NCBI GenBank assembly: GCA_000091205.1
Contig: AP006492.2
DNA length: 64,000 nucleotides
Reading direction: 5' to 3' (one strand)
DNA from: Cyanidioschyzon merolae
Taxonomy: Eukaryota
The translations under genes and the position numbers were made by a program. The notes beneath the pieces are model-generated. The model did no database searches and was not told the DNA's origin. It saw nothing but the letters and a program-made list of their open reading frames with translations. Positions within the stretch are counted from its first letter, which is position 1. The number at the start of each line of letters is the position of its first letter. Below are positions 1 through 64,000 of this stretch, one piece after another.

Positions 1-2
1 TT

Positions 3-1562
3 CGGAGGGCCGTGCTTTCCTGTTCGGCTCGTTTCTGTAGCCAGAGTAAGGTTCCGAACGCGTACAACGCTGGCACGAAGCTCCTAGTAACAGCCTGCCG
101 AGGCGGCGCTCGGCTCCTTGTGGCAGACGCTGCTTCAGAAGTAGCTGCTAAAGCAGAAGAGCCGCCCGCCAGGGGCAGTCTCGAGAGTCGCCAGAAGCAA
201 AACGGTTCGAGAACGGCAGACGACCGCATTGTCGTGATCGGGTTGTCGCACCACACTGCGAGCGTTGACCTGCGTGAGCGGCTCGCAGTTCCTGAGTCAG
301 AATGGAAGGAGGCTGCAGCTCTCGTTGTCGAGGCCTGCCCAAGCGTGAACGAGGTTGCTTTGCTGTCCACCTGCAACCGCTTCGAAGTGTACTTTGCATG
401 TGCTGACACGAAGCGCGGTATTCTAGAGGTAACAAAGTTCCTCAGCCAGCGGAGCGGTATCGAAATACCAGAACTGCGAAGCCATCTCTTTATGCTCGTC
501 GAAGAGGATGCCATTTGGCACTTGTTACGCGTCTCCGCTGGTTTGGACTCGCTCGTTGTTGGTGAAGGTCAGATCTTGGCACAGGTGAAACGATGCTACG
601 AACGAGCGACGGAGCCGGGCGGCATGGCTGGAAAACTGCTCACAAGGCTGCTCAACGCAGCAGTGTCAGCGGGGAAACGTGTTCGGACTGAAACAGGTAT
701 ATCGAAAGGAGCTGTTTCCATTAGCTCGGCTGCTGTAGAACTGATGGTTGCACGGTACGCAGACGACATCCTGGGGGGCCTACATGCAGCTCCAGTTGAG
801 GATATGAACAACGTTTCAGCCGCTTTGACGAGTACGCAGGTCTGCATTGTTGGAGCTGGTGCCATGTCACGGCTTCTAGTGACGCACTTGCTCTCACGAG
901 GTGTGACCCGCATAACGATCGTGAACCGGAGCTTGCAGCGGGCACGTGACCTGCTTAAGCAGTTTCCAGATGTAGATATTGTTATCCGGCCTATGAGTGA
1001 ATTGTTTGATGCGGTGATCGAAGCAGATGTCGTCTTTACATCCACATCATCTCGTGAACCTCTTCTTACCGCGGATAACCTTGAAGAACACTTCTCCAGA
1101 GCTGAAGCCGCTCTGCACTCTCGAATCTTCATTGACATATCGGTTCCTCGGAATATTGCGGAGGACGTGAATAGAATCGACGGTGTTCACGCGTACAACG
1201 TTGACGACCTTAAGGCGGTGGTGGCACGTAATCAGCTACGTCGCCGCCGCCTGATGATCGAAGCGGAAAATCTGTTGCGGGATGAGCTGCGCCAGTTTCG
1301 AAACTGGCAGTCGAGTCTGGGTTGCATTCCGGCGATAACGAAGTTGCAGGATCGAGCGGAGGATATCCGGCTCGAGGAGCTGGCGAAGGTTACGGGGAAA
1401 CTCGCCGACTTGACGGACAAGGAACGCGATGCTGTTGAGCGTCTCACCAAAGGAATCGTGAACAAGCTTCTACATGGCCCGCTAAGTCATCTTCGGGGGT
1501 TACAAGACATCGACGAGCGGCGAGAAACAATTAAGAACTTGGAGAGCATGTTTCGCCTATAG
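3..1562 (+). CDS. hemA: Glutamyl-tRNA reductase (GluTR/HemA). It is 5'-partial: the frame is open to the window edge, and the apparent 'M' at position 12 is GTG.
   Basis: Motifs 'VVIGLSHHTASVDLRERLAV', 'LSTCNRFEVY', 'LDSLVVGEGQILAQVK' and the NADPH-binding stretch 'VCIVGAGAMSRLLVTHL' are the HemA hallmarks. An N-terminal extension is consistent with a plastid transit peptide. The stop is TAG at 1560-1562. Confidence 0.85.
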   Translation, partial: RRAVLSCSARFCSQSKVPNAYNAGTKLLVTACRGGARLLVADAASEVAAKAEEPPARGSLESRQKQNGSRTADDRIVVIGLSHHTASVDLRERLAVPESEWKEAAALVVEACPSVNEVALLSTCNRFEVYFACADTKRGILEVTKFLSQRSGIEIPELRSHLFMLVEEDAIWHLLRVSAGLDSLVVGEGQILAQVKRCYERATEPGGMAGKLLTRLLNAAVSAGKRVRTETGISKGAVSISSAAVELMVARYADDILGGLHAAPVEDMNNVSAALTSTQVCIVGAGAMSRLLVTHLLSRGVTRITIVNRSLQRARDLLKQFPDVDIVIRPMSELFDAVIEADVVFTSTSSREPLLTADNLEEHFSRAEAALHSRIFIDISVPRNIAEDVNRIDGVHAYNVDDLKAVVARNQLRRRRLMIEAENLLRDELRQFRNWQSSLGCIPAITKLQDRAEDIRLEELAKVTGKLADLTDKERDAVERLTKGIVNKLLHGPLSHLRGLQDIDERRETIKNLESMFRL

Positions 1563-2025
1563 ATTCGCGATAGCAGCCCAGAGAGAAGCTCGCCTGGCTT
1601 TGCCTTGAAAGGGCATTGCCGGGATGCGGGAGACCTGCATAGCTGCGTGTGATCGCTACGGTAGCTACATCAGTCAAGAGCTCGCGACTGAAGTGTACCT
1701 TTGCCGAAAATGCGTGGCACATGTCTCATACGATCCTAACGTAGCCTAGATGACTTCGTGAACTAGTCTGGACATTTGTAGCCTTATGTTCTCTGATGCT
1801 TCAGTCTGTATATGAGGCGACCGCAGATAACGGGTTTATACCTACCGACTTTTCACGCGACACATAAAAAAGTTATGGGCGCCTTGGACTTGCTCGTTGC
1901 GAGCCCGACACTATCGAAGAACGTCGCAATCCCAGAAAATTGCTACTGTTGTAGTCTTTGAACTCAACTTGGTCTCACCCTCGATGCTTGTGATCAAATG
2001 CATTCTCGCAGTGTATCGTAGGTTA

Positions 2026-2910
2026 CCGAAACCAGTATGAAATGTACCACACAGATCTGATACCGATTGCCTTCAGGATAATTCCTACTAAACAGTGCAA
2101 CGAGGACTGCATTCCTCCTTCAGGCCAGTGATACCACAGTACTCAGATGGTTGAGGAACACTGACAGAACCACGAATATGCGCTCAGCGCCAAAAAACCG
2201 ATATTTTCAAAGCCTGCTTGCGGTCAATGGTGTAAAACGCCCCGTTGATGACTCTAAACAAAGCAAAAGCCACGATAGTAGCCACCACTGGCGCCTGTGA
2301 GGCTCAACATCTTGTTCGTGTGGTTCTGGAAACAAAACACTGGGATACAGTCGCAAAAACAGAGTCCTAGATCAGGAACGGCCATCTTCCACCGAAACCG
2401 CATCGACAGCATTCCTGGAATGTTGCAATCCGCATAATGCAGCGGGACGTCGGTCTGTTGCTTTCAGTCGATGAGACTTCCTTCTGGCGAAGCAGTCCGA
2501 GCGTATATGGGTATTCGCTGCGAGGGAGCCCGTTCTAAGTACAATCGAACGCGAAGAGAAACGGGATACCATCATCTGTTCGAACCGCAGTGGATTCATT
2601 TTGCGACCTCAGTTTGGACTCCCAGTCAAGGCTCATACACAGCATCAACCACTTTATGGAATTATTGAAGACTGTCCCCTGACGCCTAGCGATGTCCTTG
2701 TATTGGACAAGGTGATCATTCACCTTTCCCTTTGCGTTCGAAGTTTTGCCGATTCTATCGGGGTAGGGCTGCTTTCTGTTCCTCAGTAGGCTTCGTATTT
2801 TAACGGCATCAAAGGAGCGTTTCGTATCGTGGAACGTAATCATCGCACCACTGGCCGAGTCGCTGAAGCGTTCAGCACACAGTGACTCCGAGGCACATTT
2901 CTTCATTCTT
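2026..2910 (+). repeat. Repeat IR-A, left copy (about 885 bp, no recognisable coding content). It pairs in inverted orientation with 16937-17825 and has a diverged third copy at 44060-44770.
   Basis: Manual alignment. The short ORFs 2471..2668(+) and 17178..17375(-) are identical apart from one residue, and 2372..2599(-) matches 17247..17474(+). The nucleotide match starts near 'cgaaaccagtatgaaatgtacc' and ends near 'ctccgaggcacatttcttcattctt'. Confidence 0.8.
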
Positions 2911-3059
2911 GCGAAAGTCACTCTCCGTCGGAGAAGTTCCCCAACTTAGGGCGTAAACAAGCGCATTCATTTGAAGAAATGAAAAGCCAGGGGACCTAAA
3001 GGACATGGAAGCCGAGGAGGCTGAAGGGCCGGTGTCGCCGGCTCCCGCAAAATAAACGA

Positions 3060-3410
3060 GCGGAATCCTGTTCTCGCTGACCATCGAGCGAAGAAGAGAG
3101 GAGATGGGCGAAACAAGGCATTTGTCCTACGGGGCGATGAAAAGACTAATGTGGCACAGAGGGCACAAATTCTGATAATCATGGCATTAATGAGTTCCAT
3201 CAGAGGCACCAAACGCATGGAGTTTGTGAAACGAGAAATTAACACTGCAATCAGTATCAGCGGATGTGCGGTTCTGAGGAAGAGGCCTCCGGAGTTGAGA
3301 TAATCCAAATTTGTGGGGGAATTTCTCAAGGTGGAATTCCACGGCGACAAGTTGAAGCCAGTAGTAAGGGGCCGGCCGAGAACGACTGAGAGGCGTCTGC
3401 ACATCGGTGG
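3060..3410 (+). pseudogene. 3' fragment of a family-A TnpB/Fanzor-like ORF, immediately downstream of IR-A.
   Basis: Translation 'KRMEFVKREINTAISISGCAVLRKRPPEL*' followed by '..[21 protein letters not shown]' is homologous to the C-terminus of 26406..27143 ('KQRMEFVNRGFNAAISIRRCAVLKTR...KLKPIAGGWSKKTGRRLHVGV'). It contains an internal stop. Confidence 0.6.
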
Positions 3411-3523
3411 CGGACGTTTTGTCTAGGGCGGGCGGTGCGCCGCTCACCATCAAACTGCACCGCCTATACAACGTTTGTCGCTCGCAAAGCATTCATTGTT
3501 TTCGGTGTGTAGAGCGTGGGTAT

Positions 3524-4969
3524 ATGATTCCCCACGTTCGTTCAGTTCTGGGCCGTCTGGGGCGCCAGGTACGTGCACCTCTGGGACTCAGTGCTCGACC
3601 CGTGAGAGTCTGGCACCGCGATCCGAGGATTCCCAGCTGGTCGCACCGCTATATTTGCTGGGTAGGTGCGCTAGCATGTTCGGAGCAGCGTCTGCAGCGT
3701 CCACTCGGGAGCCTTCTGCAGAAGATGTGTAAGAGAGGGCTTAGTATGCCCTCAGCAACTCGTTCTAGTCCTTTGGAGACGGTTCCCGTTCCTACGATGG
3801 GAGAGTCTATCACAGAAGGTACACTTGTGGCGCTGTTAAAACACGTTGGCGACGCGGTGAAAGAGGACGAGGTTGTGGCACAAATCGAGACGGATAAAGT
3901 CACGGTTGATGTTCGATCTCCTGTATCTGGAGTAATACGGGAGATCATGGCAGCCGAGGGTGACAACGTTACCGTTGGTAAGGACTTGTTCCGAGTTGAG
4001 GTGGGCGCACAAGGCGAAACAGTCGCGGCACAGCAGCGCCAGGCAGAAAAGCTTTCTCAGAGTGAACCTGAGCCCAATCACATCGAGCCGCAAGAAGAGC
4101 GATCAGGAGGGCCAGCAGGGTCGCCACCGCCACCACCGGCAGACGTTGAGCACGGTGAAGAGCACGCAGAGGCAGCGGCTGCGCAACTCACGGGGCGCTC
4201 TGTTGTCCAGCGTGGAGCAGCGGCAGCTGCAGCTGCAGGCGCGCTCCTGCAACAGGACGAAGCCGGCGAGCGTCGTGTTCCCATGAGCCGCATGCGGCGT
4301 CGTATTGCAGAGCGGCTTAAGCATGCTCAGAATACTGCTGCTATGCTAACGACATTCAACGAATGTGACCTGACGAGCCTTTCGGAAATGCGCGCAAGCT
4401 TTAAGGATGGTTTCGAGAAACGCTATGGGTCAAAACTGGGATATATGAGTGCCTTTGTGAAAGCCTCAGCGATTGCACTCGAGGAGCAACCTGAGGTGAA
4501 TGCTGTAATCGATGGCGATGAAATTCTCTATCGAGACTACGTGGATATATCTGTCGCAGTAAGCACGCCTACCGGACTTGTGACCCCGGTGCTGCGTGGA
4601 GTGGAGAAGATGAGCTTTGCGGATATTGAACTGCAGCTGGCCGATTTTGCAAAAAGAGCTCGAGAAGGTCAGATTCAGTTGGAGGAGCTCCAAGGCGGTA
4701 CGTTCACGATCTCGAACGGAGGCGTATTCGGCAGTCTTCTCAGTACCCCCATCATTAACATGCCACAATCGGCAATTCTGGGCATGCACGCGATTCAGAG
4801 ACGGCCAGTCGTTGTCGGAGACGAGATCGCTATCCGGCCTATGATGTATTTGGCCCTGACGTACGACCATCGCTTAATAGACGGTAGGGAGGCAGTGACG
4901 TTTCTACGTAGAATCAAAGCGCTCATTGAGGATCCGAGAAGAATGCTAGTTGGCGTTTATGGCTTTTGA
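3524..4969 (+). CDS. DLST: Dihydrolipoamide succinyltransferase, the E2 component of the 2-oxoglutarate dehydrogenase complex, with a mitochondrial presequence.
   Basis: The lipoyl domain carries '[47 protein letters not shown]' with the lipoyl-lysine in 'ETDKV'. An Ala/Pro-rich linker follows. The catalytic domain carries '[32 protein letters not shown]' and '[14 protein letters not shown]'. The start was chosen at ATG 3524 ('[29 protein letters not shown]', an Arg-rich amphipathic presequence). The ORF is open from 3407, and ATG 3725 is an alternative start. Confidence 0.85.
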
Positions 4970-7331
4970 AAGTTCCTACAGATAGATATCTGTTGCAGAT
5001 CTCTTAACCTTCGCCTCTGGTAAATCCTGCTCATGCTATTCGGAGCACTCGGTACGCTTTGCATCGTGCTGGGCGATCGCGCATGCTGCTCCCAGAAGAC
5101 GACGCAAACCAAAGCATTCCAGAATAATCCGCATATAGCACGTGTTGGTGCCCAAAGCACACCGTCTCAGCAAGCGCAATGTCGCTGAAAAGATGAGCCT
5201 ACATACGCTCACCAATCGCAAACTCGAATTAGAGCCCGTCTAGGCACCGCAAAGCTTTTCTGTAACCGCTGGTGACCACGGAAGTGGATCCGACGCCGCG
5301 GCACGCGTCTGCGGTAGGCTCGGGACCCAGACGGCTACAGCCGTCCGACCCGTCTAGTGAAGAATCAAACTGAAATGAAACTCTGACCTTCCTGCTGTGA
5401 TCGTACTTTGCATGCTTTTCCGACCGTTTTCTAGATGTGCAGCCCCGGCACTCGAACGATGGCAAGAAGCGCTTCAGGATTCATACGTAGTTTCCTGGTG
5501 CTGAGTTGCCGTTTCGGAGTCACTGCTTTGACGCTTTGTCACAGGAACTCGGTACGTAATCGAAATCGATATGGTTCGCTGCGCTCTAGGGCAAGGTTCA
5601 TGAAATAACAGCCGCGACCATCGAATTCATACGCAAAAGAATGCATTATTTTTGTTTTGTCACATAGTGCATGCTCGCATCACGCGTCTTGCATGTTTTC
5701 GATGTTTCTGTTTCAAGGCACCCGTGGGTGCAGTGATTCGCGCCAGCGGACTGAGGTGGAAAAGTAGTCGACACCGTTTCTCGATGGCATGCGCACAAGC
5801 TCATTCCATAAGCTTACTGAACCTGGTCAAGCCCAGTAATCAGTTCCGCTCGAAAAACAAGTCATCCCCTATTTGGGGCCATCATCCCCAAGAGAAACCC
5901 GGCATCGTAGTGGGCGTTCACGAACGCGGAAACCGGGGTCGTCATCGAGGATGGCCCCAGGTACCCCCGGATGACGTGTACTGAGCGTTGCAACAATCGT
6001 GTACGCAATGGAAAGTAGCCTTCGGACGAGCGTGTATGCTGGACGTACGGGAAGACCTGTCCAGTGTCAAGTGTGACCGCTGCGAAGCGGACACCGACGC
6101 TGTATACGAATGAGCTGACTGTAGCGAGCGACGTGTAGGTGGCAACTCGCGCTTGTGCATGAAATGCGTCAACAGCGGCTGCGAGTGGCGAAACCGACAC
6201 TTTCTACATTGCCATGAACGTCCATTGATTGCCAACAAGGGAGCTGGAGAGACAGATGAGACCGACATTGTTACAGCCGCGGATACGAGACAGGAATGGA
6301 AGCAGTCGTTCCAGGGCAGACAAGGGATGTTTTTATGTAATTTAGGGCGAGATCTGAAGATCTGTGTACCCGCCCGAGTTCGAAGAACCGTGCCTTTTTA
6401 TGCTGACATTGGTGTAGTTCTCTTTTAACTGATCGCAAACAACGCACCTATGCCGACATTTCACATGCTGTGATGTCGTGCCTGTGGTACAAGCTCAGCG
6501 CTGACACCTGGTAACCCTGCATTGCAAAAAGTTCTGCTATCCAGGATGCACAATTGTCAAGATTCCGCTCGTGATGCCAGGCACCGAAGCGCGAACCAGG
6601 ATGATGCTCCGCATAAAGATTTACTAGATATCTCTCTCGCGGGGAAGACCCTGCCAGTATGTATGAGTAATGGACAACTCTTGACTGCCTTAAGCTTCCC
6701 CGAAAGGACAAAGGCTCTTCACTATTTGTGCGGGTGCTTTACTTGCGTGTTTGAACTGTCGCAGACTTTGGTGCACTGCCAATACCTAAAGGGAACTTCG
6801 GGAATGAGCCACCAGGCCAAACGCACCGCCGCTCTGCGCTGAGAGCTCTCAGAATATTTTTGAGTACTAGCATGCTGGAGTTCGCAGACTCGTACTGCTC
6901 CGGTGCTGTGCATCGCGAAGCGTAGAGCCGAACTTCTCACATTAGCGGTATGTTAGGGGTTTCCGACAGAGACGAGAGTTCGCGCTTTGAGCTGTACCAG
7001 CGCTAGACGTTCTAGAAAATCAGGTATCTATACGTAGTTTGATCATCTACGCTGAAAGCTCTGCAAGTATTGAACGAAGAAAAAAAGCGAAGTTGGGAAT
7101 CTTCCATGTTACCACTACACCAGCAGCGCAGCAGGATGCGCTGCCCGGGAATCGTGCGGGATTACATAACCCGGGGCAGAAGAAGATTCCATATATCAAC
7201 GCAACTTAATCTCCAATTCAGTATATAAAGGTCGAGCTATTGTGACATTTAATCGGAACCCGGCCGCCGTACTGCTGGCTGCTCGAACCTACATATTTCA
7301 CGATCCGTAGTTGTGAAGTCGCTCTTGGGCG

Positions 7332-8075
7332 ATGCCTCAAGTCTCTGGCGACCTGCGTCGTTACGAACTTGAGCTGTCGCATGTTATAGAATCAGCAAAT
7401 GCAGATATTAGCAGCCTCGCCTCCGAAGCTGGTGCTGAAGCTCGGCGACACGTCGTGTCCAGAATAACGCACTGGCTGCGGACGGCGAACGACTTGCTCG
7501 CCCGGATGGAGTTGGAGGCCAAATCCACCGAGGGTGATGACCTCGACAGGGCGGCCGCGGAATCCGTAGTCTCCGACGGAAGGCAACGAGTCGTGCGCTT
7601 GAGGCGAAGTCTGCGGGGTGTGGAGCAGGCACTGCAGCGAGAAGAACTAATTTCGCGCTCTCAGCAATCCTCGGGTCCGCGGGTCGCCCGCGAGGTGGAC
7701 GCAACCGACGCGCCCTTGCTGGACACCACGAAGGAGCACCGCGCTGGTGTAGCTGGTGTAACGGACACACTCGTGAAAGCTTCTCTCCACATCCAGGATT
7801 CAAAGCGCGTGCTTGCTGAAACAGAGTCCGTTGGTGCGAATGTTCTGGCGGACCTTGAAGCTCAGGGCCGCACGCTTGAGCGTTCGTATAGCCGCTTGCA
7901 GAGTATGGGTTCTCGTCTGCTCTCCAGCAGTGGGATCATCTCTACGATGCGTGGCACAGAGCGAATGCGACGACTGCTTATCCTTGGATTGGTAGGTGCC
8001 GTTCTTCTGTCTATTGGTGCGTTGATGACGATCAAAGTTTGGCCGCACAAAGGCGGCGTTGTTGACGGGAATTGA
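7332..8075 (+). CDS. Qb-type SNARE, Vti1-like, with a C-terminal transmembrane anchor.
   Basis: The SNARE heptad region 'ETESVGANVLADLEAQGRTLERSYSRLQSMGSRLLSSSGIISTMRGTERMRR' is followed by the hydrophobic tail 'LLILGLVGAVLLSIGALMTIKVW'. Overall architecture is an N-terminal helical domain, then the SNARE motif, then the TM segment. It resembles the Vti1 'TE.IG...L..L..QRE.I......L' pattern. Confidence 0.55.
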   Translation: MPQVSGDLRRYELELSHVIESANADISSLASEAGAEARRHVVSRITHWLRTANDLLARMELEAKSTEGDDLDRAAAESVVSDGRQRVVRLRRSLRGVEQALQREELISRSQQSSGPRVAREVDATDAPLLDTTKEHRAGVAGVTDTLVKASLHIQDSKRVLAETESVGANVLADLEAQGRTLERSYSRLQSMGSRLLSSSGIISTMRGTERMRRLLILGLVGAVLLSIGALMTIKVWPHKGGVVDGN

Positions 8076-8142
8076 TGTGTGCATGCTGCACTGTACTCAA
8101 TCCAGACTGGCATCTGGGGTTCTTGAGACGAATTACTTGGAC

Positions 8143-8379
8143 ATGAAGCGTGAGTATGCTCGAGCTACCAGCAGCAACAAACTTTTCGACGTGTGCACGC
8201 GGATGTTCGGTATGTTGCTGAGCAAAGGCCCTAATGTCAAAGCTCACCGGCCATGCCGTGACTGTGGTACTCCAATGTTCTTGGCGCGAGGAACAGAGTT
8301 TGGCCAGCTCACGGATAGACCATTTTTCTCCTGTCAGCAGCAATGCGCGCTTGCTCTAATGCAGATATTTTTCTTGTAA
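8143..8379 (+). CDS. Small ORF carrying a GRF-type zinc-finger-like motif. It may be a real small gene or part of the 3' UTR of the SNARE gene.
   Basis: 'HRPCRDCGTPMFLARGTEFGQLTDRPFFSC' fits the GRF zinc-finger pattern C-x2-C...(G/D)R-x-F-F-x-C. There is no other support. Confidence 0.2.
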   Translation: MKREYARATSSNKLFDVCTRMFGMLLSKGPNVKAHRPCRDCGTPMFLARGTEFGQLTDRPFFSCQQQCALALMQIFFL

Positions 8380-10978
8380 AGAAAGATCAAACGTATACAA
8401 TTTCAGCTTCCAGGTGCTACTATCTACAGGAAAACTGTAGAAGGGAGCCTTTCCCAAGAATCCAGCTAAGCTTCGCTAGAATGCGTCAGAAATTTCACCC
8501 CGCTAAAATGAATATCGTTGAACATGAACGATCGCTCCAACGTGGATCGCCGTTTCCAGGGTTTCGCTGACCCATGATCGCTAAACATACCCAAACGGTT
8601 GCATCGCTCTGGATATAATGTTTAGAGTTGTCTATGTGCTGCACTCGATTAAATGTCAAGCTCCCTTACTATTGTTCGATCGCTCGAAAAACACCCTGTG
8701 ATGACGAAACGCTCTGGGACCGTGACTAAAACGGACTTTCTGTCAGGCACCCCTGCGTTTTTGCGTGATATTGCCGACTTGTACCAAATAATAAAGCACC
8801 ATTATCGTACTCCAAATGCCCAAGGGAACCGTTCCCCGTGTATATATACGGCGTTCCTGCCTTACCGTGTTGCTGACTGCAAAAAATTGGGAACTTTTCT
8901 CGAGGCGGTGAACAACTGCCCCTTCGCCCAGCCACTGAGTTTCTTTCATCGGAATTGCTCGGCGTTTTAGCAGATTGCGCGCATTGGAGACTAAGCGATT
9001 TCCTCGTTATTTTTTTTGAAATAAAGCTGCTGGGCGCACTGGAAGCACAGAACATTTCCTGATGTTCGTCGGGCGGTTCAAGTCTCGGTAAAGAGAGTGC
9101 ACGCGCACATTTGTTGCGGAAGAAATTCCATCTCAGCAAGCCACGCACCTTCTATCGCCTCCCAACCTGACGTTCGACCAGCTTACTGTGCACCTTTCTG
9201 TGCGTCCAGGTCTGTTTATCTCTCCTCTCATCTGGCGGTTTCCGGGTCACCCATGATTTTGCATTTCTTTATGTCGTACTAAATTTCTCAATAGGAATCG
9301 CAGAGAATCGATTCCTGCACAGGCTGTACCATTCGTCGAAAGTGCAGCAGCGTAGCTCTCGTGCTTTACAGCACGTCAAGCGAATATGCTCCTTTCAGCA
9401 AAGGACTCGTCTTGTCTTACATTTCGTTTTCAAGGTCATTAAAAAATAGTCCGAATGTATGCCTCTCGTTCCGGTACAATGAGAACGGTTAGCGACTCAG
9501 AGCGGCATCAGCCACTCGAGCCAAAGATTATCGGCTTGAGTCATTGTGACATTCTTAGACACTCTGGCTGTAGTGAACTTAGCATCAGCCTCTGCTCGAT
9601 GCGAAGTTCAGAGCATCGACATGGGTCCTGATGCCGTCATTCCACTTGTTGGTATGCATCCTGGCTCCTTCCATGCCTGATTCACGTAATTAGTCAGCTC
9701 TGAGAAAACTGAGCAGCTTCATCTGCCTGTTTTCAAGCCCTCGGCTCCAGTCTATTGATTTAGAGGTACTGCCACGGCCTATATGCTCTGCAACCGGGGT
9801 TCCACGCGCACCGCAAAGTCGTTTCCTGCATCTACATTAAACGGCAGAGAATTCATCTAGTTCTTCGACGCACTCCGCGCCCTCACAAAAGACATGCGGA
9901 TGGATTTGCACTCGGTCGCTGCCCACCCCGCAGACTTCTTTCAAGTTATTCCATTAAAATGAAAGTCTCTGTTCGATTTTTGCCACTGTTCCCTCCAAAG
10001 TCCCTCGAATCCCTCATAATAGCTCGAAGAGGCCAGCCTTTGCTCACTGAGAAGTCCATGCAATACGGTACACCGGTTTCTGCCGTAATATGCTGACCCT
10101 CGATGTAAGATATATGGACCAAATCGAGTAGACGCTATAAGAGACAATGCCACTCGAATTTGGGGAGGGAGCGTACTCAGATCTGGAAGGTTTCGTCCAG
10201 GAAAACCTTGCAGCACAAGATGGAAGGAACACGTGCAGAAAGTTTCAACCATCCTCATGATATGACTTCTGTCGGCCGAATGCCGAGAGCAAGACGAAGA
10301 ATAGGTATGATAGAAACTGGCTCTCGCTATCGTTGCGGCATCCCATCTGCCACCACCGGCTCGCAATTTGCTTCCATCGATGTCGCAAGAGCCCTCTCCG
10401 TCAAAGATCGCTTAATTCCGCCCGACGCGGGTAGGCACAACGGGTACTGGGCCAAGAGTATGCGCTTCATACAGCGCTCGAGATTTAGCGGGTGCATGGT
10501 TTTGTTTTGTGGGTTAGCTTGATACTTTTCGGCACCAGCGATGAAGGTACTTTCATTATCGATGTGGCATGAGCAGACGACAACGTATTCTGGGAAGCAC
10601 GTGTTCTGATTTCTGATTCTGCGATGACGGCGCTTTACATATTCCACCCTAAGCATCAGTCGTGTTAACTCACGAAAGGTCGATTGAAACATTTCAATGG
10701 AATGCGGACAGCTGGCGTTCTGCATCGAGAGTTCGTACACAGAGTTGTGAGACGGGGAGCTTCAGTTCAAGGCGAGCGGAGCGACATTCCTCGAATGAGG
10801 AGGTACACGGTGCCTAATGGCATCCTGCTCCCTAGTTTTGGAAGATTCTCCCGGGTGAAGTGTTTTAGCAGGGAGTCTTTGATTGCGTTTCCAGAATAGT
10901 CTTTTCGCTTGGAAACTTTTCCTCTTCTGTGTATCCTCTTCGACAGTTCAGGGGAAATTTCCATGTTTTTCTTTTACT

Positions 10979-12172
10979 GTGCGAGGTGGCATGGATGCGG
11001 TGGCAACACTCCATGCCCGGTTTTCTCTCGAAATACAGACGCGATGGACAGGCGTTGATACAGAAACTCGCTCCCTCCTATGTATACGTCTCGTTCTACT
11101 TGAGGATCCATTCCTCACCTTTCTCGAACTGGGAGCCCCAACCGACCGGAGAGCTCGTTTCCGCTCGTTTCCGCCCACGAGCCGAGCAGCAACACAGCAG
11201 TTCCTGTGCACCAATAGCAGACAACGCATTGTCGAAGAACGATTCGCCATCGAACCGAGTCGCGGATGTAAAAGACTCGCCTGCGCATTGGTGCCCATGG
11301 AAATGGCGTTCGCCAACAGAGCAGATGCGTTCGACTGAACTCGACCGGGGCGAATAGGCTGGTACGAGGAGCAGCGCAGCGCCAATGTCACCTGCGTGCT
11401 CGTTGACCTCTTCAGGGTGATGGAAAGCGACGTTGACGCAGAGTCGCACGGAGCCGTGTAAGAACGAGACGCCGTGGAATGCTGCGAAGAACAAGCATGA
11501 GGCGTTCAAGACTTCGACCCGTTTTCCGACGCAAAGCAAAACACACGACTCAGTCGCCGTCTGGGCAGATACTCTCGGAATGCGCGTGTGTCGCTTCTCT
11601 GTGAACACTTGTTGCTCCCGCTCTGGGTGCCCGTACACATGTCCCCCGTTTCTCCCGAACGAGGTCTCATCGAGTGTGACGAACATCTGCCATCTGCATG
11701 ATAAGCGTTCGCATGCCCCCGCGAAACTGGCAGCACGGAGCTCAGCGCGGAACGTTCTCGCACAGAGGCGCGTTTTTTCCTGTGTCCATGTGCGTCCCTT
11801 TATCACCGTCCGTTTCAACTGTGCGGAGATTGCACACCTTGTGTCTCTTAGATGCTATTTCGCAGATAATATATGTGGAGTGGAACGCATTCATGTCGGG
11901 AATGCAGTGCAGACAGAGCCAAATGTGCTCTGTCTGGTGAGTACGACTTGCAGCAAAAGGACCACGAGAACAGCGGCTGATCTACCTGCCGACCAGAGAA
12001 TACCTGACATGGACAATAAAGACCGTTTTCTTGGCAAGCTAGCACAGACGGCAGGAAGTGTTCCCGCGACCGTTCTCCCACCTACGGGATACAACCTTTT
12101 GTTGAATATTCGCGAGGTAAGAAAGGTATAGCAAAGAAAGCCGTGCTGGTACAGGTGTTCAAGTATTTATTT
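10979..12172. repeat. IR-B left arm (about 1.19 kb), an inverted repeat partner of 13527-14712.
   Basis: Paired ORFs have identical lengths and near-identical sequences on opposite strands: 11433..12131(+) against 13566..14264(-), 232 aa with about 6 differences; 11096..11818(-) against 13879..14601(+), 240 aa identical. The nucleotide ends were aligned by hand: the left inner end is '...ggtgttcaagtatttatttatctgtgg' and the right inner start is 'agtaaatacttgaacacctgtacc...'. Confidence 0.85.
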
Positions 12173-12606
12173 ATCTGTGGGAAATAGAAAAAGATCAAAG
12201 TAGACCGCCTCTATAGAAGAGCAACTGTGTACGAAGGCCTCTGCCTGAACTATATGCAGCACCTAGATCCAATCATTGAGAATACCGTTGCACGTTCGAC
12301 ATGTTTCTAAAGACACATTCTAGATACGCACACGTTCGCAGATGTTTCAGGTATTTGGATGCTCGTCGCGTGTCCGCCAGCAGCCTCATTGAGGAACAGC
12401 TCATTATCCGCTTGACCAATTCTTTCCAAAAGCAACCGATTCGATGTGCGCCTACGATGCGCTGGGGGTCGCCCACGGCATGTTCTAAATTTGGTTCCAA
12501 GTTTGTCCTTGTTATTACAGAATTGATCGGATTGGGTGCAGCGGCGTCCGGCGCCACCGCAGTGCCGAAACGAATGAAGAGTCGTCTTCGTCTAAGAGTA
12601 ACAACC

Positions 12607-13266
12607 ATGGTTACGACGTCGATCAAGCTGCAAAAGCGTCTCGCGGCAGCTGTTGCCGGGGTTGGTAAGAAGAAAATATGGGCTGACCCGGCAGAGATCG
12701 AGAAAATCGCTCTTGCGAACTCACGCCAGTCCGTGAGGAAGCTGCTACGGGATGGCGTCCTTGTCCGCAAGCCGCCAGCAATGCACTCGCGTGCGCGTGT
12801 ACGTGAGCGCCTTGAGGCGAAGCGCAAAGGTCGCCACACAGGACCAGGTAAGCGGAAGGGTACAAGGGACGCACGCTTGCCCCAGCGCGTCGTTTGGATG
12901 CGGCGGCAGCGCGTTCTACGACGTTTGCTGCGCAAATATCGCGCGCAGGGTAAAATCGATAAACACCTCTACCATGAGCTTTATCTCAGGTGCAAAGGCA
13001 ACGTCTTCAAAAACAAGCGAGTGCTTATGGAGCACATACACCGGGCTAAAGCAGAGAAAGCACGTGAGAAGGCCATTTCTGAGCAGCTGGAAGCGCGCCG
13101 TATGAAGAACAAACTCCTTCGCGAACGTCGAGCAAATCGCGCGGAGGAACGCCGGTTGAAGGAAGCAGGCATTTCAATGGAAACTACTGAGCGAGAGGGT
13201 GAGACTGCGAGCAGGTCTCGGCGCCGACGTGGCCGCCGCGACGAAGCACTTGCCGCTGATAGCTGA
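12607..13266 (+). CDS. RPL19: 60S ribosomal protein L19e.
   Basis: '[112 protein letters not shown]' matches the L19e consensus essentially end to end (the 'KRKGRH.G.GKRKGT..AR.P' core). ATG is at 12607. The ORF-track extension from 12301 is an upstream in-frame artefact. Confidence 0.9.
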
Positions 13267-13526
13267 ATGCGCTTAAGCACAATGCGGACGGCTTCGTTCC
13301 CGGTAGCCTGTTACGCAGCATCTGGAATCCTCGTCGAATGACATACCAAACTGAGGCACCTAAGAACTTGCATCCCTGATACTGAAACGCAAGTCTATCG
13401 AGTTCATCGGTCCGCTTCCGCGCTACATTGTACTCCGGCGGTCAGCAGCAGCTCGATTGGACAGCGCACAAGAAGGCACTTTCACTCTACCAGGGACGCT
13501 TTAAGCGTCTTGTTCTACTCAGATCA

Positions 13527-14712
13527 GTAAATACTTGAACACCTGTACCAGCACGGCGTTCTTTGCTATACCTTTTCTATCTCGCGAATATTCAACAAAA
13601 GGTTGTATCCCGTAGGTGGGAGAACGGTCGCGGGAACACTTTCTGCCGTCTGTGCTAGCTTGCCAAGAAAACGGTCTTTATTGTCCATGTCAGGTATTCT
13701 CCGGTCGGCAGGCAGATCAGCCGCTGTTCTCGTGTTCCTTTTGCTGCAAGTCGTACTCACCAGACAGAACACATTTGGCTCTGTCTGCACTGCATTCCCG
13801 ACATGAATGCGTTCCACTCCACATATATTATCTGCGAAATAGCATCTAAGAGACACAAGGTGTGCAATCTCCGCACAGTTGAAACGGACGGTGATAAAGG
13901 GACGCACATGGACACAGGAAAAAACGCGCCTCTGTGCGAGAACGTTCCGCGCTGAGCTCCGTGCTGCCAGTTTCGCGGGGGCATGCGAACGCTTATCATG
14001 CAGATGGCAGATGTTCGTCACACTCGATGAGACCTCGTTCGGGAGAAACGGGGGACATGTGTACGGGCACCCAGAGCGGGAGCAACAAGTGTTCACAGAG
14101 AAGCGACACACGCGCATTCCGAGAGTATCTGCCCAGACGGCGACTGAGTCGTGTGTTTTGCTTTGCGTCGGAAAACGGGTCGAAGTCTTGAACGCCTCAT
14201 GCTTGTTCTTCGCAGCATTCCACGGCGTCTCGTTCTTACACGGCTCCGTGCGACTCTGCGTCAACGTCGCTTTCCATCACCCTGAAGAGGTCAACGAGCA
14301 CGCAGGTGACATTGGCGCTGCGCTGCTCCTCGTACCAGCCTATTCGCCCCGGTCGAGTTCAGTCGAACGCATCTGCTCTGTTGGCGAACGCCATTTCCAT
14401 GGGCACCAATGCGCAGGCGAGTCTTTTACATCCGCGACTCGGTTCGATGGCGAATCGTTCTTCGACAATGCGTTGTCTGCTATTGGTGCACAGGAACTGC
14501 TGTGTTGCTGCTCGGCTCGTGGGCGGAAACGAGCGGAAACGAGCTCTCCGGTCGGTTGGGGCTCCCAGTTCGAGAAAGGTGAGGAATGGATCCTCAAGTA
14601 GAACGAGACGTATATATAGGAGGGAGCGAGTTTCTGTATCAACGCCTGTCCATCGCGTCTGTATTTCGATAGAAAACCGGGCATGGAGTGTTGCCACCGC
14701 ATCCATGCCACC
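13527..14712. repeat. IR-B right arm, an inverted copy of 10979-12172.
   Basis: See the left arm entry. The outer end is near '...catccatgccacctcgca' (14693-14712). Confidence 0.85.
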
Positions 14713-16439
14713 TCGCATAGTTAAGGGGCACAAGAAGAAGGAAGCGGTATATATAAGCATCAACGTTGCGTTCGAACTACTTTGCAAAGCGCGGTGGCGG
14801 CGCTTGGACAAGGTTTCTCGATAACAGGAAAGAAATACCGGAAACGTTTATCCGGACGATGGAGACCGACGGGATGCCAACCAGCATGCACCTTGCGGCA
14901 CGTATGCCAGAGTCGAGCAGTCAGACTCATTTCCAACCGTTCAAGGTTGATGAACAAACAGAGACTTTGTGGTCGGGGTCGATCCGTGACACTCGGCATC
15001 ATAGCCGTCTCCGTACCCCTGAATCAAGAGGGCGGTGCTAAAGACCTACAAGGAGAGCAGATAAAGCAGCTCGAATTTTCCAGTGCTCGATATGATCGGC
15101 AATCGGGCATGGTAGACGCCAGGCGGCATACCATCCAGAGGAATGGTTGCTCGAGAGCCCATCTCGACGCCCTGAGGACGGTAGCGCGCAGAGGGTAACG
15201 CTTTGTGCGCCTCACTCAGAGGGGGAGCTCATGAGCGTCAAACTGGCTCCAGCGGACGATCTTTGACAAGAACGCGTGGTGCCGAGCAGGGAACGCACAT
15301 GGTGCCGGCTCCGCAGAGGCGAGAAGCTCGTGTTCGCAGACTTTGTGGATGATGTGGGAAACGAAGTGACCGCCCAGTAGGGTCGATTGACGGTAGCCTA
15401 TAGCGCTGGACCTACTCCAGCTCACAAAGTCTGCAGTGATGCTCGCTCCCGTCGAGAGCTTGCTACAAGTTCAGGGATTGATTCTGCACGATTTCGACCG
15501 ACGCATTCACACCGTCATGCACGCAGCACGATCTCGGGAACAGGCTGAAACTTGTCGAGAAGAGGCGATTGAATTAGAGACCGTTGCACGAGATGGTGTG
15601 CGATACGCTGCTTGAACGCCCGATGGCGAGGCAATCGGAGATGCAGAGACTGCTGTGGTGTGCTTTCACCAGCCACAATGTGCTCAGGTTCTTTCTGCAT
15701 CGCGAGTTGATCGCCTCGATACACATCTGGCAATGTCTCGTGGTTCCGAAGCGCACAGCGGCTGTGTCGAGCGAACTTTCGGGAAAATCGTCTAGTTCTG
15801 CTTGTTGGCATTGCACTGACTGCCTGCAAGCTGTCGGTAAAAGCGCATCAGTGTTCAAGAACTGCCCGACTGAATGCCCGCTCGGAGCATAGCGCTGGTA
15901 CGGTATGGGTGAGCAATCGAGCGAGGCTGAAGCGGCCTGCTCATACAACGGGATCGGTTTCTCGGGGCAGAGGATGATTGGTAATGGTGTTCGAGTATTC
16001 GATCTTACTGCGTTTGAAGCAACCTAGAGTCCTGTTCCAAATAATCTCTTTTGCCCGAGATAGAACCCATTTGCATTTGCGCCGATATGAGCAGGTCCGT
16101 GTGGCAACGTGGATGAGAGCGTTCTGGAACTCGAATCAGAAAGGTGCGTTCCCTCTCAGCATCCAGCTAAACGCAACTTCTGAAACACGAAACTCTATTC
16201 GATCCGTAGATTCGACCAGCGAATATTTCGTCTTCCCTTGCTCAGAGAATTTTGTACGGATAGAGATACGATGGAACCGCGGCCTCCGGGAGTTCCGCTC
16301 ATGCACATCAACTGTTGCAACGGGTGGTGCTTTTGGCAGTCCCCATCGCACTGCAAGAACCTGGTCCATCTGCGTTGCGTCAACGAGCACCACGACAGAA
16401 GAGCTACGAATTTTCACAGTAATTGTTCTCAGATGGCGT

Positions 16440-16900
16440 CGCAACATACATTTGTTCAATGGAACGAAAACGTTTCGCGACCGGAGGATAAATTAAGCCC
16501 CACCCGCAGACGTCTCCCAGCCATTTTCGACTGGTCTCCTGCTATCGTTTCAGTTTTTATCCAGCCACATTTCGAGACTGGTAGGCCCTCCCACAAAGTT
16601 GGATCGCCTCTGCTCCGCGGGCCTCGTCTGCAGCACCGCACATCTTCTGATATTGAGAGCGGCGTTAATGTTTCTGTTTATGAACTCCATACGTTTCTTG
16701 TCGCCGCTTGTACTCTCCAGTGCAAGTGATACTCGAACTCGTGCCCTCTGTGCTATTTGCTGCTTTGCCAGCTCTCTGTACTTTTCTATTGCCGAAGCGC
16801 TTCGCTGGCTCTTCTCCATTGCGAACTTTTGAAGAGTAGACCCCAGCTCATCCCATAGATTTCTTGATTTTGAAAATGAATGCACTACTTTCTGCTCGTA
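16440..16900 (-). pseudogene. 3' fragment of a family-A TnpB/Fanzor-like ORF plus the conserved 3' tail, on the minus strand and adjacent to the IR-A right copy.
   Basis: ORF 16550..16885(-) contains 'KKRMEFINRNINAALNIRRCAVLQTRPAEQRRSNFVGGP', a RuvC-III-like 'N..NAALNI' motif. The reverse complement of 16440-16500 reads 'gggagacgtctgcgggtgggg...ggtcgcgaaacgttttcgttcc', which matches the element's 3' tail. Confidence 0.6.
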
Positions 16901-16936
16901 GGTGAGGGTCGTGCCGGAGGGATAAGGAATTGCAGA

Positions 16937-17825
16937 AGAATGAAGAAATGTGCCTCGGAGTCACTGTGTGCTGAACGCTTCAGCGACTCGGCCAGTGGTG
17001 CGATGATTACGTTCCACGATACGAAACGCTCCTTTGATGCCGTTGAAATACGGAGCCTACTGAGGAACAGAAAGCAGCCCTGCCCCGATAGAATCGGCAA
17101 AACTTCGAACGCAAAGGGAAAGGTGAATGATCACCTTGTCCAATAGAAGGACATCGCTAGACGTCAGGGGACAGTCTTCAATAATTCCATAAAGTGGTTG
17201 ATGCTATGTATGAGCCTTGACTAGGAGTCCAAACTGAGGTCGCAAAATGAATCCACTGCGGTTCGAACAGATGATGGTATCCCGTTTCTCTTCGCGTTCG
17301 ATTGTACTTAGAACGGGCTCCCTCGCAGCGAATACCCATATACGCTCGGACTGCTTCGCCAGAAGGAAGTCTCATCGACTGAAAGCAACAGACCGACGTC
17401 CCGCTGCGTTATGCGGATTGCAACATTCCAGGAATGCTGTCGATGCGGTTTCGGTGGAAGATGGCCGTTCCTGATCTAGGACTCTGTTTTTGCGACTGTA
17501 TCCCAGTGTTTTGTTTCCAGAACCACACGAACAAGATGTTGAGCCACACGGGCGCCAGTGGTGGCTACTATCGTGGCTTTTGCTTTGTTTAGAGTCATCA
17601 ACGGGGCGTTTTACACCATTGACCGCAAGCAGGCTTTGAAAATATCGGTTTTTTGGCGCTGAGCGCATATTCGTGGTTCTGTCAGTGTTCCTCAACCATC
17701 TGAGTACTGTGGTATCACTGGCCTGAAGGGGGAATGCAGTCCTCGTTGCACTGTTTAGTAAGAATTATCCTGAAGGCAATCGGTATCAGATCTGTGTGGT
17801 ACATTTCATACTGGTTTCGATCTCC
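16937..17825 (-). repeat. Repeat IR-A, right copy, inverted relative to 2026-2910.
   Basis: See 2026-2910. Confidence 0.8.
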
Positions 17826-18660
17826 TGCTATACACCACAGCGGGAGTGAAGCAAAATTGAGTCGAACGACTTTGAGCCTAAGTGCACTCTTTAAATTTGG
17901 TGAGCTGATATGATGCCTACCAGGAGTAGCAGTGCAATTTGCGTGTTTTTCACCAGACCACTAAAAAAGAGCGCATGTGCGGACCTGGAGCACGAACTAG
18001 CTCGAGAATACAGAAGTGATGTAAACCACCGATGTGTCGTGCACTGATGGTTCAGCGACATTGCAGGTCTGAGAAGCAGTATGAAAAATTTGGAGTCAGT
18101 AATCTTATCGCCTCAATAGGCCGGGAAGCGTCTTTCGGAAAGTACTCCAGTGCAAGTATTAGATACGGTGTGACAAATTTGAAGCCATTCATCAGGTCTC
18201 TTTGAGCGATGTGGATACATCTTTCAGAAACTCAGGCTAAAAGTGTTCATAATTATGGAATAAAATGGAGCTGTGCCTCTGCTCCATTCAGCGCCGGATT
18301 CGTTCATATTCTCAAAAAAAAGCTCCTTCCAGATGCTCCTCCCGTTCTGGAGAAAGTATTCGAGGAGATCGTTATGTACGCTGCATTCCGTTCACAAACA
18401 CAGCATTGCATGATGCGATAAAAACACTAGAACGCGTCCGGTGTACCGGGTTAGGCTGCTACCAAGGTTCTGCCGAACGTGGAAAACTCTAAAACAGCAC
18501 AAGACGCTGAATAGCGCGCACCGCTAGAAACAAGCCTATGCTGGTCACGTCGCGGCGCGTGGTGGAACAACGAATCCGTGTATTCCACATACACTGAAGT
18601 ACCGCATGAAAATTCCCAAAATTAAGCTGCGGTGAAATAAGTAGAACTGAAGTACTGCTT

Positions 18661-19017
18661 TCAACTTTCGACGTCAAAACGAAGCGCCTCCAGCTCCTCG
18701 AGTACGTCGTCTGGCAACTCGGCCAAGATACCAATGGCATAACAGCCCGGAACTTTTCGGCTTAGCCGCTGCCACTTTGCAACCCAGCTCACTTTCGGTC
18801 TATACAGGGCCACTAGACCGGAAAACTCTGCAGTGGTAAACGTCAGGACCCTCTCGCGGTCACCAGTTCCAGCTTCAAATAAGCCCGGACAGTTTTCGCA
18901 CCCGTAGGCTAGAAACTGCGCTACCGACTTGACCAAGCCACAGGATAGGCAGGCCCGAAGCTTGCTGGACTGGACTTCAGAGGGCACCACAACAATGTTC
19001 TCAGAGGCTTCAGTCAT
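18661..19017 (-). CDS. SPT4: Transcription elongation factor Spt4, the small subunit of DSIF.
   Basis: 'LRACLSCGLVKSVAQFLAYGCENCPGLF' is the Spt4 zinc finger (C-x2-C...C-x2-C). '...YRPKVSWVAKWQRLSRKVPGCYAI' matches the conserved Spt4 C-terminal 'SWVA+WQ....PG.YA'. The protein is about 118 aa, starting at the ATG whose reverse complement lies at 19015-19017. Confidence 0.75.
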   Translation of the reverse strand: MTEASENIVVVPSEVQSSKLRACLSCGLVKSVAQFLAYGCENCPGLFEAGTGDRERVLTFTTAEFSGLVALYRPKVSWVAKWQRLSRKVPGCYAIGILAELPDDVLEELEALRFDVES

Positions 19018-19119
19018 GTTGTGCGCAGCGGAACCCCCAAGCTGCCACAGAAAAGACCAAAACGATTTTACGCACTGCGAGCTTTCGCGTTTCCGATTGT
19101 AGGGTCGCTCCAGCAGTGC

Positions 19120-22017
19120 ATGCAGCGCTCGCAAGCTTTATCCAAGAGAAACCTTCGGTTCCCTCGTGGACAAGGTCTGCTTAAAGTATTCGAAACCTTG
19201 GACAGCTGTGTGCTTGATGAGCAGCTTGCAACGTTCCTCGAGCCACCCTTAAAGTTCTGCCGCGGATGCTCAAACGTTGTGGTCAAGGTCGTTGACCAAC
19301 ACACAGGCAAGGCAGAGGCTTTATGGCTCAGACGGCCTTCTCCGTTCGAAGGTATTCAGGTGAAGTCTCGAAACGTTTTTGAGCTGGGCGTTAACGAGGT
19401 GAGTGTTTTCGAGCTGTGCCCGCTCAGGGGAAGTAGTGCTACCGGTACCGACTCCGACTTCTTTTACGCGGCCACGATTGGGAGGCCGGCACACAACGCC
19501 CGCAGCCGTGACCCAGTGCGAAGAGACTATGAGCTGCGCGTGCTGGAGGTGCGACTCGAACAAGAGCCCCGTCGGAGTGTCGGAACAGAATCTGTGACCA
19601 GTGCTACTGAAACAACAGCTGGCCTGCGAACCCGGCTCGTATCGTCGATATCTTTGTCCGCCTCAGCGGGTTACGGTGCTCCAGTGAGCATGACACTGCA
19701 TCACGGAATGCAGGGAGCATTGGTGAGCTTTGAGAGTGGGGATGTGCTCGTTATGATTGGTGAATTCCTCAACTCTAGTGAGCTGAACCAGGTCATGCTG
19801 CACGTCACAGATACGCCGCCTAGTTTTACGGCTTTCTTCGGCATGAGGCGCTTAGTGTTCGGCACCGAAAGTGCACTGCTGTGCGTGAGAACTTCCGAGC
19901 TGTTTGCCAGTGGCACTAGCGATACCCTTACAGACCAGAATCAAAATCATTCTTGGAAATGTTCTGCGAGCTCGCCTTTCCATGTCACGGAAGAACGACC
20001 CTGCTCGGCTCTCGTCACACCTGTTGATTGTAGTACAGCTCTGGATCGTGACACGACGTCGAATGCTCTCCCACCGTTTCTCGTATACCGGCGGGATCCG
20101 TCCGTGCAGTTGTACCATCTTGATTCTTGCTTCTACCTGAGCGCTGTGAGCGGACATGATCCGGTATCGATTGAAAGTCTGCCTGACGGATCGGTTGTAC
20201 AGCAGCTTGTCGTGAATCCGAGAGTTCCCGAGCATCCGACAGAGGGCGTCTCGAATAGAGCCTCCGATGCAGGCTGCGAACCTCGGCCAGCGGGAGGCGC
20301 ATCCGAAGAGAGCGCGTCAGAACCGACGTGGACAGTGCTCAGCCTTTTCAATGGTAGTGTCGTGATTGTTTCCGAGACGCTGCGGAATCAATTGTGTATT
20401 CTTCTGCGGCGACCGCTGTTTAACGTTGCGCGGGAAGCGCTGACGATCGGACGCTATTCGCTTGCCCTTCGACTATGTTACGATGCAGAAATCATGAAGT
20501 ATCCGGAGAGTCCGACGCTCATGGAACTCAGATCTCGTGCATTCAATGGCTTCCGCCATCAGATCGCTAAACAGTGCAAGGATGACCTTGTGTTTTGCGC
20601 GTACATGGAAGATCTTTGTGGAGTGCATCAGAACTGGATCACTCGGGTTCTCGCGAACTGTTCTGATCCAGGAATACCGAAGTTACTGATAGAACGATAC
20701 GAAAGCTTTCTGGACTATTCTGTGGATTTGATTGGCCCTGAAAAACGCGAGGCGTGTGCTGAAGGAGGCGTTCACTGTCCTGAGGAATTCGGGGATCTTG
20801 GTAGCCCAGAGCACACCATGCATTCCGCGGCAGAAACGCCTAGGAAAGAAACATTCTGCGGCCAGTTAGAGCATATGTCCAGGACTCCAGAAAGTTGTAG
20901 AAAAACGAAAGCCAAAGGCAAAGCTAACGATCTTGACACATTAGGGAAAGCGCATACTAGCCACGTACTCGATATGCATGAAAATACGCAAGCAGATCGC
21001 GCATCAGCGCATCAAGAAGCGCTGCAACCTGCCCTAGCGGGATGCGCACCAGAGAGCGTTTCTCATCTTCCTGGAAAGAGGGATCAAGTTTGGTGCTCTC
21101 TGGAGCTCACGAACATACCGAATGATATCCGCGATCCCGTGGGGAGCCTTCAGAACATATTTGACAGAGATCTACGCTTGGTGCTCTCAGATACTGCTGA
21201 TGCAACAGAGCGATCCAGGAAGCTCATAGACTACATCACATCGCAGAGGGTTGCGAGGATACTCGCGAAATGCCCAGAAGCTTTGACGCCGCTTCAGTGC
21301 GCTGCTATTCGCCATGTTGTCTTCAGTGGCGAGTACGCAGTATGTATCCTAGAAGCAGTGTTTCGCCTTTTGACCTTCTGCGGCAACGAGGTCCTCCGGA
21401 AAGATACCAGCCTCATTCAGGTGCTGCTCGAGCAGCTTCAGAACCCGCAAGACCTGGAACGGATCCTGGAATTTGCTGAGCTTTATGACTTGAGTTCGAT
21501 GACAGAGCGCCTCTATCGAAGACTGAAACGCTGGGATGAGCTCGCCATTTTCTTGCAGAATCGCGGAAGGTGTGAGGATCTCTTGCATTTATGTTCAGAA
21601 ATCGACATAGCTGAGAGTCATTTGTGGGAGCACGGCCTTGTATGCGCTCTTGGGGAATTCCTGAGCTCGTTACGCGAAGTTGAATTCCCAGTGGCACTTG
21701 GATATGCACAAGGAACGCGCGAACCCGCAGAAACGAGCCCGAAACGTTGGGCGCCTAGCTACTTGAAGCCAGGGGCGTCCCTTCACTCTGTGGTACAATG
21801 GTTGCGACGACACCGTATAGTATCGACAGCAGCACTCCCTATCATGTGCGAACGATTATGCTTGTTGGAGGCTGGACCCTGCGACGATAGACTCACTATA
21901 TCACGTCGTGTCACCCAAGCTATACGAGCTGAAATTCATGCGGAGGAGCGTCGATTCATACAAGAGTTGTACGAGAGCATTTTCTCCACGCCTCGACAGA
22001 TACCGTTATCGTTGTAA
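19120..22017 (+). CDS. Large hypothetical protein of about 965 aa. No family is assigned; a HOPS/CORVET-like or other α-solenoid protein is possible.
   Basis: A 3 kb uninterrupted ORF in a stop-rich background. The first ATG is at 19120, and the ORF-track start at 19021 is GTG. Nothing was recognised with confidence beyond predicted helical-repeat character in the C-terminal half. Confidence 0.5.
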   Translation: MQRSQALSKRNLRFPRGQGLLKVFETLDSCVLDEQLATFLEPPLKFCRGCSNVVVKVVDQHTGKAEALWLRRPSPFEGIQVKSRNVFELGVNEVSVFELCPLRGSSATGTDSDFFYAATIGRPAHNARSRDPVRRDYELRVLEVRLEQEPRRSVGTESVTSATETTAGLRTRLVSSISLSASAGYGAPVSMTLHHGMQGALVSFESGDVLVMIGEFLNSSELNQVMLHVTDTPPSFTAFFGMRRLVFGTESALLCVRTSELFASGTSDTLTDQNQNHSWKCSASSPFHVTEERPCSALVTPVDCSTALDRDTTSNALPPFLVYRRDPSVQLYHLDSCFYLSAVSGHDPVSIESLPDGSVVQQLVVNPRVPEHPTEGVSNRASDAGCEPRPAGGASEESASEPTWTVLSLFNGSVVIVSETLRNQLCILLRRPLFNVAREALTIGRYSLALRLCYDAEIMKYPESPTLMELRSRAFNGFRHQIAKQCKDDLVFCAYMEDLCGVHQNWITRVLANCSDPGIPKLLIERYESFLDYSVDLIGPEKREACAEGGVHCPEEFGDLGSPEHTMHSAAETPRKETFCGQLEHMSRTPESCRKTKAKGKANDLDTLGKAHTSHVLDMHENTQADRASAHQEALQPALAGCAPESVSHLPGKRDQVWCSLELTNIPNDIRDPVGSLQNIFDRDLRLVLSDTADATERSRKLIDYITSQRVARILAKCPEALTPLQCAAIRHVVFSGEYAVCILEAVFRLLTFCGNEVLRKDTSLIQVLLEQLQNPQDLERILEFAELYDLSSMTERLYRRLKRWDELAIFLQNRGRCEDLLHLCSEIDIAESHLWEHGLVCALGEFLSSLREVEFPVALGYAQGTREPAETSPKRWAPSYLKPGASLHSVVQWLRRHRIVSTAALPIMCERLCLLEAGPCDDRLTISRRVTQAIRAEIHAEERRFIQELYESIFSTPRQIPLSL

Positions 22018-22682
22018 AATTTCAAAGACACGGCGAAAGCGAGCAGTGCATGGACATTGACTGCGCTTCTGGGATTTACCGAACCGCGGGCGGCGAGACG
22101 CGAACTTTTCGAGTGTACAGTCATCTATAAAGAAGAATACCCCTAGTTAGACTCATTCAGTTTTCACGACATAAAATGAGGAGTATCTGGTCCAAACTTG
22201 CTGTAGTATGCGAAACCATCGAAATACCAGCCTATCACGGTCACTCACAAAGGATAGAACTTGGCATCCAGATCCGGTTTCTGGAGCTTATGCTAATATT
22301 CCTCTGTAGTGGCACTAAAGGAAGATTATTAACCGAAGAAGGGATACCGCATCTACATGGCATGATTCGAATCGGTAGAGTCTGCATAAAATTCCTGAGG
22401 GCGCTCTTTTAACTAACGCAAGCATGCGAATCAGATGTAGCGAGGATGCGTGCATCCTTTAGAGCATGCGCAAAATTATCCCAAGCGATTCCATCGCTTA
22501 TGCACCATATCAAAGAGTTTTATCGACGGCGTTGCGGCAGCATATGATGCAAAGGATCCGGACGCTAGATGCCAGTGCAGATGAAGCGCCTTCTATCGAA
22601 GCTGTGCGTATCCGCGCTTTATGGGCTCAGTAAAGCGATCGATATCTGGGGAGCACACTCATACCTAGCCAGGTCTCTAGCT

Positions 22683-23558
22683 TTAGCAACATCGATCGAA
22701 CGGCGCTGTTCTTGCTCTTGTGGTTGTCATGCTTCCAGGCAACGCGTTCCTTTCTTGAAGTTCTTTCCACAGAATCTGGTAGACCGAGCCCCCGTCTGTA
22801 TCGGGGCAATGCGGGGCGCGTTCATAACCGCGGCGTTTGTACCAGATTAAAGACTCTGGATTATTTTTCAGGCAAGTGAGCGCAACACCAGCAACGTTCA
22901 ACTGGCTAGCTATACCTTCAACGAAATGAACAAGTTGCGTGCCGATCCCACAGCCGCGCCATGTATCTAGGCAATGCAACTCGTAAACATACAGAAGAGA
23001 ATGCTTCTCACATACAACACGCCCACTTTGAGTGCCCCGAGGCACCCACTCATTGACTATTCTATAACACGCAAATGCCACTGGTACCAGCAATTCGCTG
23101 TTGCATTCACTGCAGGACACCTGGGAGAGCACATGTTGGGTCGGAACATTTTGTGTTGTAGACGACCGGGTTCGTGAACGAACCTCCTTTTCGGACGAGT
23201 ACATGTTAACTATCTCGACAATAGAAGATTCTGTAACGCTTTGCTGCGCTGCTGGATCTCCTAGAGCGGCGGGATTTCTTTGCCAAAAGGCGATAACGAA
23301 CATGCTCGCCAGCGCAAATAGCTCTCGACGCTTCGCCTTTGTACTCCAACGTCGCCAGGCGCCTATTCTTGGCCCTTTGGAACCTGGAGGGACCGCGCGT
23401 GTATGTGCAAGGGAAGCAGCCTCGTTGTATATGGCTCGCATATGCCGTTCCGTCAGGTTCAAAATAAAGTTTTTCAGTTCAGAAGACAAGTCACGAGTGT
23501 TGAAGCTTCGAAATACGAGTCCCTGCATTCCATCACGAAGGTCTTGCCCTTTGATCAT
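22683..23558 (-). CDS. NAA40: N-alpha-acetyltransferase 40 (NatD-like, histone H4/H2A N-terminal acetyltransferase), GNAT fold.
   Basis: The GNAT motif A is 'LYVYELHCLDTWRGCGIGTQLVHFVEGIA' (R-x-x-G-x-G). It also carries NAA40-specific blocks: 'LLVPVAFACYRI' matches human 'SVPVAF.HFRF', 'GAWRRWSTKAKRRELF' matches 'SEWGW.EKEKREEM', and 'SVYQILWKEL' matches 'SYEILSR'. The start was placed at the first ATG (reverse complement at 23556-23558, 'MIKGQ...'). Confidence 0.65.
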   Translation of the reverse strand: MIKGQDLRDGMQGLVFRSFNTRDLSSELKNFILNLTERHMRAIYNEAASLAHTRAVPPGSKGPRIGAWRRWSTKAKRRELFALASMFVIAFWQRNPAALGDPAAQQSVTESSIVEIVNMYSSEKEVRSRTRSSTTQNVPTQHVLSQVSCSECNSELLVPVAFACYRIVNEWVPRGTQSGRVVCEKHSLLYVYELHCLDTWRGCGIGTQLVHFVEGIASQLNVAGVALTCLKNNPESLIWYKRRGYERAPHCPDTDGGSVYQILWKELQERNALPGSMTTTRARTAPFDRCC

Positions 23559-24839
23559 TGGCTTGAACTCACAGAGGAAATTCTCGTGCGCGCAACAAAA
23601 AGGTGATGTCACTCAAAACCAAGAAGGACCAGAGCGGAGGGCTCCATCGGACCACAGCGCTAACATCGCTGCTGCAGGGCGATCCTGCCTTTGTTTCTGG
23701 AACTCTTTGTTCACCCCAAAGATCGAAATTTACTCTAGGTGTTCGACAGTTATCGTCTCGCGTGCAGCAAACAGAAGCGATTGCTCCGGCTGAGCGAGAT
23801 AGCGACAGTCGGTTTCTCTCGCCACCTTGGGTATGGGCTAAGCTGCTTACTGGCTCAGAAAATCAACTGAGCAAACAGTGCCCGACCAATATAGGTGGCT
23901 TTACGCGCAGCGCTGCACACTGAAGCGTCGAAGTCGAACGAGAAGTTCATTCATTGATTGACTGCAGCGCTTTGAGGCAAGCCTATCCTCCGGCGCGCCT
24001 TTCATGATGGAGTGGGACGACGAAGCGACGTGACCGCTGGCATTCGCGCGATGCAGCTGCGGCAATTCTTATTTCCGACGACAAAACGTTCACAATTACC
24101 GATGGATACCATATCGTGGGATGGGTATTGGCTTTAGGGAAAGCGTCCATCATGCTGCTGCACCCTACCTGCAAGTTCCATTAATTATATTTCCGTTCGG
24201 ATACCCTGGTCGTTTCGCACGTCCTGCGGTGCGCCCGGTGTATCCTGTATGCACCCGCCTTTGAGTTTGTACCGCTAGACAAGATGCATCACAGAGAAAG
24301 AACGGTTTTGTCACACCACAGAGCGCGTTGGCCCGAGGCATCGTTCATCTGAAACGGGGTCGGGGTTCATATCATTCTGGGAGGCTGCAAGCTGTGCAGA
24401 CAGACCTACTGCCTGCGACAGCGCGAAGCGATTTAGTAGGAGTTCGCCGCTGCAAGGGGGACGCCCAGACGCTGCATGCCCCATAATTGTCACAGGATGA
24501 ACTGTGTAGCGGACGGGCTGCTCAGATCTCACTACGGTACCAGCCACTGCAGAGTTGCACAGAGCAGCTGCCCGGCAGGCTCATCGGGCTCCGGTGACCT
24601 TTCGCCTGAACGAGAAACTTTCGATGATCCGTAAAGCTTCCCTCCTTCTAACGTTTTCTGTGGAGGGGGAACGAAATTGTTATCGATCTGCTAGTTAGTG
24701 TTTAGTATTTGTTCTTTGCTCTCTACAGTGAGCTCCATAAGCGCACCTCCATATCCGGCATGCATGATACAAGACGTGCATCTTGCTGTTTAAGGGAAAC
24801 TCGATCCTGAAAAGTCGTCCTCCTTTTGTGCTAATGTAG

Positions 24840-27200
24840 AAGGTGTATTTACGTTCAAGTCATAGCAAAATTACAGTCATTCATTTCAATTGTGTTTCAA
24901 CCCTCAAGTTAGTATATTCAAGTGATTTTTCGCGGTTTGTAGCTGAGGCGCTCAAAGTGCGTTCGTTTCCTCAAATAAAAAAATAAAGTTATGGAAAATG
25001 AAGTGGAGGATCCTGAAGGGCCCGTGTTGCCCGCTGCCGGAAAAAAGTAAAAACAGTGCCGAGGATAGAGGAACAGGAGAAGACAAAGAAGCAGGGGGGA
25101 GACGTCAAAACGAACTCGAAAGACAGCACTACGACGAGAATGTAGTGCAAGCCTTTCTGCTATGGCATGTCAAGGATCCCTACAAATAAAAGTTGCGGGA
25201 GGCCGTCAGAAACCGTGTCGAGTCGTACTCCACGAGTATTCTTGAGGCTTCTTCAGGATTAAGGCATCTGGCGTAGCACAAGTATCGCGAAGTGACGGAC
25301 CTTAAAACAGTTGAGGTTCCGGAAGAATTTTTCGACGAAACCTTTATTCGTCACCAGAGGCTTGTCACAGAGAAATGTGGAAGAGAAATGAGCGAGCCTG
25401 TGTCCTCCACGAAAACTTCGCCGAACATCGCTTCAACAGAACTCGATACAGGGGAACTCGAATATTTAGAGATACGGTACAATGAATCATCTCACGAACC
25501 TGAAGAACCATGTGACCATGAACCTCAAAAGCTTCATGATACGCGCCGTGTTTGCGCTTTACCAGGGCCTCTCTCACAGAGCGAGATGAGCGATTATCGA
25601 TGGCATCACGAGCGATAATAAGAATGAACAGGAGATAGAATTCGTCGACAAGAAGAGATCACACAGGAGAAAGAAAGAAGTCTCTGCAATCTGTGTGGTA
25701 CTGGAGCTGGCCAATCCGGTAGAAAAGGTATCAGAGATGGAAAACGATGGAAAAGATGTTATTCCATCATTCTGTGTTAAATCGTGATCCTGAATCGAGA
25801 GCTCGAACGCAAAGCGGAGGTGGAGCCGGCTGTGAAAAAATGAAGAGTCGGAGAAAAGGAAGGCTTTTCTGATAGAAAAGCGCTTCAATATCGTTCCTTA
25901 ATGCAACATCGAGTGGCGCTTGATGACCATCGACTACATAGCCCTCCATGGCATCATTAGCGATATCAGTCCGGAGTTTGATGTAACCAGGAGAATTTTT
26001 ATGGTGAAAGCCAGGATACTGTTTGGAAGAATATATTCGATTTCAAAACTTTCAACACAAGCAAGAAAAGGTATCCACGGGAATCATCGAAAGCGATGGG
26101 GCATCCATATGCGTACCCTATCGGCGCTTGAAGGCGGATCGGTCTTTTCTGTTTTCGTTGTTGCCCCTAGCGAAGCATGAATAAAAGAAGGAGGCAGGTC
26201 CTATCACGCATGGGATGCAGGAGGACGTCATTGTCGTCAGCGTTGACCCTGGGAACAAGTATATCATGGCAATCGCAGTATCCAAGTCTGGAAAAGACGG
26301 CATTGACTGTAACTTACGTCAAAAAGACATGCAGCTTTTGAAGCTCTCAATAGCGAAATATTACCGAGAGTCCGGAATAATGCATGCAAGGAAGAAAAGC
26401 GAGACGTGGAATTGAGGAGTGAAGGAGCACCTGGAAGCGATCAGCCAGATGACGAGCCGAGGAGCGGACTTTCAAGCTTTTCTGGAATTGATGAAAATTC
26501 GCGCTGCTCATTACGAGGCGCTGTGGAAAGAGTACACAGAGACCTCGTGGGCTCGTCAGCGTACGAGCCTGTGCGGAGAAAAGAAGCGTGCATTCACCAA
26601 CTTCTTCAATCAGTTGGGTGCCCTCAAGGTAGTCAAGAGTCAAAGGCTCGTAGCAGCGTGCGGAACAGGGCGCTGGGCGTCCAAAAAGGGAACATTCCAG
26701 CTCCATCTACAAGAGCGTACAAAGAGTACGCACATCGTTTTCTCACAGTACCTATGGATGAGTTCCGAACGTCATGCATACACCATGAGCTGGGGTGTAC
26801 GCTCCGGAGGGTCGTGACGGGAAAGTGTCGGTTGGGCTCTGATGATATCGAAAATTACGGAGAGCTAATGGAACAGAAAATTGAAAGGAGAGCGAAAGTT
26901 CGAGGACTACATGCATTAGTGAGTACAAGCAGCTGCAAGCAACGTATGGAGTTCGTGAATCGAGGCTTTAACGCTGCGATCAGTATCAGGAGATGTGCGG
27001 TGCTGAAAACAAGATCCGCGGAGTTGACAAGAGCCAAGTCTCTGGGGCAATCTTTCAGACTCGAAATGTGCAAGAAGAAGCTGAAGCCGATAGCAGGCGG
27101 CTGGTCGAAAAAGACTGGGAGGCGTCTGCACGTCGGTGTATAGACATAAACTCTATGGTTGTAAAGGATTCGCCGTTTCTTTCATCCTCGGGGAGATTAT
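24840..27200 (+). mobile_element. Family-A element, copy 1 (about 2.4 kb). It encodes a decayed TnpB/Fanzor-like RuvC nuclease, frameshifted and with internal stops.
   Basis: The 5' region matches copy 2 ('agt.tattcaa.tgatttttcgcggttt.tagc...ataaa...gttatggaaa.tgaagtggagg'). ORF pieces show a RuvC-I-like 'VVSVDPGNKYIMAIAVSKSG' (26215..), then '..KKRAFTNFFNQLGALK..RLVAACGTGRW' and 'AYKEYAHRFLTVPMDEFRTSCIHHELGC' (the TnpB 'YKA...V.P..TSQ.C..CG' zinc ribbon), then the RuvC-III-like 'KQRMEFVNRGFNAAISIRRCAVL' (Pfam OrfB_Zn_ribbon consensus '..dRDvNAAiNIlrrg'). The 3' tail is 'gggaggcgtctgcacgtcggtg...ctctatggttgtaaagg'. Confidence 0.65.
26215..27143 (+). pseudogene. TnpB/Fanzor-like nuclease ORF remnants of copy 1 (RuvC-I through RuvC-III), split across at least two frames.
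   Basis: ORFs 26215..26415, 26419..26817 and 26406..27143 together carry the RuvC-I, zinc-ribbon and RuvC-III motifs listed for the element. Frame changes near 26700 indicate inactivation. Confidence 0.6.
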
Positions 27201-27959
27201 TCAACGCCCTTGTCGGATGGAAATGATGCACAGAACCGCTTGCTCTCTTAAAGCCTTTGATTCTATTCCAAACTTTTCACTAGGTTATAGCCTCGGCATT
27301 CCAGGCTTAGCTAGGAAGACTTACGGATTTCAACGTAGTTTAAGCACCCGAGATCGTCTACTCGGATTGGCTCCATTGAAGCTTTTTGTGGCTGGAATTC
27401 GTTACGTGAGCAGAATTAGCATTATTCGAGACCCACTAAGACAAGGTTTCATAAAATAACCCATATTATTCTCCGACTTATACATACAATCTTCCGCTCT
27501 TATCTTTTCCTAACATTTGGTAAGGTAAATCATGCATTCCACAAGTCTTCGAGTTTTGTGTTTTGAGACAGCTCGGGTGCGCAACAATGTGCGCCTCTGA
27601 ATTGACGGAAGAAATATTCCACGTCATCGCTTGACGACTTTTTACCAAGAGCATCCCGGAAGTTTACATAATCTGTCATTTCAAAAACTTAACTCCCTTC
27701 GGAACAGAAATCCTCTTTTCTCGAGGGCCGCTGACGAATCGTAATTCCACTACAGACGCCTTTCACGTGCTATGCTCTCGGAGGCTCCACTTTCTTCTGT
27801 TTGCATGGGAAAGTTCATTCGACTCGGACGTAGCTCGTTGTGACGATCCCTTTCAGTGGAGCGTGCGTCAATGCTACGCGAGATTAGAGCAGAGATGAAT
27901 CGAAATTTCACGGCTTGCTCTCAGTCTGGGATTTTCGTTCCGGTGCTTGTGTGACCGGG

Positions 27960-28560
27960 TTTAGCATCGCTTTTACGAATCTTTTTTAATGGGAGAGTGT
28001 GCGCTTCCATGTGCAGCGGATAGAGTACATGCTGATCGGATCTCCTGGAAGAAATCCGTGATCGCATTGTGAGGCACCTGGTGGGTAAACAGAGGAGCGC
28101 ATCCAAAGCAGCCTCCTATATCCCTCAAGTGCATGTACATAGCGATAAAGCAAGCGATCGCGCGCTGCAGGGCAGCGATCTAAGGAGAAGGAGGAGATGT
28201 GGTGGACGTATGCGAATACCTGACCACAGGCAAATGCCACCTCTGCGAAGGGCGCATATGGGTTGTACGCAAAGAAAATGAAAATCAGAAGCGAAACGTA
28301 GATCCTAACTGCCGCCTATGCATAGAACGCGTCTACAATAGCCAGAAAGTGCGAAATGGAGAGTTAAGCACTGAGATCAACATCCTTCGACTGCTGGCAA
28401 CAGAGCTGGAGAGACTGGAGATACTAGCTTCATTAAAGCTTGAGATAAGGGAGAGGAAAAAGAAGCAGTCGAACAAAAGGACCACATTTGCTGATATTGG
28501 TATCCATGACGAGAGACCCAAAATTTGGTGTGTATGCCTTGGTTCGTAAAGTGAATCCGC
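27960..28560 (+). pseudogene. Family-B TnpB-like fragment B1 (zinc ribbon plus a degenerate RuvC-III).
   Basis: ORF 28199..28549(+) reads 'DVCEYLTTGKCHLCEGR...VDPNCRLC...RNGELSTEINILRLL', giving the TnpB pattern TSxxCxxCG...CxxC...'NAA.NIL'. It is homologous to 46873..47493(-). On the opposite strand, 27986..28240(-) 'GASQCDHGFLPGDPISMYSIRCT' matches 47038..47616(+) and 62971..63330(+). Confidence 0.5.
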
Positions 28561-28847
28561 TCCGTTTTATTTTGACCTGGGTGAAGATGCAAACGAAAGA
28601 CGCAAACTGAAAAGACACTTTTGTACTAAAACATTCAGAATCTGCGCTGTGCGTCTACACTTGGTTCCATACAATTTGCGCATTGTTATAATACGCGCAA
28701 TACGCGCTTACAGCTGAGAGCGAGTTCGGAAGCAAAAGATCTGAAATAGCAGGAATCCAGCACAGTCGCTTACCGGGAGAAAATAAACCGCGTCGGCCTA
28801 GAAGTCAGAACCGAGCACGGCATTGTTTCCTGCAATAAAACGGAAAC

Positions 28848-31550
28848 ATGCCAGACAGGGACTCGGGTCGCAGCCCGAGCGACGCTTCAGGCAGAAACGT
28901 CGGCGCAGTTGACGACCACTCAGGTCCCGGTGGAGTCCATGCGTGGCTATTTAAGCTGAAACAAGGAGGTGTTCTTGCACCCGGTGACCAGATTACGGCG
29001 AACTATAAGCGTGACGTTTTCATTGCTGAGGTAGATTCTGCAGGTTTTCTCGTTGTTCTCGGTGCGCGGGAGGCTTCTACGGGTACAGATAATAGCACCG
29101 AATACCAAGATCTGATAGGCGTCCGCTTTGGATCTCCAGACAGTTTTATGGAAGCCATGACGAATATCTACCTGTCGCGTCGAAGAGGAAGACGTGGTCG
29201 CGAAGGGTTAGACGGTTGGGAAAGCTGCGTTGCACAGCGCCAGCAGAAGTCTCTGGGAGAACTCTATCGCGAGCTCGAACAACTAGTCAACGCGAGTTCA
29301 GATCAGAGTCTTGAAGGAGGAAGAGGCAAACTTGAGGGTTCTTCTGTGAAACGTATGACGCCTGGGTCCCGGGGAAGCTCCCGAAAACGGATACAAAGAA
29401 AATCGAATGAGCCCTCGACTAGTTCGGATGAGGCCAGCGCTGTTCACCAATCCCTGTCCTTCGCCAAGCGAAAAAGCCAGGTGTCACGAGCTTCCGAGGA
29501 ATCCCCTTCCCAAAGCGAAAGCAGCCAGGAGCAGCAAACGAACGAGTTGCGACTAGAGCGGCGTTCTACACGCGCTGGTTCTCATGATGATGCTACCGTC
29601 AGCACCTCTTCTGGGCCAAGACATGATGGAAAATCGAGTGAACTGCACATCGAAGCGCATCCTCGCAAATACCAAGCTCAGCAGGGAGGCGTAGAAAAGA
29701 AGTTCCCCGAAAAATTGCCCCGTCGCTCTTCGGGAGTGGCCGCGCATCGAAAGGATACGGCTGAGCCTCATCCAAGGGGTTCCAGCGATTCAAGTCCTGA
29801 AGAATTGACTGAATCTGAACGTACTCAGAAAGCGATTCGTGACCAGCACAAAGTTCATCCCGCTGAAGCAAACAACAGCAGCTTTTCAACAGCTCAGTGG
29901 GAATCACTGAATTTGGAACAAATAGCCCGAAGAATGTTGGAAATGTTAACTTTGAAGCCCAAAGCTTTATTTGATGACGCGGATCCCGAATCGCTCATGC
30001 GGCTGCAAGAGCTTTCAGAGCACGTGAAGGCTAAGTTACAAAGTCTTTCGGCACATGCTCGAGCTGAAGAGCCCATTCTAGCGTCGTTCGCTGCGGGATA
30101 CTTAAAGGGGATTGGCGAGGGCAGAAGCGCCATTGCACATGTTGCGACGAAAGCAGTTACATCTGGTTCTTTTGAGGCTGATGGGGAATCGGAGAATTTG
30201 AGCCGGATTAAGGGTCCTCAGGGCACTGCACTGGCTCCCTCTGCGAGGTCTACCGAAGCTGACACTACGATCGAATCCGACGACACAGAGCGTCCCACTG
30301 AGGCTCGAACTTCCGAGTCAGAGAAAGGTTCAAAGCGTCGAAAGGTGGAGTGGGATGGGCTACGTACTAAGCTTGAGGCAGAAATGATGGCTAGGCAGGA
30401 GCTAGAACTCGAGCGACGAAATCTTCTCGTGAGTCTGTCGGATTCTCAAAAGTTTCTCGTCCGCGAAGCCAAAAGGCGCCGATTGCTTGAGTCGGAGCTC
30501 TCAGCAGAGCGCATGCAGAGTAGCGAACTGCGGGGTAGAATCGATCGAATCCATCTTCGATTAAGCCATCTACTCGGCATCGACAATGAAAATTTCTTGC
30601 GCATCGATGGAGACGAACGCGTTGATCATAGCGTTCAGAGTGCAGAAAATGCGGAGAAACTCAGCGAAAATCATCCGCAAACTGTGGATGAGGAAGAGCA
30701 GATCGTCAGTGAAAGAGGTTCCCAATTCACAACTCCCGGTGAATTCTCCAGGAGGGCTGAAGACCAGCCTTCACATCCGACCGGAAGCCAGTTTTCATTA
30801 TCTGAGAACCAAGTTTTGAAGGCGCGTCTGCGAAGAATTGAACGCGAACTCAGAGAATGGAAAGCCATGCTCGTATCCGAGCGGTGCGTGCGTGCGATCT
30901 TGGTCGATGCAAAGTCGCGACTGGAATCTGATATTGGCGACTTACGCATCATATCGGAAAAGGTTCAGGAACGAAAGCGACCGCACAAAGAGTCGTCTCA
31001 GAAAAAGTCGAAAAAGAAGGCGAGTTCGAAAGGACATGCGCAAACTCTGGCTCCATCGCAGCATATGGGACAATCTCTGTCAATGTTGCCAAACGTTCCT
31101 GTAATCTACGGGAACGAGATATCCGCCTATGATCGAATGGCCGGATTTGTTCCGCCTTCGATGCCGGAGACTGTCCCAGGATTTAGCGCCTACTCACCAG
31201 TCTATTACTATCCATCTTTGCCGCAAAGAAACGGTCTTCCTGGAGAAATGCCATTAATTATGTCAGCGCAGAACATGTGGCCTCCGCAGGAAGTGGTTCA
31301 ACATCAGTACGGAATTGCTCAACCTTTCGTGCACCTGGACGCGGCCCAGCTACCTGGACATGGCGTGGAGGCGAATTTCCCGTCTGGTGTTGAGCAGGAG
31401 ACACGCTATGGATATATGACGGAGAATTACCCGAACTTTGACGGTACGTTTAGAGGGGGGGTACCCGGTACGATACCATCTATGGTCAACCAAGTGTTCG
31501 CCCGTGATCCGCCGCCCTTCGATTACAGGAATGCGCAGGGCTCACGATGA
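28848..31550 (+). CDS. Hypothetical protein of 900 aa. It has a small N-terminal globular domain, a long Ser/Glu-rich low-complexity and coiled-coil centre, and a Pro/Tyr/Gln-rich C-terminus.
   Basis: A 2.7 kb ORF beginning at ATG 28848. The N-terminus 'WLFKLKQGGVLAPGDQITANYKRDVFIAEVDSAGFLVVLG' resembles a reader-type β-barrel, but no family could be assigned. Coiled-coil heptads run around 30350-30560. Confidence 0.5.
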   Translation: MPDRDSGRSPSDASGRNVGAVDDHSGPGGVHAWLFKLKQGGVLAPGDQITANYKRDVFIAEVDSAGFLVVLGAREASTGTDNSTEYQDLIGVRFGSPDSFMEAMTNIYLSRRRGRRGREGLDGWESCVAQRQQKSLGELYRELEQLVNASSDQSLEGGRGKLEGSSVKRMTPGSRGSSRKRIQRKSNEPSTSSDEASAVHQSLSFAKRKSQVSRASEESPSQSESSQEQQTNELRLERRSTRAGSHDDATVSTSSGPRHDGKSSELHIEAHPRKYQAQQGGVEKKFPEKLPRRSSGVAAHRKDTAEPHPRGSSDSSPEELTESERTQKAIRDQHKVHPAEANNSSFSTAQWESLNLEQIARRMLEMLTLKPKALFDDADPESLMRLQELSEHVKAKLQSLSAHARAEEPILASFAAGYLKGIGEGRSAIAHVATKAVTSGSFEADGESENLSRIKGPQGTALAPSARSTEADTTIESDDTERPTEARTSESEKGSKRRKVEWDGLRTKLEAEMMARQELELERRNLLVSLSDSQKFLVREAKRRRLLESELSAERMQSSELRGRIDRIHLRLSHLLGIDNENFLRIDGDERVDHSVQSAENAEKLSENHPQTVDEEEQIVSERGSQFTTPGEFSRRAEDQPSHPTGSQFSLSENQVLKARLRRIERELREWKAMLVSERCVRAILVDAKSRLESDIGDLRIISEKVQERKRPHKESSQKKSKKKASSKGHAQTLAPSQHMGQSLSMLPNVPVIYGNEISAYDRMAGFVPPSMPETVPGFSAYSPVYYYPSLPQRNGLPGEMPLIMSAQNMWPPQEVVQHQYGIAQPFVHLDAAQLPGHGVEANFPSGVEQETRYGYMTENYPNFDGTFRGGVPGTIPSMVNQVFARDPPPFDYRNAQGSR

Positions 31551-34500
31551 CACGTTTCACGGAATCGCTGCGTTTGCAGCGCGTGCATCTGGATCCTCTG
31601 TGGCACTTGGCAGTACAATGCATGCCATCTATACGAATTTTTCGGACACCGCGAAGCGGACTCAGAATCGACTGGCTTTCGTCAGATGCCGATCATTGTT
31701 CGGAGAGGCAATATATTTGTGAAAGATAAGCGGCAGAGGGGGAAGAATCATTTGATGTGCTTCTCAGACAGTTCCTGAAGTACTCTACCTTGCAAACTTT
31801 ACCTGTTGCTCCTCGAGATGCCAGAGGAGAACGTATCCGCAAATCCTTCGGCGCTGCTACAACAGTCTGAGGATAACTTGGTACACGTCTTTTAACCTGG
31901 GTACACACTCTAAAGTTTGCGTCACAGCCCATTGCCATCTACGAATCCAGTCCTTGCAGTCCTTTTCTCTACCTGCTTCATTTTTCCCGCTCGTGTCTCA
32001 GGCATTACGAAGGTCTCTCACGTCACTCCAGCTCAGTTGGCAGCGGTCGACGGATGCTGATGGCGGCGTTAATGCCCTATTTCACGGCTTCTGGATATTG
32101 TCAAGGTTCTACATGCAGAGGCAAAAGTTGCGACGTAGGCTTCGCTTGCCATTTCCATCTTCCTTTTATATAGCATCAGTGTCCACGTCGTAACCATTTC
32201 GCCGTACGGTTGTCAGGTGTTCTCATGTGTCCGCCACATGGCCGCCTCCGAGGACTGCAATTTGGGGCGTAAGCGCATGCTTCAACACTTGGTATATGCC
32301 CTTGACAGGAACAGATGGGTCCCGCTATACGCTCCTCCGTTTCCAAGCCTGGTACCGTACACTGTTATCACGGACTTCTTCGGGGCAATGTGCTTGACGA
32401 GTACTGGATATGCTGAAGATGCAAGCGCGCGCTTTTATATTCAAAAGACGACTAATAGAGCGTGATGTTTTCATGATGAAACAATTATCGGCAGGAAAAT
32501 CCAGGCTGGAGAGCAAGTCAAGAAATTCGATCCGTTTACTCCTGCATTGTGCGAAGCGTTTACGCACGCTTCTCTGAAAACAATCTTCGCAATGGCTCAA
32601 GTCCGGGCCAACGACCCTTTCCCATGCAAACAGAAGAGATGGAAGGCCCTGGGACATATCCCGTTAGCAGTATCATGCCGGTGTGGAATGCCTTTCGTCA
32701 ATGGCCGCAGAGTAAAATTTGTCTTCCGAACAGATTCGATTATTGGACGTAAGGAGATCATTGAACTTTTGGCGCGACCTTGCAAAGAAACCTCCGAGCG
32801 TTGACTTCTGGTTATTTTCCTTGTTAATCCAGCAACATAAATTTTTGCATCCTCGAGTTGCTCCGGAACCGTAAAATATTAAAAATGAAAAAGACGTGAC
32901 GTAAATATATAACCCGTAATGAAAAGAGAAGAGCGACACTCATTCTTATGAACTGGATGATGCTATCCGATATCTTTTTACGAACCCTTATTCGAGTGTG
33001 TTGCAAATCATCGTGGCCCCGGAGAGGTGACGGATTCTAGCGGCAAATATTCGAAGGCGCCGCTCTACAAAGAAGGAAGACAATCCTAAGTCTGGTTAGG
33101 AAGCCGTATGCACTTATTCCTGCATTTGGATTGTCGATGTCGTGCATCTAAAAAATCTCAAAATAAACTTACAGGCATGGACAGAGTGAGCAGTTCCGTG
33201 TACCATTTTAGTATAAAAGGGTTAAGGAGCTGGGTTTCCGCGCCTAGATGGCTGGGAGTTCAACCATTTCTGATTCGATGAAAAATGAAAGCAAGGCAAC
33301 GAAAGAAAACATTATCTGAACGAACCCTGTCGTTTGGTTTACTGAAGTTGTATTCACCACATGCATCAGAAATGACTGCAAGGGACTGAAAGTGCGACTA
33401 ACATCCAGTAACGGATATCTATAAAGAAACGGTTTTCGGGAGGATAACTTTGGGAGTCGCGCCTGACGTAGGGAGTGAACAAGAATTTTAGGCCGCTATG
33501 ACGTGACATGAGTTTCACGGACAGCGACATATCAGGCGACCAACAGACCTCGTGTTGGAAAGACGATTACCAGTTTGTCTGCTTCTGTCGATCATACCAC
33601 GAAACTAAGAAGCAGCTTTAGAAATAGTCCTTCAGACTTTATGACGAGCAGTGCTCTATGGATGACGAGAAGTTTCTGCAAGAGATTCTTCCGTTCACAA
33701 ACATAAGCCGCATCAGTATTCAGGCATCAAGAGGGCGACGAGATCGCATTCCGAAGCACGGTTACCAGAAGGGTTCTATCTAGAGAAAGCAATGGGGAGG
33801 TATCCCGACTGAATCTCCGCTCATAAATTCTCGATCATCTCATTTCGGATAAGGATGAATTGGTGCATGTCGCCCGAATGCATGCTGGACGCCGCCGTCT
33901 GGAATCGAGTTACACTCGCGCTCCGACAGAATTCAGATTGCGCGCTCGTTTTCGTACGCCGCGCACGTCGATTTTCGCTTGCAGAAATAAAATTTTTTGA
34001 TCAGCGGAAGGCTGTCACTTACAAACGATCACCCGTTGTGCGATTGATATCGTCTATCGGGACACCGCCCAGCCTTCCGTATTCCTATGTCCATTTCCCA
34101 CCAGCTCCCACCCATGCCTCCTCTAGATGCTAAATTTTTAGTTCGCGAGTTCCGCCATACCCCGACCGTGCCGCAAGTGTTCGCAATGGCGCCTGCAGCG
34201 CTCGTGGGGACGCAGTTCGGAAAGTCATGCTTTGCTCTACCACTGGGGCGTTCGCTCGGGCCGTCCTTCACCCGAAGCTGGGCTGGAACTGGTCGCTTTT
34301 CCGGGATACAACAGGCGATTTAGACGGATTCAGTGCCGGCGGCCGGAAGATACATTCTGATAGATCATAGTAATCAGTGCGCTGCCTGTACGCAGCTAAA
34401 ACACTCCCTGTCCAAAAACACACTGCGTTGTGGACGAGAGCCTCAGAGCTTACGGCAGTGCCTGCCACTTGCGGCTCGCCGAGCACTAGCCTAACGCAGT

Positions 34501-35453
34501 CGTCGGGGTCGCGGGAACTCCTGCCTCGAAGATATACTTTCGAATAAATGGAAAAAATTTCCATATTTCATCTTCCGCCTACGGGGAATAAATATGTTAA
34601 CGACCTTCATTTTAGCGGTAAGCGTCAGTGATTTTTTCCCACAAGAGTTCAACAGAATTGTTTTGAGTGCATAGCTGTTTCGGTATCGAGCCTGGCCAGG
34701 AGACATAATGGCGCTGTCCACTGGCTGCCTCCATTAAGGCGATTCAAGACGTTTTGCTTGTATGCATTCATCGATCTTAGCAGAGGGAGCGTCCATGAAC
34801 ATTATTACATTACCCAACAGAATTTTTTACCAGCTGTGAAACTGGTTCTTTCAGCATAGATATTTTGGCGCCATCGAGTCTCCCATGACCTGCAATTTTT
34901 ACTCGGAAAGATGCAAAAATGGAACACAATTACTTTTCACCGCTCTGCCAAGGAAAACGCCCCCGTTGTACGTAAACGGAGCTCCAGTACTGCTGGAGTC
35001 CTAAATCATAGCACAACAGTGCTGTGCTCCAAGAAAGAATCCAAGGCCTTCTTTCTTGGCCACCTGTTTTAATTTCTTCCCGAGTGCATTGGACTTTAGC
35101 GCAGTGGCCATCCTGAGGACTAAGCGATTGCATTGAAATTCCGCCCGAAATGAGACTGCAGAACGCTCCAGAATCAGATAACCTTTTCCGATATCGATCG
35201 AGGCGTTGAACTCTCTTTGCGGAAGTTGCTTGCGCACATTGTTGCCTGTGGATTCACAAAATCGCAAGCTGCTAACTTTCCATTGACTCACCATCTAAAG
35301 GGCATTCAGCCTTCCGTATTCCATCTCCAGCGTCCGGCTCAGCGTTAATCTCTTTGTTTCTAGTTTTCTAAGCGTATACCCCTGCTCATGATGCGTGAAT
35401 GTCGTCCTGAGCGCTCCGAGGAGAATCGTACAGGGTAGGTACTTGCACTCGTT

Positions 35454-36032
35454 CTATGCTCTCGTGGAAGGAGCGGGAGTGCAGTCATTACGAGGTACAG
35501 CGTGTCCACCACCATAGGCTACCACAAAGCGACGTGACCAGTCGCTAATTTGCCTCCCCAGCTCATTGAACAAGTTGATAAATGCACGCGTCCTTCCTTT
35601 GAACAATCGATACATTGGCCAAACTCGCTCAGTCTCACGTAATTCTACGAAAGCTCGTAAGCGAGAGCCATTTGGACCGTCATGCACGCCCTTGGAAAGA
35701 AGCGAATAACCCATCTCGCGGTGCTCAGTACGGTGCTTAGAGCTTCGAGTTTGATACTGACGCATGCGTTCCACTTGCTGGCATGTATGAAAACGTCCAT
35801 CATGCGTGATTCTCGAGGATAGAGGGCCGAGGAAAAGTTGATCAGCTTCATCTGTTTCCCGTTCAGGTACTTGGCTTGTTTCTTCCGTTTTGTATGTATG
35901 GTATAGGCCGTGACACCCCTCCCTTTTCAAACAGTAATCCATTCCCTTCACGATGTCTTTCTCTTCGTGTACCCCGAATGGTGGCAAATGACTTACGTTG
36001 CCGTACTCAAGCCTTGATCTAAGAAAGCGCAT
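35454..36032 (-). pseudogene. Family-A/B-like TnpB fragment (middle portion).
   Basis: 'TRAFINLFNELGRQISDWSRRFVVAYGGGHAVPRNDCTPAPSTRA' aligns with copy-1 'KRAFTNFFNQLGALKVVKSQRLVAACGTGRW...PAPSTRAYKEY' and copy-2 'QRAFANVLNQMSALKGDKSQRRVIAYRAGRR'. It is truncated and has no RuvC-III. Confidence 0.45.
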
Positions 36033-36234
36033 GCAGGTTGATAAGCTCTAGGTCTTCATTGCCTCTGCAAAATTCTTTCCATATCCTCATTCCAAACGTG
36101 AAAACTTGGATGAGGTCCTCGCAGTTTTCGACAAATTGTTAGAATGCTTTATAATTGTTCCCAGAGACCAGCCGTATCGTGCAAAGGAAGGCATACATTG
36201 GAGTGCACATGTTTTTTAGATTCTATGATGAGAT

Positions 36235-36801
36235 TTAAAGCCATATATGGCGACCGCATCGCGTAGGCGCTCGAGAGGACGAGGGCGTCCGGAGTCGGTG
36301 AAGAAGTTTTTCTTGACTGTTGAGGGTTCTCTTCTGGAACACGTAGAATCGCAACATGAAAGGAAAGCAGGTATCAGGCTTCAGCCATCCTTTGGATTGG
36401 ACCAGGATACGTTCGATGCAGAGACCAACAAGACGAGCTTTGAATCTATCCAGCGACTCTCGCTCTCGTTGGGACACCTTTCCCAAACTAACATCCAATC
36501 CGATCTCGTCCACAAAGAGCTCCTTATTTGCCGCTATTGACACCCCGAGGATTGCCTCGATTCGTCCCCATTTTTCTGGGCCAGTCAGGTGAGGCTGGAG
36601 CACATACAGGGTGTGCCGTATGAAGCGCCCACATTGACTCACATATAATGCTGTTTTCGGGGTTAGTTTGATCTTTGCTGGCTCCCACGCTTGTGTTGCG
36701 ATCGCCAACGCAGCAAGGCGACGCTTAAAGGCCTTCTGAGAACCATGTGTGCAAATATATGATACTACGATATATCCGTATTTCCTACTCTGTCGGAGCA
36801 T
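36235..36801 (-). CDS. Hypothetical protein of 188 aa, no family recognised.
   Basis: ORF with an ATG start (reverse complement at 36799-36801). It sits between repeat-derived sequence and AT-rich spacer. There is no motif support, so this is a low-confidence gene call. Confidence 0.3.
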   Translation of the reverse strand: MLRQSRKYGYIVVSYICTHGSQKAFKRRLAALAIATQAWEPAKIKLTPKTALYVSQCGRFIRHTLYVLQPHLTGPEKWGRIEAILGVSIAANKELFVDEIGLDVSLGKVSQRERESLDRFKARLVGLCIERILVQSKGWLKPDTCFPFMLRFYVFQKRTLNSQEKLLHRLRTPSSSRAPTRCGRHIWL

Positions 36802-37779
36802 CAGTCGTATTGTTACATGAAGCTTTCATCGAATATGACGAGAGGGTGACGTGCAGCTGGCAGCCGCGTGTCCGGAGCTCGAACATATAGTTGCTTTACA
36901 AGGTGCATCAAGACGAGGGAAGCTATGACAGCCTTTGCTCTGTTGGGAAACTATGCGATTTCGAACTGCATGCTATACCTAATGTTTGGAAGAATCTCGC
37001 CGTTCCTGGTTTTCAATAGAGAGGCCCCGACGATGGTTTCAGAGCAGTTTTTCAGCTTCGACAGTTTTCCTTCCTCTCGCTCCTTGTCCTCTTTTCGGCA
37101 GGAGTTTCCTCTCGTTTGTCTGCTGGGAACTTCTTCGCTATACATAGGAGGGGCGGCATTAATGTGGCCCCTACATTCCATATGCATTTTTTGGAACTAA
37201 TACGCACTGGGTGGACAATTGCGTTGAATCTCGTCTTTTCAATGGATGTATCGATAATTCCTTAAGTAAATTTTTGTCACGTTTTTCGCCGCGAGCACTA
37301 CCACGGACCAATGTGCGCATTTCGGCTTCTGCCGGTCCACAATCAGAGAAGCAGCAAAGCAGATCGGGGTTTGTGAATGTAGCCAAAGATTTGTCGAACG
37401 GCTGTGTCACGGATGCGAATAAGTGGTCTATTGAATCGTGAGCTTGGAAACGGAGGTTGAGAATATAGAAGATGCCTCAAACCGGATTAAACCAGGCAGA
37501 AAACGCTTGGAAGAAGAGCTGTTCAATTTCAATCTCAGCAGCGTACTCCCTGACCGCCTTAGAGTCATGGGAAGCGGTGTTAAGCGAGAACGGAACGGGA
37601 ATACGTGCAAAGGGGAATCTACGAATTGCTGCGACGAAGCGTGAGGTTTCTTTACAGATCCCATTCGTTTAACGCTTTGTGGACGACCACACGGGTGGCT
37701 CCCCATTAGCGTTGATATTGTCGTTATTCTCGATTGTCTCTCTCTAATGATGGGGGGTTGCCCCTTTCCGAGCACGTAT

Positions 37780-38230
37780 TCACAGGTCTCGAACTTCTCC
37801 CGAATGAAGTACCATCGAGTGAGAAAAGCGCCGGCCCTTTCTATAAGAAATGTGCGTGTTTCAGTGTGAAATCGATAGAGTGTTTCGCAATGCAAGACAG
37901 TATCAAAGTGAAGAGGGGGTTCTCACTTTTCTATTGGCACCTTTTCATCACCGTTCGTAACAACGGAGCGGAAACTTCACGCCCTCTTGCTTCTCACACC
38001 AAATTTGTAGGAGAACTTGGATTATGAAATGGTTTGACGACGAGATCGTCGTGGAGATACATTTTTTCAAGTTATGTTCTTGGTGCGCGACGTGCAAGAA
38101 AAGGACAAGAAGAAGGGTGGTTGAGCCATCTGCAACCATAGAATGACTGACTTGGACAAGCAAGACCGGTTTTCGCAAGCTAACGGCGACAGCACAACGT
38201 GTTTCTGCGGCCCTTTCAGTCTAGAATATG
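37780..38230. repeat. Family-C non-coding repeat, copy 1 (about 450 bp, about 70% identical to 55310-55760).
   Basis: Shared blocks are 'cttctcccgaatgaa...atcgagtg', 'gtttcagtgtgaaatcgat', 'aagaagggt.g.t.a.ccatctgc..acc.tagaatga.tga' and 'g.ttttcgcaagc.a.cg.cgacagca'. Confidence 0.5.
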
Positions 38231-39795
38231 CAGTTTTCAGTTGAGTATCTGTGAGAAAAATAAACGAGAACGAAAGGATTTGTGTTTCCAGGTATGTGGA
38301 ATTCGCTGCTCTGAGCACAGCGCATGTAGGCCTTGTTGTAGTGCGATCCTTACAAAGACCTAAATTCAGCTAAAATATGTTATAGGGCCCACGGTACGAA
38401 CCAAGCTTTCCTCAATTGACGAAAGATGCCTGTCGTCAGGAAGAAACCTTGGTTGCTATTCAGATGATTCTACGTTTAGTCGGCCTCAGAACGGTATTCC
38501 TCTGTGGAACAGAAGCGAGATGTGCGGTTCTTCTGGATTTTGTATCCAACGATGACGACACATGGATACCGGACAACCTGGTCATATCTTTGCGGTCTGG
38601 GGCTGGAGCCGTGGCTCACCCGCTGCCGCACCGGGAACCGTCGTCTATCTGGGATCCGACTGGCTGAGTGGACAGGACTGCTGGTGGTGATATGGAAAGG
38701 CACGCCGGAGGAACTTCACGACCGAGCAGAACCTCGGGAACTGAGCGCCGCCCACACCTGCGCAGAAGGAACGGGTTCCACTTGGACTGCGCAGACTATC
38801 TAGACTTGCCAACGGTCGCGAATTTTTGCGGATACCTGCCCAGCGTAGAAGTCCGCGGGACTCTCTACAGAGATGTTAAGCGTATTGAAGTGTGTGGGGC
38901 TTCTCCCGCAGGTATCGCTGGTGGAAAATTGCACACAGTACTGAATCTTCGGTTTCTGTGTTTGTTTGATATGAGATTCAATTCCTGCCAAACCTTTCCG
39001 TAGTATTATCTCGTATGATAGTAGAGTGGCAGTATCCAGCAGGCACAACTCGGGTCATCGTCGATTGTGGTGCGAACACTTATTATCGTTGGGGGCATTT
39101 CAACTTTTTGCAGATGAAATCGCACCCTTCCCTCTTTCTAATCGTCGTTCTTTTCGATGCGAAGGTGCTCATCTGGCAGAGAACAAGTGTTCATTGGTTA
39201 GGCTGTCTAAACAAAGATTTTTAATTCCCGGAGATGGCCGATCAGCTTCGGCGCAGTCATTTGATGGGTCCAACTGTCTCTTCAGTCCTATTTCAATGTT
39301 TCGACTTTTTAGGTTGCACGGCATCAGAGGCGTTCTCCGGGATCCGGCGCACTGTTCTACTCAGTTGCCTTGTGCAAGGTGGACAGTTTCGCAAGTCGAT
39401 TCGATATTGCGTTGCAATTCGTCCCAAGTCGAGGACGCGGAGACTACGTTGGCTAAAACCAATGCACCCATGCATTGCTAAAAAGCAGTCCGGAAGACGT
39501 GGTGACTGCCTCACCCACCTTTTTCAACCTCACTTAGCTTGCAAGAAGTCTCAGACGCTTTCTTTTTCGGATTAATTCTGAGCAGCATGAAACGAGTGTC
39601 TTTCTCGGTATGAGCTATGTATACGTGTTGTGCAGTTCACGTCTTGGTCATTATTCATCGATCGATTTCCAAAGGATACCAGTCTTTCCAGCCCCAAAGG
39701 AACGGGGCGAACCGCAAAAAAAATATACTTCATGCAGACTTCTCAGTCGACGAATTGCAAGCCTCGAGTAAGTTTATATCAGCTTGCTCTACTCA

Positions 39796-41223
39796 CTAGG
39801 ATCTAGCCCAAAGCATATTTGGTCGAACGTCCGCATAGAAAGCCGCCCTTTCTGGAGTCACAATGCGGCTTCTGCAAAATGTGCGGAAACCACTTTTGGG
39901 GGTTGCTTTGCAATATCGACGACGATCGGCTGGCAGCATATCACGTGGCGACGCCGGAGCGGTGATTACCGAGTCAATCGTCGGGAATCGGAATCTTTCA
40001 TTGAACGCATACTCCAAAGTTTCTCCCCGCCAAAATCTCAGAACGCGCATGCGCGAGCGGCGCCCGTTTCGAAATGTATCCGACGCGGTAAACTTAATTT
40101 TCTGCCGATGCGACATGTACTTCTCTCTTTCAGTTTGACTGAGGAAGTCGCCAGCGCACATCACACGCCGGGGTCTGTTCACCACTTCAAAAGTGGTTTC
40201 ATTCTCTGTTTGGATCGCTTTGGTAACCGTTGACGATGGCTCAGCAGGCAGCTGCACTATTCTTACCTCAGGATTTGCGCTCTCATCATGCGAAAGCTCT
40301 TTTTGATTCTCCGGAGTGTATTCGAATACTGGGCCCTGATCGCACTGTGGAGCATCATCCCCAAAACTCAGATCGAATCCATGTTCCAGTTGGCTCGCTC
40401 GGTATTTTTCTGGCGTGCAAATTTCAAGGCGTTGCACTTGAACGGATTCGTGGTGCTTTGTCTGTGGAGAATCCAATGTTGAATGCCCTTCGAGAGCATT
40501 TCGAGCGCTTCCTTCGCTCTCGGAGCTTTGAATTCTGCTGCGCTTGCGGCCTCTCACGAAATGGAAATCAGAGCTCTGATGATGCTCAGCTGGGCCGACG
40601 CTACTATGTATTGGTGTGTAGGAACTCGCACCGCGATCGTCTGTCGGGTCAAAGTTCAGGCGCTGAGCTACGGAGACCAAATTTCTATCAGGCGTATGCA
40701 AAACGCTTTCGCTCAGTGGTGAGTACCGATTGTGCAACGTGCTCACCTCTCTTGTCTCCATGTCGTCTATTTTTACATGATCTACACCAACTTTATTGTC
40801 CACTTTCGACGTACTTAGAGCTTTATATAGTGCCCAGAATTGCGCAACGTCCTCCAATCCGTGGATTTCTGTTGAAAGACGACGAGGAGCTCGCCCTCTC
40901 GTCCTTCGACTCGTTGCTCCGATCGCTGCACGAAGGCGCTGCTTTTGAGACTCATCCGAGCCTGTAACCCCATTTCCATCCGTTTCAGCTATAGAAGTAT
41001 CCACAATGCTGCAGAATGAACAGTGTGCTTCCTCCAAAAGAGAACCAGAATGGGACAAGGTTTGCTGGACCTCACCAGCGCGAGCTCGCAAAAGAAAGAG
41101 CTTTTCGCGGCGTCGCTTGCTCCAAGCCGAGGCACCCGGACACGTTGAACCCAGACTCGTTCCACTAGATGAGAGAGATCTAAGACGTAAAAGTTCTGCA
41201 AGTGAAAGGGCTTGAGCGCTCAT
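39796..41223 (-). CDS. CENP-C-motif protein, a candidate kinetochore CENP-C/Mif2 homologue. The start is uncertain: the ORF is open up to 41364 (GTG).
   Basis: The C-terminal 'FRNGRRSRMRVLRFWRGETLEYAF' closely matches the CENP-C motif (human 'RRS.R.R..PLEYWRGERIDY'). The rest of the protein is Ser/Arg-rich and looks disordered. No cupin domain follows before the stop. Confidence 0.4.
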   Translation of the reverse strand: MSAQALSLAELLRLRSLSSSGTSLGSTCPGASAWSKRRREKLFLLRARAGEVQQTLSHSGSLLEEAHCSFCSIVDTSIAETDGNGVTGSDESQKQRLRAAIGATSRRTRGRAPRRLSTEIHGLEDVAQFWALYKALSTSKVDNKVGVDHVKIDDMETREVSTLHNRYSPLSESVLHTPDRNLVSVAQRLNFDPTDDRGASSYTPIHSSVGPAEHHQSSDFHFVRGRKRSRIQSSESEGSARNALEGHSTLDSPQTKHHESVQVQRLEICTPEKYRASQLEHGFDLSFGDDAPQCDQGPVFEYTPENQKELSHDESANPEVRIVQLPAEPSSTVTKAIQTENETTFEVVNRPRRVMCAGDFLSQTEREKYMSHRQKIKFTASDTFRNGRRSRMRVLRFWRGETLEYAFNERFRFPTIDSVITAPASPRDMLPADRRRYCKATPKSGFRTFCRSRIVTPERAAFYADVRPNMLWARS

Positions 41224-41400
41224 GCTACGGTAAGAAATAAACAATGCTATTCGTAAGGAGCGGTAAGAAGTAAGCGGCTCGATATACCGCCCCAATGGGG
41301 ATCGCCATGACGGCACGCGGAGCGTATCCAAATCCGTAACGGCCGGCAGCTGCCAAAATCTCACGTGTATCCTGCACGCTCCCAGACGTTTTTGTGCAGC

Positions 41401-42966
41401 ATGTCCTCCACAGTTCTGCGCCTGTTGTCGCCTTATTCGAATATTGTTGAGCGTTCCAGTGGTTTATTCCGCTATTACTGTTCAAGCGTCAGTACATTGA
41501 GTCAGTTGCGACACGCGGGGCAAACGAAAGCTTCTAATTATGATAACAAAACGACGGTTGTCTTCCTCGTTTCTGACAGACCAGGATCCCTGCGGAAAGC
41601 GCTAAGTATTTTCGACGAGGAGCACTTCAACTTAAGCGGCATAAGGAGCCAAGCTTCCCTACCGGATGACTCCGCAAACGATCGAGCGTTTGAAATTACA
41701 GTTAATGCCGAGTACGTGGGTTCCCGCGAGGTTCAGGGAGCTGACTGCGACCACTCGCCGAACAATCACAAGTCTGCACTGCTTTCTCGCGTTGTTCAGA
41801 AACTCGAAGACACAGGCGCGAGAGTCCGCTATATAATGCCCTCCCGTAGCGATGAACAAGGAGCAGTTGAAAAAGGCGGGAGCTGCGAGCGCCCTGTACC
41901 GCCACTGGGCGCTGTTTCAAACGCGGAAGTGGCGCTGAGCATGCCCTGGTTCCCTCGCCGTATCTCGGATCTTGACCGTTTTGCTTCACGTTGTCTCCAG
42001 TTTGGGGCTGAATTGGATGCAGATCACCCCGGATTCAGGGATGACGCGTACCGGAAGCGACGTGAGGTGATTGCGAATGCTGCGGCGCGCTATAAGCACG
42101 GAGATTCACTGTCTGATGTTGACTACACAGCTGCGGAACTCGATACTTGGCGAACAGTTTACACAGAACTCAAAACTCTGCGAGCAACGCATACCTCTCG
42201 ACGTTATCAGCACTCAATTCAGCTCCTTGAACGAGAGATTGGTTTTGGATCATACCGCATCCCACAGCTGTCGGAAGTGAGCAGATTTCTCAGCGAATGC
42301 ACTGGATGGACACTTCGGCCCGTCATGGGTTTACTCTCATCGCGGGACTTTTTGAATGGGCTTGCTTTCCGAGTTTTTCACTCCACGCAATATGTTCGAC
42401 ATCATTCACAGCCGCTCTACACACCGGAACCTGATGTTTGTCACGAGCTTTTAGGTCACATTCCCATGCTCTGTGACGAGGCCTTTTCAGAGTTGAACCA
42501 TCTGCTCGGTCTCGCATCGCTGGGTGCATCTGATGAGGATATTGTCAAGCTTTCGAGGTGCTACTGGTTCAGCGTGGAATTCGGACTCTGTCGCGAGGGA
42601 CCTGCAGAGGAGCTCAGGGCATACGGGGCCGGTCTGCTGTCGTCTTTTGGTGAGCTCAAGTATGCGCTCAGTGGGAAGCCCCAGACGCTCCCATGGAATG
42701 CTTTTGAAGCCGCTAAGCGCGAGTATCCAATCACTGATTACCAACCATCATATTTTGTTGCTCGATCCATAGAGGATGCGGTTGATCAGCTGCGCCTGTT
42801 CACTGAATCCGTAGAGAAACCTTTCGAGCTCCGGTTTAATCCTCATAACCGTAGCGTGTCGATTATTGATGATGCAACTCAGGTCGCTGCTTTTTCTAAC
42901 CAACTTAGCAATGATCTGCGGACTTTGGCGCGTACGCTCAGAAGGCTCGGAGTTTCGACCTCATGA
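41401..42966 (+). CDS. PAH: Biopterin-dependent aromatic amino acid hydroxylase (phenylalanine-4-hydroxylase-like) with an N-terminal ACT regulatory domain.
   Basis: The ACT domain carries 'TTVVFLVSDRPGSLRKALSIFDEEHFNLSGIRSQ'. The catalytic core carries 'PEPDVCHELLGHIPMLCDEAFSELNHLLGLASLGASDEDIVKLSRCYWFSVEFGLCREG' with the iron ligands H..H...E, and 'LRAYGAGLLSSFGELKYAL'. The first ATG is at 41401. The ORF is open from 41365 (GTG). Confidence 0.85.
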   Translation: MSSTVLRLLSPYSNIVERSSGLFRYYCSSVSTLSQLRHAGQTKASNYDNKTTVVFLVSDRPGSLRKALSIFDEEHFNLSGIRSQASLPDDSANDRAFEITVNAEYVGSREVQGADCDHSPNNHKSALLSRVVQKLEDTGARVRYIMPSRSDEQGAVEKGGSCERPVPPLGAVSNAEVALSMPWFPRRISDLDRFASRCLQFGAELDADHPGFRDDAYRKRREVIANAAARYKHGDSLSDVDYTAAELDTWRTVYTELKTLRATHTSRRYQHSIQLLEREIGFGSYRIPQLSEVSRFLSECTGWTLRPVMGLLSSRDFLNGLAFRVFHSTQYVRHHSQPLYTPEPDVCHELLGHIPMLCDEAFSELNHLLGLASLGASDEDIVKLSRCYWFSVEFGLCREGPAEELRAYGAGLLSSFGELKYALSGKPQTLPWNAFEAAKREYPITDYQPSYFVARSIEDAVDQLRLFTESVEKPFELRFNPHNRSVSIIDDATQVAAFSNQLSNDLRTLARTLRRLGVSTS

Positions 42967-43777
42967 TATCCAGAAACGCTTCCGAGGATACTTGAGATGA
43001 CCGCGCGAGATCGGAGGGCACAGTGATGTCGGACAGCTTCTTATACCGTTCTGCCCTCCAGCGCAACAGTTCTGGATAGCACATTCGCAGATTCTCCTCA
43101 TCCGAGTTTGCCTCGGGAAGTCTGACATACTTATCGCCCCACACGACAGGTTTTGGGCATTTGAAAAAAGTCTCAATCATCTCTGCAATGGACGATTCTG
43201 CAATTTCGAGGTACACAATTAAATAGTCTCGACGAATTTTTTCCTGACATTCCGTGCTGAGATACACGACGCTGCCTGTGGTATCTAACGCGAAATTCGT
43301 TTTCTTGCGAGGCCGCGCATTGGAAGTAATATCTTCCTCTATTTGTAAATATCGCCGCTCGCGCTCACGAAATGTCTCATGAAAAGGAAATCCCATCCAG
43401 CTTGCCAGTGCATCGGTGCCCGCTCCCTGAATATCGCCGAGCTCCTGCTGCAACAACTTTTCGATTTCCTCGTCGACGCTCACGATATCGAAACCGAGTT
43501 CAGTGGCCAATTTCCGAGAGCGGAAACTTTTCCCAGAGTTCGACATGCCAACGAAAGCGATAGAGAGTTCGTTCCGAGTAAGTTTTTCGTCAAAAACCTC
43601 ACGACTAAGTAGTTCTGATACCAACCAAGAGCAAAAACGCTTCCGGGTCCTTTCTCTGTGGTGCGCGATCGTGCTGCACGTGGCTCGCCGAGTGCAGCAA
43701 ACCGCAGCTGCTTCCCTTCCTATCCCCAGCTGCCGCTTCGTGCTCACTGCGAAGCAAGTAATTTTAAAAGCAGTCAT
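42938..43777 (-). CDS. Shikimate kinase-like P-loop kinase (shikimate kinase or gluconokinase family) with an N-terminal extension that may be a targeting peptide.
   Basis: The Walker A motif is 'IAFVGMSNSGKSFRSRKLATELGFDIVSVDEEIEKLL', compared with shikimate kinase 'GMMGAGKST.G..LA..LG..F.D.D..IE'. 'FRERERRYL' and 'ALDTTGSVVYL' match the shikimate kinase 'FRE.E' and 'GGG.V' blocks. Its 3' end overlaps the PAH stop by 29 nt. Confidence 0.5.
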   Translation of the reverse strand: MTAFKITCFAVSTKRQLGIGREAAAVCCTRRATCSTIAHHRERTRKRFCSWLVSELLSREVFDEKLTRNELSIAFVGMSNSGKSFRSRKLATELGFDIVSVDEEIEKLLQQELGDIQGAGTDALASWMGFPFHETFRERERRYLQIEEDITSNARPRKKTNFALDTTGSVVYLSTECQEKIRRDYLIVYLEIAESSIAEMIETFFKCPKPVVWGDKYVRLPEANSDEENLRMCYPELLRWRAERYKKLSDITVPSDLARSSQVSSEAFLDIMRSKLRAF

Positions 43778-44059
43778 TTGTGGAAGTGCACGCCTTCTCT
43801 AGCTCCGACGTCCTTCGATGCGCTTCAGAGACCGACTACTGCACGGCTCCATCGCCAGCCGCCGCTGTTTGCCCCAAATCGGCGTTGATGCGACGTCCAT
43901 TGATCCAGCCTTCGGACGATACCCGCAGAATCCTTGTTTCGAACGCATGTTGTTCGGCGCTCAAATGCTCCCAACTCAATTTTATTCTACCCCCGCTGCT
44001 CCATGCTCCAGGGGATCGAAATAACAATCCAATGATCCGTATATATTGCAGGCGGATAG

Positions 44060-45395
44060 CCTGTTAGATGTATTCTCTACTGAACAGTGCACGGAGGACT
44101 ACATTCCTTATTCAAATCAGTCATAACACAGTTCTTTGATGGCTGAGGTACACTGCAAGAAAGACGTAGATGCGCTCTGCGTGAAAAACTGGTATTTTCA
44201 GTGCGCGCTTGCGGTAAATGAAAGAAAACAGTCCTTTGCTCACCTTACTAAAACCAAAAAGCGACGGTAGGAGCCACTATGGGCGTCTCTTTTTTCTCAA
44301 CAGCTTGTTCGTGTGTTCCTGTACACACTGGGATTCTGTCGCAAAAAAAGAGTCCAGTTCCACACACGGTTATTCTCTACCGGAATCGCAACACCAGGAT
44401 TCCTGAAACTCAGAGATGGGTATGAAGCAAAGGGGCGTCGGTTTGTTTTTCAGTTGATGGGAATTCCTTCGGATGAAACGGTGGTATCGTGTATGGGTAT
44501 TCGAGCAGCAGGGTGTCCATTGTGTTTACGATCGAGCTCGAAGCGAACAAAAGCATCCTTTGATGTGGCTGCAGTAGATTCATTTAGCGGCCTCAGTTTC
44601 GCTCGTACAGAGGGCTCATACCACACCACCCACTTCGTTGAATCATTGAAGACTTTTGCTCTTATGTTTGGCGAAGTTCTTCAATCGGAGAATGTGGTAT
44701 TCCACCACTAACGTTGTTTTCGAGCTTTTGCCGATTTTATAATGTAGAGCTGCTTTTCATTCCTTCGCACGCTCCGTGGTTCGACCCCATCGAAAGGGTG
44801 TTTTCTATCTTGAAAGGTAATGATCGCTACACTGAGCGAAACGATGAAGCTTTCAGCGAGCTGACACATCGGGGCACATGATGCCATTCTTCCGCAAGTC
44901 CATCTCCCTCCAGAAAGGTTCTTACCTCGGGCATAAGAAGCGCGTTCGTTTTCAAAATTAAAAATCTAAGGGATGAGCTGGGGCGCAGGCTTTTGAAGGC
45001 CCAGATAGAGAGAATGCAACGGAGCGCCTCGGCTGTAGTAAAGCCTGGAGAGCTGGCAGAGGACCAAATGGCACTGGGGGCACGAGTTCTGGAAATCCTT
45101 GCACTAAAAAATTCTACCAGTCTTGATAAACGCATGGAGCTCGTGCACCGAGACTTCAACGCCCCCATCCATATCAGGATGTGTGCGGCGCTGAAAATGC
45201 GACCCGAGGTGTTGACGCGAACGAACTTTGTGGGGCAGCCGCTTAGGCTCGAAGTGTGCAAGGAGAAATTGAAGCCGATGGCAGGGGGCCATTCGAAAAA
45301 AACTGTGAGAAGTCTGTGGGTCGTTATTTATTTACCCCCAGGTCGCGAAAGGTTTTAGCTCCACTGAGCAGCCGTGGAGCTTTCCCAGTCAAGAT
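44060..45395 (+). repeat. Third, more diverged copy (about 75% identity) of the composite unit, with an IR-A-like part at 44060-44770 and a family-A TnpB 3' fragment at 44830-45395.
   Basis: By hand, 44080-44230 aligns with 2091-2240 ('aacagtgca.cgaggact.cattcc...tgaggtacactg...tattttca...cttgcggt.aatg'). ORF 44993..45358 reads 'DKRMELVHRDFNAPIHIRMCAALKMRPEVLTRTNFVGQPLRLEVCKEKLKPMAGGHSKKT' (RuvC-III 'RDFNA..I'). The tail is '...cccaggtcgcgaaaggttttagctcc'. Confidence 0.6.
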
Positions 45396-46869
45396 GCAAC
45401 GCACAGACCTATATGGAGATGTTACGACCTGCCCAAGCGATAGGGTGCAAACTTGAGTGTCCTTTTTGTTAGACTTTTCCCAACATAGGGTGCTCGGTGA
45501 ATCTGAATGAACTCTGGAGACTGCGGGACTCCAAAGGTGGCTGTGTTGGCGAGAATTATCGCACGGATCGGATTGCTGCCCGTTCAGGCTCGAAAAGAAG
45601 GTTTCTTAGGGGTTTCCACCACGAATGACTTCACCGAAGCCTTACTGCAGCCTGCTGAGAGCGATGTAGATTTATAAGAAGGATTGCAAACGTTCGCGCA
45701 TGAATGCTGAGGTCCTTACTTAATTCTTAGCATCGTTCTTTCAAAACGCTTGCGCGCTTTCATCACTTGCTCGTTGTTCGCTCTTTTCGGAGCAACATGT
45801 TCCGCAAGCACATTTCTTTCAATCAAATTCAAAACTGACTTAGATAGCGATTATGCTGTTCCCCAGAGGAACGAATCCGCCAAAAGTGAAATAAAAGGCA
45901 AGGTTCGAAGCTTCTCCACAAGGACCGAAAGCCATCCTCATCGAGCTCTTATCTGGTATGCGCATGTTCGCAAGGTTCTAGAAAATTACAGCTCAACGGG
46001 TTTAGCATCTCTCGGTTACCCTCTATAGACATCAAGAGCGCTGGAAATCTGCTCTCTGCTGTATCTGGGGAACCATGAGCATCAACACCGTTCGTGGCAA
46101 TCGAGCGTCAGCTACGAGCAAGCGACGCGCGAACAAATTAGGTACCAATCGGAGACACTTTTCAGCCGTTGTGCGCAGTTGTGGCGGAAGACCCTTGCGG
46201 TTATCATTTACCGACAGAGATGCCTGTGTCCTTAAAGAGGTTGCAAGCGCGCCAGGAACGAGTCGCGAGTGGTCTGGAGAGAAAGGTAACACGAGTGACG
46301 TCGAAAGGTCCGAAGGCGAAGGGTGTGCAGTCGAAAAATCTCAATCCGTACCTTGTGGGGTTTTTACTCTTCATCCTTGTCGGAGGTGCTTTGTTGCCGC
46401 ACGTACAGCGGTACATTATGGGTTTTTTTGCTTCCGCAGAGATCTGAGGTGTAGGAGAAAGACTAGAATGTTTCGAATGCGAGGAAATAAGTACGACCAG
46501 ATTGCTGAGGCAGAGGCGCGAAACTGAGGAGACCTTACCTGCTATCGTAGAGACTCGTAGGCTTCGCCCAGTGACTGCAGCCCTTTCAGAAGCAGATGGA
46601 ATATTGTAATTGTCGTAGCTAAGACGCGACTACAACGGTTCCGAACGCGACGGAGGGCACGGATCCGTCGTTGAGTCCCGGACCTTGTAAGATATGGTTC
46701 GTTCAAAGCATCACGCGATATGCTAGCGTGTTTGGCTCGTTGTTATCATACGAATACCCTTCTGGTTGCCGCAGCGATGCTTCAGAAACGTAGCCACGTA
46801 TCATTTAGGGCCGCTAATCTCATGTCAGAATAAAAGTGGAATGGGTCTGCGTACCTGACTCGAGCGTAC

Positions 46870-47620
46870 TGTCTAGAGCATGTGGGTGTTCCTCTTGCCA
46901 TCAACTCCAGCCTCTGCGAGCGTTGACTTCGACGGCTTCCTTTTCCTATCTAATATCTCGGTCCTTAAACTTGCAGGTCGCTCCGTTCCATCCAGCTCAG
47001 GTGTCAGCAGTCGAAGGATATTGATGACAGCGCCCGTTTGCTGATTCTCGTGCCTCCGGATCTTCTTCCCGCATTCCATGGACGCACGGAGTTTGCGATC
47101 TGCACTTACCCTCCCGGTTTCGTCTTCTTTGTAGACACCCTCGGAGCGCCCTTCGCACCAGTGGCACTTGGCTGTGGTCAACCGTACCCATACATCCGCC
47201 AAACATCCTCGTTCGATTGCCGGCCCGCGGCTCGTCAACCCTTGCTTCGTCACCCTACACATGTATTCGACTGGTATAGGATGCTCCCTGCGATGCCCTC
47301 CTCCATTTCCGCACCCGGTGCTGTACCCAGCGATCACGGGTTTCTTCAAGACAATCCCGTAGAAAAGTACTCTGTCCGCTACACACGCAAGCGCACGCAA
47401 GCACACGGTGTTCCATTCGATAAAGTATTTGTGGAACGCTGTTATGCACAGGATCACACAAAGGCTGGAAGGAAAATCAGACAAGCAGAGCAAGTCGAGA
47501 ACTTTCGATTCATCTGCGTTCCCGGTGCATCAAGTAGAACCGCAAGCTCTATTGGAAGCGATCGCTGCGATGACTTACGTCCGAGTCCAAGAACATATGC
47601 CATTCAAACAGCTTGAATGG
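46870..47620 (-). pseudogene. Family-B TnpB-like fragment B2 (RuvC-II-like through RuvC-III-like), on the minus strand.
   Basis: ORF 46873..47493(-) reads 'VIAGYSTGCGNGGGH..PIPVEYMCRVTKQG...VWVRLTTAKCHWCEGR...SMECGKK...ENQQTGAVINILRLL'. The pattern is YK..G, then TSxxCxxCG, then CxxC, then a degenerate 'NAA.NIL'. It is homologous to family A ('VVAYGGGH', 'AYKEYAHRF'). Confidence 0.5.
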
Positions 47621-48654
47621 GTCTGCAGGCAACGTACCCCATGAGAGCCATTTTGCTGCTGAGGAATCGCATATCATAGATGGCTACGTGAAGCGGAGGC
47701 TTTGTCTATCGAACGGAATCGATTACTTCACGTGAGCAGCCCATTGAACATCGGCCATGATCTTGTAGAGCAGTCATCAAGTGCAGACGTCGTGTTTTTG
47801 TTTCCTCGTGGATGCATCGGCCCGTGATTCTGGGCCTACGAGTTTCCTTGAGAAAGCAAGATCGAAAATGGAGAATGTTTGACATGAGGATGCGACACGC
47901 ACGGAAATTAGAAGAGTGAACGCTCGTATTTCTGAACCGGATAATAATGTCATTTGTGTTATGAACCGTTATTCGTGGGCTTTGCAAAATATCTTGGTAC
48001 CCGTGATGAGACGCATTGCATAGGAGAAGACTCGATAGGACCTCCGCAAAGACGAATGAGATCCCTGCAACTGCTTATGAATCCATAAGTCCTTATTGCT
48101 GCTCGTTGAATGCCGAGGCTGTACATCCCAGAAAATTTCGGAACAAATCGAAATGCAGGAAGAAAGCAGTCAGTTCGATTTCCATTTTTACGCGGGACGA
48201 GTGTTTGAGCAGTTCTTCGCGCCGAGTAGCGGTCCCTCCATCGGTTCTGACCCGGCTCGATCCACAAATGGCTTCGTTGCCCTAGCTGTAATGGCCGTTT
48301 TTTAAGTATTTCGCCAACAATACAATGGTATATTATCTTGCAGAATACTCGAACCCTCGTCCAGCCTGAATCGAAAATTCTGCAAAGTGTATCACGCGCA
48401 TTATGCACCTCATCCCCAACTCGTAGCGTCATATCAGGCGGCAGTGCAATGGTCGCATAAGCACTACGTCCAAGCGGAAACGACCGAAATAGTCAGCTAG
48501 ATGGCGCGTTCCCGTCAAGATCATCTTATCTTCCGACAAGAATATCCAAGTACACTTCACTCTACACGCTTTGGGTTAAGTACGACCCAGATTGAAGCCT
48601 CTGTGGAAGTTTAGGCGGGATCTTTTAGACGCTTTCTGGTATAGCTGCATCGCC

Positions 48655-50646
48655 CTAGTTTGCGCGCGCCGCTGGCCTCCCGTCCTTCACCATTTTGTAA
48701 ATTTTCTTACCCGCCAAATAGACGCAGCCAGCAACAGCGCCAATCAGGGCAGTGCCAGCAGCATACCGAAGCACTTGTCTTGTAACTGTGCTCTTTGACT
48801 CCATTTGTGGCCTGCCCGTGGGTGTCAAACAAAGCATCGCCACGGATGAATATACCTGCACAGGAGGGCTCTCACGGAAAGATATTTTTGTCGGCAACGA
48901 TAGACCCTCATCCATACAGAACTTCGAGGGACTGTCCGGCCACTCCTGTTCTACAGCGGGAAGATCTTGCTTGCTAGCCAGTATTAGGCACGGCAAATCG
49001 GGTCGTATCGTTCTGAGCGCCCCAAATAATCGCGCAACGTATCCGAACGATGAGGCATCGCTTAAATCGTAGATTAGGACGGCTGCGTCACATGACTCTA
49101 TCTCCCTCTCTGACGCCAGGAATTCATCCACCACATGGTCCGAAATCTCCGTGAGTACGAGGGTCCTTGTCAACACTCGGGGCTCAGTCGCAGATCCTGT
49201 ATTCGGAAGTGCAATTTTCAGGGATGCTGAAGCAGCAAGTCGACCTTTCGTGTGGGCAAGGTTTTCACTGAAACGCCTCCCAACAAAAGCTCGCAAAAAA
49301 CTAGTCTTCCCGGCCCCGGTTGGCCCCAGAATGCATGCATGCAGCACAGTGCGTGACGAGATCGTAGCGCGGCGCTCGCGGCGTCGGCGCTTCGTGACTC
49401 GTACCGCGGACAATGCGTCCCCGTCGTATCCAACGTATATGAGATTCAGCAGAGCGAGCTCTGGGTCAGCAAGGAATCGCTGGCACCAGCAGCTGATAAA
49501 TCCTTCCAGTTCAAGATGGCCCTTCGGATTCAGCCGGGTGAGAACAGGATACTGCGTTCCAACTGCCTCGGTGTTCGACTCGTTCTCGACTCCGAGGTAG
49601 AGATGGAAGCTCACGTCCGGCGGCACAGGGCTGAAAACCTCTGCTAGCTCCGTTGGTGAGAGTGCATTGTCCTTGTCGGCATCACAGAGCCCGAAGATGC
49701 GCTCCAGAAACTTGAGACAATGCTCCGTCATTTCTATGCTTTGATCTGGCTGGCGGCGCAGTTCAGGTACAACCTGTGCCAGGTTCAGCCGGAGATCGTC
49801 GTCGTACCCGAAACGCCGAAATACCGTCCAGCAAGTCTCTGCTCGTCCCTTGATAATGAAGAGAGTGTGCAAGTAAAGAAACCCATCAAAAGTGAGATTC
49901 CCGTCCGCGTCTAGCCCGCTCCGAGCATTCTCGCGCACGACGTTTTTGACTCCGACGAGCTCCTCGTTTCGCAAATGAACATTAAAGCACTTGAACTGAA
50001 ACTCATTCAACTCGTGATCATTCAGTTTTCCATCATGATCCGCATCACATAAGCGGAAAATCCGCTTCAGGGCGGCAACGGCAAGCGGTTTCAGCCGATG
50101 TTCCTTGACGTCATATATTGGTGCAGTTGGATGCAAGACAGCCTTTTGCGCAAAGTAAAATACCTCGGCTACGTTAAAAAGCTGCTTGGAAGATGCTTCG
50201 ATGCACGTTTCCAAATTTTTGTACTCGTTCATAATAGGCATGATTTCGTTTTCTAAGGAATACGATGGGTTCTCGGCCGAGCCCCCGCGCAGATCCATTT
50301 TATTACCCACAAGAATAACGGGCACATCCAGACGCAGTCGGTCGAATTCGTGTAGCCAGAACGAGCGGACACGTTGCAGAGCATCTTTCTTTGATACATC
50401 GTACACAAGGACGATAACGTCGGCCCTCAGAAGTTCCCCCTCCAGCTGGGCCTTGTCTGCTGGTTTTGAGGACGTGTCCACAATAGACACGTGCACTCTC
50501 TCAGGAACGACCTCCGGAGGGATCACAACCACCGGAAGCGTCGGGGGCACCTCATTATCAAACTCTTCGGAGATCAAAGTCTTGATCAGCGAGGTCTTTC
50601 CTGCGGAGTGGTCTCCGACCACCACGATTCGAACAGACTCCTTCAT
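48655..50646 (-). CDS. MIRO: Mitochondrial Rho GTPase (Miro/Gem1): two GTPase domains flanking two EF-hand pairs, with a C-terminal TM anchor.
   Basis: GTPase domain 1 carries 'VRIVVVGDHSAGKTSLIKTLISEEF...EVPPTLPVVVIPPEVVPERVHVSIVDTS' and 'VILVGNKMDL'. The EF-hands are 'LCDADHDGKLNDHELNEFQ' and 'LCDADKDNALSPTELAEVF'. GTPase domain 2 carries 'ACILGPTGAGKTSFLRAFVGRRF'. The C-terminal TM segment is 'ALIGAVAGCVYLAG'. The first ATG has its reverse complement at 50644-50646. The ORF-track start at 50661 is TTG. Confidence 0.85.
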   Translation of the reverse strand: MKESVRIVVVGDHSAGKTSLIKTLISEEFDNEVPPTLPVVVIPPEVVPERVHVSIVDTSSKPADKAQLEGELLRADVIVLVYDVSKKDALQRVRSFWLHEFDRLRLDVPVILVGNKMDLRGGSAENPSYSLENEIMPIMNEYKNLETCIEASSKQLFNVAEVFYFAQKAVLHPTAPIYDVKEHRLKPLAVAALKRIFRLCDADHDGKLNDHELNEFQFKCFNVHLRNEELVGVKNVVRENARSGLDADGNLTFDGFLYLHTLFIIKGRAETCWTVFRRFGYDDDLRLNLAQVVPELRRQPDQSIEMTEHCLKFLERIFGLCDADKDNALSPTELAEVFSPVPPDVSFHLYLGVENESNTEAVGTQYPVLTRLNPKGHLELEGFISCWCQRFLADPELALLNLIYVGYDGDALSAVRVTKRRRRERRATISSRTVLHACILGPTGAGKTSFLRAFVGRRFSENLAHTKGRLAASASLKIALPNTGSATEPRVLTRTLVLTEISDHVVDEFLASEREIESCDAAVLIYDLSDASSFGYVARLFGALRTIRPDLPCLILASKQDLPAVEQEWPDSPSKFCMDEGLSLPTKISFRESPPVQVYSSVAMLCLTPTGRPQMESKSTVTRQVLRYAAGTALIGAVAGCVYLAGKKIYKMVKDGRPAARAN

Positions 50647-53600
50647 AGATCCAGTGGCCAACCGATTGTCAAACTTAGAGGGTCAAGGTGCGTTCCAATA
50701 CAGCCCTCGAGCCACGTTTCGAGGCTATATAGGTCCTTGTGCCACGGAGATGTCAAAGATTGCCACGAACTAGCTTGAGCGTTCGTGGAACCTTCAGTGG
50801 TGCGTTGGCCCAGAGCAATCGTCAACCAAAAGTTTACTGCACCACAAACCGTGACGACTCGCTAGAAGACTGAGCGATTTCCTTGCGAAAAGCGGAAGCA
50901 ACTTTACCTTGCGAGCAATAGGAAAGGTGGTCGCGAAGCCGGTGCTGTGAATGCTGTTCAGGGAGTAGAGACGACGGCTGCTTACGTAGCGGCAAGTTCA
51001 TGATCTGGACATAAGGCAAGAATAAAATGTACATTTTGGACATTGACGTCGTTCCCGCCAGGAACATCCATGCACGTTATTGCAGCAGACATTTCCGAGA
51101 GAAGAACTTGCTTCACGAGGTTCAGCTTAAAATCGTTGGCCCCAGCTCGCAAAGTTTCCATTCCTGCCACCTGTGTAGTCTTCGTTGTGCCTCGAGCTGA
51201 CGCACGCAAGTACATAGCGACCGGTGCGAATACTCCAGAATTGCAGCATGTGCTCACGCCAGGCGCGGTAAGTGAACGGTTCGCTGAATCGAACGTCACC
51301 GTATCCCTGTCGGGAACACTCGCCTGCGGTAGGCGCACTGTAGAAGCCTCTGGGGAAGAACACACGTCTTTTGTCGGGTTGGTACAAGCAATAGCGCTTT
51401 TAAACCTGTGTCATATTGAAATAGAAAAATGAACTGCTCTCTCTGTTCCTGCCTTGCGATTGTTTTCCGAACTGGCTAGGGAATAATTTCTCAAAATTCG
51501 ACGCACAGAAATTACAGGTTAAAGATCTACACGCAGTTCTTGGATCCTCGCACGCCTTTTTCGAGTTGCTGCCTCGAAGCCTTGCCGCTGGAATTCGTTC
51601 ATTCATCGAATTCAAGATGATTCGCGAAGCCCACGAACAGTGGTTCGTCAAATAATCGATATCATCGCCCAACTCATACTTAAAAGCTTCTACTGCTCTA
51701 ACTTGCCTAGGTTTAACGTGTTCAAATGACGCATGCTCGAAATTTTCGATCTTTTTGCTTCAAGGCAGCATGCAAGTGCAGAAATTCGCGCCGCAGCATT
51801 GACGAGGATGAAAACTCGACATCGTCTCGTAACGGCTTCTCCACAAACTCATGCCAAAGAATCGATTTCGTTCGAAAGAAAAAAAAAAGTAGCCACGCTC
51901 TGTGGTATTCGATTAAAAGGCATTCCATGGCAGCATGAAACTTGCCAAGCAATCCATTTAAAGAGACTCTTTTTTCCTCTACATGGATGGAAATGGGTCT
52001 TGAACCCGGAATTCAGACACCGCAGCGATTGCTTCCAATGGGGACTACGTCGCCGCTCTGCAGAAAGAGAGCGCAGATAAATCGAAGCTTCTTGGGTTGA
52101 TCTTTAGTCTGGGTTTTCCTTCTGGTAGTTATTTCACTACAGACGACATTGTGTTCCTCAAATCCTATATTCAGTGGAGCAGCCTGCGCTTGCGCGTTCA
52201 GCGGACATGGCATCTACCGAGGGACTGCCATGAAAAAGCTTGCGATAGTATACTACGGCACTGCGCGCGTATAATGAGCGGGGTATCAAGGACGCTTTCA
52301 GTATTCGTTATAGGTATGAACCGGGCGATGAAGTAGGCGTACATGCACCAAAGAGGAGCCCTTTGAGGAGGGGCTGTCATGGACATTAGGGAACACCTGA
52401 AGATAACCATGTGTCTTTGCTACGAAAGGTGCTCCGAGATAGCATAAAAAGAGGATGAAAATGACATGCAATGCATAGATCGCATCTATGCTCCGTTCAA
52501 AAATGCTTTGGCAACAGCCGGAATTGACGTAATCCAGACTTTATCGTTGCCTTTAACGTTTTTTCTGTCGATAACGGAGCTCGGAAGTCTGTAATACCGC
52601 CTTATTTGAAGCGTATGTGAGAGAGATGACCAGGAAGCATTCGTAAAAAGAAGCTTATACGTGCTACTGTTATAGACAGTTGTAAAAGACACGATTTTTC
52701 TAGCGTATGCTCATAGCGGATGACTCGTTCATTTTTATTTTTACATGTTTGTAGAGGATTCTGCTGTAAATCACTGATCTCACACAAGAGCAAATGCGTC
52801 CTCCAAGGAACCTGTGACAACTCCCAACGTGTTCAACGTCCGGCATTCGTCGCCGAGGCTGCACAGACTGTGTTACCATGAAGCAACATAGTTCTTATCC
52901 TTTGGCATACATTCGCAGTATATTAGAACTTTGGGCATCATAAATCAACATGTTTGGCGAAGCTTGACCATAGATTCATGTTACTCAGGTTGTGCACCCC
53001 TTGCAGAAGATGCAAACTTTTTGAGCATGGCGACGTACTCCGGCGGCGTACGAGTGCGTTATCGCTTTAACATTAGTTTCCGTCGACGTTCCATTGAGTA
53101 GCGACATGAACTCGATCGTTCGTTCGTACCCTGAAACAGACCAGCAGGACCGGACTGTGTAGACGAGGCAAGAAGCGCTATGTGAAAGCATTTACGTATA
53201 TTTTACCCTGTCATCGAGGTGCTGTACAAAAAGACAGCGAAATTACAACTGTTTCTGTTCCTTTGTTGAAGAGTATCCCACCAGCATTCAATAAGACAGG
53301 ATTTGTGTCCAGGTATTGGGTAAGGGATCGCCCTAAATGTGATAAAACGGAGAGGCTCCTGTACATAGTGATGTTGAATAGCAGAACACTACTGTGGTTC
53401 ACGAGTATTCCCGAAAAATTTCTCCCGGTGTATATCTACGGCGCTCCGGTCTTGGCAAAATGCTGAACTGAACCGTCCCTGTGCCATGGCCGAAGCGAGA
53501 ACCCAATGACCTCTCTCCTGATCACTGCTTCTTTTCATCGAAAGTCTTCAGTGTTTCTTCGAACTGCTCACACCTAGTACTGAAATATTTCCGCAAAATC

Positions 53601-55309
53601 TCGCCAGATGCAAAGCCGCTGGACATTGCAGAAGCACCAGACATTGCCGGATATTGATCAGGGCGTTCAAGTCTCGGTGTAGAAAAGTGCTTTCGTGCTG
53701 CGTCGCTGGTGAAATCCCATCTCAGCAATCCGTTCACATGTGATTGCCTCGCCGTCTGTCCTTCTGTTAGCGTACCGTACAGCATGCAGAGCATCTGGCT
53801 CTGTTTCACGCTCTTGTTCTCTAACTGATTCAGCATACAAGCGTGCTTGTGATGAATGTACGTCGTCTCGTAGTCATAGACGGAGATCGTACAATATCGA
53901 TTCCTGTGGTCTTTGAACGCTTCGGCAGCGGGCGCGAGCGTGCAGTATTCACGCTCTACAGCACGTGCAGCAATCTAGGCTTCCTTAAACCGACGCGGTA
54001 TGTTGGCAAGTTTTGCGTCCAACGAAGTGAATATGTTGGGAAATGTGCACCTGATGTACCCGTACACGCGGAAGCGCTGGCGAACCCAGCCCGATCGCAT
54101 GCACCCCCACCCGTGCCCGAAACCGTCCATATGAGCCATTTGGACGCTCATGTAAGCTATGAATGAAGCGCCCAGAGCGTTTCCCCTGTTCGATACAGGG
54201 CAGGGAACGTCGCGATGGGTCCTGACACCATCATTCGACCGGTGGTTGTACCTCGTGGCCTCCATCACGTCCCATTCCCAATGAAACCGAATCCAGGAAA
54301 ATCAGATTGTATGGTACGTTCAGCGCCGAGCACCAGTTGTTGCACAAAGGAGTTATCGAAAGATACCACAGCGATGTGTGCAGCAGGCATGCCCTGCGTC
54401 ATGAACGCCCCCGAGGAGGTGCTCGTCAATCTCCGTACAAGCGCGGAAGCTGTCCGAGGTAAATTCGAATAGAAGGCTATGCAAATCCGAATGGCGTTAT
54501 GCATGACAAGTTTTAAAAGATTCCCGCAGTTGATGTGTTTGGGTAGTGAGGCCTCGAAAAGTGTTTCAGCCTGGTCATTCCGATTTTGCAGGGGCTTACT
54601 TGCTGTCACCTCTCGTCCTCTTCTCGAGAGGATCCTTCTTTTTCTGGAAGTTTCTTCTCCTTCACCTTAAGTTGACGGCGCCGCATGAATGTTGCCGTTA
54701 TATTCAATATCCGTTTTTTTCGGATTCCAGACGCTCTGGATGGACGGCGGCACTGAGTCTTGCCTTTACTATGCATGTAGCGACTGTTCTTCAAGAACGT
54801 TTCCTCATGCTCTCCGTCGCGAGGGCGACAACGGCCCGACGCGTGCCCCTCCGCCTGCTCCGGTGCTCGAGTGGATGTGCAACACAGCAGTCCACGGCTA
54901 CTCAAAGCAGAGAACGCTACACCGAAGGACACGTCTTCACGGATGAGAGCAGCTCTTCTTTTGATCCGCGAGCATAAAAAAGGAGGTTTACGGCAGAAAA
55001 GACGTTTTCGACTGGATTTTTCGATGGAGAACATACTGGCACGAAGAGCAACTCCACGCCGATCGTAGCTGCTTCCTCTCTGTCCGGTTGCGATTGATGG
55101 AAAGCGGCATTGTCTGAGAGCGAAACAGATGGATCTGGAGCGCAGAAGCTCTATAATGGTTCGACGTAGCAAAATGTGCTGAACCGTGGTGTCGGTCGAG
55201 CGGTTCGTCGTTGACTCACGAATGCATCGCCGATGAGTCTCGTTTTGTGGCCATGCGGACTTGGCTCTTCTTTAATAACAGCCGTGAGCCTCTCTTTGAA
55301 TTCCCATAT

Positions 55310-55760
55310 GCATGTCTGGCTCTTCTCCCGAATGAATTCTTATCGAGTGCGACGAGCAGCCGTCTCTCTTGGACTCAGCGTTGACGTTTCAGTGTGAAAT
55401 CGATCAAGCGCTATTCAACGCGCGACGGTGTCGCGCAGAAATGTGCTTTTCGCCTCGGCCACCAGCGTCTCTTCATCACCGTACGTGTCAACGGTTAGGA
55501 AACTTAGTATCCTGTTGATTATTCAGCAGAATTCATTAGAAAGCTTACGGAGTGAAATGGAATGACGAGGAGACAGCCGTGCAGGCACTGTTTGATGAGA
55601 TATGTTTCTTTGGCATGACATTCAGAATAAGAACTACAAGAAGGGTCGCTTATCCATCTGCTGACCTTAGAATGATTGAATTCTATAAGTAAAGCAGCTT
55701 TTCGCAAGCCAGCGACGACAGCAAAGCATCTTTCCGCGACCTTTTTCCAATAAAAACAAG
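55310..55760. repeat. Family-C non-coding repeat, copy 2.
   Basis: See 37780-38230. Confidence 0.5.
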
Positions 55761-56246
55761 AAATGCCTTGTGTTATATACCTGAGAGAACAAAAAACGAA
55801 CACAATAAGAGCCTAGTGGTATAATTATTCCAGAATCCGCTGCTCTAAATATATCTGCTAGCATGCTGGTGCTGTCGCGAGGCGCGAACGCTTTGTGTAG
55901 AGACCTCATGCGGTATCATGACGACCTTTTCACTTTTCCGGGAGAATGTGAACATCCTGGTATTTGGCAGCGGAGTAGCCAAGCACTTTAGCAACTGAGC
56001 ATTATTCACAAACAGCAGGCGCGAGTACGCAGATTCGGTTTTTAATCTCCCAAGATAGTACAGAGGACAGGTACACGAAAGCGCAACTCTGACTTGGGCT
56101 CATTCCGAATACGTTTCTTATCATTACACGCAACCAAACCTTCAAAAATAACGTTTCGACGGGCCCAAAGTCTGCGATTCTTGTCATAGCTACAGCGCTT
56201 AGAGGCATCTGTGGGAAAGCTGGATAGCAACAGCGGATGTAGCGCC

Positions 56247-57590
56247 TCACGGCTTCGTCTCGATGAAAACATCGTTCTTCGCCGTGGCAGTCTCATACCA
56301 AGACAAAAGTTGAGAAAAGCGCTGCTCAGCTCGCACGACAACTTCCCTCAGGTTTGCCTCGAAAGGTTTGTCTCCGTGCGTGCCCAGTAGATCCTGATCT
56401 GATAGACCACACCCAGGAGATTTAACCTCGCCCAGGAAGACGTGATAAGGCTGTAATCGCTGCCACGCGTCTACCTTGTTCAAAAACGGTGTATGTGCGT
56501 CTGGCTGGAGAACTTTCACGTAATCTCTTGTAGGTGCCATCTCAAGTCGCCGACGCTTGTGAGCTAGCTCCGTATCGGAAGCGAAGATAGTGCACTTTGG
56601 GGTTCGAGGTAGATCTGACGGTTTTCGGTCTTGAAAAGGCATCAACAGCGCTTCGTCGAAAACTTGATCCAGACCTTGGCGCTCAGGCTCACGAAAGAGA
56701 CTCGCCAACTCAGCGCCATAATGAAGCGCTTTTCTTATGGCTACTCGAGTCTCTCCAATACGCTGCTCCGCTTCTTCGCGCCGGAGCTTTTGCAGCGCGA
56801 GCGATATGTCATTTAGTGTTAAGTCATCTCGCTCTATGTGCTCTGTAGGCCGCGGTTTTTGCTCGGCGGCAAAAGATTGCGGTACTTTGTGCAACCCCTG
56901 TGCGTCTTGAATACCTAGAGCCGCATCGAGTTCCTCAAGGGCGACTTTGCTCCGAATAACTTCTGTCTCTGCCTGGTGTTGGAGCGCGAATAGCGCCTGT
57001 CGCGCGCGAAATAGATCAACTTCGAGCTTCCGTCGCGCGCCTTCGAGCTCCTCAAGAGAAGCGCTAACACTTGTCGTTGTACCGGATCGTTTTGCTCGAA
57101 TAGTTAATGTAATAGCGGCCAACTGTTGTTCCCGTCTTCGCAGAAACTCCTCCAATTGACTCTGGTCCGCCCTAAGACGCTCCGCAGGCGACCGGGCCGC
57201 CTTCGTCACGAACTCGTTCACGCTCGGCTTTGAACTAGACGCGTCTCGTAAACGTCCACTACTCCCCGAGACTCCGTCTAGCCCCGAGGAAAACTCACCT
57301 CTGCCCAAACTTGACAGCCCTGGCGAAGGAGGCGACCATCTCGGATCCGTCATACCAGCCGGAGAGTCGAACATCACTTGATCGGCGCTCCTGATGAGGC
57401 GACGTCTGCTTCGAGGTGATTGTAGCGGTGCACCGGAGCGCCGCCTGATGCGCTCCGTCGTCGACGCAACTGATGTCACGTGACATGGCGCTACTGCTGC
57501 CGCTTTTTTTCGTTTGACAAAACGTACATTGACCATGGATCCCGGATTACGGGATAGATGTGCATTGACCTTCGGGGAAGCGTCCAGCAT
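56247..57590 (-). CDS. Hypothetical protein of 447 aa with a central coiled-coil and a conserved-looking C-terminal globular region. No family assigned.
   Basis: ORF with an ATG start (reverse complement at 57588-57590). The coiled-coil is 'QLEEFLRRREQQLAAITLTIRAK...LEELEGARRKLEVDLFRARQALFALQHQAE'. The C-terminus includes 'LPRTPKCTIFASDTELAHKRRRLEMAPTRDYVKVLQPDAHTPFLNKVDAWQRLQPYHVFLGE'. Confidence 0.5.
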   Translation of the reverse strand: MLDASPKVNAHLSRNPGSMVNVRFVKRKKAAAVAPCHVTSVASTTERIRRRSGAPLQSPRSRRRLIRSADQVMFDSPAGMTDPRWSPPSPGLSSLGRGEFSSGLDGVSGSSGRLRDASSSKPSVNEFVTKAARSPAERLRADQSQLEEFLRRREQQLAAITLTIRAKRSGTTTSVSASLEELEGARRKLEVDLFRARQALFALQHQAETEVIRSKVALEELDAALGIQDAQGLHKVPQSFAAEQKPRPTEHIERDDLTLNDISLALQKLRREEAEQRIGETRVAIRKALHYGAELASLFREPERQGLDQVFDEALLMPFQDRKPSDLPRTPKCTIFASDTELAHKRRRLEMAPTRDYVKVLQPDAHTPFLNKVDAWQRLQPYHVFLGEVKSPGCGLSDQDLLGTHGDKPFEANLREVVVRAEQRFSQLLSWYETATAKNDVFIETKP

Positions 57591-57849
57591 GCTGCGCTAT
57601 ACTCACTCCCAAGTTCCACTACTTATACTTCCTTTCTTCTATAAAGCGCGCTTGATATGCGCTCCTTCATATCTGGCAGGTATAAGATACGGCGGGTATC
57701 TCGCCGTATGGGCGAATCGCAGTCCTGATCGTTCGCAGACTCGGCTGGAAACACGCGATGCCAAGTTCGGAGCGTACACTATTGCTGGTGGCCTTATTTT
57801 ATTCACGACAGTGGCATGGCATGGCGAGCTCAAGGAAGTAGCCCTAAAG

Positions 57850-60232
57850 TACAAACTGCATCTGCGTTGAAGTCGTAGCAAAGTATAGTTTTTCAGTTGA
57901 ATCGTGTCTCTACCCCGAAGTGAGTGTATTCAAATGATTTTTCGCGGTTTATAGCAGAAGCGATCAATGTGCGTTCATTTGCAAAAATAAATAAAAAGGA
58001 TAGTTATGGAAATGGAAGTGGAGGGTCCTCGAAACACCGGTATCGCCGGCTGGCGGGAGCGACGGAAACGAGTCCCGACCAAAGTGAGACAAGACAAGAC
58101 CAAGAAGTAAAAGAGGGAGGCGCGACGTCAAAGGCTGCAAGAAAGACGACACTGCGACGAGATGGTGGTGAAAGCCTGTCTTCTTGGACATATCAACGAT
58201 CCGTACAAGCAAAAGTTGCTAGAGGCCGTCAGAAAGCTTGTCGAGTCGTACTCGATGAGTATGATAAGGGACTCTTCAGGACGAATGCATTTGATGAAGG
58301 AGATATATCTCGACGTTATGGACATCAAAACCGTCGAGGCTCTGGAAGAGTTTTTCAACAAGACTTTTATTCGTCACCTGATGCTTGGCACAGGGGAAAC
58401 GTCGAGGAAAAGTGAGCGAGTGCACGACCTCCGCGAAAACATCGCCGACTTCCGCTTCAACCGTACTCGATACAGGGGTGACTGGCGCATTTACGCATAC
58501 GGGGCGATGAAGCACTTCACGATCCTACAGAACCATGTGACCATGAACCTCGAACGTTTCTTGATACGCTCTGTCTTCGTGCCGTACCCGGGCCTGTCTT
58601 ACAAAGCGATATGGGCCATCATCGGGGGCATCACGAACGATCGACAGAAGGAACAGGATATCGAATTCTTCGACAAGAAGGCATCACACTGGAGCATGAA
58701 TGAAGCTTCTGTGAAACATGCCGCTATTCAAGAGCACCGTGCGATCTTGGGGCTCGACAACCCAGCAGCAAAGGGTATCAGTTATAATAATGGATGAAGA
58801 CAGGTGTTATCCCATCATTCTGTGGTGTTTAGTGTTTCTGAATCGAGAACTCGAACGCAAGCGGAGATGGAGCAGAGTGTGCGAAAAATGAAGAGTCGTT
58901 GAAACTGAAGAGTTCCCTACTAGAAAAGCGCGTGAACGTCGTCCCGTTTTGGAACATCAAAAGACATTTTGTTCCAATCGACTCCGCAGCGCTCAATGGC
59001 AACATAAAGGAGATCACTCCGGAGTTCGATATACGGAATATAGAGTTCACCGGCGAAAACCAGGAGACGTACTGGAAGAATATCTTCGATTTGAAACGTA
59101 TCAAAACGAACAAAAAAACTATTCACCGGGATGATCGACACCGATAGAGTCTTCATTTGTGTTCATTATCGGCGCTTGAAAGCGGGCCGCCCTTGTACGT
59201 CTTCGATATCGCCCTCGGCGAAGCATGAAGATGTGAACGAGGCAGGTCCTGCGACGCGGGAAGTGCAGAAAAACGACTTTGTCATAGGCGCGGGCCCGGG
59301 AACATGAATATCGTTACCATCGCGGCACACAAAAATGGGGAAGATGGCATTGACGGTATCTCAAGTCAGAAAGACTTGGATCTTGTAAAGAGCTCAAGAG
59401 CAAGACATTACCGAGACTCGGGTTTAATGAATGCAAGGGCGAAATGTGAGACGTGCAGTGCAAGAGTGAAAGAGAATCTGGAAGCGATCAGCCAGGAGAC
59501 GAGTCGCGGAGCGGACTTAAGAGCTTTTCGGGAGTTCACGAAAATTTGCGTTGCTCATGACGAGGCGCTCTGGAACGAGTGTACAAAGCCCCAGTGGGCT
59601 CGTCTGCGTATGAATCTATACTGTGGGAAGCAGCGTGCATTCGCTAACGTTTTGAATCAGATGAGCGCCCTCAAGGGGGACAAGAGTCAGAGGCGTGTAA
59701 TAGCATACAGAGCAGGGCGCAGGGTGTCCAAAAAAGAAGCATACCTGCTCCACCGACAAGAGCGTCCAAGGAGTGCGCACACCGTTTTGTCACAATACCT
59801 ATAGATCAGTTCCGGACGTCCTATACACACCATGAGCTGGGATGTACACTTCAGAGGGTCGAGATAGTAAAGTGCCAGCGGAGCCATAAGGATATTGAAA
59901 ATGCGTAGTGCTGACGGAAGAGTAAAGGGGAAGAAGGGCGAAAGTTGGAGGATTGCTTGCACTGGTGCGTACAACCAACGACGGCAAGAAACGCATGGAG
60001 CTTGTGAATCATGACTTTAATGCCGCCGTCTATGACAGGAGATGTGCAGTGCTAAAAACAAGACCGGCGGAGTTGACGCGAACGAAATTCGTGGAGCAGC
60101 CTTTCATACTCTATGTGTAAAACAAGCTGAAACCCATAACAGGCGGCCGGTAGATAGAGTTCGGGAGGCAGCTTCGAGTCAGTGAATATATGTCCTCTAT
60201 GGTCGCGAAACGTTTTCGCTCCTTTGATCACC
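57850..60232 (+). mobile_element. Family-A element, copy 2 (about 2.4 kb). It is a TnpB/Fanzor-like pseudogene inserted between two divergently transcribed genes.
   Basis: The 5' end matches copy 1. ORFs 58162..58797, 58899..59147 and 59304..59804 are homologous to copy-1 ORFs. For example, 'EAISQETSRGADLRAFREFTKICVAHDEALWNECTKPQWARLRMNLYCGKQRAFANVLNQMSALKGDKSQRRVIAYRAGRR' corresponds to copy-1 'EAISQMTSRGADFQAFLELMKIRAAHYEALWKEYTETSWARQRTSLCGEKKRAFTNFFNQLGALK'. The RuvC-I region is degenerate ('GAGPGT' where copy 1 has 'SVDPGN'). RuvC-III 'THGACES*L*CRRL*QEMCSAKNKT' is broken by stops. The tail is 'gggaggcagcttcgagtcagtg...ctctatggtcgcgaaacgttttcgctcc'. Confidence 0.65.
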
Positions 60233-60245
60233 TTGCTGGTTGTCA

Positions 60246-61322
60246 ATGTGGCTTCAGTATGTTGCCCGTCATACCTTGCAGAACAAACCGTTTGCTGACG
60301 TTTTCCGTAACGACTTGAAAACACAAGGTTTGTCGCGGAAATCCGGCCTAGGTTCGCTGAGGACTTGGTGCTGTTGTGGCTACGCGAATGAGCGGCGGCG
60401 CTTCCTCTGGAGTCTGGGGTGCTTCCTCACGTTCTCGTGTGCCTCTGGTGTACTGGGGGCCCACGGAGGTGAGGCTTCTGGTTCAGCTACGAAATCGTCG
60501 AGGCCGCTTTACGACCAGTGGGCAAGCACCTACGACGCACTGAATGATAGAAACTGCATTACAAAGCTCAGTGGGTTGGACAAAGCACGCGAGCTCGCAA
60601 TATCTTACACTTTTGGCCGAGTGTTAGAGATTGGCTTTGGAACGGGTATATCTCTTCGCTCTTTCATCCAAAGGGAGAAAGACCACCAGAGTCAGGCGTC
60701 GCGCCCACTAAAACCGCTCGTTCAGTCTATTGTTGGTCTCGATGCAAGTTCGGAAATGCTGCAGACAGCCCGGGAACGCGCTTACCATCTCGATGAAGAC
60801 CTACCGTTCGAACTGCGATTAGTGCATGCGGACTTGCTTGCGGCGCTACCATTTGAAGAGGAGGCCTTCGACTGTGTGCTTTGCGCGTATACGCTTTGCA
60901 CCATGCCGGACCTCGATGCAGCACTTCGGACTGCTTTGAGACTCGTCCGCCCTGGCGGACGGCTCATCCTTCTTGACCATGTTCGCTCGAATGCGAAACT
61001 TATTGCAGCATATCAGGATGTGGTGGCGCCTCTCGTCCAGAGAACAGCCAAAGACTGTCGATGGAATCGTGACCTCGAGCGCGCCCTAGACGAGAATCTA
61101 GAAGGGAGTTATCATATTCTGGAAAGTCGTCGTTTCCTAGGTGGTACCGTCGAGCTCTTGGTTGCAGAGCGGTTGGGCGCACATGACCAAAATCGGCTTT
61201 TTCGACGTGAGCCGAGCGCTGCGGATGCTTGGCAATCATGTGTGGACTCACGGAGGTGCTCGGGGCCGGCTTCACGAAATGTCGGTCACGATCCTGGGCT
61301 AGACAGCGTATTGGAATCTTAA
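60246..61322 (+). CDS. Class I SAM-dependent methyltransferase (Methyltransf_11/25 type) with a hydrophobic N-terminal segment.
   Basis: Motif I is 'VLEIGFGTGISLRSF', motif II region is 'IVGLDASSEMLQTARERA', the post-I/III region is 'AFDCVLCAYTLCTMPD', and 'VRPGGRLILLDH' is also present. The first ATG is at 60246. The ORF-track start at 60240 is TTG. Confidence 0.7.
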   Translation: MWLQYVARHTLQNKPFADVFRNDLKTQGLSRKSGLGSLRTWCCCGYANERRRFLWSLGCFLTFSCASGVLGAHGGEASGSATKSSRPLYDQWASTYDALNDRNCITKLSGLDKARELAISYTFGRVLEIGFGTGISLRSFIQREKDHQSQASRPLKPLVQSIVGLDASSEMLQTARERAYHLDEDLPFELRLVHADLLAALPFEEEAFDCVLCAYTLCTMPDLDAALRTALRLVRPGGRLILLDHVRSNAKLIAAYQDVVAPLVQRTAKDCRWNRDLERALDENLEGSYHILESRRFLGGTVELLVAERLGAHDQNRLFRREPSAADAWQSCVDSRRCSGPASRNVGHDPGLDSVLES

Positions 61323-61370
61323 CTAGCCTCAATAAATACTACTGAACGTCAGAATATTACGCACATTGGT

Positions 61371-62441
61371 TTACGAATGCGATATGGCGTATGTGAGGAG
61401 TTCCTCCTGCTCCGCGACAATAACTCGATACCAGTCGAGCTGATGACGCAGCCAATCACATTCGCGCGTGAGTCTTTCGAACTCTATCGCCGTATCTACG
61501 TTCCGATCAATCTCTTTGAAATTGTTCGCGGATTGTTGAAGTCGTCCAACCGTCTTGGCCTTGTGTGCTTTCGGAGAAAACGGGGGATGCCTCTCTGCAG
61601 GAGAGCTGGTATGCGGTTCCCTCGCTGGGCTAGGCTGACTCGCTTTCCGTTTCGCACGATACTGTTGTCGCTGTTTTGTCGCAGAGCAAAAAGGAACCGA
61701 TGGTGCCTTCGCGATGGCGCTCTGCATATCTGAATTTTGTTGCGTAGTGGCGTAGTGCACTGTATTGGTTGTGGCTAGATCATACCTGTTTGTCGCCCGG
61801 TGCGGTACGCTGGATGGCCTCGCACGATCATCACAGTTACGGTTACTTACGCTATGTGTCCTATCAATGAAGCTCCTCAAGTGGTGGATTTCCGACTGAA
61901 GCTGCCGTGACTGACTTTCTGCTTTCAACTTTTTATCCGATAGCTCTGCGTTTTGCCTTCGGAGCGCTTCCACCTGACTCCGGCCTTCCTCTATCAATCT
62001 ACGCATCTGCTCGCGCTCTTTTTCAAATATTTGGCCTGTCTTGGCAAGTTCTGTGCGGACCTGTAGTTTTTCCTCCCGAAGTCGCTCGAGTGTTCCCTGC
62101 TGTGTGTCCAGCTCTGCACGAAGTGCCCGCACCTGTGCGTCATAGTACTGTGCCGTGAGCGGCTGCTCTCTTATTTGATTAATTAGCGCGAATATTACAT
62201 TTAGAGCCTCCGCAAGGGCATATTCAGTAGCTGGTGGTTTTTGAAGCTTCCCTGTCTGAGGTCCTTCGTCGGAATTACGCTCAGCAAGGGGTTGTCTCCG
62301 CTCCGAAAGCTCCGCTTGTTCTGGAGGCAGAATAAGCCTTGGCGCTATTCCTATGCTCGTTAACTCTTCGTTCAGAAAGTTGATACAGGATCGAATAGAG
62401 TTCACGGAGCAAAAGCGGCTTCGGTCGCTATTCGAGGTCAT
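61371..62441 (-). CDS. Hypothetical coiled-coil protein of about 356 aa from the first ATG.
   Basis: A long heptad-repeat region reads 'AQVRALRAELDTQQGTLERLREEKLQVRTELAKTGQIFEKEREQMRRLIEEGRSQVEALRRQNAELSDKKLKAESQSRQLQSEIHHLRSFI'. The ORF is open to 62585 (GTG). Confidence 0.45.
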   Translation of the reverse strand: MTSNSDRSRFCSVNSIRSCINFLNEELTSIGIAPRLILPPEQAELSERRQPLAERNSDEGPQTGKLQKPPATEYALAEALNVIFALINQIREQPLTAQYYDAQVRALRAELDTQQGTLERLREEKLQVRTELAKTGQIFEKEREQMRRLIEEGRSQVEALRRQNAELSDKKLKAESQSRQLQSEIHHLRSFIDRTHSVSNRNCDDRARPSSVPHRATNRYDLATTNTVHYATTQQNSDMQSAIAKAPSVPFCSATKQRQQYRAKRKASQPSPAREPHTSSPAERHPPFSPKAHKAKTVGRLQQSANNFKEIDRNVDTAIEFERLTRECDWLRHQLDWYRVIVAEQEELLTYAISHS

Positions 62442-62789
62442 TAGTGTCTTGCGAGAACGTCGATAGCGTTTAATCCCCCGATTCGAGGCTAGCAGTCCGA
62501 CGGCCGTCGAGCGGCATTGCGGATCGCAACGGTTTTCGCGTGCCCGGATGCCGTCGCTCTGCGCTACGGAAACGCTTGCGATCACAGGCCGCCCTACTCC
62601 GGAGAGTTTACGACAGCATCAGTATGAAATGGAACGGGTCTTCGTTGTGAACTCGCACCTTCACACTAAAATTCGGAACTCTTCCCACTTCCATGAACAG
62701 CAATCTCTTGGGGATGTTCTAGATACTGCGACCTGTTCCTCGTTCTCTTATGTCCGGCTTTACAAACGAACGTCTCTTTCCTTTCCAAC

Positions 62790-63330
62790 GAGCTCTCTTG
62801 TCAGCAGTCGAAGGACGTTGACGACAGCGCTCGGTTCCAGATTTAGCGGCTTCTGGCTTTTCTCTTCGCAGCTGTTTCACAGATAGAAGTTTTGATCTGA
62901 GCTCTGCTTCCCACGTTCAACATTTTTGCATACAGCCTCGGTACACGCCTTGCTGCAGTAATACTTAACTGTGATCAGGTGTTTCCGCACGTCCACCAGG
63001 TCTTCTCCTCCGAGCTCCGCGCTGTCACGTCCGAAGGTTTCCTTCATCGCTCGGTACCTGACCATGACGGGTTCAGAGGGATCCCCCTGGGCGCCTTCTT
63101 CTGTTCCCGCGCTCGGTGCCGTCGACTGCGAACACGGGCCTCTTTCAGATGATCCACTCGAAAAGTACCCCGTCTACCGCACACTCCGGTGCATGCTGTC
63201 CGTCCGATACACAGGATTTGCGGAACACGATGCTGTTCAAGATGAAAAAAAAGTACCGGAACGAACGTCGGCTATGTTCCAAGGTCGAGAGATATCTATC
63301 CATCGGTGTAACCGTCGTGCGAAGCGATAA
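62790..63330 (-). pseudogene. Family-B TnpB-like fragment B3.
   Basis: 62801-62860 'tcagcagtcgaaggacgttgacgacagcgctcggtt' matches 46998-47033. ORF 62971..63330(+) 'GAVDCEHGPLSDDPLEKYPVYRT' matches 47038..47616(+) 'GAVPSDHGFLQDNPVEKYSVRYT'. ORF 62877..63065(-) 'DLVDVRKHLITVKYYCSKAC' matches B2 'CLADVWVRLTTAKCHWC'. Confidence 0.45.
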
Positions 63331-64000
63331 TGCGATCTCCACTGGGAGCGATTGCTGGAATAACCGAATTCCGAGCACGAGTCCCTTTTCAGTGCAAGTA
63401 GAAGAGACGGGAGCCTCTGGAAGCGAATCCCAGGAGGCATATCAAGCCGCTGCTGAATGCCGTTTCCTCGATAGCCATGGAATAACGAGACAATGTCATT
63501 CGAAGGGACTCTATTTTTCACGTAAAAATTTCGGAGAAATTTTGATCAGTGCTTGCGAACAAGTCGTAAAATGTCGATGAAGTATGTTTTGCCTTGTCCA
63601 AACAGCAACCTGAATCGCTATGCCAAGGAGATGGTGTCAAACGAACGATCAAATCCTTGAGAAACGCGTGACCGGAGCGTACTACATGCGAGCTTAGGTG
63701 ACGCGTAGAGCCTTTTGCCTGAAAGCTGCTACATGATATCGGCTATTTTACGAATCCGGACTTGAGGGCGTCGCGAATGATCTTTATGACGATCATGCGA
63801 CGAATTTAAAATTGAAGCATCGAAGGAACCGTTCCGAAAAGACGAGCGAGCATCCTGAATTACGTATGAATCCGTAATTCATTATTCCTGGACATCCAAT
63901 ATCAAGGCTAAACACCTGAAAATTCCGGAAAGAAACAGAGCTGCCGGAACAGAGCGAGTAATTCAGGGTTCTATTTTTATCTGAGATGGTTGAAAATCGT

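Follow-up and report, generated by a model that had tools for sequence, protein, structure and literature searches.

Mariner/Tc1-type transposons that carry a Fanzor1 gene, for example PGv-1 and PUl-1, are known (Bao & Jurka 2013, PMC3627910), and an association of Fanzor1c with Mariner/Tc1 has been described (PMC10530073). The old Fanzor1 family CMe-1A of Cyanidioschyzon merolae has about 150 copies that are about 80% identical to their consensus; it lacks terminal inverted repeats (TIRs), and its class is given as unknown (PMC3627910). Here, we analyzed a stretch of 64,000 nucleotides (hereafter the window) from the nuclear genome of this cyanidiophycean red alga, in which a first-pass annotation had noticed a large inverted repeat. 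We show that the arms descend from two independent, ancient insertions of a chimeric DNA transposon and are both dead today. In each of them, a short 5' terminus is followed by the remains of an IS630/Tc1-mariner-type DDE_3 transposase gene and then by the end of a CMe-1A-type Fanzor1 gene (the last ~125 codons and the 3' terminus). As in the Fanzor1-carrying Mariner/Tc1 transposons, which often occur as chimeric or deleted derivatives, one element combines an IS630/Tc1/mariner-superfamily DDE transposase with a Fanzor1 gene behind it. Unlike in those transposons, no TIRs or TA duplications were found, only the last ~125 Fanzor codons are left, the 3' terminus is the TIR-less one of CMe-1A and all copies are pseudogenes.

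Inverted low-copy repeats with arm-to-arm conversion and polymorphic inversions include the human Xq28 FLNA-EMD repeats, the Y-chromosome palindromes and the flip-flopping inverted repeat of plastids. The locus resembles them in having a near-identical inverted core within older, diverged sequence, arms that evolve in concert and, apparently, both orientations of the enclosed unique segment. However, its arms are much shorter (0.9 kb) and made of dead transposon, and orientation was read from short-read metagenome contigs only. Inverted transposon fossils with conversion and possible inversion are a well-known kind of genome feature, and no new mechanism is required. In the bacterial composite transposons Tn5 and Tn10, two inverted IS copies flank a cargo. 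Here, too, two inverted transposase-bearing elements surround unrelated genes, but they are non-functional fossils without recognizable ends, and there is no sign of a 15.9-kb unit having moved. A composite, IS-flanked transposon was ruled out, as the arms are dead pseudogenes and the outer flanks (GluTR and Spt4) are invariant.

A near-identical core within diverged element sequence

The inverted arms proved real. They match over 962 nt (2011-2972 and 17835-16874) with 95.7% complementarity and a spacing of 13,901 nt (Table 1). By position-by-position comparison, the core of 884 bp contains 12 mismatches (98.6% identity), in agreement with the near-identity first noted across an 885-bp repeat named IR-A. 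The rest of the mismatches are concentrated in the final ~16 and ~62 bp of the 962-nt match. The core boundaries are sharp (2026/2027 and 2910/2911), and diverged homology runs on in register on both sides, the bordering element sequence being about 60-77% identical between the left and right copies. Past the core, the two copies remain colinear but are far more diverged, with 72% identity at 3154-3317 versus 16753-16590 and ~61% over the entire Fanzor-derived tail. The high-identity arms are thus only ~0.9 kb long, and not ~1.35 kb as first annotated, the sequence beyond them being at ~61-72%. Furthermore, the left copy has an indel of ~60-160 bp relative to the right copy, and its 5' terminus contains a 22-bp segment that is present in a copy at the metagenome locus L007 and absent from the right copy and from a third copy in the window.

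Identical in-frame stops and frameshifts are common to the left and right cores, and all composite copies are pseudogenes. No functional product is encoded, and the feature acts on genome structure only, through the concerted evolution of the arms and possibly an inversion polymorphism. Pfam searches corroborated the genes said to lie between the arms, the housekeeping genes E2o, SNARE and RPL19e, and the nested inverted repeat was confirmed as well. The left Fanzor1 fragment ends 77 bp before the ATG of E2o (3524). The outer flanks, GluTR (P0270) and Spt4, do not vary among more than 20 contigs, and every contig examined has them in single copy. In the window, Rfam and tRNA scans gave no matches.

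Table 1. Features of the inverted repeat, the segment that it encloses and the third composite copy
Feature	Position	Strand	Evidence or remark
Left copy, 5' terminus, diverged	1953..2026	+	~70-77% homologous to right, third and L007 copies
Left arm core (IR-A), IS630/Tc1-mariner DDE_3 transposase fossil	2027..2910	+	98.6% versus right arm; consensus profile match
Left copy, linker (start of Fanzor-derived part)	2911..2993	+	In register with right arm, ~63% identity
Left copy, Fanzor1 3' fragment (RuvC-III region, stop codon, 3' terminus)	3058..3447	+	tblastn with P0014/P0122; alignment, identity matrix
Segment between cores (E2o, v-SNARE, L19e, nested inverted repeat, more transposon fossils)	2911..16935	.	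Pfam; both orientations among contigs
2-oxoacid dehydrogenase E2 (E2o)	3407-4969		Pfam
v-SNARE	7332-8075		Pfam
Nested repeat, left arm, a different DDE_3 transposase fossil	10973..12177	-	Followed by near full-length Fanzor1 fossil, 10860-9022, same strand
Ribosomal L19e	12301-13266		Pfam
Nested repeat, right arm, same DDE_3 fossil as nested left arm	13520..14724	+	Followed by 5'-truncated Fanzor1 fossil, 14912-15796
Right copy, Fanzor1 3' fragment (~125 codons, 3' terminus with GGTCGCGAAACGTTTT)	16453..16852	-	tblastn
Right copy, linker	16853..16935	-	
Right arm core, DDE_3 transposase fossil	16936..17819	-	
Right copy, 5' terminus, diverged	17820..17893	-	
Third composite copy	44016..45370	+	~70% identical, colinear through junction with right copy; DDE_3 match

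The core matches IS630/Tc1-mariner transposases

IR-A is not an anonymous repeat but what is left of a transposase gene of the IS630/Tc1-mariner group (Pfam DDE_3). When three independent copies were combined, their majority consensus matched DDE_3 with E=1.3e-11 (45 bits against a Pfam cut-off of 28.6; profile positions 2-135 of 146) and NCBIfam IS630 with E=3.3e-14 (positions 101-277 of 299). This significance comes from the consensus, single copies being sub-threshold for the transposase profile; the third copy alone gave a DDE_3 match of E=2.5e-5. A protein search with IR-A translations returned no homologues, and a PDB profile search with the transposase fossil returned only noise.

Each of the seven DDE_3 fossils of the window has a Fanzor fossil downstream of it on the same strand. 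Since IR-A is a transposase fossil, the composite unit would derive from a two-gene element with a transposase and Fanzor1. CMe-1A as described has no transposase, whereas here a DDE_3 fossil repeatedly precedes related Fanzor fossils; the family, whose transposon class was open in 2013, is now linked to IS630/Tc1-mariner-type transposase genes via seven tandem occurrences in 64 kb. No convincing TIRs were found in five element copies, but these are ~30% diverged and short termini may have eroded. TA target-site duplications were not found for the composite copies either. That neither TIRs nor TA duplications mark how the composite moved is a caveat to the conversion scenario presented below.

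The nuclease part is a Fanzor1 fragment

The nuclease portion, annotated at first as the 3' end of a TnpB gene, comes from a Fanzor1 of the CMe-1A family, which is eukaryotic, and not from a prokaryotic TnpB; it comprises the last ~125 codons and the 3' terminus. The link to Fanzor1 emerged only with a profile of 77 homologues, which matched the solved Fanzor1 proteins PpFz (E=1.6e-20), SpuFz (7.6e-13) and GtFz (1.1e-7). Neither the stitched Fanzor translation of the window nor a shallow profile of close homologues matched any of the solved-structure sequences, and Pfam found nothing in close homologues beyond a 0.071 match to Cas12f1-like TNB. The best Foldseek matches of an AlphaFold (AF2) model of the nuclease family (pLDDT 88) were again SpuFz, GtFz and PpFz (E~1e-17, TM 0.6-0.7); a model from a shallow alignment was unusable (pLDDT 37). 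As for the family, the full-length elements of the window (24831-27159 and 57844-60203) and their metagenome homologues agree in every motif with the published CMe-1 protein.

Intact metagenome homologues carry the catalytic motifs GADPG, VDEFRTS and NRDFNAA. Only the RuvC-III region survives in the composite copies, RuvC-I being gone; the RD motif has changed to KREIN in the left copy and to NRNIN in the right one, and the finger has lost its Cys/His residues. Lacking the split RuvC triad (D...E...D) with its zinc finger, they are Fanzor fragments and not nucleases. By tblastn, the right fragment is 58% identical to P0014 residues 499-586, the Fanzor part of the third copy covers residues 462-586, and the linker translations of these two copies align to the Fanzor1 residues PAPTTRTYKE..VDE.

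Fanzor1 elements encode an associated omega RNA at their 3' end. Here, the conserved 3' terminus contains a near-palindrome (GCGAAACGTTTTCGC) and is common to the composite and the full-length CMe-1A-type elements of the window. The right copy ends where the third copy and the full-length element FL2 end, and its terminal motif GGTCGCGAAACGTTTT is also found in these two. The left 3' tail, on the other hand, reaches 52-56% identity with those of two other copies (L001 and L002) but no more than 23-24% with those of the right and third copies. It belongs to the L001/L002 subfamily, different from that of the right and third copies.

An old and dead composite family

At least four copies, ~70% identical, carry the transposase-to-Fanzor junction, and the composite is therefore an old, now dead family. 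The third copy aligns with the right one (44072-45370 versus 17765-16453) at 69.8% over 1,321 bp, its homology beginning near 44016; the copy announced by the first-pass annotation is real, although at ~70% and not 75% identity. The fourth copy, at L007, has the same junction as far as the contig reaches. Of the three occurrences of the junction annotated first, only the right and third are clean, the left tail being of a different subfamily. In the right and third copies, the transposase C-terminus is in frame with the Fanzor tail; a functional transposase-Fanzor fusion protein is unsupported (dN/dS 0.55-0.79, stops present). A nested insertion of IR-A into a Fanzor element was ruled out, as none of the three copies is preceded by a remnant of the Fanzor N-terminus.

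The composite had been interpreted as a non-autonomous derivative of the nuclease-bearing element that transposes as a unit. This holds insofar as the unit recurs and keeps both termini without most of the nuclease gene, which is what would be expected if it arose by internal deletion and was once mobile as a whole. Its source, however, would be the two-gene transposase+Fanzor1 element, and the near-identity of the arms does not stem from recent transposition. Indeed, we consider it improbable that the arms are two relatively recent insertions of a ~1.35-kb derivative of the nuclease element. A junction found in at least three to four copies and a 3' terminus in common with full-length elements would fit such a derivative, but two recent insertions should be uniformly similar. 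When tested, uniform divergence along the composite was not found: arm identity drops from 98.6% to ~61-72%. Moreover, all other copies are ~30% diverged (dS ~0.74), and the bulk of the unit is a transposase fossil and not nuclease-derived.

The core is best explained by ectopic gene conversion

The near-identical core is best explained as an ectopic gene-conversion tract rather than as a recent insertion. It is flanked in register by element sequence of 60-75% identity and the left tail is of another subfamily, which argues for conversion and against recent insertion. A core at 98.6%, in-register flanks at 60-77% and inactivating stops common to both arms are the signature of this process. 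The flanks of the left copy group with L007 and L001/L002 and not with the right copy, which means that the two copies had evolved separately until their cores were homogenized. The same in-frame stops occur in both arms, so the copied sequence was already a pseudogene. We assign a probability of about 0.75 to the overall explanation, that is, old composite copies with a core homogenized by ectopic gene conversion. The locus offers a clean sequence-level case of ectopic gene conversion, with probable inversion polymorphism, driven by dead transposons in the compact nuclear genome of an extremophilic (hot-spring) red alga.

In this scenario, a two-gene transposase+Fanzor1 element would have given rise to the composite by internal deletion, followed by amplification long ago. 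By chance, the left and right copies would have ended up inverted to each other at a distance of 13.9 kb. Homologous recombination of the two, by double-strand-break repair or synthesis-dependent annealing with the other arm as template, would have converted the 884-bp tract, which probably ends where homology was too poor for it to extend. Once formed, the identical core would favor more conversion, and crossovers inside it would invert the intervening segment. Relatives of the host alga have efficient homologous recombination. A caveat is that the cores may have been only ~70% identical before conversion, and homologous recombination between such sequences starts inefficiently.

Alternatively, the 884-bp core could be a young, short mobile element, transposase-derived and non-autonomous, that recently inserted twice beside old Fanzor 3' remnants by target-site preference. 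The different subfamilies of the left and right Fanzor tails, the recurrent DDE-then-Fanzor adjacency and the fact that the high-identity block stops close to the transposase/Fanzor boundary in both repeat pairs would all be compatible with this. Yet the core has no termini of its own: the other arm, as well as the third and L007 copies, can be aligned with it in register past both core boundaries, for ~70 bp at the 5' end and ~80 bp at the 3' end. The core edges show neither inverted termini nor a duplicated target. In addition, a metagenome scan recovered only two near-identical cores, the other copies being ~70% identical. We thus regard a young mobile core as very unlikely and retain gene conversion.

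Metagenome contigs join the repeat to four flanks and differ in orientation

We compared the locus with independent metagenome assemblies of the same organism (~99% identical), made from various samples with various assemblers. The repeat adjoins each of its four flanks in these assemblies, and its two copies are therefore not an artefact of the one assembly studied here. Many contigs break exactly at the core boundaries, and ~20 end at or inside the repeat. As to those that span a junction, L006/L013 and L012 have the orientation of the window, and L010 (left) and L004/L021 (right) the inverted one; all are short-read assemblies, in which mis-joins across the 0.9-kb repeat are possible. E2o is linked to GluTR in L012 and L006 and to Spt4 in L021/L004, and in L010 GluTR is linked to the right inner flank. 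This 2:2 split is what random path choice would also give. Contigs from other samples show mosaic combinations of the 12 arm-diagnostic SNPs, which in short-read assemblies could be popped bubbles. In several samples, no more than ~3 sites distinguish the two arms and stretches of up to 677 bp are identical; an assembler could thus pick paths or merge bubbles arbitrarily.

We judged it highly improbable that the repeat or its apparent inverted isomer results from a collapsed, duplicated or mis-joined repeat. The contig ends, the even split and the SNP mosaics would all be seen in that case; however, for each of the four distinct flanks, several independent assemblies that differ in sample and assembler contain the junction with the repeat, and the window arms, differing at 12 sites, are not collapsed. 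The objection bears only on the orientation polymorphism, and the existence of two copies is secure. Taken together, these contigs suggest but do not prove that the 13.9-kb segment exists in both orientations in natural populations. The inversion that had been proposed from the repeat structure is accordingly plausible, within the limits set by possible mis-joins in short-read contigs. In practice, most metagenome assemblies break at the repeats, and orientation differs among the few that run through; synteny and binning in this region are therefore not trustworthy without long reads.

The nested repeat shows the same pattern

The arms of the nested repeat are 1,205 nt long and 98.8% identical. 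The Fanzor1 fossils beside them are only 60% identical to each other, compared with 98.8% for the transposase parts. The nested pair thus repeats the pattern of the main pair, a near-identical transposase part and a diverged adjoining Fanzor part. In both pairs, the high-identity block ends near the transposase/Fanzor junction, which is a caveat to conversion and could hint at a modular process instead of tracts that end at random.

Three interleaved pairs with identities of 98.6-98.9% are present in all: 5371-6420, whose partner lies 4.9 kb upstream of the window, 2011-2972/16874-17835 and 10973-12177/13520-14724. Tentatively, and with considerable doubt, the region could be a natural recombination hotspot, in which three ~1-kb inverted-repeat pairs of dead transposon sequence are kept homogeneous by ongoing exchange and flip the E2o, SNARE and L19e segments in wild populations. 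In this reading, the recurrent adjacency of transposase and Fanzor1 would also imply that the unclassified CMe-1A Fanzor1 family descends from IS630/Tc1-type two-gene transposons.

Inverted arms flank a gene-containing segment

Comparing the window with itself recovered two inverted arms at about 2 and 17 kb (see table), confirming an observation of the first-pass annotation, which had also correctly listed the E2o, SNARE and L19e genes and a second, nested inverted repeat as lying between them. A base-by-base comparison then delimited a near-identical core. The remaining arm mismatches are packed into the outermost 16 bp and the innermost 62 bp. Past the core, the left and right copies are still colinear and diverged (72% identity between 3154-3317 and 16753-16590), the left copy carries an indel relative to the right one, and the whole nuclease-derived tails are ~61% identical. 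A third, colinear copy shares 69.8% identity with the right copy across 1,321 bp.

The low ORF density, together with the SNARE, L19e and glutamyl-tRNA reductase (GluTR) genes, points to a eukaryote with a plastid. The GluTR protein shares 79% identity with its Cyanidiococcus yangmingshanensis homologue and 71% with the Cyanidium caldarium one, and a 100%-identical protein occurs in metagenomes only. These results assign the window to an uncultured cyanidiophycean red alga. In the contig collection, 52 blocks contain the exact protein of the Spt4 homologue of the right outer flank.

Features of the window and their coordinates
Feature	Coordinates (strand)	Remarks
Outer arms	2011-2972 / 17835-16874	962 nt, 95.7% complementary, 13.9 kb apart
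Core of the arms	2027-2910 / 17819-16936	884 bp, 12 mismatches, 98.6%
Third copy	~44016-45370	
Nested repeat	10973-12177 / 13520-14724	1,205 nt, 98.8%
Third inverted pair	5371-6420	1.05 kb; 98.9%-identical inverted partner ~4.9 kb upstream of window start
Tandem, DDE_3 then Fanzor	2334-2897 then 3058-3321 (+)	
Tandem, DDE_3 then Fanzor	11818-11150 then 10860-9022 (-)	
Tandem, DDE_3 then Fanzor	13879-14547 then 14912-15796 (+)	
Tandem, DDE_3 then Fanzor	17512-16949 then 16849-16583 (-)	
Tandem, DDE_3 then Fanzor	~37828 then 36624-35100 (-)	
Tandem, DDE_3 then Fanzor	44307-44878 then 44861-45244 (+)	
Tandem, DDE_3 then Fanzor	55491-54989 then 54334-53590 (-)	
Near full-length Fanzor1 pseudogene	24831-27159	
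Near full-length Fanzor1 pseudogene (FL2)	57844-60203	start probably near 57510
3' terminal motif, right copy	16467-16482 (-)	
3' terminal motif, third copy	45341-45356 (+)	
3' terminal motif, FL2	60201-60216 (+)	
Glutamyl-tRNA reductase (GluTR)	12-1562	outside left arm
2-oxoacid dehydrogenase E2 (E2o)	3407-4969	ATG at 3524
v-SNARE	7332-8075	between arms
Ribosomal protein L19e	12301-13266	between arms
Spt4 homologue	18661-19017 (-)	right outer flank
ORF of 965-998 aa	19021-22017 (+)	right outer flank; no Pfam domain
GNAT acetyltransferase	22683-23612 (-)	right outer flank
Dispersed repeat family	27793-28482, 31959-32637 (inverted), 46928-47611 (inverted)	~0.7 kb, 65-66%

IR-A is a transposase fossil

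IR-A had been described as a repeat; the repeat is real, but its origin had been missed. Translations of the arms and of the third copy show landmarks of IS630/Tc1-mariner transposases (LKTLGYSRKK, SVDETSF, VYGYS.RG and LLF(I/V)P.YAP.F(N/D).IE), and the stop codons are the same in the left and right arms. Single copies score below threshold (DDE_3, 2.5e-5; IS630, 1.1e-5). Scanning metagenomes with a conserved 31-mer yielded a fourth copy, on contig L007, which is ~72% identical, and a majority consensus was built from three independent copies (right arm, third copy and L007). This consensus matched nearly the whole of Pfam DDE_3 (E=1.3e-11; 45 bits, cut-off 28.6) and also NCBIfam IS630 (E=3.3e-14). 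These scores identify IR-A as an IS630/Tc1-mariner transposase pseudogene.

The nuclease is a Fanzor1 of the CMe-1A type

A stitched translation of the window nuclease retrieved 159 metagenome proteins at ~65% identity; at close range, neither Pfam nor the solved structures gave a match. A profile search over 1.8 billion representative proteins returned 1,418 relatives, and a further profile was built from 77 full-length ones. This profile matched the solved Fanzor1 proteins of Parasitella (E=1.6e-20), Spizellomyces (E=7.6e-13) and Guillardia (E=1.1e-7). Similarly, the AlphaFold model derived from the same alignment (pLDDT 88) had these three proteins as its top structural matches (E about 1e-17, TM 0.6-0.7), with Fanzor1 ranked before the Cas12 and Fanzor2 families. 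Furthermore, the window copies and their homologues agree almost motif for motif with CMe-1, the protein published for Cyanidioschyzon merolae (Bao & Jurka 2013, supplement, PMC3627910). The gene is thus a eukaryotic Fanzor1 and not a TnpB as first annotated, and the CMe-1 match identifies "family-A TnpB" as the known old family CMe-1A. That family is reported to have ~150 copies, ~80% identical to the consensus, with no terminal inverted repeats and its class unknown (PMC3627910).

Two ~2.3-kb repeats, 73% identical to each other, are genes disrupted by frameshifts that show the motifs VDPGN, DEFRTS and NR(G/D)FNAA; they represent near full-length CMe-1A-type pseudogenes without an upstream DDE_3 fossil. 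An ORF at 57514-57870, at the probable start of FL2, matches the 5' end of the published CMe-1A consensus (CGATGACAAAACGTTTACATTGACCATGGATCC...).

Two contigs of one hot-spring-type metagenome (JGI 3300005573; L001, 162 kb, and L002, 60 kb) carry related Fanzor1 genes that stand alone among ordinary genes of eukaryotic type (MFS transporter, DEAD_2 helicase, PI3/PI4 kinase). In some of the Fanzor1 genes there are tandem acidic repeats (KHEEKKEA...QEV.DND) inserted ahead of the RuvC-I motif.

Transposase fossils of the window are paired with Fanzor1 fossils

As the first-pass annotation had proposed, the composite recurs as a unit: the transposase fossil passes straight into Fanzor sequence in the right arm, in the third copy and in L007 (to the contig's limit). 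The Fanzor part begins near residues PAPTTRTYKE..VDE and continues via the RuvC-III motif to a 3' terminus whose motif, GGTCGCGAAA(C/G)GTTTT, is shared with FL2. In the right, third and FL2 elements it sits ~15-30 bp before the 3' end, and it includes a near-palindrome (GCGAAACGTTTTCGC) that may form a terminal hairpin or belong to an omega RNA. The left copy, L001 and L002 have another G+C-rich terminus (GGGCGGG...CGCC). Neither terminal inverted repeats nor TA duplications were found in the composite copies.

In the window, a Fanzor fossil follows each of the seven DDE_3 fossils on the same strand, its 5' part truncated to differing extents. Bao & Jurka described Mariner-Fanzor1 elements with this gene order. 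Its repetition in a cyanidiophyte is modestly new and bears on the class of CMe-1A. The composite itself would have arisen by internal deletion, with both termini retained, and have amplified in the distant past. A comparison of the right copy with the third gives a dS of about 0.74 and a dN/dS of 0.55-0.79, values that point to mostly neutral decay. In both copies (right, 16453-17300, minus strand; third, 44400-45370, plus strand), the C-terminal half of the transposase and the C-terminal Fanzor fragment lie in one frame broken by just one or two stops, and an ancestral deletion may have created a fusion ORF; dN/dS in its tail (0.55) gives no clear signal of selection. Two decayed minus-strand tandems (35100-38216 and 53590-55745) have transposase parts that are 67% identical (37783-38216 versus 55311-55745).

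Near-identity of the arms suggests gene conversion

The first-pass annotation had suggested that the composite transposes as a unit. Both core boundaries fall within the element. Outward of the core, ~70 bp still belong to the element and are only ~70-77% identical between the arms, and the left terminus has a 22-bp segment that L007 shares but the right and third copies lack. On the inner side, register is kept at ~63% identity. Over its terminal 60 columns, the left Fanzor tail is 52-56% identical to L001/L002, against only 23-24% for the right and third copies, and the left copy's protein motifs RPPEL and LKVE are of the type of the Fanzor1 homologue P0001; its tail belongs to another subfamily. 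The diverged flanks, the 22-bp segment and the differing tail argue that left and right are separate old copies in which the transposase-derived core alone was overwritten. A near-identical core within a diverged element is the pattern expected of ectopic gene conversion, here probably between two dead copies, rather than of recent transposition of the composite.

Both orientations of the segment occur among metagenome contigs

The arms had also been suggested to mediate inversion of the segment, and this is indeed possible. We surveyed the junctions in other assemblies of the same organism, whose contigs are ~99% identical to the window. L006/L013 (Ga0209012) and L012 (ERZ27249350) run from GluTR through the repeat to E2o, as in the window. 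L010 (JGI24721J26819) joins the GluTR flank through the repeat to the right inner flank (17835 down to 14617), and L004/L021 (Ga0080006_1142149) joins the Spt4 flank through the repeat to E2o (2011-5485). These are both junctions expected of one inversion. About 20 further contigs end at or inside the repeat, several precisely at the core boundary, 16936. Furthermore, next to either flank the 12 diagnostic arm sites are combined in a mosaic that varies by sample, which fits ongoing exchange between the arms. Alternatively, the inverted contigs and mosaics may reflect arbitrary path choice or variant merging by short-read assemblers, since the arms differ at only ~3 sites in several samples. 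Weighing both, we give a real orientation polymorphism an even to slightly better than even chance (about 0.5-0.6).

Further inverted pairs

The nested pair, which brackets L19e, resembles the outer one in that its transposase part is near-identical and the adjoining Fanzor fossils, next outward on each side, are only 60% identical; in the right fossil, ~0.9 kb is missing from the 5' half. Its DDE_3 fossil is distant from the IR-A consensus (27% amino-acid identity, E=1.8e-15). The third pair is interleaved with the outer arms. Its upstream partner lies beyond the GluTR and BRK-domain genes. The repeat was also seen in L011 (5143-6193) and L006 (1-625), and L012 and L021 end ~115-140 bp into the repeat, in which no protein domain was recognised. 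The parts are of known kinds, namely, a Tc1/IS630-type transposase, a CMe-1A Fanzor1 and gene-converting inverted repeats that possibly mediate inversion; modestly new is that three ~1-kb inverted pairs, at 98.6-98.9% identity, are clustered and interleaved here.

Follow-up and report, generated by a model that had tools for sequence, protein, structure and literature searches.

Homogenised 5′ parts of two dead IS630/Tc1-type transposons probably form the inverted repeat around RPL19 in Cyanidioschyzon merolae

A near-perfect inverted repeat encloses the ribosomal protein gene RPL19 on chromosome 10 of Cyanidioschyzon merolae 10D, and its two arms are the 5′ blocks of degenerate IS630/Tc1/mariner-type transposons, not anonymous DNA. 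The repeat probably owes its uniformity to conversion or replacement, by which the 5′ parts of two old, dead elements were homogenised. Four diverged copies of this one IS630/Tc1-type family, all of them dead, lie within the 64-kb stretch of DNA analysed (hereafter the window). As an instance of repeat homogenisation the RPL19 repeat is clear but ordinary, and it constitutes neither a gene switch nor a new kind of system.

Repeat search and alignment place the left arm at 10973-12177 on the minus strand, where it forms the 5′ (transposase) block of a transposon copy designated L, and the right arm at 13520-14724 on the plus strand, where it forms the 5′ block of a copy designated R. Each arm is 1205 nt long, with 1342 nt between them, and the repeat search recovers a single inverted pair that is 99% complementary. 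Global alignment of one arm against the other gives 15 mismatches and no indels (98.76% identity). The location given in the original prediction (10979-12172 and 13527-14712) is thereby upheld, with each end extended by the 5-12 nt by which it fell short. The mismatches occur at positions 10975, 10979, 11027, and 11082, with the remainder falling within 11928-12172, and between them lies a core of 845 nt that is 100% identical (11083-11927; partner 13770-14614). When 15 differences were scattered at random 200,000 times, an identical run of 845 nt never arose (P<5e-6); the arm ends have diverged by approximately 4% and the core by 0%. Tandem or internal subrepeats were not found within the arms, and no duplication is common to the sequences just outside them (10965-10972 and 14725-14732).

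The spacer (12178-13519, plus strand) contains a complete RPL19 (L19e) unit. As predicted, its main content is the L19e gene at 12607-13266, the product of which carries Pfam domains PF01280 and PF25476 and matches C. merolae 10D BAM80199.1 exactly. Some 430 nt upstream and 253 nt downstream of the coding sequence are also within the spacer, and the RPL19 promoter is accordingly expected to lie inside it. One metagenome contig, L001, corresponds to window positions 12193-13523. Pfam searches covering all ORFs of the two arms and the spacer returned only L19e and a relic of a DDE_3 transposase, with no serine or tyrosine recombinase, and neither Rfam (at gathering thresholds) nor ARAGORN gave a match on the whole window.

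It is this transposase relic that overturns the earlier description of the arms as devoid of coding signal. An ORF of 240 codons at 13879-14601 on the plus strand, with its first ATG at codon 45, is repeated identically at 11096-11818 on the minus strand; the reported identity of the 240-aa pair is thus confirmed, as are the differences at six residues within a second, 232-aa pair. Taken alone, the relic ORF matches DDE_3 (PF13358) in Pfam only at E=0.009. A full HMMER/phmmer search nevertheless yields 66 relatives at E<=1e-3 (best non-self value 6.5e-23), and these are proteins of approximately 300 aa bearing DDE_3 at E-values of 1e-18 to 1e-28 together with HTH_Tnp_Tc3_2 or HTH_23. When environmental DDE_3 transposases were used as tblastn queries, residues 27-242 of P0207 matched 13852-14502 (E=3e-34) and residues 9-297 of P0210 matched 13558-14490 through in-frame stops, so that the matches together span 13558-14502.

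Within the alignment of the relic to its relatives, the first catalytic Asp (motif DETSFGR) and the Glu (PAYSPRSSSVE in the relic, PPYSPWFNPIE in the relatives) are retained, with a spacing of 34 residues (DD34E) in the relatives; the second Asp has become Val (LCVNVAFHH versus LLDNVAFHH). An intact D-D-E triad is therefore missing from the relic, and stop codons occur in its N-terminal part. Residues 9-88 of P0210 do align in frame to 13558-13800 in this region, but across two stop codons, and Pfam found no domain in three translated N-terminal fragments of the arm relic. The diverged copies C3 and C4, described below, keep a putative helix-turn-helix relic of the form SLRK..L..V.HS, which in C3 reads SLRKPVLLVQVSHS. 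Polymorphic sites in the relic ORF are distributed 7:7:6 over the three codon positions, and on this count the relic appears to be a neutrally evolving pseudogene, free of codon-position constraint. The arm ORF had no direct match in NCBIfam or among PDB sequences, and an AlphaFold2 model of the single relic sequence was unusable (mean pLDDT 30.5).

Copy R extends over 13518-16005 (2488 nt, plus strand) and is flanked by TA at both 13516-13517 and 16006-16007. Its terminal inverted repeats of approximately 30 nt, 13521-13550 and the reverse complement of 15979-16005, are imperfect: they start 3 nt inside the end, match at 24 of the 27 positions aligned, and differ in addition by a 3-nt indel. 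The alignment scores 33, compared with 19.3 +/- 3.6 for shuffled sequence (maximum 34), and is on its own of modest significance, the observed score being reached by one of 500 shuffles. The position of the 3′ terminus is confirmed by Yellowstone malic-enzyme contigs, which join the copy R element at about 16007-16010. A third young copy, seen only in environmental relatives, lies between AFG1 and the malic-enzyme gene at a distance of approximately 20 kb; in the Yellowstone contigs it begins with CTCAGACC and ends with TTCGATCT between flanking TA dinucleotides, and copy R likewise runs from CTCAGATC to TTCGATCT between its own. An arm was also considered as a complete but eroded element, and this was rejected: terminal repeats within the 1205 nt are at chance level only, and the true 3′ terminus is at 16005.

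Copy L, which is inverted with respect to R, is about 3.39 kb long (8787-12179, minus strand; 3′ end approximate) and lacks clean TA flanks, with its last 2 nt differing. Two more distant copies are found on the minus strand: C3, of about 3.4 kb (34901-38330), which is 54-62% identical to L and R, and C4, of about 2.5 kb (53384-55860), which belongs to the same family as the other three. The arms had been thought to match no other repeat family in the window, but relatives approximately 58% identical to them are present at 37130-38263 and 54652-55851. Copies at this level (55-60%) were missed by repeat searches of default sensitivity and emerged only with a word size of 7 and +1/-1 scoring. 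Roughly 0.9 kb present in L and C3 is missing from R (a gap of about 870 nt). The 3′ half of the element comprises more than 1 kb without recognisable coding content, and the eight ORFs searched there across R, L, C3, and C4 contain no Pfam domain.

BLAST supports homology between the element copies with E-values from 1e-54 to 1e-112, and values this low speak against alignment noise as the source of the 55-60% similarity between the 3′ halves. In the alignment of L with R, identity is 94-100% in columns 0-1230 and falls to 44-65% thereafter. Outside the arms, the two are approximately 55-60% identical (for example, 60% between R 14912-15796 and L 9869-8990, E=6e-56), and the pairs R-C3, L-C3, R-C4, and L-C4 show 50-67% identity throughout. 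Arms that are 98.8% identical, in elements whose remaining sequence is only 55-60% identical, are the pattern expected of arm-to-arm conversion. The original prediction had offered two explanations for such high identity, very recent duplication and ongoing gene conversion. The former sits poorly with arms that are the 5′ 1.2 kb of two copies otherwise only 55-60% identical, and conversion is the better of the two.

The limits of the high-identity block point the same way. High identity begins at the element terminus and ends where the R-type and L-type sequences cease to be collinear, with the gap of R relative to L and C3 beginning within about 5 nt of the outer end of the arm. L 8787-12074 is collinear with C3 34915-38215 (3288 nt versus 3301 nt, E=1e-112), and this alignment puts the left arm exactly at the expected 5′ block of copy L. 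It is the coincidence of these limits with terminus and collinearity, together with an 845-nt identical core bounded by differences at the ends, that argues for a gene-conversion or replacement tract as opposed to a plain duplication. Arm haplotype phasing further revealed marker mosaics among the three young copies and several strains, which fit repeated conversion. The element family, the anatomy of the copies, and the identity profile are direct observations, whereas the mechanism of conversion is one that we infer from them, as would be any direction of transfer; since neither arm is closer than the other to C3 or C4, L to R cannot be told from R to L. Counting against conversion is the difficulty of starting homologous conversion between sequences only about 58% identical, from which it would follow either that the 5′ blocks were more alike beforehand or that the transfer occurred through double-strand-break or template-switching repair.

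Under the proposed sequence of events, two transposon copies from diverged subfamilies, L (about 3.4 kb) and R (about 2.5 kb), would have inserted head-to-head with their 5′ ends facing RPL19, one about 430 nt upstream and the other 253 nt downstream of the gene. Both insertions would date to the Cyanidioschyzon lineage, after its split from Cyanidiococcus. The first 1205 nt would then have been homogenised by non-reciprocal transfer, whether gene conversion or template-directed gap repair, over a tract that starts at the element terminus, the limit of homology, and stops where R-type and L-type collinearity is lost. Later arm-to-arm conversion, repeatedly occurring, may have kept the block uniform, leaving the central 845 nt identical in 10D. 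The inverted pair would serve no function in itself, and what it likely brings about is mechanical: inverted homology of 99% over 1.2 kb is a substrate for homologous recombination, which could flip the self-contained RPL19 cassette, and the arms together with the third young copy about 20 kb away could drive larger rearrangements.

A comparison of related genomes, proposed alongside the original prediction as a check, proved informative at both levels of relatedness. Both insertions are absent from the related genus Cyanidiococcus; in its genome and in four related metagenome contigs, only 1.9 kb and 0.9 kb surround L19e, and no arm homologue is found at the gene. C. merolae-like contigs from Yellowstone (98-99% identity; strains about 1.3% diverged), by contrast, reproduce all four arm junctions, namely left flank/arm, arm/spacer-left, spacer-right/arm, and arm/right flank. 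As every junction is common to the Yellowstone strains, the structure predates the split between these and 10D. With 98.76% identity on alignment and all four junctions in independent contigs, the inverted repeat around RPL19 is real. That the reference assembly collapsed or mis-joined a repeat here is barely conceivable: the perfect identity of the 845-nt core is what such an assembly artefact might produce, but the independent Yellowstone metagenome and Logan contigs yield the same four junctions, short environmental contigs break exactly at the arm edges, and the sequence of 10D has been finished from telomere to telomere (PMC1955436).

A plain recent local inverted duplication, or the fresh insertion of a truncated R-type fragment of 1.2 kb abutting an older element, is unlikely. 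Arms that are 98.8% identical with sharp ends would suit either event, local hopping and 5′ fragments are common for DNA transposons, and the young subfamily has at least two full copies. However, the collinearity of L with C3 continues through the arm boundary and total length is conserved, so that an insertion would have required precisely the corresponding old block to be deleted at the same time. The fragment would also end where R-type and L-type collinearity is lost, which a conversion tract would be expected to do but a random truncation would not; TA flanks are missing from the left arm; and a single recent copy would not show approximately 4% divergence at the arm ends alongside 0% in the core. 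Extremely unlikely, too, is a composite transposon (in the manner of Tn10, Tn5, or a 'Tn630') that captured RPL19 and can move it. Although two inverted IS630/Tc1-type copies do bracket one gene with their outer ends pointing outward, RPL19 still adjoins the vSNARE gene, as it does in Cyanidiococcus and four further contigs, and has thus not been moved. Both transposase genes are dead, L and R are unequal in length with outer halves only 55-60% identical, and no common target duplication is present at about 8787 and 16006. Homogenisation of two resident elements is the preferred reading.

The original prediction had likened the arrangement to invertible promoter or gene switches and to foldback elements. 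Neither likeness is supported: no recombinase is encoded and the spacer contains a complete RPL19 unit, while the arms have no subrepeats and no target-site duplication surrounds the whole structure. The arms, moreover, run outward into diverged element sequence. A functional invertible cassette, modelled on phase-variation switches or on FLP in the 2-micron plasmid of yeast, would have the repeat retained because flipping RPL19 alters its expression or generates antisense RNA. The near-identity of the arms is in keeping with this, as is the occurrence of two spacer orientations among environmental contigs, with the spacer flipped in L011 and L018 and in the reference orientation in L009, L013, L014, and 10D. 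These contigs are, however, short-read assemblies through a three-copy repeat and cannot prove flipping; all six possible combinations of inner and outer flanks are present among the environmental contigs, as chimeric assembly would equally be expected to yield, and arm haplotype phasing across contigs could not separate true inversion from such chimeras. The only coding relic in the arms and spacer outside RPL19 is a dead, unconstrained DDE transposase, and Cyanidiococcus manages without any such structure. Orientation should not decide whether promoter and gene are connected: the spacer holds the whole coding sequence with 430 nt upstream and 253 nt downstream, and for this reason flipping would not be expected to switch RPL19 on or off. 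A regulated cassette is accordingly very unlikely, and the evidence assembled here offers no support for a regulatory switch. Physical flipping is a separate matter; recombination among the three young copies might generate coexisting variants in wild Yellowstone Cyanidioschyzon in which the RPL19 cassette really inverts, a possibility that is tentative and somewhat doubtful.

The RPL19 repeat is nested, as was originally noted, in a larger inversion domain. An outer inverted repeat, with its left arm at 2011-2972 and its right arm at 16874-17835 (96% identical; repeat search), bounds a block containing E2, vSNARE, and L19 that is inverted with respect to its flanks relative to Cyanidiococcus. 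The outer arms are part of a different dispersed repeat, which also occurs at 44072-45370, 24080-27129, and 57866-60230. Pfam and PDB searches of the outer-repeat ORFs returned no matches, and identification of this family as the Fanzor-type element CMe-1A comes solely from the literature (PMC3627910, PMC1955436).

Among IS630/Tc1/mariner elements (DD34E, DDE_3), the family resembles known members in the transposase type of its relatives (approximately 300 aa, with an N-terminal helix-turn-helix) and in the TA flanks and short terminal inverted repeats of copy R. It differs in that the copies here are dead, are 2.5-3.4 kb long with a non-coding 3′ half, and have imperfect terminal repeats. Large inverted repeats kept uniform by arm-to-arm conversion include the palindromes of the human Y chromosome, the Xq28 FLNA-EMD repeats, and the inverted repeats of plastids; the Xq28 repeats show an inversion polymorphism, and those of plastids a flip-flop of the single-copy region. 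The RPL19 locus shares with these kilobase arms of approximately 99% identity around a short, unique, gene-bearing spacer, an arm identity far above that of neighbouring paralogous sequence, patchy differences, and arms that are a substrate for spacer inversion. Its arms are, however, much shorter (1.2 kb), inversion here would be an extrapolation from the contigs, and each arm belongs to the 5′ part of one of two diverged transposons, so that the limits of the tract are set by an element terminus and an indel.

Chimeric or deleted DNA transposons produced by abortive gap repair with template switching are known for P, Ac/Ds, and mariner-type elements. The RPL19 case is similar in that one element carries a block from another family member, with the junction at a structural discontinuity; donor and recipient here are instead inverted neighbours, whose exchange would leave a host gene enclosed by a long near-perfect inverted repeat and not a dispersed chimera. 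The flanking of a gene by two inverted insertion-sequence-type elements also recalls the composite transposons Tn10 and Tn5, but the cargo is still where it was ancestrally, the two elements are inactive and differ from each other in length, and nothing indicates that the unit has moved.

Cyanidioschyzon merolae serves as a model of a minimal eukaryotic genome and has been described as almost free of transposons (PMC1955436). In this genome, ectopic transfer between family copies would have built a long inverted repeat around an essential and highly expressed gene, and the case is unusually legible, with one limit of the tract at an element terminus and the other at an indel. The alga is known for efficient homologous recombination. 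A practical warning follows for annotation, for gene targeting near RPL19, and for short-read population genomics of the Cyanidiophyceae, and the locus suggests a simple PCR or long-read assay of inversion and conversion rates. If flipping is real, variants would differ by a 1.3 kb flip of RPL19 and by inversions of about 20-25 kb, and the locus would then report naturally on gene conversion and on mitotic or ectopic recombination in an alga whose genome is extremely repeat-poor.

The RPL19 (L19e) gene of Cyanidioschyzon merolae 10D stands between two inverted arms, which a repeat search placed at 10973-12177 and 13520-14724 (1205 nt each, 99% complementary, 1342 nt between), confirming the inverted repeat of the original prediction. 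The window belongs to chromosome 10 (an 839,707-bp record) of a genome finished from telomere to telomere (PMC1955436), and exact protein matches identify the L19e protein as BAM80199.1 and the v-SNARE as BAM80198.1, with CMJ064C and CMJ067C downstream. The L19e gene lies in the spacer as expected (12607-13266; Pfam PF01280 and PF25476), whole, preceded by 430 nt and followed by 253 nt of spacer. Globally aligned, the arms are 98.76% identical, with 15 mismatches and no indels; four mismatches fall in the outermost 110 nt and 11 in the innermost 250 nt. This leaves an identical core of 845 nt (11083-11927) between ends that are ~4% diverged, and a run that long never arose when 15 differences were placed at random 200,000 times. 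The predicted arm ORFs are present, the 240-aa pair being identical and the 232-aa pair differing at six residues.

An assembly artefact is ruled out because independent contigs from Yellowstone C. merolae-like strains, 98-99% identical to the window, reproduce every arm junction and often break at arm edges. L001 corresponds to 12193-13523, and L003 and L035 begin at 13525; L009, L013, and L014 run from spacer through arm into the right flank, and L017-L019 from arm into the left flank. The inverted-repeat structure is older than the ~1.3% divergence between 10D and the Yellowstone strains. The Lemonade Creek metagenome and metatranscriptome series (PMC11662350) is the probable source of many of the contig samples. 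Five Yellowstone contigs (L009, L013-L016) exit the window at 12610-12620, at the 8-nt palindrome CGACGTCG and no more than 8 nt from the start codon of RPL19. Their partners are an Rbx1-like gene, unrelated sequence, and RPL19's own codons 52-79, the last a junction of circular or tandem type that shows GTCG and CAC microhomology. A very abundant transcript probably gave rise to these as RNA or library chimeras, although their recurrence at a single site is odd.

The 240-codon ORF of the arms (13879-14601, plus strand; 11096-11818, minus strand) is a transposase relic. Alone, it gives a sub-threshold Pfam match to DDE_3 (E=0.009), but a HMMER search of 1.84 billion representatives returned 66 relatives at E<=1e-3 (best non-self E=6.5e-23): environmental proteins of ~300 aa that carry DDE_3 at E 1e-18 to 1e-28, as well as HTH_Tnp_Tc3_2, HTH_23, or HTH_33 domains. 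With tblastn, these relatives cover 13558-14502 crossing two in-frame stop codons in the N-terminal region. In the alignment, the first Asp (DETSFGR) and the Glu are kept, whereas the second catalytic Asp—separated from the Glu by 34 residues in the relatives, i.e., DD34E—has become Val (LCVNVAFHH versus LLDNVAFHH). The first ATG comes at codon 45, and sites polymorphic between strains are spread 7:7:6 across codon positions; this marks the ORF as a transposase pseudogene that belongs to the IS630/Tc1/mariner superfamily and evolves neutrally.

Each arm is the 5′ block of a longer element. Yellowstone contigs bearing malic enzyme meet the window at about 16007-16010, where the arm's inner terminus recurs as an imperfect inverted copy (13521-13550 versus the reverse complement of 15979-16005; alignment score 33 versus 19.3 +/- 3.6 for shuffles). 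This puts copy R at 13518-16005 (2488 nt), with ends TA/CTCAGATC...TTCGATCT/TA. Sensitive BLAST (word size 7) detected diverged copies: 14912-15796 matches 9869-8990 at 60% identity (E=6e-56), making the left flank the remainder of an inverted copy, L, and the stretch 8787-12074 of L is collinear with a third copy in the window, C3 (34915-38215; E=1e-112). In a four-way alignment including the fourth copy, C4, the pairs R-C3, L-C3, R-C4, L-C4, and C3-C4 are 48%-67% identical along their whole length, whereas identity between L and R is 94%-100% up to column ~1230 and 44%-65% beyond it. The arms are thus the 5′ parts of two old copies, contrary to the recent duplication that had been proposed. 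R lacks about 870-950 nt present in L and C3, in a gap that starts within ~5 nt of the arm's outer end. Because L and C3 are alike in length across the arm boundary (3288 versus 3301 nt), the left arm stands in place of L's own 5′ block and is not an addition to it.

C3 (34901-38330 at its full extent) and C4 (53384-55860) are further degenerate IS630/Tc1-type copies. Genome-wide, 26 retroelements and only eight 'class II' elements related to bacterial transposases have been counted (PMC1955436); with four copies in 64 kb, annotation may have missed members of the family, or they may cluster on this chromosome arm.

A third young copy, after the L arm and R, is known from the AFG1-malic enzyme locus of Yellowstone strains: the arm's inner end lies ~16 nt past the AFG1 stop codon in at least eight contigs (L010, L017, L019-L023), and the element's 3′ end about 870 nt past that of malic enzyme (L025-L032), genes that adjoin in Cyanidiococcus and Cyanidium. 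As 10D AFG1 (BAM80192) precedes the v-SNARE by six genes, this copy should lie ~20 kb left of the window. L009 (3447-6609) exits the window inside copy R, at 15952, into CDC48 and CAP-Gly genes absent from the window, reflecting either a fourth young copy at a different locus or an assembly chimera.

We infer that the near-perfect repeat arose when sequence passed non-reciprocally between two old transposon copies that lie head to head and have diverged, sharing only about 58% identity elsewhere today. The tract stops on one side at the element terminus, together with the homology, and on the other at the point where R-type and L-type elements first show a large difference in structure. The identical core with diverged ends, together with the mosaic distribution of arm markers over the three young copies in different strains, points to repeated conversion after the first event. 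Tract limits, identity profile, and mosaics favour the gene conversion originally suggested. Transfer could have begun by break-induced repair, gap repair following transposase cleavage at the terminus, or replication template switching, or when the 5′ blocks were once more alike. Since at least two full R-type copies flanked by TA exist, L would be the more economical recipient.

In Cyanidiococcus yangmingshanensis (L008) and four related contigs (L004-L007), the order is Spt4(+) E2(+) vSNARE(+) L19e(+) GluTR(-), and this orthologous locus, a comparison suggested with the original prediction, holds no arm homologue, having only ~1.9 kb before L19e and ~0.9 kb after. It was therefore the Cyanidioschyzon lineage that gained both elements, and RPL19 still occupies its ancestral position, which rules out its capture by a composite transposon. 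The 10D order, GluTR(+), E2 vSNARE L19e (+), Spt4(-), is a simple block inversion relative to Cyanidiococcus, with breakpoints coinciding with the outer inverted repeat (2011-2972 and 16874-17835; 962 nt, 96% identity); hence the opposite relative orientation of GluTR and RPL19. The plastid-type glutamyl-tRNA reductase gene (12-1562) starts 11 nt into the window and abuts this repeat. An adjoining 165 nt (3154-3317 versus 16753-16590) is only 72% identical, the same pattern of a homogenised block inside diverged copies as in the RPL19 arms. The outer arms belong to copies of another dispersed family, with five copies or fragments at 65%-76% mutual identity (24080-27129, 57866-60230, 44072-45370, 16453-17835, and 2011-3409). 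Some of its ORFs end ...MEF(V/I)NR.(F/I)NAA(I/L)(S/N)IRRCAV, resembling a TnpB/Fanzor C terminus; Pfam and PDB searches gave no confirmation of Fanzor identity. The family is probably the 'WSV486-like' interspersed element of Nozaki 2007, with 253 copies in the genome (PMC1955436), which is CMe-1A (Fanzor1) of Bao and Jurka 2013 (PMC3627910). The E2-vSNARE intergenic stretch 5669-6417 is another repeated segment in the ~40-kb RPL19 neighbourhood, with paralogues in Yellowstone strains (L020-L022, L017, L025-L028) beside a patatin gene (94%-95% identity) and the 3′ end of a FAN1 gene (98.6%).

The arrangement had been likened to an invertible switch. Arm-crossing contigs show all six pairings of inner (AFG1, spacer-left, spacer-right) with outer (left flank, right flank) sequence, and L011 and L018 jointly represent a flipped RPL19 cassette, albeit assembled from short reads through a 1.2-2.5-kb repeat. 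Recombination among copies predicts this outcome, as does chimeric short-read assembly; flipping is plausible but unproven. A switch finds no support in the locus itself: the spacer holds the whole gene, the arm ORFs are dead and directed away from RPL19, no recombinase was found in arms or spacer, and nothing pointed to a regulatory role. The repeat's effect is likely structural, as a substrate for inversion and ectopic recombination. Transposon-derived inverted repeats homogenised by gene conversion are already known, and the RPL19 locus is a new and unusually readable example, in a model genome thought nearly transposon-free.

Follow-up and report, generated by a model that had tools for sequence, protein, structure and literature searches.

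CMe-1A, a Fanzor1-carrying transposable element family of Cyanidioschyzon merolae, is described as having about 150 copies that are about 80% identical to their consensus, with no TIRs and no detectable TSDs (PMC3627910; Bao & Jurka 2013). Its 5' ~635 bp are common to TE-N2_CMe, an ORF-less partner family (PMC3627910). The Spu-1 element of Spizellomyces punctatus, which encodes SpuFz1 (Saito et al. 2023, PMC10432273; PDB 8GKH, 9CEU-9CEZ), resembles CMe-1 in being a single-ORF element of ~2-3 kb that lacks a transposase, in having an ORF-less partner family, and in having a non-coding 3' part that adjoins the right element end. Spu-1 has TIRs of 30-33 bp and TA target duplications, however, while CMe-1 has neither; SpuFz1 retains the CxxC zinc ligands that the CMe-1 clade has lost, and its sequence identity to CMe-1 is ~14%. 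Of the two, SpuFz1 is the one for which a guide RNA and cleavage have been demonstrated. The CRe-1/2/3 elements carried on Helitron2 in Chlamydomonas reinhardtii (PMC3627910; CrFNuc-1, PMC10530073) are likewise algal, high-copy Fanzor1 elements that lack classical TIRs, bear terminal or subterminal hairpins, and show 3' ends in excess, but their genes contain introns and sit in a recognizable Helitron2 context with asymmetric TIRs, whereas no Helitron features or RepHel have been identified for CMe-1. A more distant comparison is ISDra2 TnpB (IS200/IS605; PDB 8H1J), which shares the RuvC fold, the NRDxNAAxNI-type RuvC-III motif and, by analogy, what may be a common right-end guide-RNA logic; it differs from CMe-1 in its length (~400 aa), its canonical RuvC-II glutamate, its intact zinc finger, and its residence in a bacterial IS with TnpA.

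The window analyzed here, a stretch of DNA of 64,000 nucleotides, contains an ORF (41365-42966, PAH) whose product is identical at 521 of 521 positions to XP_005534812.1/BAM80205.1 of C. merolae 10D, and the window is therefore C. merolae 10D nuclear DNA; eukaryotic genes are found elsewhere in it too, Miro and a plastid-type GluTR among them. A diatom or a different intron-poor alga, which GluTR and a GC content of 50% had suggested as host, is ruled out by the exact protein match. Searches with Rfam and for tRNAs find no known RNA genes in the window. A first-pass annotation, made from the letters alone, had proposed that the window holds a degenerate, transposon-borne family of Fanzor/TnpB-like RuvC nucleases in a eukaryotic nuclear locus. 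That identification is correct, as profile hits, a fold match, and identity with CMe-1A attest, and the finding itself is already known, the family having been published in 2013. The two largest repeats, copies A and B, each about 3 kb long, are almost certainly fossil copies of CMe-1A. In all, nine Fanzor-derived loci, four of them very old, make up about 20% of the 64 kb, a piece of chromosome rich in intergenic DNA. These loci, the pseudogenes within the two large copies, and one related ORF-less element are as follows.

2959-3430, plus strand: internally deleted CMe-1A derivative, consensus 869-965 fused to 2808-3114
8977-10866, minus strand: very old near-full Fanzor1 relic, family HMM positions 37-611
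14766-15769, plus strand: very old partial Fanzor1 relic, HMM 292-598, RuvC-III FLHRELIASIHI
16456-16921, minus strand: 3' fragment, consensus 2737-3084 plus alternative tail, RuvC-III INRNINAALNI (D to N)
24076-27184, plus strand: copy A, complete CMe-1A-type element, from blastn against the published consensus and global alignment
24991-27143, plus strand: Fanzor1 pseudogene of copy A, ancestral ATG (MENEVEDP) through stop codon
34016-34638, plus strand: solo TE-N2_CMe-like element, CMe-1A consensus 18-640, 61% identity
35058-37097, minus strand: very old near-full Fanzor1 relic, HMM 9-601, RuvC-III LPQREFNASIDI
44864-45367, plus strand: 3' fragment, consensus ~2630-3083 plus alternative tail, RuvC-III VHRDFNAPIHI
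53590-54600, minus strand: very old, internally deleted Fanzor1 relic, HMM 17-109 and 381-598, RuvC-III FLHRDLNALINI
57515-60228, plus strand: copy B, CMe-1A-type element without most of the 5' module (consensus 119-632)
58006-60190, plus strand: copy B Fanzor1 pseudogene, from the ATG of MEMEVEGP

A blastn search with the published consensus (3169 bp, taken from the supplement of PMC3627910) aligns window positions 24076-27137 of copy A to consensus 1-3092 at 78.9% identity. Copy B aligns in three segments (consensus 4-118 at 57515-57636, 633-737 at 57632-57736, and 740-3092 at 57838-60183), the last at 81.3%, so that the copies stand at 79% and 81% nucleotide identity to the consensus; the stitched translations show 58% (A) and 64% (B) identity to the CMe-1 consensus protein of 734 aa. 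To each other they are 73.0% identical across 2372 bp (24831-27159 in A, 57844-60203 in B), which bears out the two near-full repeated copies first noticed, although each element extends further 5' than the first-pass annotation had placed it, A from 24076 and B from 57515. The match is not a product of chance, since the family HMM gives domain E-values down to 1e-48 on A and B. Copy A comprises a TE-N2_CMe-like 5' module (consensus 1-~640, aligned from the first consensus position), a 5' UTR, the Fanzor1 pseudogene, and an alternative 3' tail; its 3' limit at ~27184 is an estimate from alignment of that tail with copy B and the fragments. Copy B retains 4-118 and 633-737 of the same shared region. 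The resemblance to CMe-1A includes the host genome, a single-exon Fanzor1 ORF of ~734 aa, the lack of TIRs, an equal degree of decay (~80%), and, in copy A, the 5' module. The consensus search also matches 34390-34554, inside the solo TE-N2_CMe-like element.

The window differs from the published description in two respects. First, the four very old relics (26-38% protein identity) are invisible to standard blastn with the consensus; for example, the relic at 8977-10866 shows 26-38% protein identity to any family member and gives no match to the consensus by blastn at standard settings. Second, consensus 3093-3169 is replaced by a tail ending ...GGTCGCGAAACGTTTTCGCTCCAYTGA in copies A and B and in two of the fragments (16.5 and 45 kb). 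The peptides on which the initial identification was based are all where they were said to be: VVSVDPGNKYIMAIAV, NRGFNAAISIRRCAVL, and AYKEYAHRFLTVPMDEFRTSCIHHELGC in copy A, NHDFNAAVYD in copy B, minus-strand NRNINAALNI at 16.6-16.9 kb, and HRDFNAPIHI at 45.1-45.2 kb. The inventory of smaller pieces needed more revision. What had been called a 3' fragment at 3060-3410 is actually the internally deleted copy at 2959-3430, with a tail of the CMe-1A type and a RuvC-III motif reading VKREINTAISI (D to E), and the "middle fragment" at 35454-36032 turns out to be part of the near-full minus-strand copy at 35058-37097. The old relics at 8977-10866 (minus), 14766-15769 (plus), and 53590-54600 (minus) had been missed.

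Recognition of this family by direct comparison presents a challenge. Neither the individual ORF pieces nor the stitched proteins (715 and 718 aa) have a significant match in Pfam or NCBIfam, the Pfam search being one that the first-pass annotation had suggested. A phmmer search of PDB sequences with stitched copy A has no match, nor does a PDB search with a profile of 19 close homologues (A1), and the AlphaFold2 model built from those homologues has a useless pLDDT of 34. An alignment of 56 relatives from an exhaustive representative search (A4) remedies both failures of the smaller set. Its profile matches PpFz (9cf0, 6.6e-21), SpuFz (8gkh, 1.1e-11), and GtFz (9cer, 1e-6), and the significant PDB matches are Fanzor1 chains only. 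The structural comparison was made on a relative, P0001, which is 71% identical to the CMe-1 consensus, rather than on a window copy, and it is for this relative that the Fanzor1 fold (WED-REC-RuvC-NUC) was examined. The AlphaFold2 model of P0001 has a pLDDT of 81.2 and a pTM of 0.79, and the seven best PDB matches found for it by Foldseek are all Fanzor1, with E-values from 6e-16 to 1e-12 and TM scores of at most 0.72. The predicted structure supports a fold match to SpuFz, PpFz, and GtFz. Of the two templates that the first-pass annotation had named for such a comparison, SpuFz1 gives a TM of 0.70-0.72 and ISDra2 TnpB a weak, partial match (Foldseek E 0.027, over ~270 columns).

Because the window copies have no significant direct match, the assignment to Fanzor1 is made through relatives, by transitive homology, and through the published consensus. 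Such an indirect route invites the objection that the motif resemblance is coincidental or belongs to an unrelated protein family, as negative scans of the window pieces against Pfam, NCBIfam, and PDB sequences might suggest, along with the fact that the only precomputed Pfam label on the homologues is a weak one, DUF8286. This objection is refuted by the profile and fold searches, in which Fanzor1 alone appears at significant scores, and by 3 kb of DNA that matches the consensus published for the Fanzor1 element; we give it practically no probability.

The active site predicted from the alignment would be that of a Fanzor1 protein. Three columns (D, E, D) are invariant in the 56 relatives and align to the Mg ligands D383, E541, and D606 of SpuFz1. 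The glutamate is part of VDEFRT, immediately ahead of the TNB region, and corresponds in the alignment to that of the SpuFz1 sequence LDEYKTS; the strand expected from sequence alone to carry the canonical RuvC-II glutamate reads VAYGAG. In Fanzor1 generally, RuvC-II is rearranged, with another residue in the place of the canonical glutamate and an alternative glutamate serving instead (PMC10530073). The zinc ribbon described at first does not hold up, as CxxC...CxxC zinc ligands are not conserved in the CMe-1 clade and the NRDxNAAxNI RuvC-III motif alone is shared. Nor does the claimed Pfam OrfB_Zn_ribbon signature: the window copies and their closest relatives fall below PF07282 (P0001 scores E 0.23, below the cut-off), and of the 56 distant relatives only 11 match it at E <= 0.01 (best 3e-5). 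The CMe-1 consensus also has a basic N-terminal stretch (KKRKTVPSPEEQEKTKKQKREARRQRLQERR), predicted to be NLS-like, and copy B keeps it as RERRKRVPTKVRQDKTKKxKREARRQRLQERR.

Neither full copy could encode such an enzyme. Relative to the consensus, copy A has 13 indels that are not multiples of three and copy B has 12, and the stitched frames contain 9 and 6 in-frame stops, respectively, so both are broken as originally proposed. Copy A keeps the RuvC-I aspartate (SVDPGN) and the alternative glutamate (MDEFRT) and has a glycine for the RuvC-III aspartate (NRGFNAA). Copy B has lost the first two (D to G in GAGPG, E to Q in IDQFRT) and keeps the third (NHDFNAA). An intact D/E/D triad is thus absent from both, each full copy having lost at least one catalytic residue. 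Mismatches to the consensus at the three codon positions run to 16.7/17.7/24.3% in A and 16.3/16.4/23.2% in B, with non-coding parts at 21-24%. Substitution that is near-even over codon positions, together with ~20% divergence, indicates that A and B are old and decaying neutrally, and the somewhat greater divergence of third positions indicates that part of the divergence predates the loss of selection. Frameshifts, stops, catalytic losses, and divergence together make the window copies inert pseudogenes: judged by what they would encode, A and B are Fanzor1 members by descent, not functional enzymes. SpuFz1 copies, in contrast, are young and active. Four frameshifts are common to A and B (consensus 956, ~1781, ~2015, and 2631). 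We rejected these as a sign of shared ancestry, since all lie in A-runs, where recurrent slippage or an error in the consensus is equally as likely as one defective master.

It had been suggested that the family was active recently and that intact paralogues may exist. The first suggestion does not agree with copies that have diverged by ~20% from the consensus and by 27% from one another and whose substitutions are spread almost evenly over the codon positions. As for the second, no intact paralogue was seen; the protein matches all come from JGI metagenomes, none from the C. merolae proteome, and the best of 81 related loci has its ancestral ATG out of frame. Taken together, the two suggestions would have CMe-1 alive, with intact Fanzor genes at other places in the genome, or else in wild populations, and would make recent casualties of the window copies. 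The family is large enough to invite this reading, with 344 related stretches counted in JGI metagenomes, the source also of contigs 99.7-99.9% identical to the window. The P0001 cluster recurs across many samples, and a few loci have long open frames with D/E/D (819 codons in L001, 629 in L006, 594 in L019). Yet the ancestral ATG of L001 is out of frame, and 80 metagenome loci, 74-89% identical to the consensus, are mostly broken. The published copies (~150) stand at about 80% identity to it (PMC3627910), the window copies are 19-21% from it with 27% mutual divergence and near-uniform decay over codon positions, and the C. merolae proteome is absent among the homologues found. We consider a living family quite improbable, and treat the window copies as fossils.

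The ends of the elements show more variety than the published consensus does. The consensus 3' terminus (~3093-3169, with hairpins, ending ...GAAAGGCG) is not matched by A or B, whose alignments end at 3092. Instead, they have an alternative tail, which recurs in loci L065/66 and L074/75 and in the window copies at 16.5 and 45 kb; in copy B its terminal letters are ...TTTTCGCTCCTTTGA. Within the window, the consensus-type tail occurs only in the copy at 2959-3430. As the last ~77 bp of the consensus are unmatched and another tail takes their place, A and B belong to a variant subfamily and not to a different family. The Fanzor core has hairpins at, or close to, each of its ends. For the proposed 3' hairpins, across 39 copies, 83% of cells pair, compared with 36-62% in slid controls; covariation is weak, with three pairs changed on both sides, probably in few events. 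The terminal hairpin exists in two or three sequence versions and, because of G-U pairs, is stabler on the sense strand. RNAalifold on the 3' ends returns one 4-bp hairpin only, and single-sequence folding z-scores of these ends, from -2.0 to +1.65, are not significant. The conserved 3' hairpins hint, weakly, at compatibility with a guide-RNA scaffold.

The short copies raise the question of whether 3' ends have been kept for a purpose, either as ORF-less ghost guide-RNA loci, of which SpuFz1 has 134 functional ones (PMC10432273), or as regulatory or terminator modules for neighboring genes. Three short copies do keep the 3' end, and two element ends fall near the starts of downstream ORFs (3430 against an ORF at 3407, ~60228 against an ORF at 60240); the first of these ends overlaps the start of ORF 3407-4969, an E2 acyltransferase. 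But the fragments, at 69-74% identity to the consensus against 79-81% for the full copies, are no better conserved, their hairpins are partly decayed with ordinary folding z-scores, and there is no active nuclease to use the guides. The excess of 3' ends itself, which might also have been taken for LINE-like 5' truncation, is largely an artifact of detectability, mostly vanishing when the family HMM reveals older copies of near full length. Retention for function is a very slim chance, and simple decay of CMe-1A copies remains our reading of the fragments.

The same hairpins bear on how the elements moved. They could be transposition signals of non-autonomous passengers mobilized in trans by a single-strand transposase of the HUH/Helitron2 or IS200/IS605 type, a proposal that would suit elements with no TIRs and no detectable TSDs (PMC3627910) whose hairpins stand at or near both core ends and whose ORF-less partner TE-N2_CMe has the same 5' end. 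There is also a precedent, since Chlamydomonas Fanzor1 elements ride Helitron2 and show 5' truncation (PMC3627910; PMC10530073). An unsystematic look in the window and beside the 81 loci, however, showed no Rep/helicase or Y1 transposase, and the stability that G-U pairs lend to the sense-strand hairpins is no less fitting for RNA than for single-stranded DNA. A link to Replitrons in particular was rejected, as Replitrons are unreported in red algae (PMC10288648). We hold such mobilization to be unlikely, if short of negligible; it concerns only the movement of the elements and is compatible with their being CMe-1A fossils. A T-run upstream of the 5' end was considered as a Helitron-like insertion target and set aside; it is more likely part of the element, since GATTCTTTTTT stays attached when the module is inverted beside the core.

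A live CMe-1 element would presumably have been about 2.5-3.2 kb long, with a single intron-less ORF of ~734 aa and no transposase of its own. The Fanzor1 protein it encoded would have a basic, NLS-like N-terminus, WED and REC domains, a split RuvC whose metal ligands would be D (in DPG), E (in VDEFRT), and D (in NRDxNAAxNI), and a degenerate TNB region. By homology with SpuFz1, GtFz1, and PpFz it would bind a guide RNA (omegaRNA/fRNA), which by analogy might derive from the ORF's 3' end together with the element's right end. Such a nuclease would cut double-stranded DNA matching a flank-derived guide beside a TAM, and guided cutting of this kind may have aided the persistence or spread of the element.

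As a discovery the locus carries little weight, the Fanzor1 elements of C. merolae having been catalogued in 2013. The red-algal Fanzors were reportedly counted again in a 2023 census. The locus serves well as a positive control, in that a TnpB/Fanzor relic missed by direct scans of Pfam and of PDB sequences was recognized by a reader of raw sequence. Local annotation is improved, with ~20% of the 64 kb now recognizable as Fanzor1 debris, in which four relics are so old that nucleotide searches do not reach them. The 2013 description had not settled the ends or the classification of the family, to which are now added a second type of 3' tail, conserved terminal hairpins, and conserved bases 5' of the published consensus start. 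We can also imagine, as a joint proposition of low probability, that CMe-1 persists near-intact with its D/E/D triad in wild Cyanidioschyzon, and that its 3' hairpin modules, exchangeable and of at least three tail versions, are alternative guide-RNA scaffolds. If this were true, a resurrected consensus protein together with its 3' RNA could yield a red-algal Fanzor1 nuclease, and the hairpin-ended architecture, free of TIRs and TSDs, would point to an unrecognized HUH-type single-strand mobilization in red algae.

Comparison of the window with itself shows a repeat far above chance, with 24831-27159 and 57844-60203 sharing 73.0% identity over 2372 bp and shorter matches to its 3' part at 3184-3409 (+), 16506-16851 (-) and 45128-45316 (+). 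The first-pass annotation had proposed a TnpB/Fanzor-like family here, and every peptide motif it quoted is found in place. That proposal is correct and describes something already known: the repeats are the Fanzor1-carrying CMe-1A family in its published host, as dead copies. CMe-1A is reported to have about 150 copies at about 80% identity to a consensus of ~3 kb (3169 bp), whose one ORF of 734 aa occupies a single exon and whose 5' 635 bp constitute a second repeat, TE-N2_CMe; the family has no TIRs, its TSDs could not be established and it was left unclassified (PMC3627910). The consensus DNA, taken from the supplement of that paper and aligned to the window, matches copy A at 24076-27137 (consensus 1-3092, 78.9% identity), copy B at 57515-60183 (consensus 4-118, 633-737 and 740-3092; 81.3% in the main block) and, through its 3' 250-350 bp, three fragments at 69-74%. 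Proteins stitched from A and B are 58% and 64% identical to the consensus protein. The phenylalanine hydroxylase ORF of the window is identical (521/521) to XP_005534812.1/BAM80205.1 of C. merolae 10D, and further genes (GluTR, E2 acyltransferase, Miro, a GLTSCR1-domain protein, a methyltransferase) fit a plastid-bearing eukaryote. Rhodophyta are among the Fanzor-bearing groups in a 2023 census (PMC10530073). Long single-exon ORFs dominate the window, in keeping with the paucity of introns in C. merolae, and scans of 1-64000 for tRNA genes and for Rfam families at threshold came back empty.

Single ORF pieces and the stitched A and B proteins match no Pfam or NCBIfam model, and phmmer against all PDB sequences returns nothing. 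The annotation had named the lack of a significant HMM match as grounds against itself; at face value the direct scans give that result, whereas a family profile is significant. Because the direct scans of the window copies were negative, a more sensitive route was required. Stitched copy A retrieves 35 homologous proteins, all from JGI metagenomes, led by P0001 (752 aa, E = 4.6e-195, 46% identity); in Pfam, DUF8286 is the only precomputed label they carry, and a weak one. A profile of 19 close relatives found nothing in PDB and gave an unusable AlphaFold model (pLDDT 34). The family proved large when 1.84 billion cluster representatives were searched exhaustively with HMMER: 1462 of them, many 600-700 aa long, matched at E <= 1e-3. 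From the family, 56 diverse full-length members were aligned (A4). Invariant columns of A4 include, in P0001 numbering, D484 (DPG motif), E656 (VDEFRT) and D725 (NRDxNAAxNI). Three kinds of PDB chain match the A4 profile significantly, all Fanzor1:

Parasitella parasitica Fanzor1, 6.6e-21
Spizellomyces punctatus Fanzor1, 1.1e-11
Guillardia theta Fanzor1, 1e-6

The three invariant residues align to 'IDPN', 'LDEYKTS' and 'WNRD' of SpuFz1, whose magnesium ligands are D383, N385, E541 and D606 (PMC10432273). PF07282 (Cas12f1-like TNB) is matched by 11 of the 56 A4 members (best E 3e-5), and the window copies match the A4 HMM with domain E-values down to 1e-48. With A4 as input and P0001 as target, AlphaFold2 produces a model (pLDDT 81.2, pTM 0.79) whose seven best Foldseek matches in PDB are all Fanzor1 structures, led by SpuFz states (E = 6e-16, TM up to 0.72) and followed by PpFz and GtFz; Cas12, TnpB and Fanzor2 chains come after these, weakly. 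Both tests that had been suggested, HMM and structure, are therefore positive at the family level, and the identification is right, reproducible only by profile or structure methods. The proposed zinc ribbon is correctly positioned, but its CxxC...CxxC ligands are not conserved in the clade, with one Cys in 40/56 sequences and two partly conserved His. P0001 (L001:9800-12256) carries, at residues ~388-469 directly before RuvC-I, a ~26-aa acidic segment (KHEE.KEA.PATQEVQDNDFVV) that is present as three tandem units and is disordered in the model (pLDDT <50); the consensus carries one unit, and the L001 copy is environmental and near-intact.

The family HMM, applied to the six-frame translation, finds nine Fanzor-derived loci, which comprise, besides A, B and the three short copies, four very old relics. 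The relics, an internally deleted element and a solo 5' module are as follows:

8977-10866, minus strand, very old relic, HMM positions 37-611
14766-15769, plus strand, very old relic, found with the family HMM
35058-37097, minus strand, very old relic, HMM positions 9-601
53590-54600, minus strand, very old relic, internally deleted, found with the family HMM
2959-3430, internally deleted element, consensus 869-965 joined to 2808-3114
34016-34638, plus strand, solo TE-N2_CMe-like element, 61% identity to consensus 18-640

Fanzor-derived pieces total ~13 kb, or ~20% of the window. The relics have 26-38% protein identity to any family member and are found only by the family HMM or tblastn, the consensus barely picking them up at the nucleotide level. 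Since the 2013 paper describes one Fanzor family in C. merolae (PMC3627910), they may stem from an earlier wave or from a sister lineage. A "middle fragment" annotated earlier is indeed Fanzor-related, but lies inside the relic at 35058-37097, on the opposite strand. The solo element is ~400 bp from the 3' end of an old minus-strand Fanzor relic. Two element 3' ends abut host ORFs downstream: that of the deleted copy, at 3430, lies within the beginning of the E2 acyltransferase ORF (3407-4969, mechanically called start), and copy B ends (60228) ~12 bp upstream of the methyltransferase ORF (60240-61322).

Read through its frameshifts, copy A yields a conceptual protein of 715 aa that contains 9 stops and needs 4 frame changes; that of copy B is 718 aa long, with 6 stops and 5 frame changes. 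Against the consensus, 13 indels in A and 12 in B are not multiples of three. Mismatches by codon position (16.7/17.7/24.3% in A, 16.3/16.4/23.2% in B) compare with 21-24% in the non-coding parts, so divergence is mostly neutral decay after insertion, with a small earlier share that arose under selection. Copy A keeps the catalytic D (SVDPGN) and E (MDEFRT) and has G for the RuvC-III D (NRGFNAA), while copy B has G for D (GAGPG) and Q for E (IDQFRT) and keeps the RuvC-III D (NHDFNAA). With frameshifting indels, mostly neutral divergence and catalytic residues lost in both, the suggestion of recent activity is unsupported. A and B have 1- or 2-base deletions in common at consensus 956, ~1781, ~2015 and 2631, all four in A-runs; slippage may have recurred there, the published consensus may be wrong, or both copies may descend from one defective master.

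Scanning metagenomes with the consensus protein gave 344 related stretches. The 80 loci retained from these have 74-89% identity to the consensus, and most are broken. L001 has the longest open frame (819 codons, D/E/D present), and its ancestral ATG is out of frame. Other contigs from these metagenomes and from SRA assemblies (JGI 3300005861 and 3300001340, ENA ERZ27249350, Logan SRR6207159) share 99.7-99.9% identity with the window over up to 21.6 kb (L002-L005 against 31401-52970), so the same species was sampled, and those samples contain near-clonal relatives of the reference strain.

Element anatomy was compared across 81 related loci. In the 60 nt upstream, GATTTTTTT(C) is conserved just before consensus position 1 in most full copies (copy A 24066-24075, copy B 57505-57514, ~20 loci), and it stays attached where a TE-N2-like module is inverted beside the Fanzor core. 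At its 5' end the published consensus is thus probably ~10-12 nt too short. Of the related copies (L006-L085), about half lack the TE-N2 module; they start with a small hairpin (GCGCTCGGTGAGCGC or GCGCGGTCGATACGCGC) in the region of consensus 646-690 and have several different upstream modules, one an inverted TE-N2-like end. CMe-1A resembles a composite in which a ~2.5-kb Fanzor core is joined to a separate short element.

At their 3' ends the related loci have a small GC hairpin, which is conserved, and a terminal one that stops at the element boundary; of the latter, two or three versions occur (...CGTTTTTCTTTTGAAAGGCG, ...CGTCGTTCGACTTTCGAACGGCG, ...GGTCGCGAAACGTTTTCGCTCCAYTGA). The ...GGTCGCGAAACGTTTTCGCTCCAYTGA tail, with a palindromic GCGAAAACGTTTTCGC hairpin, stands in place of consensus positions 3093-3169 and occurs also in L065/L066 and L074/L075; its window occurrences are:

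27140-27184, copy A
60185-60228, copy B
16456-16505, minus strand, 16.5-kb fragment
45317-45367, 45-kb fragment

Copies with this tail form a subfamily not described before, set apart by its 3' module. Because of G-U pairs, the terminal hairpin folds more stably as the sense strand (mean -7.5 kcal/mol) than as its complement (mean -4.8 kcal/mol). Such hairpins are what one would expect of a guide-RNA scaffold lying against the right end (PMC10432273; PMC10530073), a likeness that hints weakly at such a role. RNAalifold predicts four pairs in the 3' ends and no more, only three pairs change on both sides, probably through few events, and folding z-scores are ordinary. What remains new is annotation detail and this tentative RNA idea.

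The window copies descend from a Fanzor1 gene, belong to CMe-1A and are inactivated. The element has no transposase, TIR or detectable TSD; given its hairpin ends a single-strand HUH-type helper is conceivable, and an unsystematic look in the window and beside the 81 loci saw no such gene. By analogy with characterised homologues, a live CMe-1 would encode an NLS-bearing Fanzor1 protein that would bind RNA from its own element's 3' end and cut DNA matching a flank-derived guide, beside a TAM, and such guided cutting would favour the retention or spread of CMe-1.

Follow-up and report, generated by a model that had tools for sequence, protein, structure and literature searches.

The 64,000-nt stretch of DNA analysed here (the window) carries several copies of a TnpB-like gene, and the question raised by their 3' ends is whether the sequence shared there represents the scaffold of an ωRNA, the terminus of a transposon, both of these, or a by-product of repeat decay. 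The earlier note on this DNA had described two conserved non-coding blocks past the stop of the open reading frame (ORF) and had favoured one of the first two possibilities. Here the five window copies were analysed together with related loci.

Fanzor1 relics in the window

Five repeat copies (A to E) share a 3' segment, far beyond chance: E-values of the self-BLAST of these copies ranged from 1e-16 to 0, and block 1, allowing up to three mismatches, was found at 2 sites vs 0 expected. To this extent the earlier description was borne out, while the anatomy it gave to the two blocks had to be redrawn (see the next section). The features are as follows.

Copy A, 2011-3507, plus strand: short 5' piece of Fanzor, followed by a DDE-transposase-like pseudogene and by the terminal ~400 nt of Fanzor, where the main-family tail is complete; block 1 at 3388-3409, stop codon TAG at 3424-3426, tail at 3427-3507
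Copy B, 16453-17835, minus strand: chimeric layout as in copy A, homology ending at 16453; block 1 at 16498-16518, block 2 at 16461-16487
Accessory repeat, 24069-24733, plus strand: 670-nt repeat directly upstream of the left end of copy C; "long form" of the element
Copy C, 24734-27175, plus strand: Fanzor1 pseudogene element, from the left end (TCCATAAGCGCACC...) to a degraded tail
Block 1 of copy C, 27117-27138, plus strand: encodes G R R L H V G; beginning of the ~105-nt right-end module
Present in-frame stop TAG of copy C, 27141-27143, plus strand: 13 nt before the ancestral stop position
Degraded block 2 of copy C, 27151-27175, plus strand: remnant of the first post-stop hairpin, as judged from alignments
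Copy E, 44072-45370, plus strand: chimeric layout as in copies A and B, homology ending at 45370; block 1 at 45305-45326, block 2 at 45336-45362
Copy D, 57844-60230, plus strand: Fanzor1 pseudogene, homologous to related copies from ~85-95 nt inside the left end up to 60230; block 1 at 60163-60184, block 2 at 60195-60222, containing the hairpin GCGAAA-CGT-TTTCGC

Copies C and D are 73% identical to each other (self-BLAST), and the left end of copy C was aligned to 30 related copies. The accessory repeat upstream of it is colinear with four related loci (L014, L037, L008 and L067) through to the tail, its own 5' boundary being TTTCCGATGACAAAACGTTTAC. The internal segment of copy E matches PF13358 DDE_3 with an E-value of 8.5e-6, just under the gathering score.

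Judging from its sequence, the protein encoded by this old repeat family is Fanzor1, the eukaryotic TnpB. A deep profile built from 37 family members matched the solved PpFz1 (9cf0, E 1.6e-19), SpuFz1 (8gkh, E 9.3e-10) and GtFz1 (9cer, E 3.7e-5), with the TDG, DPG, DEFRT and NRDxNAA motifs aligned in these matches; a single-sequence phmmer search and a shallow profile gave no match in the PDB, only the deep profile being successful. In the relatives, the split RuvC triad D...E...D is present as GADPG, DEFRTS and NRDFNAA, aligned to the motifs of the solved Fanzor1 proteins. Copy C keeps VDPG and DEFRTS and has NRDFNAA mutated to NRGFNAA, and the motifs of copy D are mutated to GAGPG, DQFRTS and NHDFNAA. 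The Pfam search gave no match with the window ORF fragments and four related proteins, and a weak Cas12f1-like TNB match (E 0.0023) in one distant relative only. Exact-protein look-ups of two window ORFs found no record, and AlphaFold2, given a shallow family alignment, produced a poor model (mean pLDDT 42, pTM 0.23). The closest named protein relatives belong to green algae. Elements of this kind, i.e., Fanzor1 transposons, are already known, and the family described here is a further, uncharacterised clade of them, comprising 1,563 cluster representatives at E ≤ 0.001.

All five window ORFs are pseudogenes with stops and frameshifts, and therefore nothing in the window is expected to work today. 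A frameshift caused by a 1-nt deletion is common to copies C and D, and the window copies decay neutrally in all three frames. Among 44 non-redundant related copies, none has an intact full-length ORF reaching its natural stop. The five window copies are dead relics, and the 3' feature which they share is real but ordinary.

Position of the blocks relative to the ancestral stop codon

Block 1, previously placed just past the end of the ORF, is coding: in copy C, as in relatives with less decay, it forms the final coding stretch (GRRLHVG), and the protein of the relative P0008 ends with ...GTRLHVSWRRFV*. The spacer from block 1 to the motif cTCTAtGG is ancestral coding sequence too, and block 2 starts at the ancestral stop codon. 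The latter is kept as TAG in copy A, reads TAT in copies C (27154-27156) and D, and is lost in copies B and E. Several of the positions given earlier were 15-35 nt off, so that 27098-27120 should be read as 27117-27138, and the range assigned to block 1 of copy B in fact covers its block 2.

The notion that every copy keeps the same two blocks could not be upheld either, as in copy A the place of block 2 is taken by the main-family tail (GTCTAGGGCGGGCGG..., to 3507), and block 2 of copy C is degraded. The block 2 variant was found in the window copies B, D and E only and in none of the 83 related loci. The truly non-coding shared sequence amounts to ~30-35 nt in copies B, D and E and to 81 nt in copy A. 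Copies B, D and E, ending ~35 nt after the stop, are a local subfamily which terminates right after the first hairpin and the linker. The whole tail is kept by copy A alone, where the model of the whole tail matched at 3389-3503 (nhmmer, E 1.3e-13) and the tail-only model at 3422-3499 (nhmmer, E 0.0044); its scaffold is full but degraded. Copy C keeps little besides the coding block, as nhmmer matches only positions 1-38 of the family model (27117-27155, E 0.0066), and its post-stop tail is a degraded remnant.

Right-end module in the related copies

The comparison set comprised 91 tails in 83 related loci (58 non-redundant), with the relatives originating from metagenomes; the single metagenome sample traced for them was from Yellowstone (Ga0078972). 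In the 58 non-redundant relatives the module is ~105 nt long. Its 5' part corresponds to the last 14 codons, from block 1 onwards; it is followed by a small hairpin into which the stop codon is built (UAG-GGCGGG-UUU-CUCGCC-A-CUA), by a conserved single-stranded linker (CACTACTGTACA / CACUACUGUACA) and by the terminal hairpin, which is long (up to 19 bp) and has the element's final base as its foot. At this foot, ~65 nt after the stop codon, the homology of independent copies breaks off sharply, and the flanks beyond it differ between such copies. Mean pairwise identity lies at 0.77-0.62 across the tail and drops to 0.29 at +105 nt, counted from the beginning of block 1, which defines the right end (RE) of the element.

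Conservation beyond the stop codon, to which particular weight had been given, is not special in this family: identity of the tail is no higher than that of third codon positions (0.74), and conservation alone shows no selection. The codon-position periodicity is lost in the last 14 codons, where the three positions show identities of 0.80/0.79/0.77 vs 0.87/0.89/0.74 upstream. A "solo" tail fused to unrelated upstream DNA begins exactly at block 1; the four solo tails found are copies of one composite and count as a single event.

Folding and covariation

The structure of the tail is clearly present in the family, and its covariation is modest. In the proposed helices, 85-86% of the pairs form vs 31-57% when the partners are slid, and the terminal hairpins reach z = -6.9 and -5.0 vs shuffles. 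The sense strand folds better than the antisense one in 47 of 48 copies (mean fold energy of -27.9 vs -20.5 kcal/mol; z of -2.3 vs -0.9) because of its many G·U pairs. A perfect hairpin is preserved in each of two subfamilies, S1 and S2, the registers being different. The native hairpins have a mean of -19.3 kcal/mol vs -15.7 kcal/mol for chimeras of 5' and 3' arms, 38 of 45 natives being the better. When the S1 core was subjected to random mutation, S2-level stability was retained in 6% of the trials.

Covariation, proposed earlier as a check on the RNA reading, gave a divided result. In S1, 10 pairs are changed on both sides vs 4.7±1.6 in shuffles (a value reached in 1 of 500); in S2 and in the two candidate helices of the coding overlap, no covariation beyond shuffles was detected. 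A mix-and-match comparison, run to see whether the basal helix pairs in a copy-specific manner, yielded no signal (8.52 vs 8.33), and the initial impression of covariation in this helix was dropped, as G/U-rich 3' ends pair promiscuously. RNAalifold run on the MAFFT alignment of all copies returned only a 4-bp stem, since the subfamilies pair in different registers, and 10-11 pairs in runs performed per subfamily.

A candidate for the SL1 stem is found at the beginning of the module, where GGCGUCU of block 1 can pair with AGACGUU 13 nt downstream over exactly 7 bp. This stem is 83.6% paired vs 38-58% with slid partners, but it lacks covariation, and a 5-bp alternative competes with it. The tails of the window copies fold no better than shuffles (z from -1.4 to +1.0, copy C having z of +1.0), and Rfam yielded nothing at the gathering score on the window, nor at the E-value threshold on four loci.

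Ends of the element

The motif previously taken as part of imperfect terminal inverted repeats (TIRs), tgatttttcgcggttt (24923-24938), is internal to the element, 190 nt from the left end (24734) and immediately before the start codon. TIRs were rejected, as inverted local alignment of the left-end 80 nt with the right-end 80 nt gave scores of 12-14 in five copies vs a shuffle mean of 13-14. The left end (LE) carries a palindrome of its own, GCGCTCA-G-TGAGCGC, and in six independent contexts it begins with TC preceded by A, the boundary having been set by eye; the 5' flanks in these contexts end with GCA, GAA or AGA and are too few for a target motif to be derived. No recurrent transposase ORF, including Rep/helicase and TnpA-like Y1, was found within ±4 kb of 80 copies. 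At the 3' end there is neither a conserved CTRR nor a conserved T after it, and a canonical Helitron was rejected for want of the CTRR terminus. An empty-site comparison was made for copy A with the orthologous E2 locus (L084) of a related organism, which is devoid of the element and the intergenic DNA of which is unalignable.

Comparison with known systems

[quoted passage not shown] The family under study is likewise a Fanzor1-only element of ~2-3 kb without an internal transposase, has variable sequence right past its right end, and comprises ORF-less derivatives with the same right-end region and many degraded copies. It differs in its ends, since Spu-1 has 30-nt inverted repeats on both sides, whereas here there are none and instead an LE palindrome and a long RE hairpin are present; its module, moreover, extends over the last 14 codons. 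For Spu-1, expression and binding by the protein were shown; for the present family they are predicted. The GtFz1 ωRNA of Guillardia theta overlaps 17 C-terminal codons (PMC10432273), similarly to the ~14 in our case; in both families several stem-loops would precede the guide, and the proteins are related by the profile match reported above. There are, however, four stem-loops in GtFz1, as compared with two clear post-stop ones and one or two coding-overlap candidates, without covariation support, here. The general layout of Fz1 ωRNAs is an SL1 (7 bp in three solved complexes), one or more stem-loops and then the guide (Xu et al., 2024, PMC11423790). The candidate stem that begins in block 1 would have this SL1 length.

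IS200/IS605-like elements possess subterminal hairpins and no TIRs, encode the Y1 HUH transposase TnpA and insert beside a fixed short target motif. The family resembles them in the lack of TIRs, in the hairpins of the same strand near both ends and, in the proposed role, in a scaffold coming from the 3' end of the nuclease gene and the RE with a guide from the flank; it differs in the eukaryotic host, the Fanzor1 type of the protein and the absence of a TnpA-like Y1 transposase near any copy. Helitrons begin with 5'-TC after a host A and end with a hairpin followed by CTRR before a host T, with RepHel encoded by autonomous copies. Fanzor-carrying Helitrons are similar to our element in having no TIRs, a 3' hairpin and TC after A at the left end, and dissimilar in the CTRR terminus, the following T and the RepHel gene, none of which was seen here; besides, the Helitron hairpin stops ~10 nt before the end, while the present one reaches it.

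Possible functions of the module

On balance, we consider it somewhat probable that the tail is the RE module of a Fanzor1 transposon family and, as such, a candidate ωRNA scaffold, represented in the window by relics only. By analogy with SpuFz1, GtFz1 and TnpB, a sense transcript of the ~105-nt module would be the scaffold; produced from the Fanzor mRNA or along with it, this RNA would be bound by the Fanzor protein and read through into ~15-20 nt of flanking DNA serving as the guide, and the DNA of the module would double as the cis-acting end needed for mobilisation. An RNA product of the module is thereby predicted. At the family level, the Fanzor1 profile, the sharp end of homology, the sense-strand structure and the Fz1-like layout argue for this reading, and the earlier proposal of an ωRNA region overlapping the 3' end of the ORF and coinciding with the element terminus finds support there. 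Weighing against it are a tail conservation no higher than that of third codon positions, the weak covariation, the negative result for the basal helix, the S2-level stability retained by some mutated S1 cores, the lack of an intact ORF among the 44 related copies and of a match in Rfam, the single origin of the solo tails and the shuffle-like folds of the window tails. The proposal is not supported for the window itself, in which copy C keeps only the coding block with a fold no better than shuffles, all five ORFs are pseudogenes, and a conserved scaffold up to the right end followed by a variable flank is fully true for copy A only.

Many of the same observations could also be accommodated by a purely DNA-level end, at which an HUH-type transposase supplied in trans (Helitron-, Replitron- or IS200/IS605-like) would recognise the LE palindrome and RE hairpins in single-stranded form, with no guide RNA involved; we regard this as unlikely. 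The lack of TIRs, the palindrome at the left end and the hairpin at the very terminus of the right one are in line with such a mechanism; the strand asymmetry is what either a top-strand signal or an RNA would give, and hairpins of one strand tolerating G·T would equally suit single-stranded DNA transposition. Copies with dead ORFs were still amplified, as the frameshift common to C and D indicates, and, according to a work cited by Craig (2023, PMC10288648), Fanzor genes of Chlamydomonas are carried in Helitrons; green algae are also the source of the closest named relatives of the protein. Against it stand the absence of Rep/helicase or any other recurrent transposase ORF around the copies and of the conserved CTRR and T at the 3' end, and the loss of periodicity together with the start of the solo tail at block 1 is easier to reconcile with an RNA module of ~105 nt than with a short end-recognition site. 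A DNA role is, moreover, compatible with an RNA one: in every TnpB/Fanzor system characterised to our knowledge, one and the same DNA provides the RE and the ωRNA scaffold. Even less probable is the combination of both in a hairpin-ended TIR-less Fanzor1 transposon, the RE hairpin of which would be at once the single-stranded DNA transposition signal and the last ωRNA stem, as in a eukaryotic counterpart of IS200/IS605 TnpA-TnpB. If this were true, the subfamily of copies B, D and E, ending after the first hairpin, would have a minimal scaffold without the last stem-loop.

It is comparably improbable that the tail has no function of its own and its hairpins are incidental. Identity at the level of third codon positions, covariation weak or absent in S2 and the coding-overlap helices, neutral decay of the window copies and the shuffle-like folding of their tails would all be expected then; yet the terminal hairpins are extremely non-random (z from -5 to -7) and have persisted in two subfamilies of diverged sequence, each in its own register, the proposed pairs form far more often than the slid ones, the sense strand is favoured almost throughout, and S1 has its excess of double-sided changes. 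A stem-loop acting in mRNA 3'-end formation or stability in the Fanzor 3' UTR, unrelated to guiding or transposition, would agree with hairpins on the sense strand starting right at the stop codon. We hold it to be very improbable, given that the module extends to the exact end of homology of independent insertions, i.e., to the element terminus rather than to some internal UTR feature, and is reused behind unrelated upstream sequence; nor do we know of any comparable requirement for Fanzor genes.

Implications

For the window, the annotation is largely settled: it contains five dead Fanzor1 relics with a coding block 1, a non-coding tail of 30-80 nt and no TIRs. At the family level, the RE module, for which the reading as an ωRNA scaffold is preferred, provides a concrete and testable ωRNA candidate of ~105 nt with defined 5' and 3' limits, and insight into how Fanzor1 elements move could come from the TIR-less architecture with its hairpins at the ends. 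The host is represented in at least one metagenome from Yellowstone, the identical contig being from Ga0078972, and for a housekeeping protein the best named matches, at 53-70%, are those of Galdieria. The host may be a red alga, and hence may be thermophilic. Should the family have an intact member, or allow one to be reconstructed, a compact, heat-tolerant editor could be derived from it.

Fanzor1-Related Copies in the Window

Self-comparison of the window revealed five repeat copies that have their last ~300-400 nt in common. Copies A, B and E are chimeric: in each, a DDE-transposase-like pseudogene is framed by ~70 nt of sequence from the Fanzor 5' end and by the 3'-terminal ~400 nt of Fanzor.

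Repeat copies and their parts in the window
2011-3507, plus strand: copy A
2081-2994: DDE-transposase-like pseudogene of copy A, preceded by a short piece of the Fanzor 5' end and followed by the 3'-terminal 400 nt of Fanzor
17835-16453, minus strand: copy B
16874-17765, minus strand: pseudogene of copy B, same placement
24734-27175, plus strand: copy C, with its left end at 24734
27117-27138, plus strand: block 1 of copy C, inside the ORF
57844-60230, plus strand: copy D
44072-45370, plus strand: copy E
44072-44973: pseudogene of copy E, same placement

Copies C and D are colinear over ~2.4 kb (73% identity), and their translations retain the TnpB/Fanzor hallmarks FTGxIxTDG, VDPG, DEFRTS and NRDFNAAxxIRRCA, in reading frames interrupted by stops and frameshifts. 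All three frames show equal similarity between copies, a sign of neutral decay. Compared with four related copies, C (26700 region) and D (59690 region) have the same frameshifting deletion of 1 nt; the Fanzor gene was therefore already inactive when it was amplified. The DDE segment of copy E matches PF13358 (DDE_3) with an E-value of 8.5e-6, slightly under the gathering score.

Between copies A and B, identity reaches 95.7% in the DDE part (2011-2972 vs. 17835-16874) and only ~72% in the Fanzor 3' part (3154-3317 vs. 16753-16590), a mosaic suggesting recombination or gene conversion between copies. The right end of copy A (3507-3524) lies 17 nt 5' of the start codon of a 2-oxoglutarate dehydrogenase E2 gene, and the end of copy D (60230-60240) lies 10 nt ahead of a methyltransferase ORF; both relics are oriented as the adjoining host gene and located in its 5' region. 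The window also harbors a 1.2-kb inverted repeat (10973-12177 and 13520-14724; 98.8% identity) on either side of the ribosomal protein L19e gene (12301-13263), with a weak DDE_3 transposase remnant (E 0.009) in the one arm ORF scanned, and three families of dispersed repeats (65-67% identity) that have no relationship to the Fanzor copies:

27793-28482, 31959-32637 (minus strand) and 46928-47611 (minus strand): first family
37783-38216 and 55311-55745: second family
15544-15766 and 53611-53834 (minus strand): third family

Protein Family and Related Loci

Searches of the PDB with a single sequence and with a shallow profile gave no match. An exhaustive profile search collected 1,563 cluster representatives at E ≤ 0.001, the named members being hypothetical proteins of Tetrabaena and Haematococcus. 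The deeper profile built from these representatives matched the solved Fanzor1 proteins of Parasitella parasitica (9cf0, E 1.6e-19), Spizellomyces punctatus (8gkh, E 9.3e-10) and Guillardia theta (9cer, E 3.7e-5) with aligned catalytic motifs; this identifies the ORF described earlier as TnpB-like as a Fanzor1. An intact full-length ORF reaching the natural stop was present in none of 44 related copies. Acidic repeats of ~22 residues (..KHEEKKEAGPATQEVEDNDFVV..) stand in tandem directly N-terminal to the RuvC-I motif GADPG of family proteins, their number ranging between copies from 1 to at least 6 (proteins P0022, P0024 and P0034 vs. P0008; window 26185-26260).

The 40 related proteins found were all of JGI metagenome origin. 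A scan of metagenome contigs yielded 80 loci, which together with three fetched earlier made 83, bearing 91 tails (58 non-redundant). A contig of metagenome Ga0078972, from Yellowstone, matches the window at 99% identity; hence, the window organism lives in one of the samples from which relatives came. The best named matches of the window's 2-oxoglutarate dehydrogenase E2 protein include Galdieria (53-70%) and other red algae, which is suggestive, though no proof, of a cyanidiophyte-like alga.

Stop Codon and Anatomy of the Tail

Both sequence blocks proposed in the earlier note to be shared by the 3' ends do exist, with several coordinates off by 15-35 nt, but block 1 does not lie past the end of the ORF. 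In copy C it specifies the residues G-R-R-L-H-V-G, after which come a V and the stop TAG (27141-27143). Complete C-termini among the 40 related proteins end in ...GGRSKKTGRRLHVSWRRFV before the stop, which in the relatives' DNA is the TAG within GTCTAGGGCG, so that block 1 and the following spacer are coding. The ancestral stop is the start of block 2 (cTCTAtGGtcgcg...); it is retained in A (3424-3426), has become TAT in C and D, and is missing from B and E. Nor does every copy keep both blocks: copy A has the main-family tail instead of block 2, and the block 2 variant is restricted to B, D and E (0 of 83 related loci).

Three parts follow in the family tail: a small hairpin containing the stop (UAG-GGCGGG-UUU-CUCGCC-A-CUA, with variants), a conserved linker CACUACUGUACA, and a long terminal hairpin that differs between two subfamilies. 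In S1 it reads CACCGUUGGCGUCGUUCGA-CUU-UCGAACGGCGUU(GA)UGGUG, with up to 19 uninterrupted pairs, and in S2 GGCGACAACGUUUUUC-UUUU-GAAAGGCGUU(U)GUUGUC. One related copy (L007:652-800) has a tandem duplication of the last ~48 nt (linker and terminal hairpin).

Over 44 copies, mean pairwise identity is ~0.83 in the coding region (0.87/0.89/0.74 at codon positions 1/2/3); from the last codons to the tail end it declines through 0.77, 0.76, 0.71 and 0.62, and from +105 nt after the block 1 start onwards it is 0.29, which places the element right end ~65 nt 3' of the stop. As tail conservation does not exceed that of third codon positions, conservation alone is no proof of selection. Codon periodicity is lost in the last 14 codons (0.80, 0.79, 0.77), which, for a sample of 14 codons only, is compatible with nucleotide-level constraint from block 1 on.

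Folding of the Tail

The sense RNA of the tail folded more stably than the antisense in 47 of 48 copies (mean -27.9 vs. -20.5 kcal/mol; z against dinucleotide shuffles -2.3 and -0.9, respectively). In the structure that we specified, 85.2% (S1) and 86.0% (S2) of cells were paired, compared with 31-57% when partners were slid by 1-3 columns. Several pairs are predominantly G·U, which means that the structure is one of the sense strand, either in RNA or in single-stranded DNA of the top strand. When the 5' half of one copy's hairpin was combined with the 3' half of another's, the fold was weaker (native -19.3 vs. chimera -15.7 kcal/mol; native better in 38 of 45), chiefly between subfamilies, the effect within them being small (-19.8 vs. 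-17.8 and -18.8 vs. -17.9). When the S1 core was randomly mutated by as many changes as the seven S1/S2 differences, S2-level stability was kept in 6% of trials. S1 had 10 pairs with double-sided changes against 4.7±1.6 in shuffles (1/500); S2 showed no excess. A test of whether the basal helix pairs in a copy-specific manner was negative. Block 1 with AGACGUU can form a possible 7-bp helix (83.6% paired) lacking covariation. Taken together, the tail structure is strong, strand-specific and kept in two lineages, but formal covariation is no more than modest.

Element Ends

In relatives the left end begins, after an A, with palindromic TCGCGCTCAGTGAGCGCACC.... Alignment scores of left ends against reverse-complemented right ends equaled the shuffle mean, i.e., there are no terminal inverted repeats (TIRs); the 5' motif taken for an imperfect TIR (24923-24938) is internal, lying 190 nt inside the element directly ahead of the start codon. 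Within ±4 kb of 80 copies no recurrent transposase ORF was present. Hairpins at both ends and the lack of TIRs are reminiscent of HUH-type elements; the Helitron 3' signature (CTRR then T) is absent from the family right end.

A 670-nt repeat directly precedes the left end in copy C (24069-24733) and at least 10 related copies (L083:1855, L038:6694, L014:1416 and others), and also occurs alone, 3' of the right ends of other copies. The sequence at the outer end of this repeat (GATGACAAAACGTTTAC) is similar to that of the 5' arm in the right-end hairpin (GACAACGTTTTTC), a likeness that may represent a short direct terminal repeat. Some metagenome relatives contain a recurrent composite in which unrelated sequence is followed by a solo tail of 105 nt, a spacer of ~745 nt and a complete Fanzor element (L006:1-4580, L015, L023, L054; partial in L027, L052, L079, L009, L022), duplicated as one unit at ~80% identity.

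Nature of the Tail and State of the Window Copies

The solo tail on unrelated DNA (L006:1230 and three related copies, the four being one lineage) begins exactly at block 1, which marks the start of the module. In Spizellomyces, ORF-less "ghost" Fanzor1 loci carry the same right-end region, and the G. theta ωRNA overlaps the ORF by 17 C-terminal codons (PMC10432273); solved Fanzor1 ωRNAs comprise a 7-bp SL1, one or more stem-loops and then the guide, the part past SL1 being variable and dispensable (PMC11423790). The family tail has the layout of these published ωRNAs, and its best explanation is consequently a right-end/ωRNA-scaffold module of a Fanzor1 element, in which the tail would presumably act as RNA. 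For the family, the earlier reading as ωRNA or element terminus was right in kind, apart from the TIRs.

In the window, the family tail model aligns in full to copy A (3389-3503, E 1.3e-13; tail-only model 3422-3499, E 0.0044) and to copy C in the coding block only (27117-27155, E 0.0066). In B, D and E, block 2 forms a 6-bp hairpin (GCGAAA-CGU-UUUCGC) where the first family hairpin sits, and homology stops at one common point, after CCAYTGANCA (16453, 60230 and 45370), with unrelated flanks; these copies are a local subfamily whose right end coincides with the point at which a terminal hairpin would begin. The folds of the window tails are no more stable than those of shuffled sequences (z -1.4 to +1.0), and the window likely holds no active copies. 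The shared tail is real but was mis-described: what remains at 27080-27200 is a decayed relic of a family whose tail would be the ωRNA-scaffold module of a Fanzor1 element.
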